In this document: one piece after another, positions 1 through 64,000 of the stretch
Layout: each line of letters starts with the position of its first letter
Numbering within the stretch: the first letter of the stretch is position 1
Origin: Clostridiales bacterium
GTDB taxonomy: Bacteria; Bacillota; Clostridia; Lachnospirales; Lachnospiraceae
Assembly: GCA_020859995.1 (NCBI GenBank)
Contig: JAJBVE010000120.1
Location: 2,121-66,120, forward strand
Direction: 5' to 3'
Length of the DNA: 64,000 nt
Notes under the pieces: generated by a model
Databases searched by the model: none
Told to the model about the DNA's origin: nothing
Seen by the model: only the letters and a program-made list of their open reading frames with translations
Translations under genes and position numbers: made by a program

Positions 1-264
1 ATACATCTTCACATACAATCGCTCACATTCATGCGTGGTCACGCATAAAAGCACAGCCATTTACCTTTGTATGGATTTCATATCCCGATTTTTGCATCGG
101 GGATTCATTGCCTGTATCTTACCATGTGAAAAATGAAAGCACAAGCTGTGATTTTTTGCTGAGTGGAACAGAAACCGTGGTATGTGGTTAGAAAATAGGT
201 TAGAAAATAACAACGGTAGTACAGGCGAACAAAAGCAAAACGAAAACTATGGAAAAAATTTGGA

Positions 265-1230
265 TTGACTTTTTTAACGGATTCGCATATACTATGTTCA
301 ACAGAAGCTCCCGCACCTCTCGCAGAAGTGTCCCAGGGAGCACTTTTTTGCTTTTCAGGAGATAAAAATGGAATAAAAAAACCTACTACTTTTCATGAAC
401 AAGCTAATTTGCTTGTTGGAAAAAACATTATTGTGACCGATATGCAGGCATGTGAATTGTTTTTGTCACAAGTAAATTATTATCGTTTTTCTGCATACTT
501 CTTACCATTTTTAGATAAATCAACTGAGTTATGTTTTGATGGCATAACTTTTGAAAGAATAAAACAGATATATTATTTTGACCAAAGTTTACGTGCGCTT
601 ATTTTTGAAATGATTGAGGATATAGAGGTACATGTTCGAACTGAGATCGCATATTACCATGTTCATAAATATGGACCAGATGGCTATATGGCATCAACAA
701 ATTACAATAAGAGACATGACCACAACGATTTTCTTAAGCGTGTATCAAATTGCGTAAATGAAAATAGAAAAACTTTGGTGGTGCAGCACCATAATAAAAA
801 ATACGATGGACGTTTTCCACTTTGGGTTATGATAGAATTTTTTTCTATTGGAATGCTGTCTCATTTTTATAGAAGTTTCACTACTAAAGATCAGAAAATT
901 ATTGCAAAAGAATTATATGGTATAACACCGGAAATTCTTCAGAGCTGGATGCGTTGCATCACTGATCTTAGAAATAAGTGTGCTCATTATTCTAGAATAT
1001 ATTATTGGATATTTCCGGCTATTCCCAAAATGCCTAAAGAAATTACATATGTTCCTACGAGAAGGCTGTTTGCTCAACTGTATATGTTGAAGCTTATGTA
1101 TCCTGATAGCGAAAAATGGAATAATTATTATCTTAAATCTCTAATAAAGCTGACAAAAAAGTATAAGCTATACATATCGTTAAAACATCTGGATTTTCCG
1201 TATAGATGGAAATCTATGTTAAAAAAATGA
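265..1230 (+). CDS. Abi_2 family (AbiD/AbiF-like) abortive-infection protein
   Basis: 321-aa ORF. KKPTTFHEQANLLVGKNIIV..ACELFLSQVNYYRFSAYFLPF matches the typical N-terminus of Abi_2 proteins, and DLRNKCAHYSRIY matches the R-N-x-x-A-H motif. The region is AT-rich. Only a TTG start exists at 265, so the true start is uncertain. A hairpin terminator follows. Confidence 0.7.
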   Translation: MTFLTDSHILCSTEAPAPLAEVSQGALFCFSGDKNGIKKPTTFHEQANLLVGKNIIVTDMQACELFLSQVNYYRFSAYFLPFLDKSTELCFDGITFERIKQIYYFDQSLRALIFEMIEDIEVHVRTEIAYYHVHKYGPDGYMASTNYNKRHDHNDFLKRVSNCVNENRKTLVVQHHNKKYDGRFPLWVMIEFFSIGMLSHFYRSFTTKDQKIIAKELYGITPEILQSWMRCITDLRNKCAHYSRIYYWIFPAIPKMPKEITYVPTRRLFAQLYMLKLMYPDSEKWNNYYLKSLIKLTKKYKLYISLKHLDFPYRWKSMLKK

Positions 1231-1236
1231 AAGAAA

Positions 1237-1267
1237 ATATCCGGGTCAACGTGCCCGGATATTTTAT
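1237..1267 (+). terminator. Rho-independent terminator after the Abi gene
   Basis: Stem atatccggg / cccggatat with an 8-nt loop, followed by TTTAT, 7 nt after the stop codon. Confidence 0.55.
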
Positions 1268-1517
1268 GCAAATCTAAAACATTTGTCTCACTTTAATGTC
1301 GCCTGCCTCAAGTCTGTGTTTAGCTGTAGACACTTTGTAACCTAACAAAAATCACGAAAAACCCTTTAAAAAAGTTACGAAAATTGTTTCGCTTTAACGA
1401 AAACTGGTTTCGCAAGAACCGGTTTTTTCGCAAACAAATGTAAAATCCACATAAAATGCCGTGAAGACGAAAAAATAAACTGTTTTGCGAAAAAAAGAGA
1501 CCCTTACGGAGTAATCA

Positions 1518-1546
1518 TTGAAACAAAATTTGTCAAAGTGTATAAT
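1518..1546 (+). promoter_or_regulatory. Sigma-70-type promoter of the pilus operon
   Basis: TTGAAA (1518-1523), 17-nt spacer ending in TG, TATAAT (1541-1546). It lies about 60 nt upstream of the signal peptidase start. The imperfect palindrome cgaaaactggtt..aaccggttttttcg at 1398-1430 upstream is a possible operator. Confidence 0.5.
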
Positions 1547-1603
1547 GAAAGGCAAATACAGAAACCTGTTTTTGGCAAAAGTGACAGATAGGTGGAACAC
1601 TTT

Positions 1604-2365
1604 ATGAAGGGGAAGAAGGAGAAGGAACTTCGACATCTGAGACGTGCGGATTTGCTCCGAATGCTGATTGACCAAAGCAGGGAGAACGAACAGATGCGCA
1701 GCCGCGTGGCTGAGCTTGAGCAACAGATACAAACGGCCAGTACCGGAACGCCCGCAATGGAATCCGCGGATCAGCCTGCAAATGCCAGGCACGGAGATTC
1801 CACATCGCAGAGCGCCACGGCACTGGAAAAAGAACTTCATCGGATAACCTACAAAAAAAACTTTCACAGGACTCTGCGAAGTACAATAAGTACATTGATT
1901 ACGGTGGCCGCCATCTCGGTGCTGGTGGCGACCTTATTTTTACCGGTTTTACAGATTTACGGATCTTCCATGACACCGACCCTGACAGACGGAAACATCG
2001 TGATTTCCCTGAAAGTCTCCGACTTTGAACAGGGCGACATATTAGCATTTTATTACAACAACAAAGTTCTCGTAAAACGTGTCATAGCCACCGGAGGCCA
2101 ATGGGTGAGCGTCGACGAGGACGGAAACGTATATGTGGACGGCAAGCAACTCGACGAGCCCTACGTATCCGAGCTGGCATATGGAGAGTGCGACATCGAA
2201 TTTCCCTACCAGGTGCCGGAAGGCAAGCTGTTCGTGATGGGCGACCACCGCTCCGTATCCGTAGACAGCCGGAGTTCCACGGTAGGCTGCGTGGCCTCCG
2301 AACAGATCGTCGGAAAACTCGTATTCCGTATCTGGCCGCTTGGCTCATTTGGAAAAATCGAGTAG
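1604..2365 (+). CDS. Type I signal peptidase (S26) with long N-terminal cytoplasmic extension
   Basis: S26 boxes are present: GSSMTPTL (catalytic Ser), VLVKRVIATGG (catalytic Lys), MGDHRSVSVDSRSS. One TM segment (TLITVAAISVLVATLFLPVL) follows about 95 aa of charged coiled-coil-like sequence. RBS aggtgg sits 9 nt before the ATG at 1604. The ORF track begins at GTG 1592. Confidence 0.85.
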   Translation: MKGKKEKELRHLRRADLLRMLIDQSRENEQMRSRVAELEQQIQTASTGTPAMESADQPANARHGDSTSQSATALEKELHRITYKKNFHRTLRSTISTLITVAAISVLVATLFLPVLQIYGSSMTPTLTDGNIVISLKVSDFEQGDILAFYYNNKVLVKRVIATGGQWVSVDEDGNVYVDGKQLDEPYVSELAYGECDIEFPYQVPEGKLFVMGDHRSVSVDSRSSTVGCVASEQIVGKLVFRIWPLGSFGKIE

Positions 2366-2475
2366 CGGAAAAACGAAGCAGCAGAAGAATCAAAGCAGTG
2401 GGAACCAGAATGAGTCCGCGGCTGGTGAAGAGACGAAGCAGCGGAAACCAGAAAAAGAAAGGAGGTGCCCGGAAA

Positions 2476-5400
2476 ATGAATAAATCCTTACTGGAACGTG
2501 CCAGAGAATTCCTCCGGGCGCACCAAAGAAGACATACCTGGTACAGAATCGTGAGCATGCTGGCAGTCGTCGTAGTCTTCGTCACGACCTACATGCTGAT
2601 CTTGCCTGCCATCACCCTTGAGACAGATAATACGGAAGAAGTTGCTCTCATACTTGTGGAAGAAGACAACAGCGGAACTGTAACAGAGACAGACGCATCC
2701 GATGGGAGCGGATCAAGTACAGAAAGCAGCGCATCCTCAACAGGAAATGAGAATGGCATTGTCTTAACTATAGAAGAAATAGAAGAAGTAGAGACAGCAC
2801 CCGACCTGAACGGCACATCCTCCGGCGAAACGGCAACCGAAGAAATAACGGAAGCGATAACAGAAGAAGAAACGATAGAAGAAACTGAGGAGCAAACCGA
2901 GGAAGCGACAGAAAACGCGACCGAAACAGGGGTCGAAACGGACACTGAAATAGAGAGCGAAACTAAGACGGAAGCACAAACCGAAGTAAAAACTGAAACT
3001 GAGACAGAAGTACAAACCGAGATCGAAACAGAAACCGAAACTGAGCTGGATGTAGCTCAGCTACTTGCACAGATAACTGCTCAGAAGCTGGTAACAGTAG
3101 AAGCAGAATCCGCTGAGGAAGCAGACGGAGATTCCAATGCAGTCATCCATTGGCTGATTACAATCCATACTGCACAGCTCGACGTCAGCGGCTGGGTTCT
3201 GGGCAGCACAGTGTCCGTAAACGGCACCGAGACGAGCCTGGATGCCATCGGCCAGACGATCAGCGTGACAGAAATAGCAGCAAACGGCGCGGAGACGAGT
3301 ACGACAGCCTCCGTTATTCCCTATACCTTTAAAACCACCGGAACATCGGAAACCGCTGCATACCAAATCCGCTTCGACACAGAGCTTGCAGCATCCGAAA
3401 TAACGGCTGCTGCAGCAACCGTTGTGTGCTCTGTAGAATTCACACTTCCGGGACAGAAAGCTGGCGAAGAGCCTGCGATCGAAATCAAATCCAGCGCGGT
3501 CGGCGTAGCGGCAGCGGCGACCGAAACTGAGACCGAAACAGAAAGCGAAACAGAGTCTGAGTTTGAAACAGAAACTGAGGCTTATTCAGAGACGGAATCC
3601 GAAAGTGAAACAGAAATGGAAATCGAGACGGAGACTGAGACTGAGGTAGAGTCAGAATCTGAGACAGAGACGGCGTCTGAAACTGAGACGGAATCAGAAT
3701 CCGAGACTGAGACAGAAACCGAAATGACAAGTGAAGACGAATCAGAATTCGAAAGTGAAACTGAGATCGAATCTGAATCAGAGACTATAACGGAAAGCGA
3801 AACTGAATTTGAATCAGAGACAATGACGGAAAGCGAAACCGAATCTGAATCGGAAACCATGACGGAAAACGAAACCGATTCCGAATCAGAAACTATGGCA
3901 GAAAGCGAATCCGAAACGGAGACTGAAACAGAAACCGAGAGCGAATCAGATACCGAGGAGCTGGCAAATGAGACCCTGGTAATCGAGACAGAAACATATG
4001 TGGCCCCGTTACTTTTAGGTAGTGCTCTTGCCGAGAGCGAGACGGAAGAAACAGATACAGAGGATGAAACCGAGACTGGTACAGAAGAGGAAACTGAAGC
4101 AGAAACGGAGACCGAAACCGAAACCGCAGAAGATCCGAATGCTGGCATATCTCTTCAGGCTGCTGAGGAATCTGGAACTGCTGTTGATTTGACGGATTAC
4201 ATTACCAGCATTACTTTCAGCCAGTTGAACTCATCTGGAATATGGGAGCAGCTTGATGCTGGGGGGACGTATGAGTTTGCGGCCAATACTAGCTTGCAAT
4301 TTGTTTTGAATTACACCATTACCAGCGGAGAGGTGATAACAAGTGATAATAATGTTCTGACTTATGTTCTTCCGGTTGGATTGACATATGATCTCAGCAC
4401 ATCTGGCTACACGACATGGAACGGAAAAACTGTAGGTGAATACTCCATTACTCAGGACGAGAGCGGAAACTATGTTCTGAAACTGGTGTTTTATTCGGAT
4501 AGTGAGTTCTTTGAGACTGCCACAGCGTTTAGTGGAAAAGTGAAGTTTATAAGTTACGTTGGATCGGAAGCGTCAAGCACACAGACTACGCTTACGTTTA
4601 TTGATGATTTCTCTTTCACCTATACGGTTACGGAGACCCAGCAGACGGAACAGTCCGAGATCAATACGGACAGCAGCTTCAATGTGGAAAAATCAGGAAA
4701 AACAGCAACATCGACCAATGGTGATCTTCTGATGCACTATGATCTCGAAGTTACACCAGGAACCTATGGCGCGACCAATGTTACATTTACAGATAATTTA
4801 TCGGTCAGCGTTTCAGGTTTTGATTACGCAACGGACGCTTTTCAGAATATTGTTGTGAAGGACAACGACGGAACAGAGCTGACACGGATTGATGTAGATT
4901 CTTGTAAGGCCGGTTCTTCAACGACGGAGACAGAAACGGACAGCGACGGCAACACTACGACTATTGTGACCACTCCATATATTGATAGCGGAACCGGAAA
5001 AACATGTTATTCTGTAGTTACAACGACCGTGACAAATTCTGCAGGGGAAGAAATCAGCACGAATACTTTGACTGTACCTGCCGCAGGGTACTATTACGTT
5101 GTGAATAACGGGGATGGGACTTGTAAATTCATTCTGCCGGATTTCGTGTATGAGGAAGTTAGTGGAAGCGTATCACCAGGGTCTTATACCGTTTCTTATG
5201 ATGTGGATATAAGCGGGTTGGATTCCGATTTGTCAGTGACGAATTATAGCCTTAATAACACAGTATATGATGGAAATGGTTCCAGCAAAGATACGAACTG
5301 GGCGAGCTTTACGAATTCGTGGGTAAAGAAAAGCAGTTCCATGACGACAGACAGTAATGGAGATTATGTCATTAACTGGACTGTAACGGTAAACCCCGAT

Positions 5401-8400
5401 TATAAAGAGATTCAGGCCTCTGATACATTCAAAGACACGATTTCCACGACACTGGATTCATCGGCCTATAATTCGAAACTGGTGAGCATAACCGTGACGG
5501 ATGCAAATGGTACAGAGATTACGGTTACTGCGGCTGAACTTTCTGGCAGCTTGGATTGGAAAACCATTGCAAGCGGTGATAAGACCGTTGCGGATATCCT
5601 TTCTGCATTGGCTGACGCCAGTACCAGTTTTACTTATGACAATACCAAGTCAACGACAGAATACTCAATTGTATTTAATTATACGACTACAGTTTCTACG
5701 GAAGACCTGCCGAATGGATATTCAACAATAAACAATAAAGCTACCTTGAGTGGTGACGGAGAAGGTGGCGCAAGCTCTGCTTCTGGCTCGCAGACGATGA
5801 ACAACGAACTGGTGACGAAGAGCTGTATAGGAGCAGATTATGTAGAGGTTACCTATATTACAGAGACTGGCAGCACAGAGGAAGCTATAGACGAGGTCGC
5901 AAAGATTCAGTGGAGCAGCACGATAAAGATTCCATCGGCTGATAATATCAATGCAGCTAATTTGATTATCGATGCTTTCTCAGATGAAAATCTTTGGACG
6001 ACTGCTGAGTTGTTGGCCACTACTACCGAGCTGACGATTACAAGTAGCGATGGTAGTGAGAGTGTGGTACTTAATCTTGGCGAGGATAAAGATTATATTA
6101 TACTGAATAATGACACAAATATTCAGACGAACTATACAGGAACGGATTATTCGGAATTAAAGCTGACGGATGGATTTTCAATTCAGTTTACTGACGACGG
6201 AATTACAAAGCTGAAAGCGTACGCGGGCGGGAAAATCAGTCTGCTGTATTATACCTATGGTACGTTTTCGGATCTGACCGCAGATAATACAACAAGAACA
6301 TTTAAAAATACAATTTCCTATAATGGGAATAACGCTTCTGCAGAATTTAGTTATTCTGGAAGCTATTTCTCCAAAAAGTATGCAACAAATTCTGGCAGTG
6401 GACAGACAAATGAAGCAGAACTTAATATAGATGACGAAATTTGGTGGCGTGTGGAAACGAAACTTATGGAGGAAGCGATTGGAAGTGAAGTGACATTGAT
6501 TGATGAGCTTCCTGCAGGTATAGATCTGGTGTCGTTGGAGGTGACGGAATATTTTGGTGCTGGAACGACTGGTGTTTTGACAGACTTTAGCGAGGATGGC
6601 ACGGCAACACTCGTGTACCATGATCGTACGAAGTATACGGTAAAGGTCTCTGTTACCGAAAAGCAGGACGGAACCACTACGATTGCAGTAACTCTTCCTT
6701 CAGAACTGACCGCAGCTTTGGATCTCAGCGGAGATCACTGGTTTACGCTTGAAATAAAGGCAAAAGTGAGCGACGATGAGGATATTAACAATTATGCCAG
6801 TACAGTTACGAGGGCATATTACACGAATACTGCTCGTATGCTGGTCGGCGGAACAGAGAAGAATGTATCGCAGCAGACCGTGAAAGTTGTTAACGATAAA
6901 GCTAATATCGAAAAGGCCGGCGCACTGGTTGATGGTACAAGCAATCGGGTGGCATATACCCTTGAAGTAAATAAGGGACAGCAAACCTTAAACCAGGGTG
7001 GAAATGGTACTTTGACTCTCATAGATACTTTGACTTACAACCCGGACTATATAGTGGCTGGCAGCGTTGCAGCAGAAGATGCCATGAGTGTGGAACTTGT
7101 GTCAGGTGAGGTGCATGCATATTACTATTCGGCCGATGGAAAGTGGATTGAACTTCCGGATGGAAGCTATGACTTTTCCTATACCTATGGAACGGAAGAA
7201 CAGTCAGATGGAACTATACAGAATACCCTGACCATGACAATCCCGGATGGATTATATATCAAAGTCGTTTATGTTTATGAAATGATCAGTTCAGGAGAGG
7301 TTAATAATCTTTCTGCATGGAGTCTTTCAAACAAGGCTACGCTTTACGAGGCGGGTGAGGAAAGCAGCGAAAGTCAGAAAGATTATAGCTATGTTGACAG
7401 CGGTTCAACGGTAACCAAAATACCAACTTTTTACAAGGTAGATGAGAACAATTACAATACCTTGTTGGATGGCGCGAAATTTACCCTTTGGAAATATGAG
7501 AGCAGCGATTGGACTCAGGTAGGAACAACAGTTTATGGAAGTGTGAACGGTAAATTTGATCTGACTGGTGTGTATGATTCTCTTGAAACGGACACGCTGT
7601 ATCGATTGGAAGAAACTGCCGCCCCGACGGGATACAAGCTGCCAGATTCTCCGTATACCTATTTCTATCTGAAGGAGAGCGTGAGTGCATCTGAGCTGGA
7701 GAGGCCTTCTGATGTGGACGCAGCTGATATTACAAACATGTCCGCCCATGATACGGTGTATATCACGAATAGTGTGAATGGCAGCATCACCGTGACAAAG
7801 GAGTGGGAGACGGAGGCAAATTCTAGTTTTACGGCGACTTCAATCACTGTTGCGCTGTATAAGGGGACTTCTCCAGGCTATACCTATGAAGATATCACAG
7901 ATGATAATGATTTAACGAAGGGTCTCGTGAAAGTTGACAATAGCGTGACTATTACTTCGAACAAGGAATGGTCAAATACATGGTCTGATCTGCCAACAAC
8001 CGATAGTACATCTGGTTTAAAGCTGTATTATTATGTGTTTGAGGAAAAAGTGAATGGGGATGGCACGGTAAGCTATTCTAACGGCAGCTATACCGTGAAC
8101 GGGTTCTCTGTAGATTATGCGAATAACGGTATTCAGAGCGGTGAGATTACGATTACCAACAAGCCGAAGAGCATTTCTGCTACAAAGAAATGGGCAGACG
8201 GAACTACAAAATCGGATGTGACCTTTACTCTGTATCGTGGAACCACACAGGGATTGAGTTATTCCGATACGCTTGGCTCGGCGCCGGCACTGACAAAAGT
8301 GGAAGATCAAAATATAGAAAATCCAAAGATGATCACGGCTGACAGCAGTGATACCACTGTGACCTGGAGCGGCCTGGCGTCAGAAGATTCGTATGGAAAT

Positions 8401-10728
8401 ACGTATTACTACTATGTGTTTGAAACCTCTACAAGCACCACACCTGCAGGAACTACTGTTAGTGAAACTGACCAGGAAATTATTTATACGTCAGATGGAT
8501 ACCAGATCAATGGTTATTGGGCATCCTATGCGAATAATTCAGGAATCGTGGATGGAACGATCACAGTAACCAACAGCACAAAATCCATCTCCGCGACAAA
8601 GGCGTGGGGAACCGGAACCACTGCTGTTGACGTGGCATTCACCCTGTATCAGGGAACTAGCGCCAGCCTGACCTATGACGATATAGCTGCAAGCAATTTA
8701 ACGCTTGTAGCTTCAGACTCTGTGAGTGAAGGAAATCCGCAGACAATCTTGGCTTCTGAAGTGTCAGCTGGCAATGCAGATTGGACAGTCACATGGTCCG
8801 GATTGCCTACCGTGAACGCCGCCGGAGAGCCACTTTACTATTACGTGTTTGAAACGAGTATAGGGGGAACAAATTACACTACAGCAACCGCTATTTACGA
8901 TGATTCGGGCAAGCTTACGGGCTATATGGTTGGGAATTATTATGCCGAATACGGCAGTACGAGCGGAATGACTGATGGGACGGTAACGATTACCAACCAG
9001 GATACATCAATTTCGGTGAAAAAGGAGTGGGATAGCAGCATTACTACAACAGGAGCTGTGACGATGGGGCTGTATAGTTCCACGACGGCGCCGACAGAGC
9101 AGTCAAATGATACGTCGAAGACAGTATATATTTACTATAAATATAAGGATCAGAAGATTGACTGGGGGAAATATTATAATGGAGAAGCGTATTATTCTAC
9201 TGCTGTAACTTCAAGCTCACTGTCAGGAACTTCTGCATCATTTAGTTTTGGTTTTGTTGCGACTACCGATATCACATTGACTGCTGAAGATATATCTGTG
9301 GGTTGCGATAGTACTTCAGTTAAGATAAGTGATATTTCGGTATCAGGCAGCGGAACAGAATGGACAATATCATGGAACGCTAGTGGAATATATGAAAGTT
9401 GTAATTTCTTTGCTTTAGTTGGAACAACATATGGTTATTATCCAAAAGATGGCGTTATAACAGACCTGTCTGGGCAAATAAAGGATGAGAATCTATCCAT
9501 GCCGAGTGATGCGACTCTTGTATCATCTGCTTCTGTTACCTTAGATGGTACAACTGATGCATTTGAGACAGTCGCCTGGAATTACACATGGAGTAATCTG
9601 CCGGTGTATAACAGCTATGGTGAGCGAATTTATTATTACGTGAAAGAAGTAGATGCAGACACTTATTATGCTAGTTACAGTTATACCTATATCGAAGATA
9701 GTGATGGGAATATTATCGGTATTGATACGGTAACCATAACAAACTTCCCGGGCGCAACTGTGGAAAAAACTACTACGAATATATCGCTAGAAAAAGACTG
9801 GAAGGATGAGAATGGTGACCCTATAGCAGAAAATGGTGCTTCAATTACATTGAAATTATACCAAAGAGAAAGTGCCACTGCACCAGCTGGGAGTAGTGGC
9901 GGGGATGTATCACTGACAGCATCAGTAGAAGATAATAATGGGAATAGCAAAACGCTAATATCAAAGACTAGCTACGCAAGTGGAACAATCGTTGAAATTA
10001 CGATTACCAGTTACTTTACATGGAACAATCCTCTTTCGTTAAAAGAAACACCGAATGGAGTAACGCTTAAAGTTCAGGATAGTTATACAGATACTATAAA
10101 TTATACAACGTACTATTATGAGAAAGATACTTATGAAATTACATTAAATGATGATATTGAGCTGACATTTTTAAATAATATCTGGAATAGTACATCTTGG
10201 TATGACTGTATAACAGTGAATGAGCCTGTGGTAACTTATAAACCGGAGGCTAGCACAGGATCTGGCACTTCCGCGACACCAGAATCAGGTGATGTACTCT
10301 ACGCTACAATTGTCCTGTCCTCTTCGAGCGCAACTGTAACATATGCAGATGGCACCAAAGCGACAGACTCAGTGACATTGAGTTCTGATAATACCGTTTG
10401 GACATATGCTTTGAGCGGACTTCCGGCATCTGTTACCACCACAACACCAGGTGGTACGACATCAACCGTGTATTACAGCTATTTCGTAGTAGAGTCATCC
10501 GTAACCAACTATGAAACAAGTTATTCAAATAATGGCGGAATCGGGTCAGGTACGATTGTAGTAACAAACAAAAAGAAGACTACATCCGATGCTGAACTTC
10601 CTGAAACCGGCGGTACTGGTACCACACCGTATACTTATGGAGGTTTGCTGCTGACCTTATCAGCTGCGGGACTTCTTGTGTATAAAAGGAAAAAACACGG
10701 AAAGGAGGTTAGGTCAGGACCTTCCTGA
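2476..10728 (+). CDS. Giant LPXTG-anchored pilus tip / MSCRAMM-like adhesin (2,750 aa)
   Basis: ATG at 2476 follows RBS aaaggaggtg. N-terminal signal anchor WYRIVSMLAVVVVFVTTYMLILPAITLE. Two Glu-Thr/Ser repeat tracts. Collagen-binding-like region. At least five Cna-B-like modules, each ending in an LYYYVFE-type strand. C-terminal AELPETGG plus hydrophobic segment plus KRKKHGKE. The 125 codons of the tracked ORF upstream of 2476 overlap the signal peptidase gene and are Arg-rich junk. Confidence 0.85.
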   Translation: MNKSLLERAREFLRAHQRRHTWYRIVSMLAVVVVFVTTYMLILPAITLETDNTEEVALILVEEDNSGTVTETDASDGSGSSTESSASSTGNENGIVLTIEEIEEVETAPDLNGTSSGETATEEITEAITEEETIEETEEQTEEATENATETGVETDTEIESETKTEAQTEVKTETETEVQTEIETETETELDVAQLLAQITAQKLVTVEAESAEEADGDSNAVIHWLITIHTAQLDVSGWVLGSTVSVNGTETSLDAIGQTISVTEIAANGAETSTTASVIPYTFKTTGTSETAAYQIRFDTELAASEITAAAATVVCSVEFTLPGQKAGEEPAIEIKSSAVGVAAAATETETETESETESEFETETEAYSETESESETEMEIETETETEVESESETETASETETESESETETETEMTSEDESEFESETEIESESETITESETEFESETMTESETESESETMTENETDSESETMAESESETETETETESESDTEELANETLVIETETYVAPLLLGSALAESETEETDTEDETETGTEEETEAETETETETAEDPNAGISLQAAEESGTAVDLTDYITSITFSQLNSSGIWEQLDAGGTYEFAANTSLQFVLNYTITSGEVITSDNNVLTYVLPVGLTYDLSTSGYTTWNGKTVGEYSITQDESGNYVLKLVFYSDSEFFETATAFSGKVKFISYVGSEASSTQTTLTFIDDFSFTYTVTETQQTEQSEINTDSSFNVEKSGKTATSTNGDLLMHYDLEVTPGTYGATNVTFTDNLSVSVSGFDYATDAFQNIVVKDNDGTELTRIDVDSCKAGSSTTETETDSDGNTTTIVTTPYIDSGTGKTCYSVVTTTVTNSAGEEISTNTLTVPAAGYYYVVNNGDGTCKFILPDFVYEEVSGSVSPGSYTVSYDVDISGLDSDLSVTNYSLNNTVYDGNGSSKDTNWASFTNSWVKKSSSMTTDSNGDYVINWTVTVNPDYKEIQASDTFKDTISTTLDSSAYNSKLVSITVTDANGTEITVTAAELSGSLDWKTIASGDKTVADILSALADASTSFTYDNTKSTTEYSIVFNYTTTVSTEDLPNGYSTINNKATLSGDGEGGASSASGSQTMNNELVTKSCIGADYVEVTYITETGSTEEAIDEVAKIQWSSTIKIPSADNINAANLIIDAFSDENLWTTAELLATTTELTITSSDGSESVVLNLGEDKDYIILNNDTNIQTNYTGTDYSELKLTDGFSIQFTDDGITKLKAYAGGKISLLYYTYGTFSDLTADNTTRTFKNTISYNGNNASAEFSYSGSYFSKKYATNSGSGQTNEAELNIDDEIWWRVETKLMEEAIGSEVTLIDELPAGIDLVSLEVTEYFGAGTTGVLTDFSEDGTATLVYHDRTKYTVKVSVTEKQDGTTTIAVTLPSELTAALDLSGDHWFTLEIKAKVSDDEDINNYASTVTRAYYTNTARMLVGGTEKNVSQQTVKVVNDKANIEKAGALVDGTSNRVAYTLEVNKGQQTLNQGGNGTLTLIDTLTYNPDYIVAGSVAAEDAMSVELVSGEVHAYYYSADGKWIELPDGSYDFSYTYGTEEQSDGTIQNTLTMTIPDGLYIKVVYVYEMISSGEVNNLSAWSLSNKATLYEAGEESSESQKDYSYVDSGSTVTKIPTFYKVDENNYNTLLDGAKFTLWKYESSDWTQVGTTVYGSVNGKFDLTGVYDSLETDTLYRLEETAAPTGYKLPDSPYTYFYLKESVSASELERPSDVDAADITNMSAHDTVYITNSVNGSITVTKEWETEANSSFTATSITVALYKGTSPGYTYEDITDDNDLTKGLVKVDNSVTITSNKEWSNTWSDLPTTDSTSGLKLYYYVFEEKVNGDGTVSYSNGSYTVNGFSVDYANNGIQSGEITITNKPKSISATKKWADGTTKSDVTFTLYRGTTQGLSYSDTLGSAPALTKVEDQNIENPKMITADSSDTTVTWSGLASEDSYGNTYYYYVFETSTSTTPAGTTVSETDQEIIYTSDGYQINGYWASYANNSGIVDGTITVTNSTKSISATKAWGTGTTAVDVAFTLYQGTSASLTYDDIAASNLTLVASDSVSEGNPQTILASEVSAGNADWTVTWSGLPTVNAAGEPLYYYVFETSIGGTNYTTATAIYDDSGKLTGYMVGNYYAEYGSTSGMTDGTVTITNQDTSISVKKEWDSSITTTGAVTMGLYSSTTAPTEQSNDTSKTVYIYYKYKDQKIDWGKYYNGEAYYSTAVTSSSLSGTSASFSFGFVATTDITLTAEDISVGCDSTSVKISDISVSGSGTEWTISWNASGIYESCNFFALVGTTYGYYPKDGVITDLSGQIKDENLSMPSDATLVSSASVTLDGTTDAFETVAWNYTWSNLPVYNSYGERIYYYVKEVDADTYYASYSYTYIEDSDGNIIGIDTVTITNFPGATVEKTTTNISLEKDWKDENGDPIAENGASITLKLYQRESATAPAGSSGGDVSLTASVEDNNGNSKTLISKTSYASGTIVEITITSYFTWNNPLSLKETPNGVTLKVQDSYTDTINYTTYYYEKDTYEITLNDDIELTFLNNIWNSTSWYDCITVNEPVVTYKPEASTGSGTSATPESGDVLYATIVLSSSSATVTYADGTKATDSVTLSSDNTVWTYALSGLPASVTTTTPGGTTSTVYYSYFVVESSVTNYETSYSNNGGIGSGTIVVTNKKKTTSDAELPETGGTGTTPYTYGGLLLTLSAAGLLVYKRKKHGKEVRSGPS
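3519..3960 (+). repeat. Coding low-complexity (Glu-Thr/Glu-Ser)n repeat tract
   Basis: About 147 codons, almost entirely GAR-ACN/TCN (ETETETESETESEFETETE...). Shorter tracts lie at about 2827-3050 and 4033-4135. Confidence 0.9.
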
Positions 10729-11047
10729 ACGTGTGCAACGAAGCATAGCTGTGAATGTGAAAACAGCATAAAACAGCTAAAAACAAGAATCAAAATGCAG
10801 TTGAGAGGTTGGCTCGGAGCAGTAAGTGTAAGTATTCCGAACACAGCAAACACTCACGCAGGCAAACAAAGTGACAGCATAGGGCAACATGACAGAAGAA
10901 ACTCGTTGAAAAAACAAACGTGGCCAGGTGATATGAGCTACGATGTAGCAAACATAATAGCGCTAAGGCAGCGAAGTAACTGTTCATTGGTACGGGCAAG
11001 AAAAGCCCAAGGCCAGACAAAAAAATCTCAGAAAAGGGGAAAGTGAT

Positions 11048-12520
11048 ATGAAGAAGATGAAAAAATTAGTCAGCTTATTGCTGGCACTCGTCATGGTAAT
11101 GGCTATGGCGGTGAGTGTAAGCGCGACAAGCAACAACTACACGATTACAATTAATAATTCTACGGATGGATATGTGTATACCGCATATCAGATCTTCACT
11201 GGTGATACGAGTGGTACGACATTGTCTAATATTGAATGGGGCAATGGCATTTCTCAAACAGGAATATCGGCGGTCTATAATAAGTATAATGTCAGTAGTG
11301 CAGCTGATGTCGCTGAGGAACTAGAGGATGAGGATGATGCTAAGGAATTTGCTGCTTTTATTGCTGAGTATTTGCAAAATGGCATTGCTTCTACTGATCA
11401 AGGTAATACATACACCATCGAAACATCTACGGCGGGGTATTATCTGATTGAGAATACTACCGTTCCGAATGAAGGCGGTGCTTATACCAGCTATATGCTG
11501 AAAGTCGTAGAAGATGTGACTACTAGTCCAAAATCAGATGTTCCTAGCCTTGATAAGACGGTTGGTGATATCAATGATTCTGACAATACCACAACTCAGG
11601 GGGATACTGATTCCGCAGATTATGACATTGGTGATGATGTTCCGTTTACTCTGACAGCGACATTACCTAGTAACTACGCAGATTATACGACTTACAAGCT
11701 GGTTTTCCATGATATCATGTCTGATGGACTGACCTTTAATGAAGATGTGGCAGTGAAGATTGGCGGAAATACGGTTGCTGTTACGAATTACGAGGTTCAA
11801 AGTTCGATTGATGGAACTACAGGCGAGACAACTATTACCATTACATTTTCGAATTTAAAAACGACGGCAGCAGCTGCAAATAGTAGTGTTGTTGTGACTT
11901 ATTCTGCTGAACTAAATGATAAAGCTTCCTTTATGGAAGAAAATAATGCTTATCTGGAATATTCCAACAATCCGAACCAAACAGATGGATCTACCACAGG
12001 CAATACTCCAAAAGATAAGACGACCGTGTTCACTTTCACTTTGACTGCATACAAAGTTGATTCTTCAAGTCAGCCATTGTCGGGTGCTGGATTCACGTTG
12101 TATAAGTATGATTACGACGCTTCTACGCCGGGTTATGTCGCTGTGGGGACTGAGATTACAGGTGCGACATCATTTACTTGGAGCGGACTTGATGATGGAC
12201 AGTATAAGCTGGTTGAGACCACGACACCCGCTGGCTATAATACTATGGATGACTTGGAGTTCAAGATTGTTGCTACACATACAGAGGGAACAGTTTCTAG
12301 TCTTACGATTACGGATTTGGCTGGGAAGGACCTTTCGTCTGACTTTACAACGAGTACTTCTGCAGGCACTATTTCTACCAATATTACGAACTATACGGGA
12401 GCTGAAATGCCCGAAACCGGTGGCATCGGCACAACGCTCTTCTACGTGATTGGTACACTCCTTGTTCTGTGCGCAGCGGTTCTTCTGGTAACGAGAAAGC
12501 GCATGAGCTCTGAGAAATAA
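11048..12520 (+). CDS. Backbone (major) pilin, SpaA/FimA-like, MPETG sorting signal
   Basis: Signal peptide MKKMKKLVSLLLALVMVMAMAVSVSA. YTAYQIFTGD start, typical of isopeptide-forming pilins. Candidate pilin-motif lysine (VTTSPKSD). E-box-like YKLVETTTPAGYN. C-terminal MPETGGIGTT plus TM plus TRKRMSSEK. Confidence 0.8.
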   Translation: MKKMKKLVSLLLALVMVMAMAVSVSATSNNYTITINNSTDGYVYTAYQIFTGDTSGTTLSNIEWGNGISQTGISAVYNKYNVSSAADVAEELEDEDDAKEFAAFIAEYLQNGIASTDQGNTYTIETSTAGYYLIENTTVPNEGGAYTSYMLKVVEDVTTSPKSDVPSLDKTVGDINDSDNTTTQGDTDSADYDIGDDVPFTLTATLPSNYADYTTYKLVFHDIMSDGLTFNEDVAVKIGGNTVAVTNYEVQSSIDGTTGETTITITFSNLKTTAAAANSSVVVTYSAELNDKASFMEENNAYLEYSNNPNQTDGSTTGNTPKDKTTVFTFTLTAYKVDSSSQPLSGAGFTLYKYDYDASTPGYVAVGTEITGATSFTWSGLDDGQYKLVETTTPAGYNTMDDLEFKIVATHTEGTVSSLTITDLAGKDLSSDFTTSTSAGTISTNITNYTGAEMPETGGIGTTLFYVIGTLLVLCAAVLLVTRKRMSSEK

Positions 12521-12654
12521 GCAGTTGGGTGAATGCTCTGCCAGGAATGCATAGGAATGTATTCAAACGCAGAAAGCGCTATTCGCTCAAGATTTGGCAG
12601 CTTTTTGAAAGGTGAGCCATGAAAAAGAAAGATTTTCATTAAAAAGAAAGAATG

Positions 12655-12700
12655 AGAGCCGTTCCCCGGTTCGGTTCGCCGGGCCGGGGATGCTCTTTTC
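12655..12700 (+). terminator. Candidate partial terminator (attenuator) between pilin and sortase
   Basis: GC-rich imperfect hairpin agagccgttccccgg ... ccggggatgctct followed by TTTTCTGTG. It lies between two genes of the same operon. Confidence 0.4.
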
Positions 12701-12778
12701 TGTGTTGCTTGCAGAAATGATTGGTTCTTTTGTGAGAATAAAGTTATGTTTATTTTTATACAGCGGCAAGGAGAGCTT

Positions 12779-13624
12779 ATGAGGTGGATCAGGAAACATT
12801 TTACGACGATTTTACTGCTTCTGATTCTTCTCGCAGGTGTGTCCTTACTGCTGTATCCGACGGTCAGTGATTACTGGAATTCGTTTCATCAGTCGCGGGC
12901 GATTGCGACCTATGTGGACGCGGTGGCCGATCTGGATGAGAGTGACTATGAGGAAATGTGGGCGGCGGCGGCCGCGTACAATGAGGCGCTGTTGGAGAAT
13001 TCGGACCGCTGGAACCTGACGGAGGAGGAAGAGGAGGAGTACAATTCGATCCTCGATGTGACGGGCACGGGGATTATGGGATACATTGAGATTCCAAAGA
13101 TTGATGTGTATCTGCCGATTTACCATGGCACGGATGAGGGTGTCCTGGAGGTGGCGATCGGGCATCTGTCGGGCTCTTCGTTTCCGGTAGGGGGCGAGGG
13201 GACGCATTGTGTGGTGTCCGGGCACCGGGGGCTGCCGTCGGCGAAGCTTTTTACGGATCTGGATGAGCTCGAAGAGGGCGACATTTTCATGATGTATGTG
13301 CTGGGGCAGACGCTGACCTATGAGATTGACCAGATCCTGATTGTGGAGCCGGATGATCTGACTTCGCTGGAAATTGAGGAGGGTGAGGATCTCTGCACGC
13401 TGGTGACGTGTACGCCGTATGGGGTAAATTCGCACCGGATGCTTGTGCGCGGGCACCGGGTGGAAAATCTGGAGGACTATACGGTCAGTGTGACTTCGGA
13501 TGCCTCTCTGGTGGATGAGAAGATTGTTGCGCTGTGCGTGGCGGTGCCGATTCTGGTGCTTCTGCTGTTTGCGGTGATGGTGGGGCACAGAAAGAAGCGC
13601 AGACCGCCGTCGGAGGCTGCGTAA
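12779..13624 (+). CDS. srtC: Class C (pilus-polymerising) sortase
   Basis: N-terminal TM, VVSGHRG (His), TLVTCTPYG (Cys), VRGHR (Arg), possible lid DRW, and the C-terminal TM plus HRKKRR tail typical of class C. ATG at 12779 follows RBS aaggagag. Confidence 0.85.
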   Translation: MRWIRKHFTTILLLLILLAGVSLLLYPTVSDYWNSFHQSRAIATYVDAVADLDESDYEEMWAAAAAYNEALLENSDRWNLTEEEEEEYNSILDVTGTGIMGYIEIPKIDVYLPIYHGTDEGVLEVAIGHLSGSSFPVGGEGTHCVVSGHRGLPSAKLFTDLDELEEGDIFMMYVLGQTLTYEIDQILIVEPDDLTSLEIEEGEDLCTLVTCTPYGVNSHRMLVRGHRVENLEDYTVSVTSDASLVDEKIVALCVAVPILVLLLFAVMVGHRKKRRPPSEAA

Positions 13625-13654
13625 GAGCAGGGGTATAACTGTGAAGGTAATGAG

Positions 13655-13900
13655 CAGTTACGCTGACAGAAAGAAATCTCCCATTGAAGACGTATTGGAT
13701 TTGTGATATTCTGAGACTGTATAACCCGGGATGATTCGTGTGTTCCGGGCACAGAGGGCTTGATCGGGAATGAAGCAGATCGGGAGGTGTTAGGCAGATG
13801 GGGTATTATCTAAATAGTACGCAGGCGTTTTCTTTGTACAAAAGTGAGGCGGAGAGCCCATACTTTGTTGACAAGACAATGCTTCTGAGAGAATTGATTC
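13655..13900 (+). repeat. Copy A of duplicated leader plus 5' end of AAA-ATPase-like gene
   Basis: Aligns with 21739-21984. The leader is about three-quarters identical by eye, with conserved blocks cattgaag, tggatttgtgatattct, aacccgggatgattcgt and gggaggt. The last 55 nt are identical. Confidence 0.8.
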
Positions 13901-15546
13901 CGCTGGTGGAGCAGGGGAATAAGCATATTTGCATTACCCGCCCCCGCCGCTTTGGCAAGTCGGTTATGGCTGCCATGATCGGCGCATTTTTCGGTAAGGG
14001 AACTGACAGCAGCGGGATTTTTGACTCGCTGAAAATTGCGCAGGCTCCCCAGGACGAAGGAGTTTTTTTATCGGACCAACCGGATGAAACTTTTGATTAC
14101 AGGCAGTACATGAACCGATATGACGTGATTTACATTAATTTCATCGAGGCTGCGAATGAAAGCACCAGTTATGAGGAATTTATCACGACGACGAAGGAGA
14201 TTCTGCAGGAGGATCTCCGAGAAGCCTTTCCGGATGTGAAGTTTCGCAAGAAAGGCACTGCGATTCAGGATTTGCAGAAAATTTATGAGTATACACAGAA
14301 CAAATTTATTCTTGTGTTTGACGAGTGGGACTGCATTTTTCATAAGACCTATACGACCGATGAGGACAGAAGAAATTTTATCAACTGGCTGGCGGCGCTG
14401 ACAAAGGATAAAGGGTACATTGCACTTAGTTATATGACAGGGGTGCTGCCCATTGCAAAATATTCGAGTGGTTCCACGATCAATAACTTTAACGAGTACA
14501 CGATGGCGACTGACGACTTGTTCAGTGAATATTTTGGATTTACGGAGGCGGAAGTGGATGACCTCTATTCAAGGTATGCGGCGAGGACTGCTGATCGAAA
14601 TGTTTCGCGCGAGGATCTGAAATATTGGTATGACGGATATCATACGCCTTCTTCAGAACGAATGTATAATCCACGATCTGTAGTAGAGGCGCTGACACGC
14701 AACCGGATCAGGAGCTATTGGAGCGCGACTGGTTCTTATGCAGAGATTGCTGCTTATATCGTGAACGACAGGGCGGATGTGAAGAAGGATGTGGCACTTA
14801 TGGTGGCTGGGGAAGCTGTTCCTGCGAAGGTAGAGGAGTATGCAGCCACAGCGATGCGTTTGAGTACGCGGAATGAAATCCTGTCTGCGATGGTGGTTTA
14901 TGGCTTTTTGAATTACGAGAATGGGAAGGTGCACATCCCTAATAAAGAGTTGCTGGATGAATTTTCCAAAACAATCCGTGAAAGAGAAGATTTGGGTTAT
15001 ATGAACCGCCTTGCCATGGAATCTGATCGTATGCTGCAGGCAACATTGAGAGGCGATACGAAGACCATGGAGGAGATTTTGGCTTTTGCTCACGATTTGT
15101 CCTCAGTCTCATCTGAGACTGAGGACGCAGGCCGCGCCCATCGACCGAAGGTCGATTATAATTGCGCGGCTCTCCCGTATACGGAAACTCCTCTTTTGGA
15201 TTACAATGACGAGACCGAGCTTACCGCGATTGTGAACCTCGTCTATCTGGCAGCGAGGGACAGCTATTATGTAGAAAGAGAAAACAAAGCCGGGACTGGC
15301 TACACGGATTTCATTTTTTATCCGGAAAGAGCAGGAGATGACGGCCTGATCCTTGAATTGAAGGTGGACGATACCCCGGAGGCGGCGATCCGACAGATTA
15401 AGGATCGAAAGTATCTTTTGAAGTTTCAGGGCAGGATGGCTGAGAAAAAGCGCCATACTGGCCGGGTTCTGCTGGTTGGGATTGGATATAGCAGAAAGAA
15501 GAAGGATCACCACTGCAAAGTGGAAATTGTAAAGCAGGTAAATTAA
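13798..15546 (+). CDS. AAA-ATPase-like (PF09820-type) plus PD-(D/E)XK (PDDEXK_9-type) fusion protein
   Basis: N-terminus PYFVDKTMLLRELI...ITRPRRFGKSV is the hallmark of predicted AAA-ATPase_like proteins. C-terminus GTGYTDFIFYP...GLILELKVDD...AIRQIKDRKY fits a D...E-x-K nuclease core. Confidence 0.75.
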   Translation: MGYYLNSTQAFSLYKSEAESPYFVDKTMLLRELIPLVEQGNKHICITRPRRFGKSVMAAMIGAFFGKGTDSSGIFDSLKIAQAPQDEGVFLSDQPDETFDYRQYMNRYDVIYINFIEAANESTSYEEFITTTKEILQEDLREAFPDVKFRKKGTAIQDLQKIYEYTQNKFILVFDEWDCIFHKTYTTDEDRRNFINWLAALTKDKGYIALSYMTGVLPIAKYSSGSTINNFNEYTMATDDLFSEYFGFTEAEVDDLYSRYAARTADRNVSREDLKYWYDGYHTPSSERMYNPRSVVEALTRNRIRSYWSATGSYAEIAAYIVNDRADVKKDVALMVAGEAVPAKVEEYAATAMRLSTRNEILSAMVVYGFLNYENGKVHIPNKELLDEFSKTIREREDLGYMNRLAMESDRMLQATLRGDTKTMEEILAFAHDLSSVSSETEDAGRAHRPKVDYNCAALPYTETPLLDYNDETELTAIVNLVYLAARDSYYVERENKAGTGYTDFIFYPERAGDDGLILELKVDDTPEAAIRQIKDRKYLLKFQGRMAEKKRHTGRVLLVGIGYSRKKKDHHCKVEIVKQVN

Positions 15547-15622
15547 GGGACAGAATAGTAGAAGAAGCAAAAGAAGCAGAAGCTGTAAAAGACGGATATC
15601 AGGAAAGGACTGGTCGAGGAAT

Positions 15623-17983
15623 ATGAGACAGTTAATAAGAAAAACGGAATATGGGGCGGTCTCTGCGAAGGTGGCTTCCCGGCTGTTTTCCATCGTGGAG
15701 TTTCTTACACTTTCTGTGTTATCTGTGATTTTAATGCTTGCCGTGCTTTCTGTGCCGATGTTGTCAGGTCTGGCTCCACGGTCGCTTTCTATGGTGGCCT
15801 CGGCGGCTGAGACGGGCTCGATTACTCTTTATCTTCCAGAGGACGCGCAGGGCGTGACGATGACGCTCTATCAGGTGGCGGATGGTGAATATGACAGCTT
15901 TGCCGTAAGCGGGGATTTTGCGGACAGCGAGGTGGAGATTCCGTCGACGAGTGAGGCGAGCGCGACAGAAAAGGCGGCGGAGCAGCTGGCGGCGTACGCG
16001 GAGGCGAATGGCATTGCGGGCACGTCGGTGCAGGCGGGCGCGGACGGGAAGGTGTATTTTGGAAACCTTTCCCCGGCCATGTATCTGATCGTGCAGTCGT
16101 CCGGGACGGAAACGATCGTGATTCAGAAGATGATAGTGCCGATCCCGTATCTGGCGGACACGGAGGGGAATTCTTCGTATGACGCGTTTTTGACGCCGAA
16201 GTATGACATCCCGTCCGGCGCGGTGATTCTCAATAAAGTGGACGACAGCGGCGCAGCGGTATTCAATGCGGTGTTTTCGCTGCAGCAAAAGGTATATATC
16301 AGTGAGAGCGGCAGCCTTTCGTCGGATACTGAGACGGGGCAGGACGTGAACGGACGCTATTACTGGAAGGATTTGCAGACGGGGCTGACTACGGATGAGA
16401 ATGGACAGATTGTGGTTTCGCCGCTGGATTTTGGAACTTATCGGTTTGTGGAGACGACGGTGCCGGAAGGCTATGTGCAGACGCCGGTGACGGTGTTTTT
16501 TGAGATTAGCGAGGCCGGCACGGTGAAACTTACCCGCGGTGTGTATACGGCTGCTTCAGGCAGTGTCCAGGAGTTGACAGCGGTGAATACGCGCACGACC
16601 GTGGAAATCAATAAGGTGGATGAGCTTGGCAAAGCGGTAGCCGAGGCGAAGCTGGTGATCAAGGACGAGGACGGACACGTGGTCTACGCGGCGGACGGAA
16701 CCACCGCCTGCAGCCTGAAGACGACAGAGGATACGAATATTCTCTATGGACTGCCCGCAGGGACCTATTACCTGAGTGAAGTGTCAGAGCCGGATGGCTA
16801 TAAATACGCGGCAGACGTGATGTTTACGGTGAGCGACGAGGAAGGCGCGGAAAACACCGTGACGATGGTAGACCCATCCCTTTCAACCGATACACCGAAA
16901 TCTTCTTCATCCGGTGATGAAACGGAAGTGACCGAAGGCACCCTGACCGTGTCCAAGACGCTGGTGACGCAGGATGGCGTGCATGTAGCCACAGATGATG
17001 CTGTCTTTTATGTGGCGCTCTTTAGTGACGCGGAGTACACGACCCGTGTTTCCGGCGTCAAGGAGATTTCCTATTCGGGCGCGAGCTCGAGCAGCGTGAC
17101 CTTCGAGCACCTGGATCTGGATACGGCTTATTATATCGCCGAGACAGATGAATATGGAGAGGTGCTGCTCACCGGCCTGACCGCCGACGGCGTGATCTAT
17201 GCGCCGGAATATCCGCAGGATGCTGACAGCTCCGCTGATGCATTCGTGACGCTGACAAAGACAGACAATGCAGGCGAATATTCCTTCGAGAATGTGTTCT
17301 ACGACCTCCCGTCCGGATACTATTATACCGGCGAAGTGACGATTACTAAACAGACCTTCCTCGGAGATGAGCCGTACGATACCGACGAAACCTTCTACGC
17401 GAGAGTTTTCTCAGATTCTTCGCATACGCAGTCGGTGAGCGACATCCTCGAACTGAAAATGGGCGGCGGCAGCACTTTCAGCTACACCGTTGAGCTGGGT
17501 ATAGGAGATGACGCAAGCGTCAGCGTGACCTACTACGTGGCCGAGACCGATGCCGACGGCAATCCGCTCAACAACGGCGCAGAGCTTGCCTTTACGATCG
17601 AGATAGACAAGACCTCCGTGACTCTGTCCACCAGCAGTCCGAGCGATGAAGTGACCATTACAAACACCTTCGAACCAGAGGAAGAGACTGAGTCCGGTAC
17701 CGAAAACGAGCCGGATGAGCCCGACACTGAGACCGAACCGACCGCCCAGACCGGGCCGGATACCGACAGCTCCTCCACGCCCGGCAGCACCCCGTCAGGC
17801 GGCAGTACGACCGACGGTTCCACAGGCGGCTCCGCGACAGACGAGTCGACCACGGCCTCACCCGTGCAGACGGCAGATGACACGCCGATCGGTCGCTATC
17901 TGGGATGGATGCTCGCCGCACTGATCCTGATGCTGGCAGTGGGGATCCGAAAGTACAGGAACAGAAGTGAGCGGCGTGGGTAA
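15623..17983 (+). CDS. Pilin-like SpaA/Cna-B surface protein with VQTAD-type sorting signal
   Basis: Signal or TM region. TLYQVADGEY start. E-box-like YRFVETTVPEGY and YYLSEVSEPDGYKY. Acidic/Thr-Pro linker. C-terminal SPVQTADDTPIGRYLGWMLAALILMLAVGIRKYRNRSERRG (motif, then hydrophobic segment, then basic tail). Confidence 0.7.
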   Translation: MRQLIRKTEYGAVSAKVASRLFSIVEFLTLSVLSVILMLAVLSVPMLSGLAPRSLSMVASAAETGSITLYLPEDAQGVTMTLYQVADGEYDSFAVSGDFADSEVEIPSTSEASATEKAAEQLAAYAEANGIAGTSVQAGADGKVYFGNLSPAMYLIVQSSGTETIVIQKMIVPIPYLADTEGNSSYDAFLTPKYDIPSGAVILNKVDDSGAAVFNAVFSLQQKVYISESGSLSSDTETGQDVNGRYYWKDLQTGLTTDENGQIVVSPLDFGTYRFVETTVPEGYVQTPVTVFFEISEAGTVKLTRGVYTAASGSVQELTAVNTRTTVEINKVDELGKAVAEAKLVIKDEDGHVVYAADGTTACSLKTTEDTNILYGLPAGTYYLSEVSEPDGYKYAADVMFTVSDEEGAENTVTMVDPSLSTDTPKSSSSGDETEVTEGTLTVSKTLVTQDGVHVATDDAVFYVALFSDAEYTTRVSGVKEISYSGASSSSVTFEHLDLDTAYYIAETDEYGEVLLTGLTADGVIYAPEYPQDADSSADAFVTLTKTDNAGEYSFENVFYDLPSGYYYTGEVTITKQTFLGDEPYDTDETFYARVFSDSSHTQSVSDILELKMGGGSTFSYTVELGIGDDASVSVTYYVAETDADGNPLNNGAELAFTIEIDKTSVTLSTSSPSDEVTITNTFEPEEETESGTENEPDEPDTETEPTAQTGPDTDSSSTPGSTPSGGSTTDGSTGGSATDESTTASPVQTADDTPIGRYLGWMLAALILMLAVGIRKYRNRSERRG

Positions 17984-18108
17984 AGGTGATTGAGGAAAAC
18001 CAAAGGAGCGCTTAAAAAGAGAGAATTGAATAAAAAGAGAAGCGAGTAAAAAAAAGAGAGTCGCTTAAAAAGGCGGGAGCGTTTAAAAAGGAAGAATTGC
18101 TTTAAAAA

Positions 18109-18155
18109 AGAACTTCCCCGGCTTGTCATTGACAGACCAGGGGAATTCTTTTGAT
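18109..18155 (+). terminator. Candidate terminator after the 786-aa surface protein gene
   Basis: Imperfect hairpin gaacttccccgg ... ccaggggaattc followed by TTTTG. Confidence 0.4.
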
Positions 18156-18220
18156 TGCAGTGCATAGTCTCTGCTTAACATCATTTGGTCTTGGCTACAC
18201 GATTGGTAGCAACAAGACAC

Positions 18221-18261
18221 AAAAATAACCGCCCTCAGCTACCAACTGCGCGGTTATTTTT
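18221..18261. terminator. Bidirectional rho-independent terminator
   Basis: Perfect 12-bp stem aaaaataaccgc / gcggttattttt, with an A-run on the left and a T-run on the right. It sits between convergent genes. Confidence 0.6.
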
Positions 18262-18439
18262 ATAATAACTAAACATTTGGGAACTAGCCGTCATGCTGTA
18301 CGGGTAGCACTGTTTTTCCACATCAAGACTATAACACGGTTTTCTCGATATTACAAGCTGTTTTTTTGCAGAATTTATATTTGTGTTGGTTTGTGTCAGC
18401 TTGACTTTGCTTGAAGCTGCGGTCCAAAAGGCTTTTACG

Positions 18440-19435
18440 CTAAATCAATCCGAGCTGTTTCTTCAGTCTTTGCAACTCAGCCTCAGATCTGCGAGCATCA
18501 GCTTCAGCTTTGCGAGCATCAGCTTCAGCTCTGCGAGCATCAGCCTCGGCTTTTTCAGCACGTTGCCGTTCACGTTCCGTGTTTTTTCGCTCTTCTGCAC
18601 GGCCTTCTTTACGCCCGTCTTCTACCAGTAATTGTCCAAGATATGTCATTTTGATCTCCCCCTTGAGTTGTGATAATTCAGTGTTTGTCAGAAATTTAGT
18701 AGCCATTGCGTAAACAGCTGCTTCGATTTTTTCAACATCTGGTCTTGACACATTATCCGCTTTTGCAGTGATTTCGAATGCGGCGCGGATGCGCTCCTGT
18801 TGGGAGCTCTTACCGCCGTAGAGCGGAAGCAGCGGCAGCGTGACCAGGTCGCTGCGTGTGAGAGGCTCGCCCCTGTCTATCTTTGCCCGCAAGTCTGCCA
18901 GTAGTGAGTCTGCGTCCTCTTTGCTCATGATGATGGGAATTACCTTATAAAGATTGATTCCGTCTTCCAGCTCTGCCATAGGGTCCATGATATGTCCGGA
19001 AAACAGCACATATGTAATCACAGGCTTTTTCATCTTGTAGCTGAGGCTGCTTTCGTAGACTCTAAAGCGCCGCAGACCTTCGGTGCCTTTATTCGTAGAC
19101 TGGAATTCAAAATGCGCGATGCTGCCGTCCTCCATTTCGAGGTTGAAGTCCTCATAGCCTTTGCTAAGTTTAATCTGGACTTCTTCTGTGGCTAAAATTC
19201 CGGTGGCTTTCGTCGTGATGCCGAAAACCGGGAGCATCTCTTCGGAGAAGAATTCCATCATGACCTTCATCACGCCATCCTCGACCTTGTCCACAACATA
19301 GGAATCGGATTTGACCAGGACTGTTTTCTCGTTTTTATTGTCTTCTTTTTTATTGTCTTTGTTTTTTCTGTTCTTGATTCTTGCCGTTGATGGGCCTTTA
19401 CGGCCTCTAGTGGGTGATTTCGTTCTTCTTCTCAT
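18440..19435 (-). CDS. Rpn/YhgA-like PD-(D/E)XK protein (putative recombination-promoting nuclease / transposase-like)
   Basis: 332 aa from the ATG at 19435 (RBS agaggtag). Core EDFNLEMEDGSIAHFEFQS...RRFRVYES fits the Rpn-type D...E-x-Q/K arrangement. C-terminal coiled coil with AEADAR repeats (EKAEADARRAEADARKAEADARRSEAE). The tracked ORF extends 127 codons further upstream through AT-rich sequence. Confidence 0.55.
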   Translation of the reverse strand: MRRRTKSPTRGRKGPSTARIKNRKNKDNKKEDNKNEKTVLVKSDSYVVDKVEDGVMKVMMEFFSEEMLPVFGITTKATGILATEEVQIKLSKGYEDFNLEMEDGSIAHFEFQSTNKGTEGLRRFRVYESSLSYKMKKPVITYVLFSGHIMDPMAELEDGINLYKVIPIIMSKEDADSLLADLRAKIDRGEPLTRSDLVTLPLLPLYGGKSSQQERIRAAFEITAKADNVSRPDVEKIEAAVYAMATKFLTNTELSQLKGEIKMTYLGQLLVEDGRKEGRAEERKNTERERQRAEKAEADARRAEADARKAEADARRSEAELQRLKKQLGLI

Positions 19436-19934
19436 ACATTCTACCTCTTTTCGTTCGAAATTACTACCCTTTCTGAAATTTTTACAATGTTTTTGCCACA
19501 GTTTTTTGCCACAGCTGTTTCTGCCGCTGTTTTTTGCAGGGACTTTTCCTGCGATTTTTCCTGACACACAGTAGTGCGAAGCGGACGGATGTTTTTTTAG
19601 AGTGAGGTACTTTGGATTCTGATAGTAGATTTCAGATATTTTCAGCTTTGGTAGGAATTCTGAATGCATAAAGAATGTTACGGATAAAATATCATACAGA
19701 CTAAAATAAAGCAACATAAATATTATTAAGAATTTATAAACCGAGAAACACAGACTAGACACAGACTGGCAGGATATAATTAATGTGAGATAAACTTTGA
19801 TCGTGAATAGCTTCAAAAGGAGGGACAGCCGTGTTTTTCCCTCAAAAATAACACTTGCAAAATATATATTAATAATATATAATAAATTTTAAAAATATAC
19901 ATCATAAAGGAACAATGGTGCAAGGAGGACAAGG

Positions 19935-21614
19935 ATGGGAGTCATGTTGTATCTGGATATTGATCCAAACCGAATCAAGTCAAAGAAATGGAAACGTGTA
20001 TATGAGGAGAGCCTGCTGCTGGTAGATGAGTATCCATTTATGGATAAATACACGGGGATTTGCGAGAACGGCTGCGAATATTTTTATGGTGCGTGGAGCG
20101 GGGAACGTGATGATTTACATGACCTGTATGGAAAAGTGCGCGGGTGGAGAAGTATAGGCGATCTGTGGACCGGTTCTAATACTGAGGAATTTGAGATGTA
20201 TGCGGATATTGAGCGTTACCGTCAGCGTGTGAAAAAGCAGAAAGAAGATCAGAAGTGGGATATTCTGGCAGGTCGGTTTTATCCGCGGGAGGCTTATCCT
20301 GAGCTGGAGATTCCGGATGAAGAGGCTATATATTCGGTGTTTAGTGCGAAAACTCAGGGGCAGGACAGTCATCTTTATCTGCTGGCAATTGCCTGTATGG
20401 TGGTGGATCGTCTTCCGGATGCGGCTGCAGTTTACGGCGATATTAATGTCGGACAATGCCGTGCCGCAGTCTCATGGGCGAATCAGTTTCTTACAAAGCC
20501 GATTGGTTTGCCGGTGCAGTGTGAAGCCAGACGTTTGATTCAACGTCTCATGAAAATGGACAGTTCGAAGAAAATGCTTGAGAGCGGCCGGATTCTGGAA
20601 CTGTTTTTTCAGCTGACGCTGGAAAACAGAGATACAAAAATGGGGGAAGTGTTGCGGGAGTTCGTCCCGGAGGATGCGATTTTTGCATATTATAAGGCGG
20701 AATTTACGGCTGATAAAGACTGGCTTTCGAAAGAAAAGGTACGTGAATTTCTGGAACTGGGATTTGAACCGGAGGAGCTGGCCAGGCTTCTGGTAACGGA
20801 TCAGGATGGACGGAGAATGCAGCCGCAGGATTTTTTTGATATGCTTTTAGAAATGCAGCTTCACGTAGAAAAGAAAAAGACATACGATGTGACGCGCGGC
20901 GACATGACAAATTCCAAGCCGGATGATATTCAAATGCTGATGACAAGAGCTTTTGGAAAAATGCTGGGGTTTGGGAACCGGAATGTGAATGCCTATTATC
21001 CATTAGAAGAGATTGTCCGAAGATGCAAAACAGTTATGAGTCATTTTTGCGATGTGGATGAGATGATCAGGGGAGCGTTAGATCGGGACAGGGAACGAAG
21101 GGAGACGCTTGATTCCCCTGCTGATTCGCTGCAGCACTTCTTTCACGAGGAAGGAGGCGGGTTTTCACAGATGGTGGAATTATATCAGCAGAAACAAGAT
21201 GAACTGGAGCAGTACGACATCAAAAACATGGAGGAGATTGTTTATTACGAAAATGGGGATGCGATTGCGCCTGAAGTGGAACAAGTCCTCAGAGAGACAT
21301 TTGAAGCACTGCATTCCTTTACGGATGGTTTTGAGAATTTTAAAAAGTTGAATAAATATGGCAGAGAGGGATTTTTCATCCATCGTAATCGGCATATTTT
21401 GATTCAGGAGGAAACATGGGAGCGCATTTTCGACCGGATTATGGATGATGACTACATCCGGCGGTTTTATGCAATCTCTATAGTGAACATGACATCTCAA
21501 CAGATCTGTGACCGTATGGAGGCTATTCTGAGTAATCTGGAGCTGCTGGATGATTATTGGGATTCCACCTCCGGGACGGACGATTGCCGGGAAACAATGG
21601 CAGTGATGGAATGA
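19935..21614 (+). CDS. Hypothetical cytoplasmic protein (559 aa), no recognisable domain
   Basis: Strong RBS gcaaggagga. Long uninterrupted ORF with ordinary amino-acid composition and no signal peptide or TM. An AT-rich spacer of about 500 bp precedes it. Confidence 0.6.
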   Translation: MGVMLYLDIDPNRIKSKKWKRVYEESLLLVDEYPFMDKYTGICENGCEYFYGAWSGERDDLHDLYGKVRGWRSIGDLWTGSNTEEFEMYADIERYRQRVKKQKEDQKWDILAGRFYPREAYPELEIPDEEAIYSVFSAKTQGQDSHLYLLAIACMVVDRLPDAAAVYGDINVGQCRAAVSWANQFLTKPIGLPVQCEARRLIQRLMKMDSSKKMLESGRILELFFQLTLENRDTKMGEVLREFVPEDAIFAYYKAEFTADKDWLSKEKVREFLELGFEPEELARLLVTDQDGRRMQPQDFFDMLLEMQLHVEKKKTYDVTRGDMTNSKPDDIQMLMTRAFGKMLGFGNRNVNAYYPLEEIVRRCKTVMSHFCDVDEMIRGALDRDRERRETLDSPADSLQHFFHEEGGGFSQMVELYQQKQDELEQYDIKNMEEIVYYENGDAIAPEVEQVLRETFEALHSFTDGFENFKKLNKYGREGFFIHRNRHILIQEETWERIFDRIMDDDYIRRFYAISIVNMTSQQICDRMEAILSNLELLDDYWDSTSGTDDCRETMAVME

Positions 21615-21738
21615 GGCATGCAGATAGAAAAAATGTCCTTGAAACGAGAGCGGCAGATTGCTGCTCTCTACGTTGTCCTTTGAAGCAAAACAGAAATAAC
21701 CGCTTTCCCAGGGCGGCCAGCGACGGCCTGGGGATTCG

Positions 21739-21984
21739 CTGACAGACGACAGAAAATCTCTCATTGAAGGAGACCTGGATTTGTGATATTCTAAACCATA
21801 TAAAACCCGGGATGATTCGTTTATCTGTCACGAGTGCGGAAGGCTTGAACGGGGACAGAGTAGTTGGGAGGTATAAGGCGGATGGGATATTATCTGAATA
21901 GTACGCAGGCATTTTCTCTGTATAGAAGCGAGGCGGAGAGCCCATACTTTGTTGACAAGACAATGCTTCTGAGAGAATTGATTC
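21739..21984 (+). repeat. Copy B of duplicated leader plus 5' end of AAA-ATPase-like gene
   Basis: See 13655-13900. The same conserved blocks appear in the same order. Confidence 0.8.
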
Positions 21985-21992
21985 TTCTTTGA
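21882..21992 (+). pseudogene. Truncated AAA-ATPase-like gene (first 34 codons only)
   Basis: Encodes MGYYLNSTQAFSLYRSEAESPYFVDKTMLLRELI, then LL-stop. It matches the first 34 codons of the 13798 gene, and homology ends abruptly at 21984. Confidence 0.8.
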
Positions 21993-22184
21993 GAAAAATG
22001 TTTTCTATAAGCAAAGATGACAAAGATGATGTAAAGCAAAACGTCCCATAAAAAACGCCTTGCACGATCAACCGCATTATGCTACGATTGTGCTGCGATA
22101 CCAAAGAAAAAGATTTTCCTGAGACTCAGAATTTAACAGCATTCAGAAGGAAAAAGAGAAAACAGAGAGGAAGAGTAGAAACTC

Positions 22185-23036
22185 ATGAATGAAATCGCGA
22201 ACGCAGTAAAACGGTGTATTGGCTTTATTTTGCTGTCTTTGTTTCTTGCGCTTACCCCGTGCAGCGTGTCCCTGCCCGGTGTATCTGACAGCATAAATGT
22301 GCAGGCGGCATCCGCCGCTTCAGTGAAGCTAAGCGACACTTCCGTCACACTGATTAAGGGACAGACGACAAAGCTGACTATCAGCGGGACGGACAGTACG
22401 GTTACCTGGAAAAGCAACAAGAAGTCCATCGCGAAGGTAAATGCGAAGGGTAAGGTGACCGCCCTGAAAAATGGTGCGGCGACGATCACGGCGATCGTAG
22501 ATGGCGCAAAATATAAGTGCAAGGTAACGGTGGTCACGCCGTCGATCAGTGCAAAAACGGTTTCTCTGACTGTTGGGAAAACGAAGAAGCTGAAGATCAG
22601 CGGCACTACAGAAACGGTGACGTGGAAATCTTCTAATAAAAAAGTAGCCACTGTGAGCAAAAGCGGCAAGATTACGGCTAAAAAAGCTGGCACAGCGACC
22701 ATCACGGCTACGGTGCTTGGAAAGAAATATAAATGCGTAGTGACGGTGTCGAAAGCGGCGGCTTCTTCGGACTCTTCGAGTTCTGATTCGAATACTTCCG
22801 GCTCCTCGTCTTCTGGTTCAACATCAAGCTCAGCTGCCTCATCGGGTTCGGCTTCATCGTCGAGTTCGACATCCAGTTCATCTTCGTCTGCCACAACCTC
22901 TTCGGTCGTGTATATAACGAAAACTGGCTCAAAGTATCACCGCGCGGGCTGCCGCTATTTGTCCAGCAGTATGATAGAGATTGATCTGTCTACAGCTGTC
23001 GCAAAGGGGTATGAGGCGTGCAGTGTATGTAATTAG
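22185..23036 (+). CDS. Secreted Big_2 (bacterial Ig-like) repeat protein with Ser-rich linker and C-terminal Cys/His module
   Basis: Signal peptide. Three Big_2-like repeats (VKLSDTSVTLIKGQTTKLTISG..., SAKTVSLTVGKTKKLKISG...). A poly-Ser tract of about 50 aa. C-terminal VYITKTGSKYHRAGCRYL...GYEACSVCN. Confidence 0.75.
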   Translation: MNEIANAVKRCIGFILLSLFLALTPCSVSLPGVSDSINVQAASAASVKLSDTSVTLIKGQTTKLTISGTDSTVTWKSNKKSIAKVNAKGKVTALKNGAATITAIVDGAKYKCKVTVVTPSISAKTVSLTVGKTKKLKISGTTETVTWKSSNKKVATVSKSGKITAKKAGTATITATVLGKKYKCVVTVSKAAASSDSSSSDSNTSGSSSSGSTSSSAASSGSASSSSSTSSSSSSATTSSVVYITKTGSKYHRAGCRYLSSSMIEIDLSTAVAKGYEACSVCN

Positions 23037-23466
23037 CGGACTCTAATCGATATGCGATAATTCTGACTTTGTTGAAAATTTTCTGTATAAGGGCAGGCGC
23101 CGCAGTTGATTTTATCTAATGGCGGATGGTTTATGGCCCTGGAAAATACTAATATTAATATTTATAAAGAAATAATTAACAAACAGACAGTATATGCTAT
23201 ACTATAATGGTATGGCGATTAACATAGAGAGAATCGGAAATTTTTCTTTCAGGTTTTTTTAGATAGGTACTATCATGAAATGAAAAAAGATGATATGATA
23301 GCGGGAGGAAAATCTCCTGATGAGGGTACACGTTTCACATCAGAAGGGAGATTTCGGATGACACAGACAATGAATCAGAAATGACGCGCGGCAGCGCGTA
23401 TGAATCGGGGAGAGAGGAGTGTCAGCACTCCTGAGTATTATATAAAGAAATCGGAGGAACGCAACG

Positions 23467-24756
23467 ATGAATTTACCCAGTAAGGAGACTTTGGAACGCA
23501 TTTACGGTGAGAGTGAGAAGAGTCTGGCACGTTATCAGTCGCTGGCGGAAAATTACCGGAAAAATTTTGCTCCGGAAAAGAAGGACGCCGCCCAGTGCGA
23601 GATGGCATTTTTTACAGCGCCGGGGCGGACGGAGATCGTGGGCAACCACACGGACCACAATGGCGGTAAGATTCTTGCGGGCAGCATCAGTCTGGATACG
23701 ATCGGCGCTGCTTATCCGAGCGGCACAGACGTGATCACGATCGTGAGCGAAGGCTACCGCGACCGGATTATCGTGGATCTGACCAGGCTTGACCGGGTGC
23801 CGAAGAATCGGGGCAGTTTTTCCCTGGTAGCCGGGATGGCGATGGCGGCGCGGGAGATGGGCTTTGCCGTTTCAGGGTTTAATGCCTACGTTTCCACAGA
23901 GGTGATTTCGGCGGCCGGTGTCAGCTCATCGGCGTCTTTTGAGATGCTCGTTTGCGCGATTGTGAATAGCTTTTTCAATGAGGGACGGATGCACTATATT
24001 GATTACGCGCGGATTGGCCAGTACGCGGAAAACCATTTCTGGGACAAGGCCTCTGGTCTGATGGATCAGATGGCTTGCGCGGTCGGCGGCACGATTCTGC
24101 TGGATTTCGCGAAGATTGCCGGCACACCGACAGCACTGTCTTCGGTGACCGATGACGACATCTGCCGTCAGGTCGATTTTTCCTTTTCACAGCTGGGATA
24201 CGAGCTGGTGATCGTAAATACAGGCAAAGGCCACGCGGACCTGAGCGATGAGTACTCCAGTGTTCCCATGGAGATGAAGGAGGCCGCGCGCGCGCTCGGC
24301 GCCGGGCTGCTCTGCGAGACGGACGAGGAGACACTGCTTGCGCATGTTTCCGATATTTCCAATGATCGGGCGATTTTGCGCGCACTGCATTTCTTTGAAG
24401 AGAACAAGCGTGTGGACGCGGCTTATCAGGCGGCTCTGGACCGCGACGGCGCGACGCTTCTGAAGATGATCGAAGAGTCCGGGCGTTCCTCCTGGGAGTG
24501 GCTGCAGAACTGCTATTCCATCCGCAATTACAAGGAGCAGAAGGTGAACCTGACCCTCGCCCTGACCAGGCTGTTCCTGGATCGCACAGGCAAAGGTGTC
24601 TGCCGTGTGCATGGCGGCGGGTTTGCCGGCGTAATCGCCTGCATACTTCCACAGGAAGAAAAGGAAAATTATGTAAACTATATCGCCCAGTATGTGGGCA
24701 GAGACAATGTCTATCCGATGAACATCCGGACATTTGGAGCCGGAAGGGTGGAGTAG
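23467..24756 (+). CDS. Galactokinase-family GHMP sugar kinase
   Basis: APGRTEIVGNHTDHNGG (GalK signature variant), GHMP motif region and GGGFAG near the C-terminus. RBS ggagga. Confidence 0.75.
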   Translation: MNLPSKETLERIYGESEKSLARYQSLAENYRKNFAPEKKDAAQCEMAFFTAPGRTEIVGNHTDHNGGKILAGSISLDTIGAAYPSGTDVITIVSEGYRDRIIVDLTRLDRVPKNRGSFSLVAGMAMAAREMGFAVSGFNAYVSTEVISAAGVSSSASFEMLVCAIVNSFFNEGRMHYIDYARIGQYAENHFWDKASGLMDQMACAVGGTILLDFAKIAGTPTALSSVTDDDICRQVDFSFSQLGYELVIVNTGKGHADLSDEYSSVPMEMKEAARALGAGLLCETDEETLLAHVSDISNDRAILRALHFFEENKRVDAAYQAALDRDGATLLKMIEESGRSSWEWLQNCYSIRNYKEQKVNLTLALTRLFLDRTGKGVCRVHGGGFAGVIACILPQEEKENYVNYIAQYVGRDNVYPMNIRTFGAGRVE

Positions 24757-24800
24757 ACGAAGAAAAGCAAAACGAATGAGGCAGATGCCTGATTCTGAAA

Positions 24801-24890
24801 TCAGAAACAGTAAGATCAGAAACAGTAAGATCAGAAACAGTAAGATCAGAAACAGTAAGATCGGAAACAGGAAGATCAGAAACTGGAAGA
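24801..24890. repeat. 15-bp x 6 tandem repeat (tcagaaacagtaaga)
   Basis: Four perfect and two degenerate units, ending 2 nt before the RBS aaggagg of yqeY. Confidence 0.9.
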
Positions 24891-24909
24891 ACAAGGAGGC
24901 AAAACGAAT

Positions 24910-25347
24910 ATGGATATCGAATTATTGAGAAAAGATATGGTGGCCGCGATGAAGGCAAAGGACAAGGCGCGCAAGGAAGCAATCTCGTCCCTGGTATCGG
25001 CGGTCAAAAAGGTGGCAATCGATGAGGGCTGCCGCGATGACATCCCGGAAGAGCTGGTGAACCGCGTTATCTTAAAGGAAATGAAGACTGTGAAGGAGCA
25101 GATTGACACCTGCCCCGATTCCCGGGCGGATCTCAAAGCAGAATATCAGTTCCGCTATGATGTGATTTCCGAGTACGCGCCGAAGCTTCTCTCTGCGGAC
25201 GAGGTACGCGCCCTGCTGCAGGAAAAATATGCCGACGTCCTCGCCACGAAAAACAAAGGCCAGATCATGAAGACAGTAATGGCTGAGCTCAAAGGCAAGG
25301 CGGATGGAAAGGTGATCAACCAGGTTGTCGCGGAGCTGTGCCAGTGA
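24910..25347 (+). CDS. yqeY: GatB/YqeY domain protein
   Basis: 145 aa. LRKDMVAAMKAKDKARKEAISSLVSAVKK and the C-terminal KGKADGKVINQVV are typical of YqeY. Confidence 0.8.
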   Translation: MDIELLRKDMVAAMKAKDKARKEAISSLVSAVKKVAIDEGCRDDIPEELVNRVILKEMKTVKEQIDTCPDSRADLKAEYQFRYDVISEYAPKLLSADEVRALLQEKYADVLATKNKGQIMKTVMAELKGKADGKVINQVVAELCQ

Positions 25348-25440
25348 ACAAGGCTTTACGTGATCGGACAGAGGAACACTTTTCACCCCTGTCCGCCTGC
25401 GTGGCCTGTACCTGGCGACAGCGGAGAATTCATTTCGCAG

Positions 25441-25594
25441 CCCTGTGTGAAAATGGCCGGAAGGATTTCTTTCGAGGCCCTGTGCATGAAAACAGCTGGA
25501 AGGATTCCTTTCGAGGCTCTGTGCATGAAAACAGCCGGAAGGATTTCTTTCGAGGCCCTGCGCATAAAAACAGCCAGAGCATTTGCTCTGGCTG
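25441..25594. repeat. About 39-bp x 3.5 tandem repeat
   Basis: Units ccctgtgcatgaaaacagctggaaggattcctttcgagg. The last unit ends in the hairpin cagccagagc/gctctggctg. Confidence 0.85.
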
Positions 25595-25818
25595 AGAAAC
25601 TATGGAGCAGCGAAAAAATAACATTTATCTGATGCTGTTTGTGAGTATTTTTTCTGTTAAAAAGGGAGGGCCGGGATCTTTACGATCCCGGCGAGTATGA
25701 AAAAGAAAGATTTTTTAGCACTTCTTATCTGGTGCTGAAAACAGGATACCCCGGCACTGTGATAGAAAAGTGAACGCTATTTGAAAAAAATGTGAAAATA
25801 AAATCAGATTCAATCAAA

Positions 25819-25854
25819 ATAAGCCCCTGATCCGCGTCTGAATCAGGGGCTTAT
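25819..25854 (-). terminator. Rho-independent terminator downstream of tRNA-Ser
   Basis: 13-bp stem ataagcccctgat / atcaggggcttat. A T-run (TTTTGATTG) follows on the minus strand. Confidence 0.65.
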
Positions 25855-25866
25855 ACAAATATATAG

Positions 25867-25953
25867 CGGAGAGTGTGGGATTCGAACCCACGTGCCCAAA
25901 AAGGACAACCGCATTTCGAGTGCGGCTCGTTATGACCACTTCGATAACTCTCC
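25867..25953 (-). tRNA. tRNA-Ser (anticodon CGA), type II with long variable arm
   Basis: The reverse complement folds by hand into a cloverleaf: acceptor GGAGAGT/ACTCTCC, anticodon stem CCGCA/TGCGG with loop CTCGAAA, long variable arm, T-arm GTGGG-TTCGAAT-CCCAC, discriminator G. No encoded CCA. Confidence 0.85.
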
Positions 25954-26195
25954 TCGTCGCACTGACTCATTATAAAACACCAAAGGAAATCCGTCAATCA
26001 TTTCTTTGCTGTAATTTTCACCGTATTTTTGCCGTTTAGCTGAAAAACTGACCGTTTAACTGGAAAGCATTGATTTTTAAAAGGGATATGTTAAAATCAA
26101 AAAAACTTATAGATCATATAATACATCAACCATTGAGGATGGTAATGAAGAAGGGGAATGTATTAAAGAAGGGTAGTAAAGAAAGGAGAGTATCT

Positions 26196-29100
26196 ATGAA
26201 AAAGAGGAACAGGATCAGCCGTATTCTGGCTATGGTATTGACGATGTCCATGATTTTCCAGCAGGTGGGCATTACTACCTATGCGGATGATGGTTCGAAC
26301 AGCGGCATCGCCGCGATTTCCGCGGAGCAGACAGAAAGTGCTGCGTCACTGGATACTGCGGCGAATGAAACTTCCGCTTCTGTGACAGAAACGCAGGCCG
26401 AAGCTGGCACAGCGGAGACGCAGGAAGAGGCAAGTGCCGCGGCGGAGACGCAGGAAGAAACAAGCGCGCCGGCGGAGACACAGGAAGAGACGAGTGCCCC
26501 GGCGGAGACACAGGAAGAGACAAGCGCACCGGCGGAGACACAGGAAGAGACGAGTGCCCCGGCGGAGGCACAGGAAGAGACAAGTGCACCGGCGGAGACG
26601 CAGGACGAAACGAACGCTGCTGCTGAAAGCGGCGACGATGCAGCTGCTTCTGGCGAGAGCGCGGCAGGCGATGCAGCCGGATTGACTGATGGCACCGCGG
26701 CTGAACCTGAGACGGCAGACACTATAGCAGACGGCGAGGGAGAGACGACTCCGGATGCTGCTGACGTATCTGGCGAAACGGCCGAGAACGGCGAAGCTGC
26801 AGGGGATGGCGAGTTGCGGCAGGCTTCTGATGAAAACGCGGCTGAAGCTGAGACCCTGGCGGATTCCGAATCAGATGCGGATATGACGCAGGCGTCAGAC
26901 GGAACGGCAGCGGACGGGACAGAAGCAGAAACCGATGCTGAGTCAGAAGTGGGAGCAGAGACGGAATCGGAGACCGAAACCGAGACTGAGACTGAAACCG
27001 AGACGGAAACGGAAACCGAGACCGAAACTGAGACGGAAACAGAGACGGAAGAAGAGCGCGTGCTCACGACCTACACTTATGAGGATTCTAAGATTTCCGT
27101 GACGGCGAAACTCCAGTACGCGGAGGCGGTGCCGGACAATGCTGAGCTTCGGGTGACGGCAGTGACTGCGTCGACAAGCGGCTACAATTATGACGCTTAT
27201 ATGCAGGCGCTGAATGACAACGCTGACAGCATCCTTACAGAGTCAGCCAGACTGTCCGGATCAAACGAGGATCTCTTTACCTCTGAGAATACGCTGCTCT
27301 ACGATGTGGCGTTCATCGTTCCGAAGACGGATGAAAACGGCGATGAGATCCCGGGCGAGGAAGTGGAATATCAGCCGGAGACAGGCTCTGTAAAGATTAC
27401 GATTACATTTAAGAAAAATCAGCTTTCCAATACGCTGGAAGCAGAATCCGCGAGCGATGTGACGGTGGTTCACCTCCCGCTGGATTCCGACATCAAGGAG
27501 TCGGTAGACACTACGGCGGAAGCGACGAATATTTCCTCTTCGAATGTTAATATTGAAGTAGTGGACGCGAGCGTGTCCCTGAAGGGCACAGACAAGGCGA
27601 CATTCAGCCTGGATGATCTGTCGCTCGTGGCAGTGACGCCGAGCGCGATCACAGAGCTTGGGGTTGGAAAAACCTATACCTATTCCGAGATCCTGGGCAA
27701 TGCGATTTACTATGGTATTGTGACAGGTACCTTCCATCAGACAGGCCACATCGATACAAACTTTGCGACCAAGCTGTTCACTGGCGGCAGCGGAAATGGG
27801 ATTACGGTCGGCAAGTACACCGGAACCAATGCCGGTACGGTGGTGATTGCGGATACAGACTCGACAGCAAATGCGATTATCGGTACGCAGTCCTCCAATA
27901 TGGTGACGCAGCTCTGGACGACACAGGACGCGCTTGATCACGCAATCGCTCTGGCGCTTTCCGCGACTGCGCTCCAGGCAGGGGGTGAGGTGATTTCTAC
28001 CTTTACCGTCGCGGAACTGAACGCTTACGTGCAGTCGATGCTGAATCATTGCGCATCTATTTCACTGACACTTGGAAATATATCGTCTTATACCTATACG
28101 GTAAGCGGAGGCAGATTGGATATAGATATTTCCGCTCTTGATGACGGTACTTACTATATCAATGGCGACAGTCTGGCAAGTGTTTCGGAAGGTCAGCTTT
28201 ACATTAAGAAAAAGGCCACTCAGACGATCGTATTCAATTTCTATGATTCAGATGTGACTCTGACACGTTTTAACATCGATAATGGTTCGGGCTCTGTACA
28301 GAGTAATACATTGATCTCACCTTCCAGCGGGGACGCGGATTTAGCCAAGTCGGTTGCGGAAACGATTATCTTCAATATGCCGAATGCGGATAAGGTAAGC
28401 CTTAGTGAGATTGTGGGTATTGTGCTTGCGCCGGAGGCGGCAGTAACGATAAAAGGTACTTCCGGCGGCTGGCTGGTTTCGGACAGCATCAAGGAGACGG
28501 GCGGCGAGTGGCACAACATCTGGACGGATATGCCGACTGTGGCAGAGATTCCGGCACCGGCGCAGCTGATAGCGTCTAAGACGGTAAACGGAGCGACTCC
28601 GGAGACTACCGACGACACCTTTAGCTTTGCGCTTTATACCTGGGATAACGGAACGGGCGCGTGGTCTCAGAGTCCGACACAGACCGTGACCAACAGTGGT
28701 TCGGTGGTATCGTTCCAGACGCTTTCTTATTCAGATAAGGGAGAATATTTTTATAAGATCGTCGAACAGGCCGGGACCGGAGAGTATGAATATGATAATA
28801 CCATTTATGTCGCGAAGGTGACGGTGGATTCTACCACCTCAACCAATTCTTCTGGTTCTGCTACGACTACTTATTTTGTATCTTCCGTCGAATATTACGA
28901 GTGGACCGGGGATGAAAGCAGCGGCGATACCCTGGATCCTACGGAACTGGCGACAGGCGGCACACCTTCTTCCCTGTTTACACCAGTGACGACCGCATCG
29001 TTTGACAACACGCGCAAGCAGGATGGGCAGCTGACGATCACCAAGGCGGTGGCGGACACCAGCGAGAATGGCAAGAAGGGATATACACTTGATAAGGAAT

Positions 29101-32100
29101 TTTCATTTGAGATAACCATTGGGACGATCAAGGGCGATTACAGTGCCGAGATCACGACCGTTACGACCAGGGCGGATGGTTCCACCAGCACGGCCACGGA
29201 CAGCACCCAGAAGGTGCATTTCGCACAGGGCGTTGCCTCGATTATTTTAAAAGCCGGTCAGACGATCACAATCAAAGGCCTTCCGGAAAATGAGACTTAC
29301 AGCGTGGTGGAGATCGCGGATGCGGATTATACAACGAAAGTCAGGGTAACATCCGGTATGACCACCGGGACAGATAAGGATTCTTACGCGGCGTCCGGTA
29401 CGATTACCAAAGATGGAGATACCGTTACCTACACGAACACCCGCAGCGTAGGCAGCCTTGTACTGAAAAAGACGACGACAGGCGCGGCCACACCGGCAGG
29501 AACGCTCTTTACGGTGTATGACAGCCAGAACAGAGAGATTGCGTCGGTTACGTATTCACAGTTTACCAACGGCACCTATACGATTGATAACCTGGCGCTC
29601 GGCAGCTATACCGTCAAAGAGACCGGAGCGGCGGTTACGGATTATACGCTCAATGTGACAGGCACCAGCACGGCAACCCTGCTGCAGAGCGGAGATACGG
29701 AGACCTACCAGATCACGAACACCTACACGAAGGATGAAGGCGGTCTGACGGTTATCAAGACACACGCGGCTGACTCGGACGCGACAACGCCGGACGATAC
29801 GGTATTCAAGGTTTATAAGATAGAGACCGTAAACGGCGCGGAGACAGAAGTTTATGTAGATCAGGTGACATACAGTGATGTCAAGACAATCGGATCTTAT
29901 ACGTTCACTGGTCTTGAGACTGGCACCTACCGGGTGTATGAGATTGGCGCCAATATTACCGGCTATACGCTGTCAGTTACGAATGGCAGTAATACCGCTT
30001 TGCCGTCCGGAACGACGGTCGACAGCGAGACAGGCGTTTATACGGACGCGTCTGTGACGAAGGAACAGTCAGCTACAGTGACTTTTGAAAATGATTATAA
30101 CCGCGAGACGGGCAGTCTGAAGCTGACGAAAGAGACTATTACCTATAAGCTGGTCGAAAAGACTGATGCCGCGACCGGCACAACCACCTGGGTTGCGGAA
30201 AAAGTTACGGATGAGAGTGAAATGCTTTCTACCCCGGCTACGACCGTATTCACGATCAAGAGTGCGGATGGCACTTATGAGACAGAGGTGACGTACAGCA
30301 GCTTTATCAATGGTTCCTATACACTGAACGATCTCCCGATCGGGACCTATACTGTGACGGAAAAAGGCGCGGAACTGAACGGCTATACACTGGATGTAAC
30401 TGCCGACGGGACAGCGACCGTCACATCCGGGAGCACTGCGGCAGAATACAAGATTACCAATACCTATACAGAGAAGCACGGGAGCACGCTGAAGGTTTGG
30501 AAGAATACGGTCAGCGGCACGACGCCGGATGATACGCTCTTTACGGTATATCAGATCGTAGAAGCGGAAGAAACCGCGGCAGACGGAACGGTTTCTACTG
30601 TGAAAAAAGAGGTTGAGATTGCCAGCAGATATTACTATCAGTTTAAGGAGCTGGGTTATTTCGAAATCACAAATCTCTCAAAGGGTACCTATATCGTAAA
30701 AGAGACGAACGCGGACGTGGATGGTTATACGCTGCTGGAAGTTTCTGATGCTGACGCAACGATAGACTATGATGAAGGCGATACCGCGGATGTGACCATC
30801 ACCAATGAGTATACCCGCGATACAGGCAGCCTGAAGCTGACGAAAGTGACGACCGGAAACGCGACGCCGGACAGCGCGACCTTTGTCGTGAGAGATTCTT
30901 CCGGAGCCGTAGTCGAAGAAATTCCGTACAGCGATTTTACAAACGGAACCTATACGATCAGCAATCTCCCGACCGGTACTTACACCGTGACAGAGAACTA
31001 TGGCACTGTGGCGGGCTTCACCTGGACTTACGTGGTGGACTATGGTGCAGAAACGGACGCGAATGGAACAGTGACAGCTCTTGCATCTGCTGCTGTGACT
31101 AATGGCGGCACCGCGGAAGTGACCATTACAAATACGTACACACCGGAGACGACAGCTGTCTATGTGACGAAGACCTGGGAGGATAACGCAAACCTCTGCG
31201 GCACCCGCCCGGAGAGCATTACGATAAATCTTTACGCAGACGGCGCGCTTAAGGAAAGCAGAACCGTGACGGCAGACGCGGCTGGCGGCTGGAGCTGCGA
31301 GTTTACGGAGCTACCGAAATACAGCTATGATGAAGCAACGAGTACGTCATCCGAGATTGTTTATACAGTGACAGAGGATGCGGTGAAGCTGTATGATCTG
31401 ACTGAAACGACTGGCAATGGGACATCAAATGTGACTCTGGTTAATACCCTTCAGACAGGCAGCCTGACTGTGACCAAGACGGTAGCTGGCAGCGTGGTTG
31501 ACACCGAGAAGGCATTTTCATTCACAGTGACCCTGAGCAATACGGCAGTCAGCGGCACCTTTGGCGGCATGACATTTGAAAATGGCGTGGCGACGTTTAC
31601 GCTGAAACACGGCGAAAGCAAGACGGCGACGGGTCTTCCGGCAGAAACTACCTACACGGTGACGGAGGAATCCTATACGGCGGATGGCTATGTAACTACT
31701 TCAAGCGGAACAACGGGCACCATTGCCGCGGAGGAAGAGCAGACCGCAGCGTTTACCAACACGATTACTTCTGTGACGATTAAGAAAGTGGATATCGTGA
31801 CAGAGGAGGAACTCCCGGGCGCGACCATTCAGATCCTGGACGAAGACGGAAATGTGGTGGAAGAATGGACCTCCACGACGGAAGCGCACGAAGTGACCGG
31901 CCTGGTACCGGGCGAAACCTATACACTCCGTGAGACCGTAGCTCCGGACGGCTATGACATTACGACAGATACTACATTCGTACTGAACGAGGATGGTACG
32001 ATCAATACAGAAAAGACCACTACGACGACCAGCGCGGACGGCGTGCTGCTGGTGGAGGATTCCATGAGTAAGAGCGAGGATGCCTCGATCTCCATCACGA

Positions 32101-33095
32101 AGGAACTGCTCTATGTGGGCGAGAGCGACCCGGTCGCGATCAACGCAGTGGACCAGACCTTCTACGTGGCACTCTATTATGATGAGGAATGCACACAGAT
32201 TGCTTCCGAAGTAAAGGCAATCCATTTCCAGAACGCATCCTCAGGGACAGCTACTTTTACCAACATTGAAGTTGGCAGAACCTATTACATTGGCGAGTGT
32301 GATGAAGACGGGACGGCCCAGCTTGCAGGATTCTATGACGGCAACGGCAACCTCTGCTTCGCGAACTTTGAGACCGACGGTAATGTAGTAGTCGTGGAAG
32401 AAGAAGACGGCAGTGAGACCATCTACTTCGCGAACGAATTTTACACCATGCCGACAGGCTATTCCTGGGAAGGCGAGCTGACGATCACGAAGAAGGTCCT
32501 TGACCCGGATGGTGAGGCGCTTGAAACGAACTCCACATTCTATGCAGGAATCTTTACGGACGCGGCATTCACGAATCTGGCTACGACGGACGATGGAGTG
32601 TCTGAGAGCATCGTGGCGATCACTCTGGACGGTACTTCTGAAGCAAGCACTGTTGTGAAGGTAGGCGCTGCGGTTGGCACGACCATCACACTCTATGTGA
32701 CAGAGACTGACGAAAACGGCGTTCCGGTGAAATCCGGTTCCGACGACTTCTTCTATGAGGTGGCTGTCACCGGTTCAGAAGTGGTATTAACTGAGAGCAG
32801 CTACAATGCGGAAGTGACCATTACGAACCAGGAGATCCTCGAGGAAGAAGAAGAGACGGAAGAGGAGACTGAGACGGAAACAGAGACCGAAACGGAAACA
32901 GAGACCGAAACAGAATCCGAGACCGAGACCGAAACGGAAAAAGCAACGGAAACAGAGACAGAAACGGAGACAGAGGCGAACGCGGTACAGACAGGCGACG
33001 AAACCCCGCTTTTGCCATATGCGATGGCAATGCTTCTGGCAGCGATGGTGCTGCTGGCCGGACTCGTGGAAAGAAAAAGACGGGCAGACCGATAA
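26196..33095 (+). CDS. Giant cell-wall-anchored adhesin (2,299 aa) with VQTGD-type sorting signal
   Basis: ATG at 26196 follows RBS gaaaggagag. Signal peptide. AETQEETSAP x7 and ETET tracts. A region resembling a choice-of-anchor-A / beta-helix domain (IIFNMPNADKVSL..GIVLAPEAAVTIKGTSGGWLV..GGEWHN). Many SpaA/Cna-B-like modules (YTVKETGA, YTVTEKGA, YTLRETVAPDGY, TKTWEDNANLCGTRPESITINLYADG). C-terminal NAVQTGDETPLLPYAMAMLLAAMVLLAGLVERKRRADR. Confidence 0.85.
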   Translation: MKKRNRISRILAMVLTMSMIFQQVGITTYADDGSNSGIAAISAEQTESAASLDTAANETSASVTETQAEAGTAETQEEASAAAETQEETSAPAETQEETSAPAETQEETSAPAETQEETSAPAEAQEETSAPAETQDETNAAAESGDDAAASGESAAGDAAGLTDGTAAEPETADTIADGEGETTPDAADVSGETAENGEAAGDGELRQASDENAAEAETLADSESDADMTQASDGTAADGTEAETDAESEVGAETESETETETETETETETETETETETETETEEERVLTTYTYEDSKISVTAKLQYAEAVPDNAELRVTAVTASTSGYNYDAYMQALNDNADSILTESARLSGSNEDLFTSENTLLYDVAFIVPKTDENGDEIPGEEVEYQPETGSVKITITFKKNQLSNTLEAESASDVTVVHLPLDSDIKESVDTTAEATNISSSNVNIEVVDASVSLKGTDKATFSLDDLSLVAVTPSAITELGVGKTYTYSEILGNAIYYGIVTGTFHQTGHIDTNFATKLFTGGSGNGITVGKYTGTNAGTVVIADTDSTANAIIGTQSSNMVTQLWTTQDALDHAIALALSATALQAGGEVISTFTVAELNAYVQSMLNHCASISLTLGNISSYTYTVSGGRLDIDISALDDGTYYINGDSLASVSEGQLYIKKKATQTIVFNFYDSDVTLTRFNIDNGSGSVQSNTLISPSSGDADLAKSVAETIIFNMPNADKVSLSEIVGIVLAPEAAVTIKGTSGGWLVSDSIKETGGEWHNIWTDMPTVAEIPAPAQLIASKTVNGATPETTDDTFSFALYTWDNGTGAWSQSPTQTVTNSGSVVSFQTLSYSDKGEYFYKIVEQAGTGEYEYDNTIYVAKVTVDSTTSTNSSGSATTTYFVSSVEYYEWTGDESSGDTLDPTELATGGTPSSLFTPVTTASFDNTRKQDGQLTITKAVADTSENGKKGYTLDKEFSFEITIGTIKGDYSAEITTVTTRADGSTSTATDSTQKVHFAQGVASIILKAGQTITIKGLPENETYSVVEIADADYTTKVRVTSGMTTGTDKDSYAASGTITKDGDTVTYTNTRSVGSLVLKKTTTGAATPAGTLFTVYDSQNREIASVTYSQFTNGTYTIDNLALGSYTVKETGAAVTDYTLNVTGTSTATLLQSGDTETYQITNTYTKDEGGLTVIKTHAADSDATTPDDTVFKVYKIETVNGAETEVYVDQVTYSDVKTIGSYTFTGLETGTYRVYEIGANITGYTLSVTNGSNTALPSGTTVDSETGVYTDASVTKEQSATVTFENDYNRETGSLKLTKETITYKLVEKTDAATGTTTWVAEKVTDESEMLSTPATTVFTIKSADGTYETEVTYSSFINGSYTLNDLPIGTYTVTEKGAELNGYTLDVTADGTATVTSGSTAAEYKITNTYTEKHGSTLKVWKNTVSGTTPDDTLFTVYQIVEAEETAADGTVSTVKKEVEIASRYYYQFKELGYFEITNLSKGTYIVKETNADVDGYTLLEVSDADATIDYDEGDTADVTITNEYTRDTGSLKLTKVTTGNATPDSATFVVRDSSGAVVEEIPYSDFTNGTYTISNLPTGTYTVTENYGTVAGFTWTYVVDYGAETDANGTVTALASAAVTNGGTAEVTITNTYTPETTAVYVTKTWEDNANLCGTRPESITINLYADGALKESRTVTADAAGGWSCEFTELPKYSYDEATSTSSEIVYTVTEDAVKLYDLTETTGNGTSNVTLVNTLQTGSLTVTKTVAGSVVDTEKAFSFTVTLSNTAVSGTFGGMTFENGVATFTLKHGESKTATGLPAETTYTVTEESYTADGYVTTSSGTTGTIAAEEEQTAAFTNTITSVTIKKVDIVTEEELPGATIQILDEDGNVVEEWTSTTEAHEVTGLVPGETYTLRETVAPDGYDITTDTTFVLNEDGTINTEKTTTTTSADGVLLVEDSMSKSEDASISITKELLYVGESDPVAINAVDQTFYVALYYDEECTQIASEVKAIHFQNASSGTATFTNIEVGRTYYIGECDEDGTAQLAGFYDGNGNLCFANFETDGNVVVVEEEDGSETIYFANEFYTMPTGYSWEGELTITKKVLDPDGEALETNSTFYAGIFTDAAFTNLATTDDGVSESIVAITLDGTSEASTVVKVGAAVGTTITLYVTETDENGVPVKSGSDDFFYEVAVTGSEVVLTESSYNAEVTITNQEILEEEEETEEETETETETETETETETESETETETEKATETETETETEANAVQTGDETPLLPYAMAMLLAAMVLLAGLVERKRRADR
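26412..26621 (+). repeat. 30-bp x 7 in-frame tandem repeat (AETQEE[AT]SAP)
   Basis: Seven head-to-tail units gcggagacRcaggaagaRacRagYgcNccg with only a few substitutions each. Confidence 0.9.
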
Positions 33096-33317
33096 ACGGA
33101 AGCGAGGGATGAAACCGCAAAACCGGAAATGAGGAAGAGCTTCTGAGCAGTAAGATAGCAATAAGATAAAGCGGCAGACGTTATGAATGGCTAAAGGGTT
33201 TATAAGAATGAGGTGAAACCGCGGAAGCCGGAGCCTGCGAAAGGGTTTCTGAAGAAAAACAAAGAAAACCAAGAGAAACCAAAGAAAACAAAACAAAACC
33301 AAACAAAACCAAACGGG

Positions 33318-33366
33318 AAGTCCCGCTGCATCGTTACCGTTCACGTATGCAGCGGGACTTTTGCGG
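33318..33366 (+). terminator. Rho-independent terminator after the giant adhesin gene
   Basis: 14-bp perfect stem aagtcccgctgcat / atgcagcgggactt followed by TTGCGGGTTT. Confidence 0.6.
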
Positions 33367-33470
33367 GTTTGACGCATACGACCGCATAAGGAATGATTCC
33401 GGTTGAAGCCAGGAGCGGCCGGCGCAGGCGAGCAGGAACTGACAAACCGCCTCCTGCTCGATATTCTGCT

Positions 33471-33962
33471 TTACGATGCACAATGCTTTTTAGAGGCCCG
33501 CAGTTCGCGGAAAAATGCGGAGAGCATTGTACTGCATTCTTCTTTGAGAACACCACGTTCGACAAGAACCTGATGATTGAATTCTGACATTTCCAGAAGA
33601 TTCAGGATGGATCCTGCGCATCCGGCCTTAGGATTCATGGCACCGATCACCGCGCGCGTGATACGGGACTGCACAATCGCACCGGCACACATCTGACAGG
33701 GCTCCAGCGTGATATAAATGGTACAGCCCTCCAGCCTCCAGTCGCCGAGAAGTTTGCTGGCGCGGCGGATCGCGATCATTTCCGCGTGCGCGGTGGTGTT
33801 TTTATCTGTGTTGCGCCGGTTATAGCCGCGCGCGATAATCCGGTCTTCATATACAATGACACACCCGATCGGGACCTCGCCAAGCGCGCAGGCTTTTTTT
33901 GCCTGGCGAAGGGCTTCTTTCATGTATTTTTCATCGGTAGTCAAAGGAGATTTCGCGGCCAT
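33471..33962 (-). CDS. tadA: tRNA-specific adenosine deaminase
   Basis: 164 aa from the ATG at 33962 (RBS aaaggagga). HAEMIAI and PCQMCAGA zinc-binding motifs. Confidence 0.9.
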   Translation of the reverse strand: MAAKSPLTTDEKYMKEALRQAKKACALGEVPIGCVIVYEDRIIARGYNRRNTDKNTTAHAEMIAIRRASKLLGDWRLEGCTIYITLEPCQMCAGAIVQSRITRAVIGAMNPKAGCAGSILNLLEMSEFNHQVLVERGVLKEECSTMLSAFFRELRASKKHCAS

Positions 33963-34264
33963 ATGAGATCCTCCTTTCGAGGCAGAAAATATTGGACTTG
34001 CAGGGAAGTTTTGCGAGTACGGACATAAAACAAGGAGAACCGCGCATAAGAGAATCGCTTCGCGATTGGCGCGGTCTTCGTCCATGCTCGCTGCGCGAGT
34101 ACGGACATAAAACAAGACCGCAGTCTGGGAGAAATCTCCATATGCGGTCATAAATAAAATTATGAGAAGAAAACCACTTCTCATAATGCTCCAGAATCTG
34201 GCGATTCTGTCGCTAACTTATCGGTTCCGAGTACGCAAGCGTCCTCTCCTTCCGATAAGTTAAA

Positions 34265-34530
34265 TTCCGTGCGCCTCGCTTTGAACGCCTGCCACAGACG
34301 TTACCCTGACAGTTAACTCGGTCCAGGCTGCCTTACGGCACCCAGGTGGTTCCGCTTAGTGCTGCTCCGTTCCCGACCTGACACGGTTCACGGATGCCTG
34401 CCGCGTAAGACCCAGACGTCAACATCACTTATCAGGGGCAGCTCTGCAACAGCACGCCCTGGGCTCGGCATCACCCCTGCTGTAGCGGATTGCAGGTACA
34501 GGGCACCGCTATCTCCCCGGCTGCACGGAA
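34265..34530 (-). ncRNA. ffs: Signal recognition particle RNA, Bacillus-type large form (scRNA)
   Basis: The minus strand reads GGGGAGAUAGCGGUGCCCUGUACCUGCAAUCCGCUACAGCAGGGG (Alu-domain 5' part as I recall it from B. subtilis scRNA) and GUCAGGUCGGGAACGGAGCAGCA (domain IV motif). The 5' CCGUGC pairs with the 3' GCACGG. Ends are approximate to within about 20 nt. Confidence 0.75.
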
Positions 34531-34556
34531 ATGTGATACCTGATAAACACTTCATC

Positions 34557-34585
34557 AATATAAAGGTTTTGGGCAGATTTGTCAA
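34557..34585 (-). promoter_or_regulatory. Sigma-70-type promoter for SRP RNA
   Basis: On the minus strand: TTGACA (34585-34580), 17-nt spacer, TATATT (34562-34557). It lies about 25 nt upstream of the conserved SRP RNA 5' end. Confidence 0.55.
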
Positions 34586-34712
34586 GGTGGAAAATGAGGC
34601 ATTGCGGGTTGCGCGTAATGTATTTTTACTTTTTGCTTTAGGAGAAGAGAGAAAATCCTCAAGCCTCTCCGGGGTGTTTTCCGGTGCAAATAGCAGCCAG
34701 ATGATAGAAAAA

Positions 34713-37664
34713 CTAGTGCAGCGATAACCCCTGATCAGCCAGACGGTTCATCAGATCGTCGAGAGAACTGGTTTCTCCCTGTGGGTCAGTAGTCGCGCCG
34801 CCAGAGTGGTCCTCCGCAGAATTATTTCCGTTGATCATTGCAGAATCGTTCTTGCTGTCATCCACGACATCGTTTTTGTCTTTCATATCAATATTGTCTG
34901 CAGTATTTTCTGCATCATTTTCGCCAGTATCATCATCCTTTATATCATTTTTGCCGGTATCGTCATCCTTTATATCATTTTCGCCGGTATCGTCATCCTT
35001 TATATCATTTTCGCCGGTATCGTCATCTTTTACATCATCTTCGCCGGTATCATCATCTTTTGTATCATCTTCGCCGACATCATTCTTTTCTTCTGCACTT
35101 TCACTTCCGCTCTCTGTCAGAAGCCGATCCAGCAGATCCTGATAGATCCCGGTTTCTCCGGTCTCGGATTCCGGAGCTTTTTTGGGGGCTGCTTCGGATT
35201 CTTTTTCCGCCAATGTTTCTGATTTGTGTCCGGAGCAGAGTTTTTCGGGCTGGGTTCCTTCGGCGAAATATTCTATATAGGTGTCTGTGCAGGTTTCTCC
35301 GGCGAGGAGGTGGGTTTCAGTGCAAAGGTTTACTTCGATGATCCCGTCAGGCTGTGCAAAGCTTTCGGCAGGAAGGCTCTGATGGATCCGGTTCATGACG
35401 GCGCTCCAGAGACTGCGGCTGTAGGTATGCCAGAGTGTGCCGTCGGGAAGGGACTGGTTGTTGTCGTAGCCGCCCCAGACGCTGCAGGTGTAATAGGGCG
35501 TGTAGCCGACAAACCAGATATCCTTGTAGCTGGAGGTGGTTCCGGTCTTTCCAGCGACCGGTTGGGAGGCGGCTGAAATGCTGCCGTATGCGGTGCCGTC
35601 TTCGGCAATGACGACATCCTCCATCGCGCTGGTGAGCAAAAAGGCGGTCGTTTCCTGAAAAACGCGTGTGAAGGAAGCGAATGTGGCTGCTTCGTCTGTA
35701 ACAGCGGTACCTGCCGCAGCTGCGATGTCTGTGTCCGCGGAGGCCGAACGCCCGGATGCGTCAAGCAGCACATTTCCATTTCGGTCGAGGATTTTGGTGA
35801 AAAACAGAGGCGTCCCGTACAGGCCCCCGTTTGCGATGGAGGCATAGGCTGCGCAGAGTTCCAGATTGGTGACGCCGTTTGTGATACCGCCGAGGGCGAG
35901 CGGCTGGATGACGTCTGAGGAGCCGTCGTCGGACTCCCAGTCGTCTACGAGTGTTGAGATGCCGAAGTTTTCCGCGTACGTAAATCCGAGTCGGGGAGTG
36001 ATTGCAGTAATGCAGCGGACAGCGACGACGTTGATGGAACGCGTGATGGCTTCACGGATGGTGACGGTGCCAGAATAATCCGTAACGTCCCAGTTGCTCA
36101 CAGCGGTGCCGTCTGTGTATGTGAAAGGTTCGTTTTCATAGAGAGTGGCGAGGGTCTGACCGTCGGCGTCCAGGGCAGGCGCGTAGGCAGTCAGAATTTT
36201 AAAGGTAGATCCGGGCTGCCGGGTGGTATCTGTGGCCCGATTCAGGGTGAGACTGGCTGTTTTTTCGCCTCGCCCACCTACGATGGCGCGGATAAATCCG
36301 GTCTTCTGCTCAATGATGACCAGGGAAGCCTGCGGCTGCGGCGAAAGGGTGAGGCGCTCGGAGATCACACTGTCGGAGCTGTGCTCCGCTGACGTACCTT
36401 CGGCAAGTACATACTCCCGGAACGCATCTGCATACTTCTGGGCTTCGGCCTGTGTCTCACAGAGCAGGTCAAATGATTCGCTGACGTACTCCCGGATATA
36501 AGAGCGCAGCGCGTTGGAACCGTAAACGGTCGTAGAGCCATCCTCCTCCTGAATGGTCAGCGAGTAGTCGATTCCGTATTGCGTGCCTTCCGGAAAATTC
36601 GCGAGATTTTGAAATTCCTCATCGCAGATCTGTTGTATTGCGGTGTCCTGCGCAGAATAGATGCGCAGCCCGCCGCTGTAAAGAGCCTGTGCGGCCTGGT
36701 CATAGGAGTAGTTCAGCTCGGACATCAGCATTTCCGCGACCTGGTCGATCAGGGCGTCCTCATAATAGGTGTAGACGGAATCGGCTTCATAGGATTCGTT
36801 GTATACACTGATGCGCAGATAGACGTCATCCTCCTGCGCAGCCATCCGCTCCTCATGAGAGATGTAGCCCTGTTCTTCCATATAGCGCAGGACCATCCGC
36901 TGCCGCGTCTGGTTGGCTTCGGGATAATCAATCGGATTGTATCCGGACGGATTCTGGGGAATCGCCGCGAGTACGGCTGATTCCGAAAGTGTCAGATCAG
37001 AGACATCTTTGCCAAAATAACGTTGTGCCGCCGCCTCCACGCCATAGCAGCCGGAGCCAAAATTGATTGTATTCAGGTAATCCTCCAGGATTTCTTCTTT
37101 CGTCAGCTGACGCTCCAGCTGGATGGCCAGATACTGCTCCTGGACCTTTCGCGCGAAACGATCCGCGAATGAGCTTTCCTGCGTCCAGTCGGTAAAGACA
37201 CTGTTTTTGATCAGCTGCTGCGTGATTGTACTGGCGCCCTCGGAAAAGGAACCGCTGGTGAGGCCCTTCAGGAAGGCACGCGCGATGCCGCGCGGATCGA
37301 TTCCGTGATGCTCATAAAAACGCGAATCTTCGATCGCGATGATTGCATTTTGCATAGAAACAGGGATCTCCTCCAGGGAGACAATATCCCGGTTTGAGTC
37401 AGAGAGAGAAAGCCTGCGGAGTTCATTTCCGTCCTCATCGCAGATCCAGGTGGCGGAACCGGATGGGGAGACATCTATGGAGTCAATCGAAGGTGCTGTC
37501 ACGATCAGCTGCCAGATGATTAAGATAAACAGGAAGAAACATGCCGCAGCTGCCGCCCCAAGACCGATGCCGATTTTTTTCCAGGGAAGCCTGCCAAACG
37601 CACGTCTAAAAAAACGCCATGTACACTTTTTTTCTGTTATTCGGTTGCTGCCGGATTCCTTCAT
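34713..37664 (-). CDS. Class A penicillin-binding protein (PBP1A family, glycosyltransferase plus transpeptidase) with repetitive acidic C-terminal tail
   Basis: N-terminal TM. GT51 motifs EDSRFYEHHGID and RKVQEQ. Transpeptidase motifs PGSTFK and KTGTT. C-terminal DDTGENDIKD repeats. Confidence 0.9.
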   Translation of the reverse strand: MKESGSNRITEKKCTWRFFRRAFGRLPWKKIGIGLGAAAAACFFLFILIIWQLIVTAPSIDSIDVSPSGSATWICDEDGNELRRLSLSDSNRDIVSLEEIPVSMQNAIIAIEDSRFYEHHGIDPRGIARAFLKGLTSGSFSEGASTITQQLIKNSVFTDWTQESSFADRFARKVQEQYLAIQLERQLTKEEILEDYLNTINFGSGCYGVEAAAQRYFGKDVSDLTLSESAVLAAIPQNPSGYNPIDYPEANQTRQRMVLRYMEEQGYISHEERMAAQEDDVYLRISVYNESYEADSVYTYYEDALIDQVAEMLMSELNYSYDQAAQALYSGGLRIYSAQDTAIQQICDEEFQNLANFPEGTQYGIDYSLTIQEEDGSTTVYGSNALRSYIREYVSESFDLLCETQAEAQKYADAFREYVLAEGTSAEHSSDSVISERLTLSPQPQASLVIIEQKTGFIRAIVGGRGEKTASLTLNRATDTTRQPGSTFKILTAYAPALDADGQTLATLYENEPFTYTDGTAVSNWDVTDYSGTVTIREAITRSINVVAVRCITAITPRLGFTYAENFGISTLVDDWESDDGSSDVIQPLALGGITNGVTNLELCAAYASIANGGLYGTPLFFTKILDRNGNVLLDASGRSASADTDIAAAAGTAVTDEAATFASFTRVFQETTAFLLTSAMEDVVIAEDGTAYGSISAASQPVAGKTGTTSSYKDIWFVGYTPYYTCSVWGGYDNNQSLPDGTLWHTYSRSLWSAVMNRIHQSLPAESFAQPDGIIEVNLCTETHLLAGETCTDTYIEYFAEGTQPEKLCSGHKSETLAEKESEAAPKKAPESETGETGIYQDLLDRLLTESGSESAEEKNDVGEDDTKDDDTGEDDVKDDDTGENDIKDDDTGENDIKDDDTGKNDIKDDDTGENDAENTADNIDMKDKNDVVDDSKNDSAMINGNNSAEDHSGGATTDPQGETSSLDDLMNRLADQGLSLH
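34930..35079 (-). repeat. 30-bp x 5 in-frame tandem repeat in the PBP tail
   Basis: Units tcgtcatcctttatatcattttcgccggta on the plus strand, encoding DDTGENDIKD-like decapeptides on the minus strand. Confidence 0.9.
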
Positions 37665-37879
37665 ATTCTATAAACCCCTTTCTACAACTCTTATATGGTT
37701 GTTCTGCATCGTTGACCCTTGACGCAAGATGCCTTATCCTATGTAGTTTTTTCCATAAAAGGCAGTTACTATACGCAGACAGAGCCGTATTTTGTCTTGT
37801 CCCTGTTCAGGAAACGTGGTAGAATGGAAGCCGCGCAATAAAAGAATAGAAATGGCCGAAGGGAAAGTGAGGTTTTTTT

Positions 37880-39196
37880 ATGTATCGTGCCGTTACCGAG
37901 CAGATGCTTTCTTTTATCAGTGAGTCGCCGACTGCTTTTCATGCGGTAAAAAGCATTTCCAACCGCCTGGATGAAGCGGGATTTCTGCCATTGTTGGAGA
38001 GCTCGCGCTGGAATCTGGAGCATGGGGGCAGCTATTATGTGACGAGAAATGGATCGAGCATCATCGCATTTCGGGTCGGGCTGGACCTGGAGGATTACAG
38101 CTTCATGATTACGGCTTCGCACAGCGACTCGCCGATGTTTAAGCTGAAAGAAAAGTCAGAACTGGATGTCCGGAATAATTATACCCGTCTGGATACAGAA
38201 GGATACGGCGGGATGATCTGTCCGAGCTGGCTGGACCGGCCGCTCTCGGTTGCCGGTAGGGTGCTTCTGGAGACGGCGACCGGCGTGGAAACGCGCCTGG
38301 TCAACGTGGACCGGGATCTTTTGCTGATCCCGAACCTCGCCATTCATATGGACCGGGCGGTAAATGAAGGACATGCTTATAATAAACAGACAGATATGCT
38401 GCCGCTTTTTGCGGGAGAAGCGGGAGAGACAGATGGGATAAAATCTGTCGTAGCTGAGACGCTGCAGGTGGATCTGGAAAAAATACTGGACATGGAGCTT
38501 TTCGTCTACAATCGGACGCGCCCGACGATCTGGGGCGCTTATGAAGAGTTTGTCTCCAGCCCGCGCCTGGATGATCTGCAGTGCGCATATGCTTCGCTGG
38601 AAGGTTTTTTACAGGGAAAAAATGAGAACACGGTTTCTGTCTATGCCTGCTTTGACAATGAAGAGGTGGGTTCCGGCACGAAACAGGGGGCTGCTTCCAC
38701 TTTTCTGGCGGATGTCCTGGGGCGGGTCAATGCCGCTCTGGGAAAATCGCAGGAGGATTATTTCCGCGCGGCGGCATCCGGATTTATGCTCAGCTGTGAC
38801 AACGCACATGCGGTGCATCCGAATTTTGCCGGGAAAACAGACGACATCAATTGTGCATATATGAATAAAGGGATAGTGATTAAATCCAGCGCAAACCAGA
38901 AATATACCAGCGATGGGGCAAGCATTGCTATCTTTAAAAAAATCTGCGAGCAGGCGCGGGTACCTGTGCAGTATTTTTCCAACCGCTCTGATATGGCGGG
39001 TGGGAGCACGCTTGGCAATATTGCGATGACGCACACGCCGATGAACACGATCGATATCGGGCTTGCGCAGCTGGCGATGCACTCTGCTTACGAGACGGCG
39101 GGTGTGAAGGATACCCTGTATCTGATCCGGGCTGCGGAGGAGTTTTACAACAGCCAGATCCGGGAAACCGGTGTGGGGAGATATGAAATTTTGTGA
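37880..39196 (+). CDS. M18 family aminopeptidase
   Basis: 438 aa. ASHSDSPMFKLK, CFDNEEVGSGTKQGA and the GGSTLG region are typical of M18 (aspartyl aminopeptidase-like) enzymes. Confidence 0.85.
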   Translation: MYRAVTEQMLSFISESPTAFHAVKSISNRLDEAGFLPLLESSRWNLEHGGSYYVTRNGSSIIAFRVGLDLEDYSFMITASHSDSPMFKLKEKSELDVRNNYTRLDTEGYGGMICPSWLDRPLSVAGRVLLETATGVETRLVNVDRDLLLIPNLAIHMDRAVNEGHAYNKQTDMLPLFAGEAGETDGIKSVVAETLQVDLEKILDMELFVYNRTRPTIWGAYEEFVSSPRLDDLQCAYASLEGFLQGKNENTVSVYACFDNEEVGSGTKQGAASTFLADVLGRVNAALGKSQEDYFRAAASGFMLSCDNAHAVHPNFAGKTDDINCAYMNKGIVIKSSANQKYTSDGASIAIFKKICEQARVPVQYFSNRSDMAGGSTLGNIAMTHTPMNTIDIGLAQLAMHSAYETAGVKDTLYLIRAAEEFYNSQIRETGVGRYEIL

Positions 39197-39276
39197 CGGA
39201 AGAATCATGTACCGGGGTAGCTGCTTCTGTGCCGGAGTTCATGCCGGAGGAGTCCAAAGAGAGAAAGGATCACGGC

Positions 39277-39345
39277 GGAGCTGTTACGAAATAATATGTG
39301 CAGATTGTGCCGAATAACGTGTGAAGCACCGATCGGCAAAAAAGC
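39277..39345 (+). repeat. Copy of the ~80-bp dispersed intergenic repeat family
   Basis: ggagctgttacgaaataatatgtgcagattgtgccgaataacgtgtgaagcac is a near-exact inverted match to 58086-58140. Confidence 0.8.
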
Positions 39346-39365
39346 TAAGAAAAATGTGGTGAAAT

Positions 39366-40004
39366 ATGAAGATCATCTACAAAGGCGGCGAGGCCGAGAT
39401 TACAGAAAAAAAATCCCGCTTTATCGCGAGTGTACGCCCGGTCGAAAGCGAGGAGGAGGCGCTGGATTTTATTGCCTCCATGAAGAAGCAATACTGGGAT
39501 GCCAGACATAACTGTTTTGCCTATGTCATTGGCGAGCGCCAGCAGCTGCAGCGCTGCAGCGATGACGGGGAGCCGCAGGGGACCGCAGGCAGACCCATGC
39601 TGGAGGTGCTGCTGGGCGCGGATGTGCACAATACCGTGGTGGTTGTGACGCGTTACTTCGGCGGCGTTCTGCTGGGGACGGGCGGTCTGGTGCGCGCCTA
39701 CTCGAAATCCGTGCAGGAGGGACTCAAAAGCTGCACGATTCTCGACAAAAAGGAAGGCATCAGCCTGACCATCGGGACGGATTACACCGGCATTGGGAAA
39801 ATCCAGTATATTCTGGGGCAGAGGAGCTGCCCGATCCTGGATTCTGAATATACGGATGCGGTGCAGCTCCGTGCTCTGATTCCGAAGGAAGAAATTACAA
39901 AGGTAAAAGAAGCAGTGACCGAGGCGACCGCCGGGCGGGCGCTCTTTCCGTCAGAAACGTCGGTCAGCTACGGGTTGCTGGAAGGGGAAGCGATTCTGCT
40001 TTGA
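39366..40004 (+). CDS. yigZ: YigZ / IMPACT family protein
   Basis: KSRFIASVRPV..EEEALDFI, ARHNCFAY, SDDGEPQGTAGRPML, VVVTRYFGGVLLGTGGLVRAY. Confidence 0.8.
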   Translation: MKIIYKGGEAEITEKKSRFIASVRPVESEEEALDFIASMKKQYWDARHNCFAYVIGERQQLQRCSDDGEPQGTAGRPMLEVLLGADVHNTVVVVTRYFGGVLLGTGGLVRAYSKSVQEGLKSCTILDKKEGISLTIGTDYTGIGKIQYILGQRSCPILDSEYTDAVQLRALIPKEEITKVKEAVTEATAGRALFPSETSVSYGLLEGEAILL

Positions 40005-40049
40005 CCTTACCAAATTGCGTGGATTGTGGATAGAAGAGAGGTTCACGGT

Positions 40050-40889
40050 ATGGAAAATAAAGAAGCCAGATGCCGGGCGTCCATCGGCGTGTTTGACTCC
40101 GGCGTCGGAGGACTGACCGTGGCAAGAGAGATTATGAGAAATCTGCCCAGGGAGCATATTGTGTATTTTGGCGATACGGCGCGCGTGCCCTACGGCAGTA
40201 AATCAAAGGATACGATTGTCCGTTACGCGCGGCAGATTATTCATTTTCTGCGGACGCAGGATGTCAAAGCAATCGTCATCGCGTGCAATACGGCGAGCGC
40301 GCTGGCATTGGATACGGTGGAAAAGGAACTGGATATCCCGATTATCGGCGTCATCCGTCCGGGGGCCCGGGTGGCGGTGACTGCCACAAAAAACCGCAGA
40401 ATCGGCGTGATCGGGACGGAAAGCACGATTAACAGCCACATGTACCAGAAGCTGATCTGTGAGGCGGATCCGTCTGTCACGGTTTATGAGAAGGCCTGTC
40501 CGCTTTTCTGCCCGCTGGTGGAGGAAGGCTGGCTGAAGGATCCGGTCACGAAAGAGGTGGCGCGGCGGTATCTGGCGGAGCTGCTGGATAAGGACATCGA
40601 CAGCCTGATCCTGGGCTGCACACATTATCCGCTTCTGCGTTCTCTGATCCGCGAGCTGGTCGGCGATCAGATCACACTTGTGAATCCGGCTTATGAGACC
40701 GCCAGGGAGCTGGGGGAGCTTCTGGAAAAAGAAAACTTAAGCAACCCAGATGAGCCGCCGACCCCGCCGACTGCGGAGCCGTATCGGTTTTTCGTCAGCG
40801 ATATGGCAGAAAAATTCGGACATTTCGCGAATTCGATCCTGCCCTACGACATTGAGACGATACAGAAGATCAACATTGAGGAGTATTGA
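40050..40889 (+). CDS. murI: Glutamate racemase
   Basis: IGVFDSGVGGLTV, VIACNTAS, LGCTHYP. The ATG at 40050 is preferred over the tracked GTG at 40026. Confidence 0.9.
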   Translation: MENKEARCRASIGVFDSGVGGLTVAREIMRNLPREHIVYFGDTARVPYGSKSKDTIVRYARQIIHFLRTQDVKAIVIACNTASALALDTVEKELDIPIIGVIRPGARVAVTATKNRRIGVIGTESTINSHMYQKLICEADPSVTVYEKACPLFCPLVEEGWLKDPVTKEVARRYLAELLDKDIDSLILGCTHYPLLRSLIRELVGDQITLVNPAYETARELGELLEKENLSNPDEPPTPPTAEPYRFFVSDMAEKFGHFANSILPYDIETIQKINIEEY

Positions 40890-41076
40890 CCGGAAAAATG
40901 AGGCATGCGGCCGGATGACAGCTGTACCGTACAGGGCGTGGACGCAGCAGCTAGTGTAAATACTGCTGACCTGAGCGTGGTGTATTGCTGCTATACAGGC
41001 GTGGATGCAGCGGTCGGCATAAACACGGCTGGCCTGTTTAGAAGTCACAGCAGGCGCAAATGATAAGGGGATTTTC

Positions 41077-41547
41077 ATGACAAAAGATGTACTGATCAGC
41101 ATTAAAGGGCTTCACAGTGTAAGAAATTCGGACGCTTCAGAGCCTGGTGAGGACGACGAGGTGGAGATTTTTTCTCCCGGAAAATACTATTTTCGCAATG
41201 GAAAGCATTATGTTGAATACGAGGAGCCGGCCCAGGAGGGAGAAGATGACATGGCGGTAAAGAGTCTTGTCACGCTTCGCGGCCGCCGGCTGGAGGTGAT
41301 CCGCAGAGGGATTCAGGATACGAAAATGGTCTTTGAGGAGAATACGAAAAGTGAGAGCTGGTATATGACACCCGCAGGAGGTGTCCTTGCGGGATTCGAT
41401 GTGCGGCAGATGCAGGTCTCCGTCAGTGACGAGCTGATCGAAATCTCCGTGGATTACGCGCTGGAATTCAACCGTGAGCCGGTCTCAGAGTGCAGTGTCC
41501 GGATCCGCGTCATTGCAAAGGACAGCGGATTGTTTCACCTGACATAG
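41077..41547 (+). CDS. DUF1934-like small beta-barrel protein
   Basis: 156 aa. The pattern VLISIKG...EIFSPGKYYFRNGKHYVEYEE...RRLEVIRRG...MVFEE resembles YwiB/DUF1934 proteins. Confidence 0.55.
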   Translation: MTKDVLISIKGLHSVRNSDASEPGEDDEVEIFSPGKYYFRNGKHYVEYEEPAQEGEDDMAVKSLVTLRGRRLEVIRRGIQDTKMVFEENTKSESWYMTPAGGVLAGFDVRQMQVSVSDELIEISVDYALEFNREPVSECSVRIRVIAKDSGLFHLT

Positions 41548-41663
41548 CCTGTATGGATATTTGGCTTCAGATGCACGCTGTGCCAACTGTCACCGGCGCG
41601 GCAGCTGATATGGCTTGCATGGGTATTTGAATTCCGCAAGTGCGTTCTGAATTGTAAAAATAG

Positions 41664-41716
41664 AAAAACACCGATGCGCAAGGGGAGACTTTCCTGAGAT
41701 TGTGCATCGGTGTTTT
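41664..41716. terminator. Bidirectional terminator between convergent genes
   Basis: 13-bp stem aaaacaccgatgc / gcatcggtgtttt flanked by A- and T-runs. The loop is long, about 26 nt. Confidence 0.5.
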
Positions 41717-41722
41717 AGCTGT

Positions 41723-42247
41723 CTACTTCTTTGCTTTCTTCTGTGTTTTCTGCGACTTAAGCGCTTTTTCTTCCTCGTTCAGCTCCTTTTGCTTTCTATT
41801 AACGAAGGAAGCGAGGCGATCACGCAGCTTAGGCTTTTTATTTACAGGCTTTTCTACGGCACCGCCGCGGACACTCTTGATTTCCATAATATAGATGCCG
41901 CTGACGACTGCCTTTACTTCCCTCTTGACCGGGATCTGGTCGAATATCTTGTTATCCGCGACCAGCGTCATGACACGGGGACCGACTTTGGCTTTCACGA
42001 TCGGAAGCTTGGAGCGGCGCATCATCTTAGGGGTCTGGTCGATCACCATCTGGGGAAGACCGGATTGTTTCAACGGCATGACCTTTTTATCGATAATCAG
42101 CATCGAAACGGCCTGCTTCGCGGCTTCCATCTGTTCCTGCTGCGCGACCTGCTTTTTCTGCATCCGTCTGCCGACGATGTAGAGCACGATCAGCGCCACG
42201 ACCAGTATAATTAAAATAATCAGTAATACTTTGAGAAAGGTTGACAT
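41723..42247 (-). CDS. Hypothetical single-pass membrane protein (174 aa)
   Basis: ATG at 42247 follows RBS ggaggtg. N-terminal TM LKVLLIILIILVVALIVLYIV and a Lys-rich C-terminus. No recognised family. Confidence 0.55.
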   Translation of the reverse strand: MSTFLKVLLIILIILVVALIVLYIVGRRMQKKQVAQQEQMEAAKQAVSMLIIDKKVMPLKQSGLPQMVIDQTPKMMRRSKLPIVKAKVGPRVMTLVADNKIFDQIPVKREVKAVVSGIYIMEIKSVRGGAVEKPVNKKPKLRDRLASFVNRKQKELNEEEKALKSQKTQKKAKK

Positions 42248-42574
42248 AAGCACCTCCGCACGTCCGAGATTTTTGCGCGCCGCAGAAAGAAAACAGGCTT
42301 GTCCGCCTGCGGCTTCGCGATATTTTCTCCATTCTATCATTCTTTGGCAAAAACTGCAATCATTCTTTGAGACATTTTTTGCAGGGCTGTGGGAATAAAG
42401 CAGCTTTCTGGTTAAAAATAGCGTTAAAAATAGCTTACAAAAATAAAAGGTGTTTCCTTGTCTCGGAAAAGGTTCTATGTTAAAATGTTTCAATAAGTAG
42501 AAAGAATGGAAACATTTGGGGAACCTTTAAAGGCTGCTTAACAGATAAATGTCATAGTCGCGGGAGGTGGTACG

Positions 42575-43413
42575 ATGGGAGTTTATTTAAATCCGGGAAA
42601 TCGTGAATTTTATCAGGCTGTGCGGTCGAAAATCTATGTAGACAAGACGATGCTGATTGCACACACAAACAGTGTGCTGGATACGGAACAGAAATATATC
42701 AGTGTCAGCCGACCACGGAGATTTGGGAAATCAATAGCGGTCAATATGCTGGCAGCATATTATGGAAGAGGATGTGACTCGAGAGAATTGTTTTCCAATT
42801 TTAAAATAGCGAAGAGTCCGACCTTTGAGGATCATTTAAACAAATACAATGTAATTCGGATTAATATGCGAAATGCCCTGACTCGAGGGAAAACGGTGGA
42901 AGGGATGATTGCAATTCTGGAGAAAATGATTGCAATGGAGCTTAAAAAAGAGTGCCGGACTGTGGAGTTCTCGGGAATAGATTTCATGTCTTATCTGGAG
43001 GACGCGTTCACGCAGACCGGTATTCCATTTGTATTTATTATTGATGAGTGGGACTGCGTCTTCCGCGTTTTTCCGAGAGATACGAATGAGCAGACCCAAT
43101 ATCTGGATTATCTGCGGTTTTTGCTGAAAGACCAGTCCTACGTGGCGCTTGCTTATATGACTGGAATCCTTCCTATCAAAAATTTTCCATGAATGAAGAA
43201 GAAGTGGCATGCCGGACTCCGGCGCTGGTAATTGAGCTGAAATGGGATCATACCGTGAAGACCGCACTTGATCAGATCCGGGATCAGAACTATGTGGATT
43301 GCCTGAACCACTATCAGGGAGAAATTCTGCTGGTGGGCATCAGTTATAATAAGAAAACGCGAAAAGGCGGGAAAAAGCATTTTTGTAAGATTGAGAAGGT
43401 AGTTAAATGCTGA
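42575..43413 (+). pseudogene. AAA-ATPase-like/PDDEXK_9 gene with large internal deletion and frame change
   Basis: The N-terminal 205 codons (IYVDKTMLI...VSRPRRFGKSI...YVALAYMTGILPIK) stop at 43192. A C-terminal piece in another frame (43189-43413: LVIELKWDHTVKTALDQIRDQNY...LLVGISYNKK) matches the last ~70 aa of the 13798 protein. About 300 middle codons are missing. Confidence 0.7.
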
Positions 43414-44081
43414 CAGTGATATGCGATAATGATGAAGCCTGGCTTGACCAGGCGAGCGAAATCATTCTGACTTTTGGCCGGAAAAATAATATTGACATGG
43501 AGCTGGCGGGTGCCAGGGGCAGCAAAAACCTGACGGTGAAACTGTATAATTATGGCGATGGGAAGAGAGTGAAGATCGTAAAAGGCCATAAGTATACCCT
43601 GATGAGTCCGTCAGTTACATCTTCAAAGGCCAAGTAAAATCTTCTGAAGCTCTGAGGATATTTAATATAGTTTTCCTGAAATTAGTGCTGTAAAAATTCT
43701 CAGGATATGTTATACTGGCTCCATCTGACGCGCCAGGCCGGGCAAAGAGCACCGGATATGCCGCGCAGGAGAGGCCAGTTTTTTTATGTGGGCAGCGCAT
43801 TTTATGCACAGAGCCGGGCAAGGAGTTTTGCAACTAAAGCCGCACCCGAGTCTACGCTTCGCTTCGGTCGGCACAGGGCAGCGCAAGGAGATTTCGGTCG
43901 ATGTCGGATGCAGTTCGAGCGTCGAGCCGGGGGCTGGATAAACTGACTTTTGCACGGCAGGTCACAGGGCCGCATAAAGAATTTCCAGTTTACGCTGGAC
44001 GTGGCCCGGCACAGGCGGATAGGGGTGCAGATACTTGCCTCTATCTGATTCGGAATACAGCGAAAAGGAAGGATACCATTT

Positions 44082-45323
44082 ATGAAAAGAAAAAATTATT
44101 TACTGGCAATGGCGTGTGTCTGCGCGCTGGCTCTTGGCACATCCGGGATGGCTGTGATGGCAGAGGATGAGACGGAGACTGAATTCGACGAGTCGGAGCT
44201 GGTCGCTGCGGAGATTTCAACGACAGACGAGACGGAGGATGAAACGGCTGATGCGGAAGAGGCTGCGGACGATGAGGCAGAGGAAGAGTCCGAGGCGGAG
44301 ACGGAAGCAGAGCGTCCGACCTACGTGGCGCTGGATTACGTGGTTCTTGGCGAATACAAAGGAATTGTTGTGCAGATGGAAGAGCTTGCCGGGATAACGG
44401 ATGAAGATGTCCTCGCGGAGGCGGAAGATCTGATCAGCTATTCAGACGCAGTAGAATGGGTAACGGAAGGCACGGTGCAGGATGGAGATACCGTGGATAT
44501 TACTTATGTCGGTACGATGGACGGAGAAGAGTTTGACGGAGGCTCCGGCGACTATGAGCTTGAGATCGGATCTGACAGCTTTATCGATGGGTTCGAGGAT
44601 GGCCTGATCGGCGTGGAGGTCGGTGAGACCGTAGATCTTGATCTGACTTTCCCGGAGGATTATTATTATACGGATCTGGCAGGTCAGGATGTGGTATTTA
44701 CAGTTACGGTCAATTCCCTGATGAGCGTACCGGAGCTTTCGGATGATGTGGTCAATACCGCGACAGAGGGAGAATACACGGATGTGGATTCCTATCTGGA
44801 ATACATCCGCAGCTATCTGGAGGAGGATGCCCAGACCGAGTGGGATGATGAAGTGCTGAGCGCCATTTATGAGCAGCTGGCGGCGACTTCTGAGATCACG
44901 GAGTACCCGCAGGATCTGCTGGACTACAGCGTGAATGAATGGGTAGACTACTACGAGTATTATGCTTCGATTTTCTCGATGGAGCTGGAAGACATGGTTG
45001 AGACGTATTATGGCCTTACTATGGAAGAGTTTACGGAGGAGCTGGAGGCTGCTGTACAGCAGACGGTGCAGCAGGAGCTTTTGCTGATGGCAGTGGCGGA
45101 GACCGAAGAGATGGAGATTTCCGAAGAGGAGTACCAGGAAGGTCTGGAGCGGTACGCGGAATATTATGGATTTGAATCCGCAGACGAAGTGGCAACCTAT
45201 TACACCGAGGAGGAGCTGAACCGCTATTTCCTGATGGACAAGGTCTACGATTTCCTGAAAGAGAACGCAGTGATCGAGATTCTTTATGAGACTGAGACCG
45301 AGACGGAATCTGAGGCTGAGTAA
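44082..45323 (+). CDS. Secreted trigger-factor-like FKBP-type peptidyl-prolyl isomerase
   Basis: Signal peptide MKRKNYLLAMACVCALALGTSGMAVMA. FKBP/trigger-factor PPIase core GDTVDITYVGTMDGEEFDGGSGDYELEIGSDSFIDGFEDGLIGVEVGE. Trigger-factor C-terminal-like helical region. ETETE tracts at both ends. Confidence 0.7.
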   Translation: MKRKNYLLAMACVCALALGTSGMAVMAEDETETEFDESELVAAEISTTDETEDETADAEEAADDEAEEESEAETEAERPTYVALDYVVLGEYKGIVVQMEELAGITDEDVLAEAEDLISYSDAVEWVTEGTVQDGDTVDITYVGTMDGEEFDGGSGDYELEIGSDSFIDGFEDGLIGVEVGETVDLDLTFPEDYYYTDLAGQDVVFTVTVNSLMSVPELSDDVVNTATEGEYTDVDSYLEYIRSYLEEDAQTEWDDEVLSAIYEQLAATSEITEYPQDLLDYSVNEWVDYYEYYASIFSMELEDMVETYYGLTMEEFTEELEAAVQQTVQQELLLMAVAETEEMEISEEEYQEGLERYAEYYGFESADEVATYYTEEELNRYFLMDKVYDFLKENAVIEILYETETETESEAE

Positions 45324-45381
45324 TGGTTGGCTTCTGCCAGTGGCGCGGGCCTCATCATAATGCCCCGGCGATTCGCATAGA

Positions 45382-46230
45382 ATGGCAATAAAATGGTTTC
45401 GGGGCAGAGGCATGATTTTAAAAAACGGAAAGTTTCCCTGGAAAAAGGCGGCGGTGGCAGTTTTGTTTATCGCCGCGTTTTTTGCAGGACGGCTGGCGGC
45501 ATCTCTGCGGGATAAGAATTCACAGGAGAGCCTTCCGGTATCCACGGAGGGCAGCTGGGGGCTGAGTTTTCAGGAGGAAGGGGAGCCGCCGGTGGCAAAT
45601 GCCACGAAGGAAGAGCTGGCAGTTTATGACGCATATTACGCGGCCGACACAGAGGAAAAGGTTCTTTATCTGACCTTTGACTGTGGGTATGAGAATGGGA
45701 ACACACCGGCGATTCTGGAAGCATTGAAGAAGCACGGGGTATCTGCGACTTTTTTTGTGGTGGGCAATTTTGTGCAGGATAATCCGGAACTGGTAGTTCA
45801 GATGCTGGAGGAGGGACACACGGTGGGCAATCACACGGCGCATCATCCGGATATGTCGGCAATTGCGGACCTGGAGTCGTTTCAGGCGGAGATTGAGGGG
45901 CTGGAGGAGCTTTTTTACGAGGCGACCGGGCAGGAGATTACGAAATACTACCGCCCGCCGCAGGGGAAGTACAGTGAAAGAAATCTGTCGATGGCGCAGT
46001 CTTTGGGCTATAAGACCTTTTTCTGGAGCCTCGCGTATGTGGACTGGTATCAGGACGACCAGCCGACCGAGGAGGAAGCCTATGAAAAGCTGCTTGGCAG
46101 AATTCATCCAGGAGCGATCGTGCTGCTGCACAATACTTCTTCGACCAATGCGGCGATCCTTGATGAGCTGCTGACCAGGTGGGAGGAGATGGGATACCGC
46201 TTTGGAAAGCTGGAGGAGCTGTATGCCTGA
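45382..46230 (+). CDS. Polysaccharide deacetylase (NodB domain, PdaA-like)
   Basis: LYLTFDCGYENGNT, ATFFVVGNF, GHTVGNHTAHHPDM, and an N-terminal TM. The start could be the ATG at 45412. Confidence 0.85.
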   Translation: MAIKWFRGRGMILKNGKFPWKKAAVAVLFIAAFFAGRLAASLRDKNSQESLPVSTEGSWGLSFQEEGEPPVANATKEELAVYDAYYAADTEEKVLYLTFDCGYENGNTPAILEALKKHGVSATFFVVGNFVQDNPELVVQMLEEGHTVGNHTAHHPDMSAIADLESFQAEIEGLEELFYEATGQEITKYYRPPQGKYSERNLSMAQSLGYKTFFWSLAYVDWYQDDQPTEEEAYEKLLGRIHPGAIVLLHNTSSTNAAILDELLTRWEEMGYRFGKLEELYA

Positions 46231-46327
46231 GAAATTGTCTGAGCCTTCCTGAAGAGGCAAGAATGATATTCAGGCGTAAATTTGGCCAGTGCCTGAGTGA
46301 AGGCTAAGTAAGAAAAGAGGAATACGC

Positions 46328-47899
46328 GTGGGAACCTATTTGCTGGATCAGTTAACAAAATACGCTGCGTCGGACGCCTACCCGCTGCATATGCCGGGTC
46401 ACAAGCGGCAGATGCATTCATTTGAAGACGCGTTTTCGATCGACATCACGGAGATCGAGGGCTTTGACAATCTGCACCACGCACAGGGGATTCTTTTGGA
46501 GGCGGAGCGGCGTGCGGCCAGACTTTATGGGGCGGATGAGACATATTATCTGGTAAATGGGAGCACCTGCGGTGTCCTGGCGGCGATTACCGCGTCTGTG
46601 CGGCGCGGCGGCAGGATCCTGATGGCGCGCAACAGCCACAAGGCGGCATTTCATGCGGCGCTTCTGAATGATCTGCAGGTGAACTGGCTTTATCCGGAAA
46701 TCGATCTGGAGCGCGGCATGTACGGAAGTATCCGGCCGCAGCAGGTGCGTGACGCGCTGAGGGCGTGTGGAGACGGCTGGCGCAGAACGGCTGACGCAGC
46801 TGAAGAGAAAGAACGCATCGCGGTCGTTTTCATTACCTCCCCGACCTATGACGGCGTGGTTTCCGATATTCGCGCCATCGCCAGAGAGGCACATGAGGCT
46901 GGCGCGATTCTGATCGTGGATGAGGCGCACGGCGCGCATTTTGCCATGCATTCCTGTTTCCCGGAGTCAGCCCTGCCCTGCGGCGCGGATATTGTGATTA
47001 ACAGCCTGCACAAGACCATGCCTTCCCTGACTCAGACGGCGCTGCTCCATGTGAAGGGAGAGCGGGCAGACCGGGAAAGGCTGCGGAAATATCTGGATGT
47101 CTACCAGAGCAGCAGCCCCAGCTATGTTCTGATGGCCGGAATGGATGAGTGTGTGCGGCTGATGGAAGCGCGCGGACGGGAATTATTTGACGCGTTTGCC
47201 GGACGGCTGGAAAGGCTGCGGATGCGCCTGGGGCAGCTGCGGCTGCTGCGCCTTGTGACAGGAGATGAGCCGGAACTGGCCGCGTACGCGTACGATAAAT
47301 CAAAGATTCTGATATCGACAGAGCGGGTAAAAACAGAAAACGGACGAATGACCGGTTCCGCGCTTGCGCAGATTCTGCGGGAGTGTTATCATCTGGAAGT
47401 AGAGATGGCTGCGGAAACCTATATTACAGCGATTATGACCGTTGCGGATACGCAGGAAGGCTACGACCGTCTGGCGGCGGCTCTGTTTGAAATCGACGGA
47501 CGGCTGGATGAGATTGCGCAAATAGAGCCCGTATCTGGTTCTGAGTGCAATGAAGCCGGCGGTGATACAGGGCAGACCTATTCAAAAACAATGAGGATGG
47601 AAGCGCAGCCAAAAGTTTCCGGATGTGTTGGCGTACTGCCATTTCCGGAAACCGCGATGACGATGACCAGGGCGGATGACATGCCGCGCGAATCTGTTTC
47701 GCTGGAGGATACCCCGGGACGGATTGCGGCGGAGTTTGTCTATCTGTATCCGCCGGGAATTCCGATTTTGGTGCCGGGAGAGCGCGTCCCGGAGCAATTT
47801 CCAGAGCTGCTGGATGGATACCGGCAGGCGGGGCTGCAGGTGCAGGGCATGGAGGATTATTCGGCCTGCACGCTGCGCTGCGTGGCAGAGGATGTATAG
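46328..47899 (+). CDS. PLP-dependent Orn/Lys/Arg decarboxylase family protein (YaaO-like)
   Basis: YPLHMPGHK, GSTCG and NSLHKT (PLP lysine). GTG start follows RBS aagagga. Confidence 0.8.
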   Translation: MGTYLLDQLTKYAASDAYPLHMPGHKRQMHSFEDAFSIDITEIEGFDNLHHAQGILLEAERRAARLYGADETYYLVNGSTCGVLAAITASVRRGGRILMARNSHKAAFHAALLNDLQVNWLYPEIDLERGMYGSIRPQQVRDALRACGDGWRRTADAAEEKERIAVVFITSPTYDGVVSDIRAIAREAHEAGAILIVDEAHGAHFAMHSCFPESALPCGADIVINSLHKTMPSLTQTALLHVKGERADRERLRKYLDVYQSSSPSYVLMAGMDECVRLMEARGRELFDAFAGRLERLRMRLGQLRLLRLVTGDEPELAAYAYDKSKILISTERVKTENGRMTGSALAQILRECYHLEVEMAAETYITAIMTVADTQEGYDRLAAALFEIDGRLDEIAQIEPVSGSECNEAGGDTGQTYSKTMRMEAQPKVSGCVGVLPFPETAMTMTRADDMPRESVSLEDTPGRIAAEFVYLYPPGIPILVPGERVPEQFPELLDGYRQAGLQVQGMEDYSACTLRCVAEDV

Positions 47900-48111
47900 A
47901 CGCGGTTCCATGCGTCACCCAAAGGCAGGAAATACAGCAGCCGTCCGTCTTTGAAAAAGATGGTTCAGGGATCGCAAGGCAGCGCTTCCCCAAAGGGACA
48001 GCCCGCAGGCTGCGCAGCGGCAGCTTTCAAAAACGAAGACTGCGACTGATTCGGATTTACAGGAAGAAAATGAGAAATACAGACGGCCTCTGAAAGTGGA
48101 GGCACTCAGAC

Positions 48112-48717
48112 ATGAGGACAGGAAATATGGGGAAACTTTTTTATATTATGGGAAAAAGCGCGACGGGGAAGGACACGCTCTATGAAGAGCTTTTATCCAG
48201 GCAGGAGCTGGCGCTCTGTCCGCTCATTATGTACACGACCAGGCCGATACGGGCAAAGGAGACCGATGGTGTACAATATCATTTTGTGACAGCAGAGACT
48301 CTGGAGCAGATGCGCCAGGCCGGAAAGGTGATTGAGCAGCGCGCTTATGATACCGTACAGGGGATCTGGTATTATTTTACTGCGGATGGCGACGAGGTGG
48401 ATCTGGAGCGTCACAGCTATCTGGGATTGGGAACCCTCGTCTCCTACGAGAAAATCCGGGATTATTACGGCAAGGATCGTGTCGTGCCGCTATACATTGA
48501 AGTGGAAGACCGGCTGCGCCTGGAGCGTTCCATGAAACGGGAAGGAAAGCAGGCTGTTCCTGACTATTCGGAAATGTGCCGCAGATATCTGGCGGATCAG
48601 GAGGATTTTTCCGAGGAAAACATCGCACGTGCCGGGATCACAAAGCGATTTTCCAACAATCAGGACAGGGAAATCTGTATGGACGAGGTGGCTGCGTATA
48701 TCCGCTCGATGCTGTAA
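48112..48717 (+). CDS. Guanylate-kinase-family protein
   Basis: P-loop GKSATGKDT and YTTRPIRAKETDGVQYHFV. The ATG at 48127 is an alternative start. Confidence 0.7.
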   Translation: MRTGNMGKLFYIMGKSATGKDTLYEELLSRQELALCPLIMYTTRPIRAKETDGVQYHFVTAETLEQMRQAGKVIEQRAYDTVQGIWYYFTADGDEVDLERHSYLGLGTLVSYEKIRDYYGKDRVVPLYIEVEDRLRLERSMKREGKQAVPDYSEMCRRYLADQEDFSEENIARAGITKRFSNNQDREICMDEVAAYIRSML

Positions 48718-48795
48718 GGAGCTGTTTCAAAATAAATTACGCGTTTTGCGCCGCCTGGCGTGCGAATCGCAGGTCATAAAAGCCTTGACACAGCC
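48715..48795 (+). repeat. Copy of the ~80-bp dispersed intergenic repeat family
   Basis: taaggagctgtttcaaaataaattacgcgttttgcgccgcctggcgtgcgaatcgcaggtcataaaagccttgacacagcc aligns with 57980-58060. It starts on the stop codon of the preceding gene. Confidence 0.8.
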
Positions 48796-49047
48796 CCAAA
48801 ATAAAGCGAGAGAAATTACAAAAAACCAGATACAGATTCAGAGAAATGTGTTATACTTATTTAACGTTTATGGTTACTATACGCTTACGATAATAATGGG
48901 AAACAATGTAATACCGATGATGCCCAACACAGATAGAGGCAGCAAACACAGATAAAGGCAGAAGGAACTGTTACAACACAGCAAAACATGTGCAGGATGC
49001 GCAGTGCTGGTTGTTTTGCGGCAGGTGCTATACAGTGGAGGATATAG

Positions 49048-50127
49048 ATGGCTGGGTTTGAGGATATTCTGGGACATAAAAAGGAAGTGGCACACCTGGA
49101 GAGAGCGATTCGCTCCGGTAAGGTAAGCCATGCCTATATATTCAGCGGCGAAAAAGGAACGGGCAAAAATATGCTCGCGAAAGCATTCGCCCAGACCTTG
49201 CAGTGCGAGCGTGTTTACGAGCGTTTTGCTCCGGCCCGTCAGGGGGCTTATTATGGAGGGTCGGCAGACAGCGCGGCGCCGGATGCCATCCTGGGGGATG
49301 TTACTCCCTGTGGGAAATGTCATTCCTGCATCCAGGCAGCGAGCGGCAACCATCCGGATATCATTTTTTTACAGCATGAGAAGCCGGCCACCATTACAGT
49401 AGGCGATGTGCGGGAACAGCTGGTTGGCGACGCGCAGATCCGCCCATACAACGGCAGATATAAGATCTACATCATTTCCGATGCGGAGAAGATGAACCCG
49501 CAGGCGCAGAACGCGATCCTGAAGACCATCGAGGAGCCGCCGGAATATGTCATTATCCTTTTGCTGACCGCAAATGAAAATGCCCTGCTGGATACAATCC
49601 GTTCCCGGTGCGTGACGCTGAGTCTGAAGCCGGTGCCGGACGAGGTCGTCAAGGCTTATCTGATGGAACAGATCCAGATTCCGGACTATCAGGCCGACAT
49701 CTGCGCGGCTTTCGCGCAGGGGAATATCGGAAAGGCAGTGCGCCTGGCCTCTTCGGATGATTTCAACGCGATCAAAAATTCCGCGATGAAGCTCATCCGC
49801 AACGCGGGCGAGATGGAGATCAGCGCGATTGTGGAGTATGTAAAAGAGGTTCAGGAGTACAAGATTTCTATTGGAGACTATCTGGACATTCTCGCGCTCT
49901 GGTACCGGGACATGGTTTATTATAAAGCGACGAAAGACATCGACGGCCTGGTGTTTAAGGACGAGCTCCGCACGATTCGTGAGACGGTGCGGAGGTGCTC
50001 CTATGAAGGAGCGGAGGAAGTCATGAAGGCGATTGAGACGGCAAAGACCCGTTTGGCCGCGAATGTCAATTTTGACCTGACGATGGAGCTGTTGTTCCTG
50101 GTCATTAAGGAAAACATTCACAGCTGA
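49048..50127 (+). CDS. holB: DNA polymerase III subunit delta'
   Basis: HAYIFSGEKGTGK, the zinc module CGKCHSC, and conserved position upstream of ricT. Confidence 0.85.
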   Translation: MAGFEDILGHKKEVAHLERAIRSGKVSHAYIFSGEKGTGKNMLAKAFAQTLQCERVYERFAPARQGAYYGGSADSAAPDAILGDVTPCGKCHSCIQAASGNHPDIIFLQHEKPATITVGDVREQLVGDAQIRPYNGRYKIYIISDAEKMNPQAQNAILKTIEEPPEYVIILLLTANENALLDTIRSRCVTLSLKPVPDEVVKAYLMEQIQIPDYQADICAAFAQGNIGKAVRLASSDDFNAIKNSAMKLIRNAGEMEISAIVEYVKEVQEYKISIGDYLDILALWYRDMVYYKATKDIDGLVFKDELRTIRETVRRCSYEGAEEVMKAIETAKTRLAANVNFDLTMELLFLVIKENIHS

Positions 50128-50152
50128 AATGGGAATAAGTGAGGAAACATAT

Positions 50153-51148
50153 ATGGTGAAAATAATCGGCGTCCGCTTCAGGGACGCAGGCAAGGTTTAT
50201 TACTTTGATCCAAAATCATTCGAGATCAGCGCGGGGGGACATGTGATTGTGGAGACTTCCCGTGGAGTAGAATATGGCACGGCAGTCGGCGGTGTGCGCG
50301 AGGTGGCTGATGACAAGGTGGTACAGCCGCTCAAAGAGGTCATCCGCATAGCGACTGAGGAGGACGACGCGCGGGCGCAGCGCAATCGTGAAAGGGAAAA
50401 GGAGGCCATGCGCCTTTGCCGTGAAAAGATTCAGAAACACGGCCTGGAGATGAAGCTGATTGACGCGGAATATACCTTTGACAATAGCAAGATTCTATTT
50501 TACTTTACCGCTGACGGGCGGATCGACTTCCGTGAGCTGGTCAAAGATCTGGCCAGCGTGTTCCGCACCCGGATCGAGCTGCGGCAGGTCGGCGTGCGCG
50601 ATGAAACCAGACTTTTAGGAGGCATTGGCATCTGCGGCCGCGAGCTTTGCTGCCATTCCTTTTTACCGGAGTTTGAGCCAGTCTCTATCCGTATGGCGAA
50701 GGAACAGAACCTTTCCCTGAATCCGACTAAAATTTCCGGCATCTGCGGAAGGCTGATGTGCTGTCTGAAAAATGAGGAGGATACTTACGAATACCTCAAC
50801 AGCCGCCTGCCGGGCCAGGGAGACACCGTCACTACGGCGGATGGCCGCAAGGGCGTTGTGCAGAATGTCAATGTCCTGCGCCAGCGCGTGAAGGTGATCT
50901 TCGAAGAGGGCGAAGAGAAAGAGCTGGAGGAGTTTGACGTGGCCGATTTGCAGTTCCATCCGCGCCGCCGGCGTGAAAAACCTCAGAAAAACAGCCATAA
51001 AAATAAAGACAAAGGAAATGGAAATGCCCGTAACCATGCGCCTGAGGCGGAGACTGAGGAGGAAAAGGAGCTCCGTGAGCTGGAGGCTCTGGATCACAAA
51101 GACAGTAAGTCAGGATCAGAAGGGAAGCCGAGACCGCGCAGGAATTGA
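50153..51148 (+). CDS. ricT: PSP1 domain protein / regulatory iron-sulfur protein RicT (YaaT)
   Basis: VGVRFRDAGKVYYFDP, the Cys cluster GICGRELCCHSF...GICGRLMCCL, and a basic C-terminal tail. Confidence 0.85.
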   Translation: MVKIIGVRFRDAGKVYYFDPKSFEISAGGHVIVETSRGVEYGTAVGGVREVADDKVVQPLKEVIRIATEEDDARAQRNREREKEAMRLCREKIQKHGLEMKLIDAEYTFDNSKILFYFTADGRIDFRELVKDLASVFRTRIELRQVGVRDETRLLGGIGICGRELCCHSFLPEFEPVSIRMAKEQNLSLNPTKISGICGRLMCCLKNEEDTYEYLNSRLPGQGDTVTTADGRKGVVQNVNVLRQRVKVIFEEGEEKELEEFDVADLQFHPRRRREKPQKNSHKNKDKGNGNARNHAPEAETEEEKELRELEALDHKDSKSGSEGKPRPRRN

Positions 51149-51327
51149 CCTCCTTTTATGAAATAATCTGCTTATTCCACAAAGAGCCTTCCGGAGCCTG
51201 TTAGCAGGCAAATATATCTTATTGTAAAGCATGGTGTTTTGCATGCCTGCGCGGAAATAATGGGTTTTGAGAAGTCCTGTATTTATGAAAAGCGTTTTAT
51301 GAAAAGCGTAGAAGGAAAAATACTCTC

Positions 51328-52065
51328 ATGAAAATCGAGATGAAAGAAGGCGAACACATTGATGATCTGCAGCGCAGCGGACTGCGGATCATACAGAGTG
51401 ATCATTTATTCCGTTTTGGAATGGACGCGGTATTGCTCTCCGGTTTTGCCCAGGTGCGCGAGGGCGGTACGGCACTGGATCTGGGGACCGGCACGGGGAT
51501 CATCCCGCTGCTGCTTTCCGCGAAGACTCCGGGCCGGCATTTTACCGGGCTGGAGATTTCCGGGCGGAGCGCGGACATGGCGCGGCGCAGCGTCCTGCTG
51601 AACGATCTGAGTGAGAAAATCGAAGTGGTCAGAGGAGATATTCGAGAGGCCGATGCCCTGTTCGCACCGGCTTCTTTTGATACCATCACTTCCAATCCGC
51701 CCTATCTGCAGGGCAGCCATGGTCTGTTAAATCAGGATCCGGAAAAAGCGGCGGCCCGCCATGAGACGCTGTGTACGCTGGAGGACGTGGTCCGCGCTGC
51801 CGGAAGGCTTTTGATTCCGGGCGGGCATTTTTATATGGTACATCGGCCATTTCGGCTGGCGGAGATGATCCGCGATCTGTCCCAGTACGGCCTGGAGCCG
51901 AAGCGGATGCGCTTCGTCTATCCTTATATCGACCGGGAGCCGAATATGGTGCTTATTGAGGCTGTGCGTGGCGGGCGCCCCCGGATGACGGTGGAAAAAC
52001 CGCTGATCGTGTACGACAGTCCGGGTGTGTATAATCACGAGATTACGGAAATTTACGGGTACTAA
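51328..52065 (+). CDS. tRNA (adenine-N6)-methyltransferase, YabB/TrmN6-like
   Basis: SAM motif LDLGTGTGIIPL, catalytic SNPPY, and the position of B. subtilis yabB. Confidence 0.75.
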   Translation: MKIEMKEGEHIDDLQRSGLRIIQSDHLFRFGMDAVLLSGFAQVREGGTALDLGTGTGIIPLLLSAKTPGRHFTGLEISGRSADMARRSVLLNDLSEKIEVVRGDIREADALFAPASFDTITSNPPYLQGSHGLLNQDPEKAAARHETLCTLEDVVRAAGRLLIPGGHFYMVHRPFRLAEMIRDLSQYGLEPKRMRFVYPYIDREPNMVLIEAVRGGRPRMTVEKPLIVYDSPGVYNHEITEIYGY

Positions 52066-52238
52066 ATTTATGGGCGCTAAAGCAAAAGACTATATGTTAT
52101 TCGCGCTGCAGCGGTATAGAGAATATCAACGGAAATGAAAGATAATTTTTAAAATATAAGGCTGCCGGATACAGGACAGTGCTTTGGATAAACAGCGAGG
52201 ATTGACCTGATGGACGAAAAAACGCAGAGCGCTGTCCT

Positions 52239-53147
52239 GTGAGCGAGTATCGGAGGATGACAATATATATTATGGAAGAAACGAAACAGGAAATATCTCA
52301 CATTGAAGGGCGGCCGGGGCGCCTCTATCTCTGCGCGACCCCGATTGGCAATCTGGAGGACATCACGCTGCGCGTGCTCCGCACACTGAAGGAGGTCGAT
52401 CTGATCGCCGCGGAGGATACGCGGGGCAGCATCAAGCTGCTGAACCATTTTGACATCCACACGCCGATGACGAGCTATCATGAATATAACCGCATTGAAA
52501 AAGCATATACATTAATTGCAAAAATGCAGTCCGGCCTGAATGTCGCGCTGATCACGGACGCCGGGACACCGGGCATTTCCGACCCGGGGGAGGATCTGGT
52601 GCGGCTATGCATGGAGGCCGGCATTGAGGTGACCTCCCTGCCGGGCGCGTGCGCCTGCGTGACCGCGCTGACCATCTCTGGACTGCCGACAAGGCGATTT
52701 TGCTTCGAAGCTTTTCTGCCGTCTGATAAAAAAGAACGCCGCGAAATCCTGGAGGAGCTGCAGACAGAGACGCGCACGATCATCGTCTATGAAGCCCCGC
52801 ATCGGCTGGTCCGCACACTGTCAGAGCTGTGCGAGGCACTCGGCGACCGCCGTGCATCCGTCTGCCGGGAGCTGACCAAAAAGCATGAGACTGTTTTTGC
52901 GACCACGCTTGAGAAAGCCTGCCGTTGGTATCAGGAAAATGAGCCGCGCGGCGAATGCGTGATCGTGATCGAAGGACGCAGCCGCAAGGACCTGGAACGT
53001 GAGGAGCAGCGTTCCTGGGAAACTTTAAGCATTCCGGAGCATGTCGCGCTGTATGAGTCGCAGGGAATGGACCGCAAGGACGCGATGAAGCAGGCCGCGA
53101 AGGACCGCGGGCTGTCGAAGCGCGAGGTGTATGCAGCTTTGCTGTAA
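52239..53147 (+). CDS. rsmI: 16S rRNA (cytidine1402-2'-O)-methyltransferase
   Basis: LYLCATPIGNLEDITLRVLRTL..DLIAAEDTR and TDAGTPGISDPG. The start is ambiguous (GTG 52239, ATG 52257 or ATG 52272). Confidence 0.9.
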   Translation: MSEYRRMTIYIMEETKQEISHIEGRPGRLYLCATPIGNLEDITLRVLRTLKEVDLIAAEDTRGSIKLLNHFDIHTPMTSYHEYNRIEKAYTLIAKMQSGLNVALITDAGTPGISDPGEDLVRLCMEAGIEVTSLPGACACVTALTISGLPTRRFCFEAFLPSDKKERREILEELQTETRTIIVYEAPHRLVRTLSELCEALGDRRASVCRELTKKHETVFATTLEKACRWYQENEPRGECVIVIEGRSRKDLEREEQRSWETLSIPEHVALYESQGMDRKDAMKQAAKDRGLSKREVYAALL

Positions 53148-53198
53148 AGAGATTGAGGATGCAGAAAATCCATTGGTAAAAAATGGGTAGTTCACTAA

Positions 53199-56100
53199 TC
53201 AGAATGATAGACAGTTCCGCATTTCCCTGCGGTATTTTTGTGCCGCAGAACTGTCGTTCTGATCCTCACAGATTCTGATCAGTTTGAGAAAGGCTTCGCG
53301 GACAATCCGTCTGGCATTTCTTTTTCCGATATGGGAGGTGAGCCACTGCATCATAAAAGGATCGGCCACGTTTTGATAGTGCCTGCGAGCCTGCTCCACG
53401 TCGTTTCTAGCCAGACAAACGTCTCCCAGCTTATACCAGATATAGCTTAAGTAACCCTGCAATTCGGGAAATTCGGCCGGTTCTCCCGCGGGGCTTACTG
53501 TTTTAGTGGACATGGAACCTAGCAGTCCGTTTATTCGTGATGCCGCTGTTTCGTACCATTCCTGTGCCTCTGTCCAGTCTTTTTTTCTGACGGCCAGATC
53601 GCCTTCCTTTTCAAGCTCTGCTGCGCTTTCCAATTCTTTTTGTTTTGCAGCTTCAATTTTTTCTCGCAGCGGAACTGCCTTTTTCTTAAGCTCACGTTCG
53701 CTCACGGAGTCCTGCATTTTCCGGTACACTTCGGCTAAAATATCATATAAGTGCATCAGATCACACCATGTGCGCAGCGTTTGTAATTCTTCCACGTCCA
53801 ATTCGGTAAGCCGTGCGGTTTCCTCATAATACTCCCGCGCGCTTTTTAAGTCACCGGCTTTCAGACTGATGCTGCCAAGCTTATTTCCGATCAGAATCAG
53901 CAGATGACGGTCGCGGGACGTTTCGGTCTCGTCATAGATGGATTTTCGCAGACGGATGCTTTTTTTATAGCAGGACTGTGCCTGATCAATGTTATTAGCT
54001 GTCAGGTAAGCTTCGCCCATGCTCTCGTAATCGCGCATTAGCCTGCGGAACTCGCCCAGCGTGAGCGTTTTTCTTGCCAGCATTTCATCAACATCAATGG
54101 CTTTTTTATAATAACTGATCAATGTGCCAAACGCTTCCGGTATGATTTCATAGTTGCCCTTTTCCGGATTATATCTTTCGATGGTATGCCGGTGGTAAGC
54201 GGCCATTTCCGCATATCCTTCCGCCAGATCACGCCAGGCTTCCACGGTGTGTGTCTCAGCGGCGATGGTTTCGCGGACTTCCAGCGCTTTTAGAAGCAGT
54301 CTGCGGCTTTCGGCCAGTTCTTCGTCCTGATGACTCCAGCCGAGCAGTCCCCCAATACGTCCATAACAATTTGCCATCCGGATTCGGTCTTCGATTGATT
54401 CGGTCTGCGTGCAGCATTCTTCGCTCAGAGCGAGCGCCTTTCTGAAATATGCTTCTGCTTTGTCAGGACGGAAGTATTCTCGTTGGATATTCCCCAGATC
54501 AAAATACAGATCAGCAATATTGCGTTTCATGTAGATGGTCGGCTCGGAATCCAAAATGCTTTCCGCCAGTTCCAGCGCTTTCAGATAATACTCTTCGCAG
54601 ACAGTTACATGTTTTTCCTTCTTTGCCGTGAAACGTCCCATATTCCACTGATATTGAAATTGATAATGCAGCAGCTCCTCTTCCTCCATCCAGCAGGAAT
54701 AACTTCTGATAAGGTCATCTATTATGATGTAGTCCCCCTGCGCCACATCAAAATCCTCTTCTTCAGCCTCACATGCCGCGAGACATTCCATTGTATAGAT
54801 CAGATTGATCCATGGCTTTTCCTCTTTATTACGATGTTTTGCGATGCATTTTTTACCGAACTCAGTGTCAAGACCGATGCAGGCTGCATATTGCTCCCGC
54901 GCTTTCGTGAAGTTTCCCTCCTTTCGATACACATTTCCCAGCTTTGCGGAGATAGTAGAAATCCGGCGCTTCAGTGCATCTGTTTCTGAAAAATCAGATA
55001 AAAGCAGACGCCCCGTTTCCTGCCCGGCCTGGAAGACTTCAATAGCTTTCTCTACATTGCGCAGTTCGTAATGAAAGTCTCCAAGATCTTTTATAGCCTC
55101 TAACAATGCAAGGGCATCCTCACAGGTTTTGCCGGTTTTATAATTATCTGACAGGACTTGTGTCAGCTCCTGCTGTATGGCGGTTGCCATGTGGTAATCT
55201 CTGGAAACGACTTCTCCCATGCGGTACATTTGCACCAGCTTTTGTAGGGCCTCCGGAAGCCCTTTTTGCGCGGCCATCTGAATCAGCTCCAGTGCTTTTT
55301 GGGGGTTGACTTCCAGATCAATGCCGTTCAGATAGGCCAGACCGATTAAAAACAGGTGCCGCGGATCACTGCTGACACCGGTGGCGATCATTCGAATATC
55401 TGCAAGAAGGGAACCTGCAAGCGCAGCTTCGTCAAATGCATTTACAGAATCGGGTATATCGGGATACTTTTGCTTCAGCGCCTCTGGATCAGTTGGACGG
55501 ATCTCGACCGGCAAAACCTTTTTTTCAAGGTTTTTTGCCGCGGTATATTCGATTGTCATGACATAATTGCCGTCTTCCAGCAGATTTGGAGTTACAGCCA
55601 GTGCAAAGAGACTGCTTTTTTCCATCGCGCTGATAATGGCCTGATTAAAATCGCGTCCGGGTACAAGAAACTCATCGTACCATATGGCAATGTCGCGGCA
55701 GAATTCATTTTTGTGAATTAGTTTCATTAATTGCTGGGCGTATTTCCGATCCTTTTTTCGGTAGCTTAAAAATACGTATGCGTCAAAAGCGGCGCGAATC
55801 TGATCCGCCAGCTCATCTCCCACAAGTACGGAAGAAAGAAACACGGACATTTTTTCATCGTAACTGATTGCGGTAAGGTCCTGGCTGTTTCTGTCCAGAA
55901 ACTGAAGGTTGCCGCAGCGAGCATTAAATTCTGCCTCAAGACCGCTTTCCATCATGATGGGGAGGATGGGGATGTGGCGTGTCTGTGCAAAACCAAATTC
56001 CAGATCCCGTGCCCGGTTTTCCCGGTACAGAAATCTGGACGTGATCGGAATGACGAACAGCTGCATTTCCTCCAGATCGGCAAGTAATTCATTTTGAATA

Positions 56101-56273
56101 ACCTCTTCATGGGGATCCGAGTCATACCAGATCACACAGTTCTGCTTTTTCAGAATTTCGTCAGACAGGTCTGTGAAATATAAATCAAAATCCTGCGGAT
56201 GGCAGGAAAAATAGACGCGCGACTTGCCCTGCGGAGAGCTGTTTCCCCTCGTCTTATAACACAGCTTTGCCAT
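53199..56273 (-). CDS. Tandem TIR-like domains plus Sel1 plus TPR repeat protein (1,024 aa)
   Basis: ATG at 56273 follows RBS gaaaggaga. Module 1 RVYFSCHPQD..VIWYD..LFVIPITSRF. Module 2 YVFLSYRKKDRKYAQQL..IAIWYDEFLVPGRDF..SSLFALAVTPNLLE (classic bacterial TIR pattern). Sel1-like LIGLAYLNGIDLEVNPQKALELIQMAAQKGLPEA. About 650 aa of TPR-like repeats. No signal peptide or TM. Confidence 0.75.
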   Translation of the reverse strand: MAKLCYKTRGNSSPQGKSRVYFSCHPQDFDLYFTDLSDEILKKQNCVIWYDSDPHEEVIQNELLADLEEMQLFVIPITSRFLYRENRARDLEFGFAQTRHIPILPIMMESGLEAEFNARCGNLQFLDRNSQDLTAISYDEKMSVFLSSVLVGDELADQIRAAFDAYVFLSYRKKDRKYAQQLMKLIHKNEFCRDIAIWYDEFLVPGRDFNQAIISAMEKSSLFALAVTPNLLEDGNYVMTIEYTAAKNLEKKVLPVEIRPTDPEALKQKYPDIPDSVNAFDEAALAGSLLADIRMIATGVSSDPRHLFLIGLAYLNGIDLEVNPQKALELIQMAAQKGLPEALQKLVQMYRMGEVVSRDYHMATAIQQELTQVLSDNYKTGKTCEDALALLEAIKDLGDFHYELRNVEKAIEVFQAGQETGRLLLSDFSETDALKRRISTISAKLGNVYRKEGNFTKAREQYAACIGLDTEFGKKCIAKHRNKEEKPWINLIYTMECLAACEAEEEDFDVAQGDYIIIDDLIRSYSCWMEEEELLHYQFQYQWNMGRFTAKKEKHVTVCEEYYLKALELAESILDSEPTIYMKRNIADLYFDLGNIQREYFRPDKAEAYFRKALALSEECCTQTESIEDRIRMANCYGRIGGLLGWSHQDEELAESRRLLLKALEVRETIAAETHTVEAWRDLAEGYAEMAAYHRHTIERYNPEKGNYEIIPEAFGTLISYYKKAIDVDEMLARKTLTLGEFRRLMRDYESMGEAYLTANNIDQAQSCYKKSIRLRKSIYDETETSRDRHLLILIGNKLGSISLKAGDLKSAREYYEETARLTELDVEELQTLRTWCDLMHLYDILAEVYRKMQDSVSERELKKKAVPLREKIEAAKQKELESAAELEKEGDLAVRKKDWTEAQEWYETAASRINGLLGSMSTKTVSPAGEPAEFPELQGYLSYIWYKLGDVCLARNDVEQARRHYQNVADPFMMQWLTSHIGKRNARRIVREAFLKLIRICEDQNDSSAAQKYRREMRNCLSF

Positions 56274-56551
56274 AAATGGTGTTCTCCTTTCTGGGGCTGC
56301 CTTTCTGGCAGACAGGCACTTTTTCGTTTTGTTTGAAATTTTAACATAGAAAACAGCCGGTGACAATCCAGAGTCGCTTCTGAATTTTCTGCGCAGCCTG
56401 CTTTTCTCCGGCCTGCACCGTTGATTTTATGCACGTTGGTGGTGTACAGGTTTGACGACGACATGTAACAAATTTTACCTTTTTCCATTGCTTTGCCGAA
56501 AAGATTGTGCTACCTTTGAATAAGAACAAAAATTTATTCGGGAGCGGTTTT

Positions 56552-57325
56552 ATGAAGGAGGATCTGAATCATCTGCTCGGCTTTTCGCTGAGGCTGGGAG
56601 AACAGATGATACGCTGCGGGGCGAATATTGAACGAGTCAGTGACACGGTTTACCGCGTCTGCGAGAGCTATCACTGCCAGGATGTCCAGTTTTTTGCACT
56701 GGACTGTTATCTGACGCTCAGCCTTACAGGCGCGGACGGCGATCAGATGGCAGGGCAGCAATGCATTCACGGTGGGACGAGCATCCACATGGAGCGACTG
56801 GGACGCCTGAACCGGCTTTCCAGGCAGATCTGCGCACATCCGCCTGCGCCGGAGAAGCTGGATGTCATGCTGGATGAGGCAGTTTCGGGGGCGGAGAGTT
56901 ATTCATCTGGAAAGACACTTCTGTTTACTCTGTTTTCTGCGGCTTGTCTGACCGGCATTTACGGGGGCAGCCTGCGGGATCTTTCGATTATTCTGTTAAA
57001 CTGCGTGCTGGCATTTTTTTCCGTGCGGTATCTGAGAAAGCTGATTTTCAACCGGATTATTTACAATGTGGTGAACGCGTTTCTGATCGGGACAGTGGCC
57101 ATTTTCTTTGCGCAGATCGGCTATCTGGAAAGCTGCCATACGGTCATGATTGTCAACAGCCTGAAGCTGATCCCCGGGATTCCGATGGTAAATTCCTTTC
57201 GCAGTCTGCTCTCGCGAAATGAGATTAACGGGACGTTGGAGCTGATGAAGCTGCTGTTTGAGACAGCGGCGATTGCGGGGGGATTTTTGCTGAGCATGTT
57301 TTTGCTGACAGGGAGTGTACTGTGA
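56552..57325 (+). CDS. Threonine/serine exporter family protein (ThrE, DUF1212 part)
   Basis: LLGFSLRLGEQMIRCGANIERVSDTVYRV and multiple C-terminal TMs. Paired with the following ThrE_2-like gene. Confidence 0.75.
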   Translation: MKEDLNHLLGFSLRLGEQMIRCGANIERVSDTVYRVCESYHCQDVQFFALDCYLTLSLTGADGDQMAGQQCIHGGTSIHMERLGRLNRLSRQICAHPPAPEKLDVMLDEAVSGAESYSSGKTLLFTLFSAACLTGIYGGSLRDLSIILLNCVLAFFSVRYLRKLIFNRIIYNVVNAFLIGTVAIFFAQIGYLESCHTVMIVNSLKLIPGIPMVNSFRSLLSRNEINGTLELMKLLFETAAIAGGFLLSMFLLTGSVL

Positions 57326-57328
57326 GGA

Positions 57329-57793
57329 ATGGGGGAAATGGCTGTGATGGAATCTGTAAAACTGGTCTTTTTTACATTTGGCTCCGCACTGGGCATCGGA
57401 GCTGTGTACCAGATCCGGCGGGAATATCTTCTATACGCGGGACTGGGCGGCGCGTTGGCCAGGATTGTGTTTCTGCTGGTGAAATCCTGTACGGCGGAGT
57501 CTTTTATTTACAACTTTTTCGCGGCCATGGCGGCTGCCCTTTATGCGGAATGCCTGGCATATCTTACCAAAAATCCTTCGACGATGTTTTTATATCCGTC
57601 TATTATCCCGCTGACGCCGGGACGGGCCTTCTATTTCACGGTCATCGGACTGATTCTCAAAAATATGGACTATATCAATGAGTATCTGGTGACCTGCGTG
57701 CATTCTCTGATCGGGATGGGACTCGGGTTTGCGGTGGTTTCGGTGGTGATGTATTATCAGGGGAAGCATCGGCGGCTGCAAAAAAAGAGTTGA
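57329..57793 (+). CDS. Threonine/serine exporter family protein (ThrE_2, DUF3815 part)
   Basis: 154-aa polytopic membrane protein, translationally coupled to the previous gene (4-nt gap). Confidence 0.7.
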   Translation: MGEMAVMESVKLVFFTFGSALGIGAVYQIRREYLLYAGLGGALARIVFLLVKSCTAESFIYNFFAAMAAALYAECLAYLTKNPSTMFLYPSIIPLTPGRAFYFTVIGLILKNMDYINEYLVTCVHSLIGMGLGFAVVSVVMYYQGKHRRLQKKS

Positions 57794-57900
57794 CACCCAG
57801 GCGGAAGCTTGCTATACATGGAGTATGGACACAACGTTATGGCAGCGGTAAATGTCTGACCAGAAGCCGATACGGTAAAGTATGGTATAGTTGGGGCAAG

Positions 57901-58141
57901 TAAGGAATTTTCGCGAAACTACTTACTCATCCTGCGCTGCCTGACGCACAAATCGCAGGCCGTAAAAGCCTCGTCGCAGTAAGGATCTGTTCCGAAATAA
58001 CCTATACATCTTGCACCGCCTAACGCGCGAATCGCAGTTCATAAAAGCCTCGACGCAGCCCGCTGCGCCTACGTTTTTATGAACTGTGCTTCACACGTTA
58101 TTCGGCACAATCTGCACAGGTTATTTCGTGACAGCTCCTAA
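57901..58141. repeat. Three adjacent copies (two direct, one inverted) of the ~80-bp dispersed repeat
   Basis: 57901-57979 and 57980-58060 are direct copies and 58061-58141 is inverted. Copies 2 and 3 form an imperfect palindrome of about 160 bp centred at 58060/58061. Confidence 0.8.
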
Positions 58142-58223
58142 GATTCTGGCCCGGATGGGATTCAATCATGATTCAATAATGGAAGAAGGAGGCGGAGCGG
58201 AGAGCACGTTCCGAAAAAAATGT

Positions 58224-59567
58224 ATGGCAGAATATGTGTTTGACCGGGAAGCATACGAAAAACGAATGGCGTGGTATCAGGACGCGCGGTTCGGCATGTT
58301 TATCCACTGGGGACTTTATGCGATCCCGGCGCGCGGGGAGTGGGTGCGCAGTGTGGAGCAGATGCCGGAAGAAACATACATGAACTATTTTGAGGAGTTT
58401 GATCCGGTTGATTATGACCCGCGCAAATGGGCGAAGGCCGCGAAAAGGGCCGGTATGAAATATATGGTGCTGACCGCGAAGCACCACGACGGATTTTGCC
58501 TCTTTGACAGTCAGTATACAGATTTTAAGTCCACCAATACAAAGTGCGGACGCGACCTGGTGGCGGAGTATGTGGAGGCGGTCCGCGCGGAAGGGCTGAA
58601 GGTCGGCCTGTATTTTTCGCTTCTGGACTGGCATCATGAGGATTATCCGCATTATGGAGACTCCATTCATCCGATGCGGAACAATCCGGCTTATGGGAAT
58701 GAACACCGGGATTTTGACCGTTACCTGGATTATATGCACAACCAGGTTCGCGAACTTTGTACGAACTACGGAAAGCTGGATATCCTGTGGTTTGATTTTT
58801 CCTACGATGAACTGCGGGGCGAGGCGTGGAGAGCGACCGAGCTGGTGCGAATGGTGCGCTCCCTGCAGCCGGATGTGATCATTGATAATCGCCTGGAAGT
58901 GAGCGGGGAGGGCTTTGGTTCTCTGGCGGATGGCCATCCGACGCCATACCACGGGGATTTTGTAAGCCCGGAGCAGATCATTCCGCCTCAGGGGATGCTG
59001 GATGTAAATGGCAATGACCTCATCTGGGAGGCCTGCTTTACGATGAACAACAACTGGGGCTATCACGCGACGGATCATTGCTACAAGCCTTCGTCCATGC
59101 TGATCCGCAAGCTGGTGGAATGCGTCTCCAAGGGCGGAAACATGCTGCTGAATGTGGGTCCGGACGCGCGCGGCAATTTCCCGGAGGAGGCCATGGAGCG
59201 TCTGGAGGCAATTGGAGCGTGGATGGAGAAAAACAGCCGCAGTATTTATGGCTGCGGCAAGGCGAAAAACACGGACGGCTCTGTGATGGAAAAACCGGAT
59301 TATGGGCGCGTGACCGCCGGGGACCACCGTCTGTTCTACCATGTGTTTGAAAACACGGTGGGTGCGGTCCCGCTCATCGGTGTGAAACACGAAGAGGTGA
59401 AAGCAATCCGTTATCTGGCTACCGGCGCGGAGATTCCGATTCTCACGGATTGGGTATACGCGAACTATCCGGATATCGTGTTTGCCTCTCTGGGCGGAGA
59501 TCCGGTGCTGCCGGATCCGGTCGATACGGTGATCGAGGTGGTGTTGAAGGAAGCTTCACCGATCTGA
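58224..59567 (+). CDS. Alpha-L-fucosidase (GH29)
   Basis: YQDARFGMFIHWGLYAIPA and YMVLTAKHHDGFCLFDS. The ATG at 58224 is preferred because the tracked ORF start (58086) lies inside the repeat element. Confidence 0.85.
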   Translation: MAEYVFDREAYEKRMAWYQDARFGMFIHWGLYAIPARGEWVRSVEQMPEETYMNYFEEFDPVDYDPRKWAKAAKRAGMKYMVLTAKHHDGFCLFDSQYTDFKSTNTKCGRDLVAEYVEAVRAEGLKVGLYFSLLDWHHEDYPHYGDSIHPMRNNPAYGNEHRDFDRYLDYMHNQVRELCTNYGKLDILWFDFSYDELRGEAWRATELVRMVRSLQPDVIIDNRLEVSGEGFGSLADGHPTPYHGDFVSPEQIIPPQGMLDVNGNDLIWEACFTMNNNWGYHATDHCYKPSSMLIRKLVECVSKGGNMLLNVGPDARGNFPEEAMERLEAIGAWMEKNSRSIYGCGKAKNTDGSVMEKPDYGRVTAGDHRLFYHVFENTVGAVPLIGVKHEEVKAIRYLATGAEIPILTDWVYANYPDIVFASLGGDPVLPDPVDTVIEVVLKEASPI

Positions 59568-59650
59568 GATTGCGGTTATGTCGGCATTCTGGCGCAATCA
59601 ATCACGCGGCGGCTATGTTTATAGAAATAAGTGTACAAGGAGGCGATTTT

Positions 59651-60196
59651 ATGGCATTGCCAAAAGAAGAACTTTTTTCATCGGAGGATTACTGGAATCT
59701 GCCAGATGGAAAACGTGCGGAGCTGATTGACGGACAGCTTTATGATATGGCTCCGCCGAGCCGGGTACATCAGGAACTTGTCATGGAGCTTTCGGCTGTC
59801 ATTCGGAATTATATTCGCGGGCGGGAAGGTTCCTGCAAAATTTATCCTTCTCCGTTTGCGGTTGATTTAAATGCGGATGATGAAACGTATGTAGAGCCGG
59901 ATATCAGTGTGATTTGTGACAGAGATAAGCTGACGGATAAAGGCTGCAAGGGAGCCCCGGATTTTATTATTGAGGTCGTCTCTCCTGGCAGCAGAAAAAT
60001 GGATTATTCTACAAAGAATGCGCTGTACTTTGACGCTGGAGTGCGGGAGTATTGGATTGTTGATCCGGCAAAAAGAAGGACGACTGTTTATCGATATGAA
60101 GAGGATGCAGCGCCCATGATTATTCCGTTTGATATCCCAATCACGGTAGGGATTTATGGGGATCTTCAGATTGTAATAGAGGAATTATTGCAGTAA
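59651..60196 (+). CDS. Uma2 family (DUF820) PD-(D/E)XK endonuclease
   Basis: AELIDGQLYDMAPPSRVHQ, EPDISVI, PDFIIEVVSPGSRKMDYSTKNALYFDAGVREYWIVDP. RBS aaggagg. Confidence 0.8.
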   Translation: MALPKEELFSSEDYWNLPDGKRAELIDGQLYDMAPPSRVHQELVMELSAVIRNYIRGREGSCKIYPSPFAVDLNADDETYVEPDISVICDRDKLTDKGCKGAPDFIIEVVSPGSRKMDYSTKNALYFDAGVREYWIVDPAKRRTTVYRYEEDAAPMIIPFDIPITVGIYGDLQIVIEELLQ

Positions 60197-60253
60197 AAAT
60201 ATGAGACGGGCGGGAGGCGGCTTGCCGCCTCCTGCCTGGTCATAAAAATATGA

Positions 60254-61420
60254 TCAGTAGTAAATCACGCGCACCTTCTTGACTCCGTCGATGGCGCGGA
60301 TTTTGTCGATAATGGACTGATCCGGCAGGGTGTCGCAGTCGATCAGCGTGTAGGCCGCTTCGCCCCGGCTCTTGTTTGTCATGTTCGGGATGTTGATGCC
60401 TTCCGAGGAGAGCAGGGAAGAAAAGCTTACGATCATGTTCGGGCGGTTTACATTCATAATGCAGATGCGGCAGGCGCATTTTTCCGGCGGCAGTGTGCAG
60501 CTTGGATAATTGACCGAGTTGCGGATGCGGCCGGTCTCAATGAAATCGCGCAGCTCGTCCACGGCCATGACTGCACAGTTATCCTCTGACTCGGCGGTCG
60601 AAGCGCCCAGGTGCGGAGTGGCGATCACGTTGGTCATATGGCAGGTCTTCGGATTCGGGAAATCTGTCATGTAGCGGCGGATCCGTCCGGAGGCAAGGCC
60701 CTCGGCCATGTCGTCGTCGTTGACCAGCAGGTCGCGCGCGTAATTTAGAATGACGGTGCCGTCCTGCATCATGGAGATGGCTTCCTTATTGATCATGCCG
60801 CGGGTATCGTCCAGAAGCGGTACATGCAGCGTGATGTAGTTGCAGTTTGCATAGATGGCTCCAGGCGTTTCTACGATCCGCACCTGACGGGAAAGACGCA
60901 GCGCGCCGCTCACCGAGAGATAGGGGTCATAGCCGATCACATGCATACCGAGCGCGTCCGCCGCGTTTGCGACTTCAATGCCGATCGCGCCCAGGCCGAT
61001 CACGCCGAGCGTCTTGCCCTTGAGCTCCGTGCCGGCAAATTTTTTCTTGCTTTTTTCCATATCTTTGGAGATGGTCTCGTCCTCACGATTTTCCTCGACC
61101 CAGCGAATTCCGCCGTCAATGTCCCGCGCCGCCAGCAGCATACCGGCCAGCACCAGCTCCTTTACACCGTTCGCGTTAGCACCAGGGGTGTTGAAGACTA
61201 CGATGCCCTGCTCCGTGCAGCGGTCCAGCGGGATATTGTTTACCCCGGCTCCGGTCCGCGCGATCGCAGTCAGCCTTTCCGGCAGGTCAAGCGAGTGCAT
61301 GTCCGCACTGCGCACCAGCACCGCATCCGCCTCCTGCAGGTTCTGCGTCATTTCATAGTCGCTCGTGAAATTCTTTGTCCCCACCTCCGAGATGGGGTTC
61401 AGGCAGCAAATTTTTGTCAT
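60254..61420 (-). CDS. serA: D-3-phosphoglycerate dehydrogenase with C-terminal ACT domain
   Basis: 2-hydroxyacid dehydrogenase fold (GVIGLGAIGIEVA, HLGASTAES) plus an ACT-like tail. RBS gaggag. Confidence 0.85.
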   Translation of the reverse strand: MTKICCLNPISEVGTKNFTSDYEMTQNLQEADAVLVRSADMHSLDLPERLTAIARTGAGVNNIPLDRCTEQGIVVFNTPGANANGVKELVLAGMLLAARDIDGGIRWVEENREDETISKDMEKSKKKFAGTELKGKTLGVIGLGAIGIEVANAADALGMHVIGYDPYLSVSGALRLSRQVRIVETPGAIYANCNYITLHVPLLDDTRGMINKEAISMMQDGTVILNYARDLLVNDDDMAEGLASGRIRRYMTDFPNPKTCHMTNVIATPHLGASTAESEDNCAVMAVDELRDFIETGRIRNSVNYPSCTLPPEKCACRICIMNVNRPNMIVSFSSLLSSEGINIPNMTNKSRGEAAYTLIDCDTLPDQSIIDKIRAIDGVKKVRVIYY

Positions 61421-61888
61421 AATGTTCTCCTCGTGTTTCTTTTCTTATTTTAAAATGCTTGTATTCTGTCAGTACGTTAGTGTAGCACAGTGTGAAAATG
61501 AGTGCAAGCGGTTTTAAACGGAAGTTATCCACAGCATTTGAATGAGTGCTTCCCTGTTCTGAAAAAAATTGATATCCTTTCTAGGATTTCAGGCTGTTAA
61601 AAAGCTCTCTGTTATGATACAATCATGAAAACTGTGCAAATAAAAATCTGAACATTCTGCGCGATTGTATATCCCGTACGAAGTGCGGGATGCCCACATC
61701 CACAATCAAAGATTGTGGACATACCACGCCCCACAATCGAAGATTGGGGGCAAAACCCGGCGAGGGGCGCGGTGCCGTTCTCGATTTTCTCCGAAAATCG
61801 GAACATTGCCTGTGCCTATACTTGTTGCATGAATGTGGACATAAAGCAGTAATAAACACACTACATTTTACAAGAAAGGGGGACGACC

Positions 61889-63511
61889 TTGAAGGAATTT
61901 AACACGACCGGCATCTGTTTTCCGGACAGGCACTATATGGTCGATACATCCGAACGTATCCACAGGATTATCGAAGAATTGATCAAGAAGAATAAGTATT
62001 TTACAATCAACAGAGCCAGGCAGTATGGAAAGACTACAACCATTTCCAGATTAAGAGCTGCGCTGCGGGATGAGTATTATGTGGCCAAAATATCATTTGA
62101 AGGGCTTGGTGAAACGGCGAAATCCGAATATGGTTTTGTGTGGAAATTTATCCAGCTTGTAGGGTTTCAGCTTTCAGCCGCCGGCTTCCCGCAAAAAGTA
62201 CTGGACGAATGGGAGGCACCTTCTTTTAAGGAATCGTCTTTTATGAATGATTCCATTGCCTTTTTAGATATTCGTATTACCAGACTGTGTTCCCAAAGCG
62301 ACCGGGAAATTATTCTTTTTATTGACGAGGTGGATGGCATCTCGAATAATGAACTTTTCCTGAGCTTTCTTGGAATGCTGAGAAGAAAATACCTCAGCGC
62401 CTCTGAGGGAGATGACTGCACGTTTAAGAGCGTTGTCCTGGCTGGTGTTTATGATATTAAAAATATTCAGGCCAAAATACGCCCAAATGAAGAACATCAA
62501 TATAACAGCCCCTGGAACATTACTGCGGATTTTGATATAGATATGTCTTTTCATACTGACGAAATCGAAACCATGCTAAAGGAATACCGCAAGGATCATG
62601 GATTTGATTTTGATACGGCCTGGTTTGCTGGTCAGATTTTCGCCTATACATCCGGGTACCCGTTTCTGGTGTCACGGCTCTGCTGGCTGCTGGACACTAA
62701 AGTCTGCATGGATCCGGATTTCGGCTCAAAACAGGCTGCCTGGTCGCAGAATGGATTCCAGAGAGCTGTGAAGCTCCTTTTGAAAGAACAGAATACTCTT
62801 TTCGATGATCTGAACAAAAAGCTGGATTCAGATGAAAAATTAAAGAATCTGGTTTACCGGATCGTTGTATGCCGGGAAAATATTCCTTTTAACCAGAATG
62901 ACAATCTGATAAAATTCGGGACAATGTTTGGATGGTTCAAGGATCTGAATGGAAAAACCGTGATCTCAAACCGCATTTTTGAGACCATTATCTGCGATAA
63001 GCTCCTTCAGGAGCGGACCACCACCCGCATTTATAAAGAGGGAGTCCTGGAAACAATTCAGCTGAAGACATCCACTGAGCTGAATATGGATAAAATAATT
63101 GAACGATTTGCCGCTCATTATAAAAGTATGTACGCGGACCGTACCTCCGACATCGGCTCTGCCGATATCGGACAAGAACTTGAAAATGAAGCGCGAATGA
63201 TTTTTCTTACTTTTTTGAAGCCGATCATCAACGGCAGCGGCAATTATTACATGGAACCGGAAGCCTTTGACAAGACCCGGACGGACATTGTCGTTGATTA
63301 TGGGGGACATCAGTACGTGATTGAGGCGAAGATCTGGCATGGTGAAAGTTACGAACAGTCCGGCAGGGAGCAGCTCTGCGGCTACCTGAAACGCTACAAT
63401 CTGCCCGTCGGCTGGCTGATCAGTTTTTGTTTTAATAAAAATAAAGATACGCTTGTTGGAACACGCGAAATACGGATTGATGGTAAAATCATCCGGGAGA
63501 CGGTGCTGTAG
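61889..63511 (+). CDS. AAA-type ATPase with C-terminal PD-(D/E)XK nuclease fold (distant paralog of the 13798 gene)
   Basis: TTG start follows RBS aaggggga. HYMVDTSERI...FTINRARQYGKTTT (P-loop), ILFIDEVD (Walker B-like), C-terminal RTDIVVDYGGHQYVIEAKIW (D...E-x-K). Confidence 0.7.
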   Translation: MKEFNTTGICFPDRHYMVDTSERIHRIIEELIKKNKYFTINRARQYGKTTTISRLRAALRDEYYVAKISFEGLGETAKSEYGFVWKFIQLVGFQLSAAGFPQKVLDEWEAPSFKESSFMNDSIAFLDIRITRLCSQSDREIILFIDEVDGISNNELFLSFLGMLRRKYLSASEGDDCTFKSVVLAGVYDIKNIQAKIRPNEEHQYNSPWNITADFDIDMSFHTDEIETMLKEYRKDHGFDFDTAWFAGQIFAYTSGYPFLVSRLCWLLDTKVCMDPDFGSKQAAWSQNGFQRAVKLLLKEQNTLFDDLNKKLDSDEKLKNLVYRIVVCRENIPFNQNDNLIKFGTMFGWFKDLNGKTVISNRIFETIICDKLLQERTTTRIYKEGVLETIQLKTSTELNMDKIIERFAAHYKSMYADRTSDIGSADIGQELENEARMIFLTFLKPIINGSGNYYMEPEAFDKTRTDIVVDYGGHQYVIEAKIWHGESYEQSGREQLCGYLKRYNLPVGWLISFCFNKNKDTLVGTREIRIDGKIIRETVL

Positions 63512-63580
63512 CTGCTGCGGATGGTTTTTGCAAGCATGTGGGTCAGGCAAATAAAAAAGGCGGGGAAATCCTCCGCTTTT

Positions 63581-63799
63581 TTATGTCTTTGAACCTTCCT
63601 CATCTTTTTTATATTCGGCAATATCTTCCAGACGACAGTCCAGAATCTCGCATAGCATATTAAGTGTATGAGTGGAAACATTCTCGTTTGATCGCAGGCG
63701 AGAGAGCTGCCCGGCAGATACGCCATAATCCTTGATTAATCTATATTGAGAAACGCCTTTATCTTGCAAAGTGCGCCAAAGCGGTTTGTATGAAATCAT
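63581..63799 (-). CDS. XRE-family helix-turn-helix transcriptional regulator
   Basis: MISYKPLWRTLQDKGVSQYRLIKDYGVSAGQLSRLRSNENVSTHTLNMLCEILDCRLEDI is a typical short Cro/CI-type HTH. The tracked ORF adds 14 codons upstream. Confidence 0.75.
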   Translation of the reverse strand: MISYKPLWRTLQDKGVSQYRLIKDYGVSAGQLSRLRSNENVSTHTLNMLCEILDCRLEDIAEYKKDEEGSKT

Positions 63800-63966
63800 G
63801 CTTAGTTTTTTCCTCAATTTCCTTATTTCTTCTTGCATCATAGCCGAAAATGGACTATATTAATATTAGCCATAAATGGGCAGTACACCTTATCATACGC
63901 AATATTCTTGACTCAGATGCGCTGACCTGTATGTAGTGTAAAAAATTGTTAATTGGAGGAAAGGTT

Positions 63967-64000
63967 ATGAAGAGAAAAACAGTGTTATTTATGGCGGCTG
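63967..64000 (+). CDS. 5' end of an ORF running off the window (signal-peptide-like start MKRKTVLFMAA)
   Basis: RBS ggaggaaagg sits 4 nt before the ATG. Only 11 codons are visible. Confidence 0.3.
   Translation, partial: MKRKTVLFMAA

Follow-up and report, generated by a model that had tools for sequence, protein, structure and literature searches.

The window analysed here, a stretch of 64,000 nucleotides of clostridial DNA, carries on its reverse strand a gene for a protein of 1,024 amino acids in which two TIR-like modules precede Sel1-like and TPR repeats (Table 1). This composition had been proposed in the original prediction and was borne out by Pfam, AlphaFold2, Foldseek and hhalign. 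The gene is convergent with rsmI, at the short distance first described, and divergent from ThrE. If a TTG codon were taken as the start, the reading frame would span positions 53199-56366 (reverse strand); the ATG at 56273, which yields the 1,024-residue product, is favoured because AAGGAG lies 10 nt upstream and because homologues begin M..L.YKTRG. With a ribosome-binding site and a promoter-like site of its own, the gene looks monocistronic from its sequence; promoter-like sites are no more numerous in the region than shuffling predicts. Public data hold an identical protein (P0001), named 'TIR domain-containing protein [Clostridiales bacterium]'.

Table 1. Features of the TIR gene and its surroundings, in window coordinates.
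Feature	Position	Strand	Remarks
Tandem-TIR / Sel1 / TPR protein, full CDS	53199..56273	-	1,024 aa; stop codon at 53199-53201
Module 1, degenerate TIR-like flavodoxin-fold domain	55824..56273	-	aa 1-150; fold and profile evidence
E92 codon, module 1 counterpart of E242	55998..56000	-	BLASTP and hhalign alignment
Module 2, canonical TIR_2 domain	55389..55781	-	aa 165-295; Pfam and PDB profile matches
E242 codon, candidate catalytic Glu of module 2	55548..55550	-	Invariant 120/120; 6th residue of predicted alphaC (aa 237-248)
Sel1-like repeats linking TIR pair to TPR array	55134..55376	-	aa ~300-380
TPR solenoid, about 30 helices, kinesin-light-chain / LGN-like	53202..55133	-	aa 381-1024 (~640 aa); presumed variable sensor
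Shine-Dalgarno AAGGAG	56284..56289	-	10 nt 5' of ATG
Promoter-like site TTGTCA-17-TAAAAT, TG extension	56338..56366	-	10/12, consensus match only
Convergent intergenic gap, rsmI stop to TIR gene stop	53148..53198	.	51 bp; end of conserved holB-rsmI synteny block

In agreement with its described AT-richness, the gene has a GC content of 0.475 and a GC3 of 0.508, against 0.50-0.575 and 0.60-0.70, respectively, in the flanking genes. Comparison with an 86%-identical orthologue gives a dN/dS of 0.14 for the whole gene and 0.08 for module 2; this purifying selection indicates that the gene is functional and rules out a pseudogene or decaying gene. The cytoplasmic location assigned to the protein fits its sequence, in which no hydrophobic N-terminus or transmembrane segment was found (maximum KD19 of 1.28). 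The stated absence of an NTPase module was also upheld, as the protein contains neither a Walker A motif nor any NTPase family of Pfam (P-loop, NACHT, NB-ARC).

Module 2 is a canonical TIR domain. Its match to Pfam TIR_2 (PF13676; aa 167-273) reaches 55.1 bits when the full-length protein is scanned and 46.1 bits when only the module is, both above the cut-off of 28 (E 1e-12 to 1e-14), and PADLOC (2023) gives a TIR-type match that is weak and partial, covering 100 of the 319 profile positions of ThsB1 at E 6e-7. The motifs FLSYRKKD, AIWYDE, PG, TP and NY...EY are invariant, with FLSYRKKD (168-175) and WYDE (198-201) unchanged in all 120 homologues. The best PDB profile matches are AbTir and BtTir (E 4.5e-4 to 6.5e-3; PDB 7UWG, 7UXU, 8G83, 7UXR), which have in common with module 2 the motif WYDEF-L-x-G at the betaB/BB-loop and an alphaC that carries a Glu and leads into an (I/V)LP betaD. 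In these enzymes the TIR domain is joined not to TPRs, as in the window protein, but to a coiled coil or a short N-terminal region. The candidate catalytic residue, E242, lies opposite the WVHKE Glu of C. elegans TIR-1 in the HMMER alignment, whereas AbTir E208 pairs with V238 and the Glu of BtTir with T240, 2-4 residues upstream of E242. The three alignments thus disagree by 0-4 residues on where the catalytic Glu lies, and the register is ambiguous relative to AbTir and BtTir because their alphaC-betaD segment is 4 residues longer. Near the active region, the window protein and its orthologue depart from near-invariant residues at E207 (R, and H in the orthologue) and P244 (T).

Module 1, which had been named as the first of two TIR-like modules, is recognizable by fold and profile. 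No Pfam match was obtained for this module alone (aa 1-160) at E <= 10, so that the gathering threshold of TIR_2 is reached by module 2 and not by module 1, and its family profile retrieved only chance matches among PDB sequences. Its TIR identity therefore rests on fold and on profile-profile comparison. The AlphaFold2 model (pLDDT 88) was searched against the PDB with Foldseek, and nearly all top matches were TIR domains, namely those of RPS4, RRS1, BtpA, SARM1, PdTIR and AbTir (E 5e-5 to 1e-3, TM 0.5-0.66). Furthermore, module 1 aligns with module 2 by BLASTP (E 4e-5) and by hhalign (96.5% probability, E 8.6e-10), with E92 paired to E242. The conserved motifs of the module are KPRVYFxCHPxD, QNCAIWYD, MQLFVxPVT, NRAxDxEFxFA and HIPVLPLM. 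By sequence and model, module 1 is thus a real TIR-like domain, though a degenerate one.

The glutamates noted in both modules do exist and align, each as the 6th residue of its own predicted alphaC helix, and they differ in conservation. While E242 is invariant, position 92 is Glu in 85 of the 120 homologues (about 71%), Asp in 17 and another residue in 18. As judged from these alignments, the pair is unequal: a degenerate module 1 with a variable Glu stands beside a canonical module 2 with an invariant one.

From the TIR pair, the AlphaFold2 model passes straight into the helices of the Sel1/TPR region. The repeat array, described earlier as a Sel1-like repeat and some 650 residues of TPR-like sequence, was confirmed. 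The Sel1 segment scores 22.7 bits in Pfam as a single sequence, under the cut-off of 30.7, and matches Sel1 repeat proteins of the PDB at E 2e-8 (single sequence) and E 8e-32 (family profile). The remainder contains the Pfam families TPR_2/12/8/1 and is modelled as all-helical, with pLDDT mostly above 85. Full-length Foldseek searches returned only generic TPR solenoids (Ctr9, Ski3, LGN, OGT), which offer no functional lead.

The protein is not a singular oddity, as its sequence places it in a family of thousands. Clustered at 50% identity, proteins with this N-terminus form at least 2,000 clusters; they occur in no fewer than 360 species genomes, chiefly of Lachnospiraceae and Oscillospiraceae. 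Module 1 is almost confined to the N-terminus of this architecture (2,051 such clusters). The family has been recovered from gut and rumen metagenomes and is very abundant in anaerobic gut Clostridia, often with several copies per genome. Among 79 family loci, about 12 carry tandem arrays of paralogues, in which the N-terminal 300 amino acids are 88-94% identical. The TPR array is the most divergent part, with 45-59% identity in some tandem pairs and 23% or no alignable sequence in others. A conserved N-terminus with diverging TPRs is the pattern typical of receptor repertoires.

The location of the gene between rsmI and thrE, for which presence/absence variation had been suggested as a check, is variable. 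The 86%-identical orthologue sits in an unrelated genomic context, and none of 80 relatives with the conserved holB-PSP1-methyltransferase-rsmI block carries the gene downstream of rsmI. A core syntenic gene is thereby rejected, and the same two observations, together with the low GC3, indicate an accessory and mobile gene. One family member directly follows a prophage excisionase and integrase. A tblastn search of phage and plasmid collections with the N-terminal 300 amino acids gave no match, and a scan of 2.9 million viral contigs found this N-terminus in only two.

The claim that the gene has no ThsA-like or other partner holds in the window, where no effector gene was found within about 10 kb, and across the family. 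Clustering of 794 ORFs from the 79 loci revealed no conserved partner, the largest non-family cluster consisting of generic ABC ATPases. When the 136 immediate neighbours were scanned with PADLOC and Pfam, 166 Pfam families were represented, and no family was common to more than five of the neighbours. Most are ordinary housekeeping or metabolic genes, like rsmI and ThrE in the window, with a defence-like minority (mad, CARF-PDDEXK, AbiEii, AriA and NACHT).

In the original prediction, this architecture was held to lie outside the characterised defence types, a view that is outdated at the level of kind, given the experimental evidence for E. coli TIR-II. TIR-II is a single TIR+TPR protein that protects against phages, requires a TIR active-site residue and acts by growth arrest or cell death (PMC11350192, Nat Commun 2024). 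It is reported as the most widespread of the TIR systems in that study, many instances work without a partner, and an ATPase domain is found in only about 30% of TIR-II systems (PMC11350192). The likeness is one of architecture alone: in both cases an N-terminal TIR and C-terminal TPRs share one polypeptide, and the window protein has no conserved neighbour. Unlike the enterobacterial TIR-II, the window protein comes from gut Clostridia and carries two additions, a conserved, degenerate TIR-like domain ahead of the canonical TIR and a Sel1 segment between TIR and TPRs. Single-protein TIR+TPR defence is already known, and what is new is the conserved tandem of pseudo-TIR and TIR; a literature search retrieved no paper on this family or on bacterial tandem TIRs.

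TPRs also take part in TIR-linked immunity in Thoeris type VII, or BcTir-BcTpr, where an inactive TIR with Lys replacing Glu regulates a separate catalytic protein (bioRxiv 10.1101/2023.05.26.542521, 10.64898/2025.12.03.692087). The pseudo-TIR module 1 beside module 2 resembles this arrangement conceptually. However, type VII is a two-gene operon whose TPR protein carries a non-TIR N-terminal enzymatic domain of glycosidase type, described as effector/receiver, whereas the window protein is a single gene product with TIR_2 fused to the TPRs, and it does not belong to this type. With Thoeris in general it shares a TIR domain and, putatively, NAD+-derived chemistry. Thoeris systems comprise several genes, in contrast to the single gene that here fuses both TIR-like domains to TPRs, and membership was rejected, as there is only the partial ThsB1 match and no effector in the window or recurring at the 79 loci. 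Avs and other STAND NLR-like receptors follow a similar logic of N-terminal effector and C-terminal repeat sensor, with sensor repeats that diversify among paralogues; the window protein differs in having no NTPase, and assignment to this class was rejected for that reason.

Taken together, sequence and analogy suggest, with about an even chance of being correct, that the TIR gene encodes a stand-alone, horizontally mobile, single-protein TIR+TPR immune receptor, acting as sensor and effector of abortive infection. Counting against this reading are the weak PADLOC match, neighbourhoods made up largely of ordinary genes, the scarcity of the N-terminus in phage, plasmid and viral sequences, the ambiguous register of E242 and the two departures at E207 and P244. 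What follows on the sensing of a ligand, on NADase chemistry, on what module 1 does and on a defence phenotype is inferred. The variable Sel1/TPR solenoid would bind a ligand that stems from an invader (most likely a phage protein), and binding would relieve autoinhibition, drive self-association, or both. Module 2, through Glu242, could then form an active NAD+-cleaving site, and the infected cell would be arrested as NAD+ is consumed, possibly with production of ADPR or cyclic-ADPR isomers. Module 1 would be a diverged, probably non-catalytic TIR duplicate that partners or regulates module 2 from within the same chain; it might, for instance, provide or cover the TIR-TIR surface for which other TIR NADases depend on a second subunit. 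A bolder version, considered unlikely, is that the tandem forms an intramolecular asymmetric pair in which module 1 replaces the second subunit to complete or occlude the active site. Once the TPRs capture a ligand, the enzyme would be switched on without a STAND ATPase, perhaps without filaments, and the thousands of hypervariable-TPR paralogues would amount to an NLR-like repertoire of intracellular receptors confined to gut Clostridia.

Part of this evidence is also compatible with a cellular role unrelated to immunity, in which the protein would be a TPR/Sel1 scaffold, the TIR pair an interaction or NAD+-sensing module (for instance in the control of stress, sporulation or metabolism), and the expansion of the family unconnected with phages. 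Animal TIR domains can act as pure scaffolds, and such a role would suit the great abundance of the family in anaerobic gut Clostridia, its mostly housekeeping or metabolic neighbours and the inconsistent defence-island context. Nevertheless, a patchy distribution outside conserved synteny would be unusual for a housekeeping regulator, and so would tandem arrays of several copies whose TPRs diverge fast. The GC3, low against that of the neighbours, also speaks against this role, and the invariant Glu, WYDE and BB-loop motif argue for catalysis over scaffolding; the non-immune role is given a minor share of probability. Catalysis itself could serve signalling rather than killing, with TPR sensing leading, in the manner of ThsB, to a cyclic-ADPR-type messenger for an effector whose gene lies at another locus or, in some lineages, beside the TIR gene. 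ThsB1 is the best PADLOC match, and AbTir and BtTir, to which module 2 is nearest, are cADPR-isomer producers. A signal-responsive effector might be seen in a ~725-aa unannotated protein with an HD-like motif and RyR-like C-terminus, which adjoins the TIR gene in 5 of the 79 loci (three distant lineages), or in an RyR-domain membrane protein adjoining it in three more. However, no PADLOC, Pfam or PDB match ties these neighbours to nucleotide sensing, and about 90% of loci, including those of the window and the orthologue, have no candidate effector nearby; in known signalling TIR systems, sensor and effector share one operon. The chance of this reading is small.

Host-directed action of the TcpB/BtpA/TcpC kind, disturbing either the TLR signalling or the NAD+ of the animal host in the gut, is highly improbable. 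Members do occur in gut and rumen metagenomes, and the structural matches include BtpA and PdTIR. Yet a secreted Tcp-type virulence protein is at odds with the absence of a signal peptide or membrane segment in the protein and of secretion genes beside the TIR gene, with a size of 1,024 residues and TPRs of intracellular type, and with hypervariable multi-copy arrays that better fit an intracellular receptor.

If the immune-receptor reading is correct, a very large unnamed family in the dominant Clostridia of human and animal gut would constitute a repertoire of one-gene phage sensors. This would matter for the interplay of phages and hosts in the microbiome and for the NAD+-derived metabolites that gut bacteria make. 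The fusion of a catalytically degenerate to an active TIR would be a natural experiment on TIR gating and could reveal how a composite active site is governed without oligomerisation machinery, and specificities of phage-protein recognition could be sought in the fast-diverging TPR arrays. Should the role be non-immune, the family would still be a conspicuous unknown of gut Firmicutes.

A possible structural relative is an 824-aa 'Tetratricopeptide repeat protein' (PDB 9M0N / 9UMD), for which no publication was found and which is not among the best 60 sequence or best 50 fold matches of the full-length protein. Its residues 29-71 (IIYDEFTFEEGER...LFVLFIS) align weakly with betaB-betaC of module 2 (E 0.19), and on account of this N-terminal alignment it appears to be a solved TIR-TPR protein. 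Judged from the matched segment alone, the TIR-like part lies near the very N-terminus and leaves little room for a domain like module 1. The nearest database relative of this fragment is a 65-aa fragment of a Klebsiella TIR protein.

The tandem-TIR protein of the window most likely serves as a TIR-TPR immune sensor-effector encoded by a single gene, and its architecture is not a one-off but recurs throughout a family. A word-indexed search returned at least 2,806 homologues, and the best 120 all carry the same N-terminus of module 1 (aa 1-150) followed by module 2 (aa 165-295). With module 1 as query, exhaustive phmmer recovered 2,051 representatives of clusters built at 50% identity, with E <= 1e-30 for 858, and nearly all of the 150 matches listed are 650-1,400 aa long and have module 1 at the N-terminus. 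At least 360 family loci were found in a scan of species-representative genomes; most of those listed belong to Lachnospiraceae, Oscillospiraceae, Acutalibacteraceae and further uncultured Clostridia of gut or rumen, and a few come from Anaerolineae, Erysipelotrichaceae and one Muribaculaceae bin. Public names for these proteins are limited to 'TIR domain-containing protein' and 'tetratricopeptide repeat protein'. One representative of 1,903 aa (P0121), which has module 1 at residues 938-1095 and gives four matched stretches in all, appears to be a head-to-tail fusion of two complete family members.

The gene itself is real and under selection. The ATG at 56273 is supported as the start of a predicted protein of 1,024 aa, as was originally read: an AAGGAG box lies 10 nt 5' of it, and the N-terminal pattern M..L.YKTRG is common to all homologues. 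A promoter-like TTGTCA-17-TAAAAT, a consensus match only, is found about 65 nt 5' of the start. Comparison with the orthologue (P0002, 86% identity) gives a dN/dS of 0.14 for the gene as a whole and 0.08 for module 2, indicating maintenance by selection.

The proposed TIR_2, Sel1-like and TPR content and the missing NTPase are borne out by Pfam, by structure matches and by an AlphaFold2 model. Pfam places TIR_2 at aa 167-273, far over the gathering score. Matches to numerous TPR families cover the region between about aa 390 and 970, and a Sel1 match at aa 309-338 stays below threshold, with independent support for this segment from Sel1 repeat proteins of known structure (E 2e-8 with the single sequence and E 8e-32 with the family profile). 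The full-length model (mean pLDDT 85, pTM 0.71) consists of beta-alpha domains at aa 1-150 and 165-295 and then an unbroken helical solenoid, the fold matches of which are generic TPR scaffolds only (Ctr9, Ski3, LGN and OGT). Neither a Walker A motif, an NTPase family match in Pfam, nor a hydrophobic segment was found in the protein. Of the two TIR-like modules originally proposed, module 2 is thus recognized by Pfam, while module 1 alone gives zero Pfam matches and, used as a profile, has no meaningful match to sequences in the PDB. However, the module 1 model (pLDDT 88) has mostly TIR domains as its top Foldseek matches (RPS4, RRS1, BtpA, SARM1, PdTIR and AbTir; E 5e-5 to 1e-3, TM 0.5-0.66), and module 1 aligns with module 2 both by BLASTP (E 4e-5) and by profile-profile comparison (96.5% probability, E 8.6e-10, spanning betaB to betaD). 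Module 1 is thus TIR-like but has diverged strongly, and its simplest origin is an old duplication within the protein.

A Glu at roughly the catalytic position had been noted by eye in each module. E92 of module 1 and E242 of module 2 pair in module-module alignments, and each is the sixth residue of the predicted alphaC helix in its own module. E242 is invariant in 120/120 homologues, together with FLSYRKKD (168-175), AIWYDE (196-201), P205-G206 and T228-P229. The position of E92 varies: 85 homologues have Glu and 17 have Asp, while in 18 the residue is hydrophobic or of another kind. The best matches of the module 2 profile are the NADases AbTir (E 4.5e-4) and BtTir (E 6.5e-3), which share WYDEF-L-x-G with module 2. 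The HMMER register of alphaC varies, with AbTir E208 opposite V238, the BtTir Glu opposite T240, and the Glu of C. elegans TIR-1 WVHKE exactly opposite E242; this slippage arises because the stretch from alphaC to betaD is four residues longer in AbTir and BtTir than in module 2. E242 is read here as the putative equivalent of the catalytic Glu. Two positions set this copy apart: residue 207, in the PGE motif of the BB-loop, is Arg in the window protein and His in the orthologue versus Glu in 115/120 homologues, and residue 244, right after the invariant Glu-Tyr, is Thr in both versus Pro in 118/120. These substitutions are a lineage-specific change near the active region and a caveat on the TIR of this copy.

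Approximately 12 of 79 family loci hold two or three family genes close by, mostly as tandem copies, and these differ in how their parts diverge. The three copies of one locus (L023) share 88-94% identity in their N-terminal 300 aa versus 45-59% in the TPR region; in a second (L036) the values are 68% versus 23%, and in a third (L012) the N-terminal identity is 76% and a TPR alignment is undetectable. Relative to the window protein, family members have about 47-62% identity in module 1 and 50-63% in module 2; for full-length alignments the range is 31-39%. An enzymatic head that is conserved, joined to repeats that diverge fast and present as multi-copy arrays at variable loci, is the pattern that immune sensors show, and this evolutionary pattern, like the anatomy of the family, is a direct observation.

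Among known systems the closest kind is TIR-II of Escherichia coli, in which one polypeptide combines TIR and TPR domains, protects against phages and requires a TIR active-site residue; it is reported as the most widespread TIR system of its survey, with an ATPase in only about 30% of instances (PMC11350192). By its architecture the window protein qualifies as a single-protein system of the TIR-II kind. The original reading as a candidate single-gene sensor-effector lacking a STAND NTPase is partly supported; its claim that the architecture is not among the characterized defence types no longer holds at the level of kind, given TIR-II. Membership in Thoeris was rejected because no effector was found within about 10 kb in the window, and membership in Avs/STAND because the NTPase is missing. 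In Thoeris type VII and BcTir-BcTpr, TPR proteins are receivers or effectors of two-gene systems, and in BcTir-BcTpr the catalytic protein is regulated by an inactive TIR (bioRxiv 10.1101/2023.05.26.542521; bioRxiv 10.64898/2025.12.03.692087). A solved 824-aa 'tetratricopeptide repeat protein' (PDB 9M0N/9UMD, 10 chains), for which no publication was found in the literature, is probably a TIR-TPR protein of enterobacterial origin; its N-terminal segment weakly matches betaB-betaC of module 2 (E 0.19). The family is not a new category but a very large, unstudied variant, distinguished by its conserved tandem of a degenerate and a putatively active TIR with a Sel1 linker.

By analogy with established TIR biology and the TIR-II precedent, from which the chemistry, trigger and phenotype are drawn, the TPRs would recognize an invader protein, the TIR pair would then be released or assembled, and E242-dependent NAD+ cleavage would lead to growth arrest. 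Module 1 would itself not be catalytic but would partner or regulate module 2. We regard this defence-NADase model as having roughly even chances.

The genomic setting agrees with the original description: rsmI and the TIR gene are convergent with a 51-bp gap, a ThrE/ThrE_2 pair is divergent from it, and its GC (0.475) and GC3 (0.508) are below those of the flanks on either side (0.50-0.575 and 0.60-0.70). Within the 3' end of the TIR gene, but on the strand of rsmI, a terminator-like hairpin with a T-run after it could be the rsmI terminator; such sites are no commoner in this region than in shuffles. In 80 metagenomic loci gathered via rsmI (65-82% identity), the holB-PSP1-methyltransferase-rsmI block is kept in nearly all contigs long enough to judge, and in none is a family member or ThrE found within 7 kb downstream, placing the TIR gene at the edge of the synteny block. 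The orthologue, from another Lachnospiraceae MAG and the sole close relative among the matches listed, is flanked by an Asp/Glu racemase gene on one side and PDDEXK_9 and polysaccharide genes on the other, with nothing in common with the window. The presence/absence comparison proposed for the site between rsmI and thrE thus points to an accessory, mobile gene and not a strictly syntenic one. The family N-terminus has zero matches in GenBank phages or PLSDB plasmids and occurs on two IMG/VR contigs. In one of these (L163), an endolysin gene lies upstream of the family member and DnaD/DnaC/ParA/ParB-like genes lie after it; the family gene there is either prophage-edge cargo or host flank.

Coordinates of the TIR gene, its neighbours in family loci and other features (L numbers are gathered loci with local coordinates)
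Feature	Location	Strand	Remark
TIR gene ORF	window 53199-56366	-	1,055 codons
Codon 207	window 55653-55655	-	BB-loop
Codon 244	window 55542-55544	-	
Terminator-like hairpin	window 53217-53232	+	CCGCATTTCCCTGCGG, then T-run
Family member, 834 aa	L163:6081-10505		IMG/VR UViG 3300021256_004087; directly after prophage excisionase and integrase
HD/RyR-like neighbour, ~725 aa	L073:5789-7969	+	
HD/RyR-like neighbour, ~725 aa	L075:5795-7969		
HD/RyR-like neighbour, ~725 aa	L072:6717-8969		
HD/RyR-like neighbour, ~725 aa	L071:11415-13604		
HD/RyR-like neighbour, ~725 aa	L070:11589-13580		
Membrane neighbour, ~590 aa	L063:9996-11744		
Membrane neighbour, ~590 aa	L020:6170-7963		
Membrane neighbour, ~590 aa	L024:8774-10250		
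Low-GC ORF	window 13798-15546	+	
Low-GC ORF	window 42575-43192	+	
Low-GC ORF	window 61889-63511	+	
Uma2-family gene	window 59450-60196	+	putative restriction endonuclease
Giant ORF	window 2101-10728	+	2,875 aa, low GC (0.45)
Giant ORF	window 26070-33095	+	2,341 aa

The lack of a partner gene extends from the window to the family, as clustering of 794 ORFs called in 79 family loci revealed no recurrent partner. No family of Pfam or PADLOC was seen more than 3-5 times in the 136 immediate neighbours, and defence-like genes (mad, CARF-PDDEXK, AbiEii, AriA and NACHT/nSTAND3) are a minority. An unannotated protein of about 725 aa adjoins the TIR-TPR gene in five loci from three distant lineages (Lachnospiraceae, Anaerolineae and Oscillospiraceae). 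This protein combines an HD-like motif (HYSHS...LFHDIGYPFE) with an RyR-like C-terminus, gives zero matches to Pfam, PADLOC or PDB sequences, and could be a subfamily-specific partner. In three loci the gene next to a family member encodes a membrane protein of about 590 aa, the C-terminus of which weakly matches the RyR domain (Pfam E 1.4e-4).

Elsewhere in the window, three ORFs of low GC resemble genes of the AAA-ATPase_like / PDDEXK_9 family; two begin MG(Y/V)YLN...VDKT, and the third begins otherwise, with only a weak PADLOC match (PDC-S54). Members of this AAA-ATPase_like / PDDEXK_9 family, which may be selfish or mobile and mark variable regions, also flank the orthologue (L004) and TIR-TPR family members in L013, L050 and L074 (Pfam-confirmed in L074). 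Two giant ORFs were also observed, as was the Uma2-family gene, which is situated some 3 kb away from the TIR gene, past ThrE and a fucosidase, and strongly matches the PADLOC candidate system PDC-S03 (E 5e-43).
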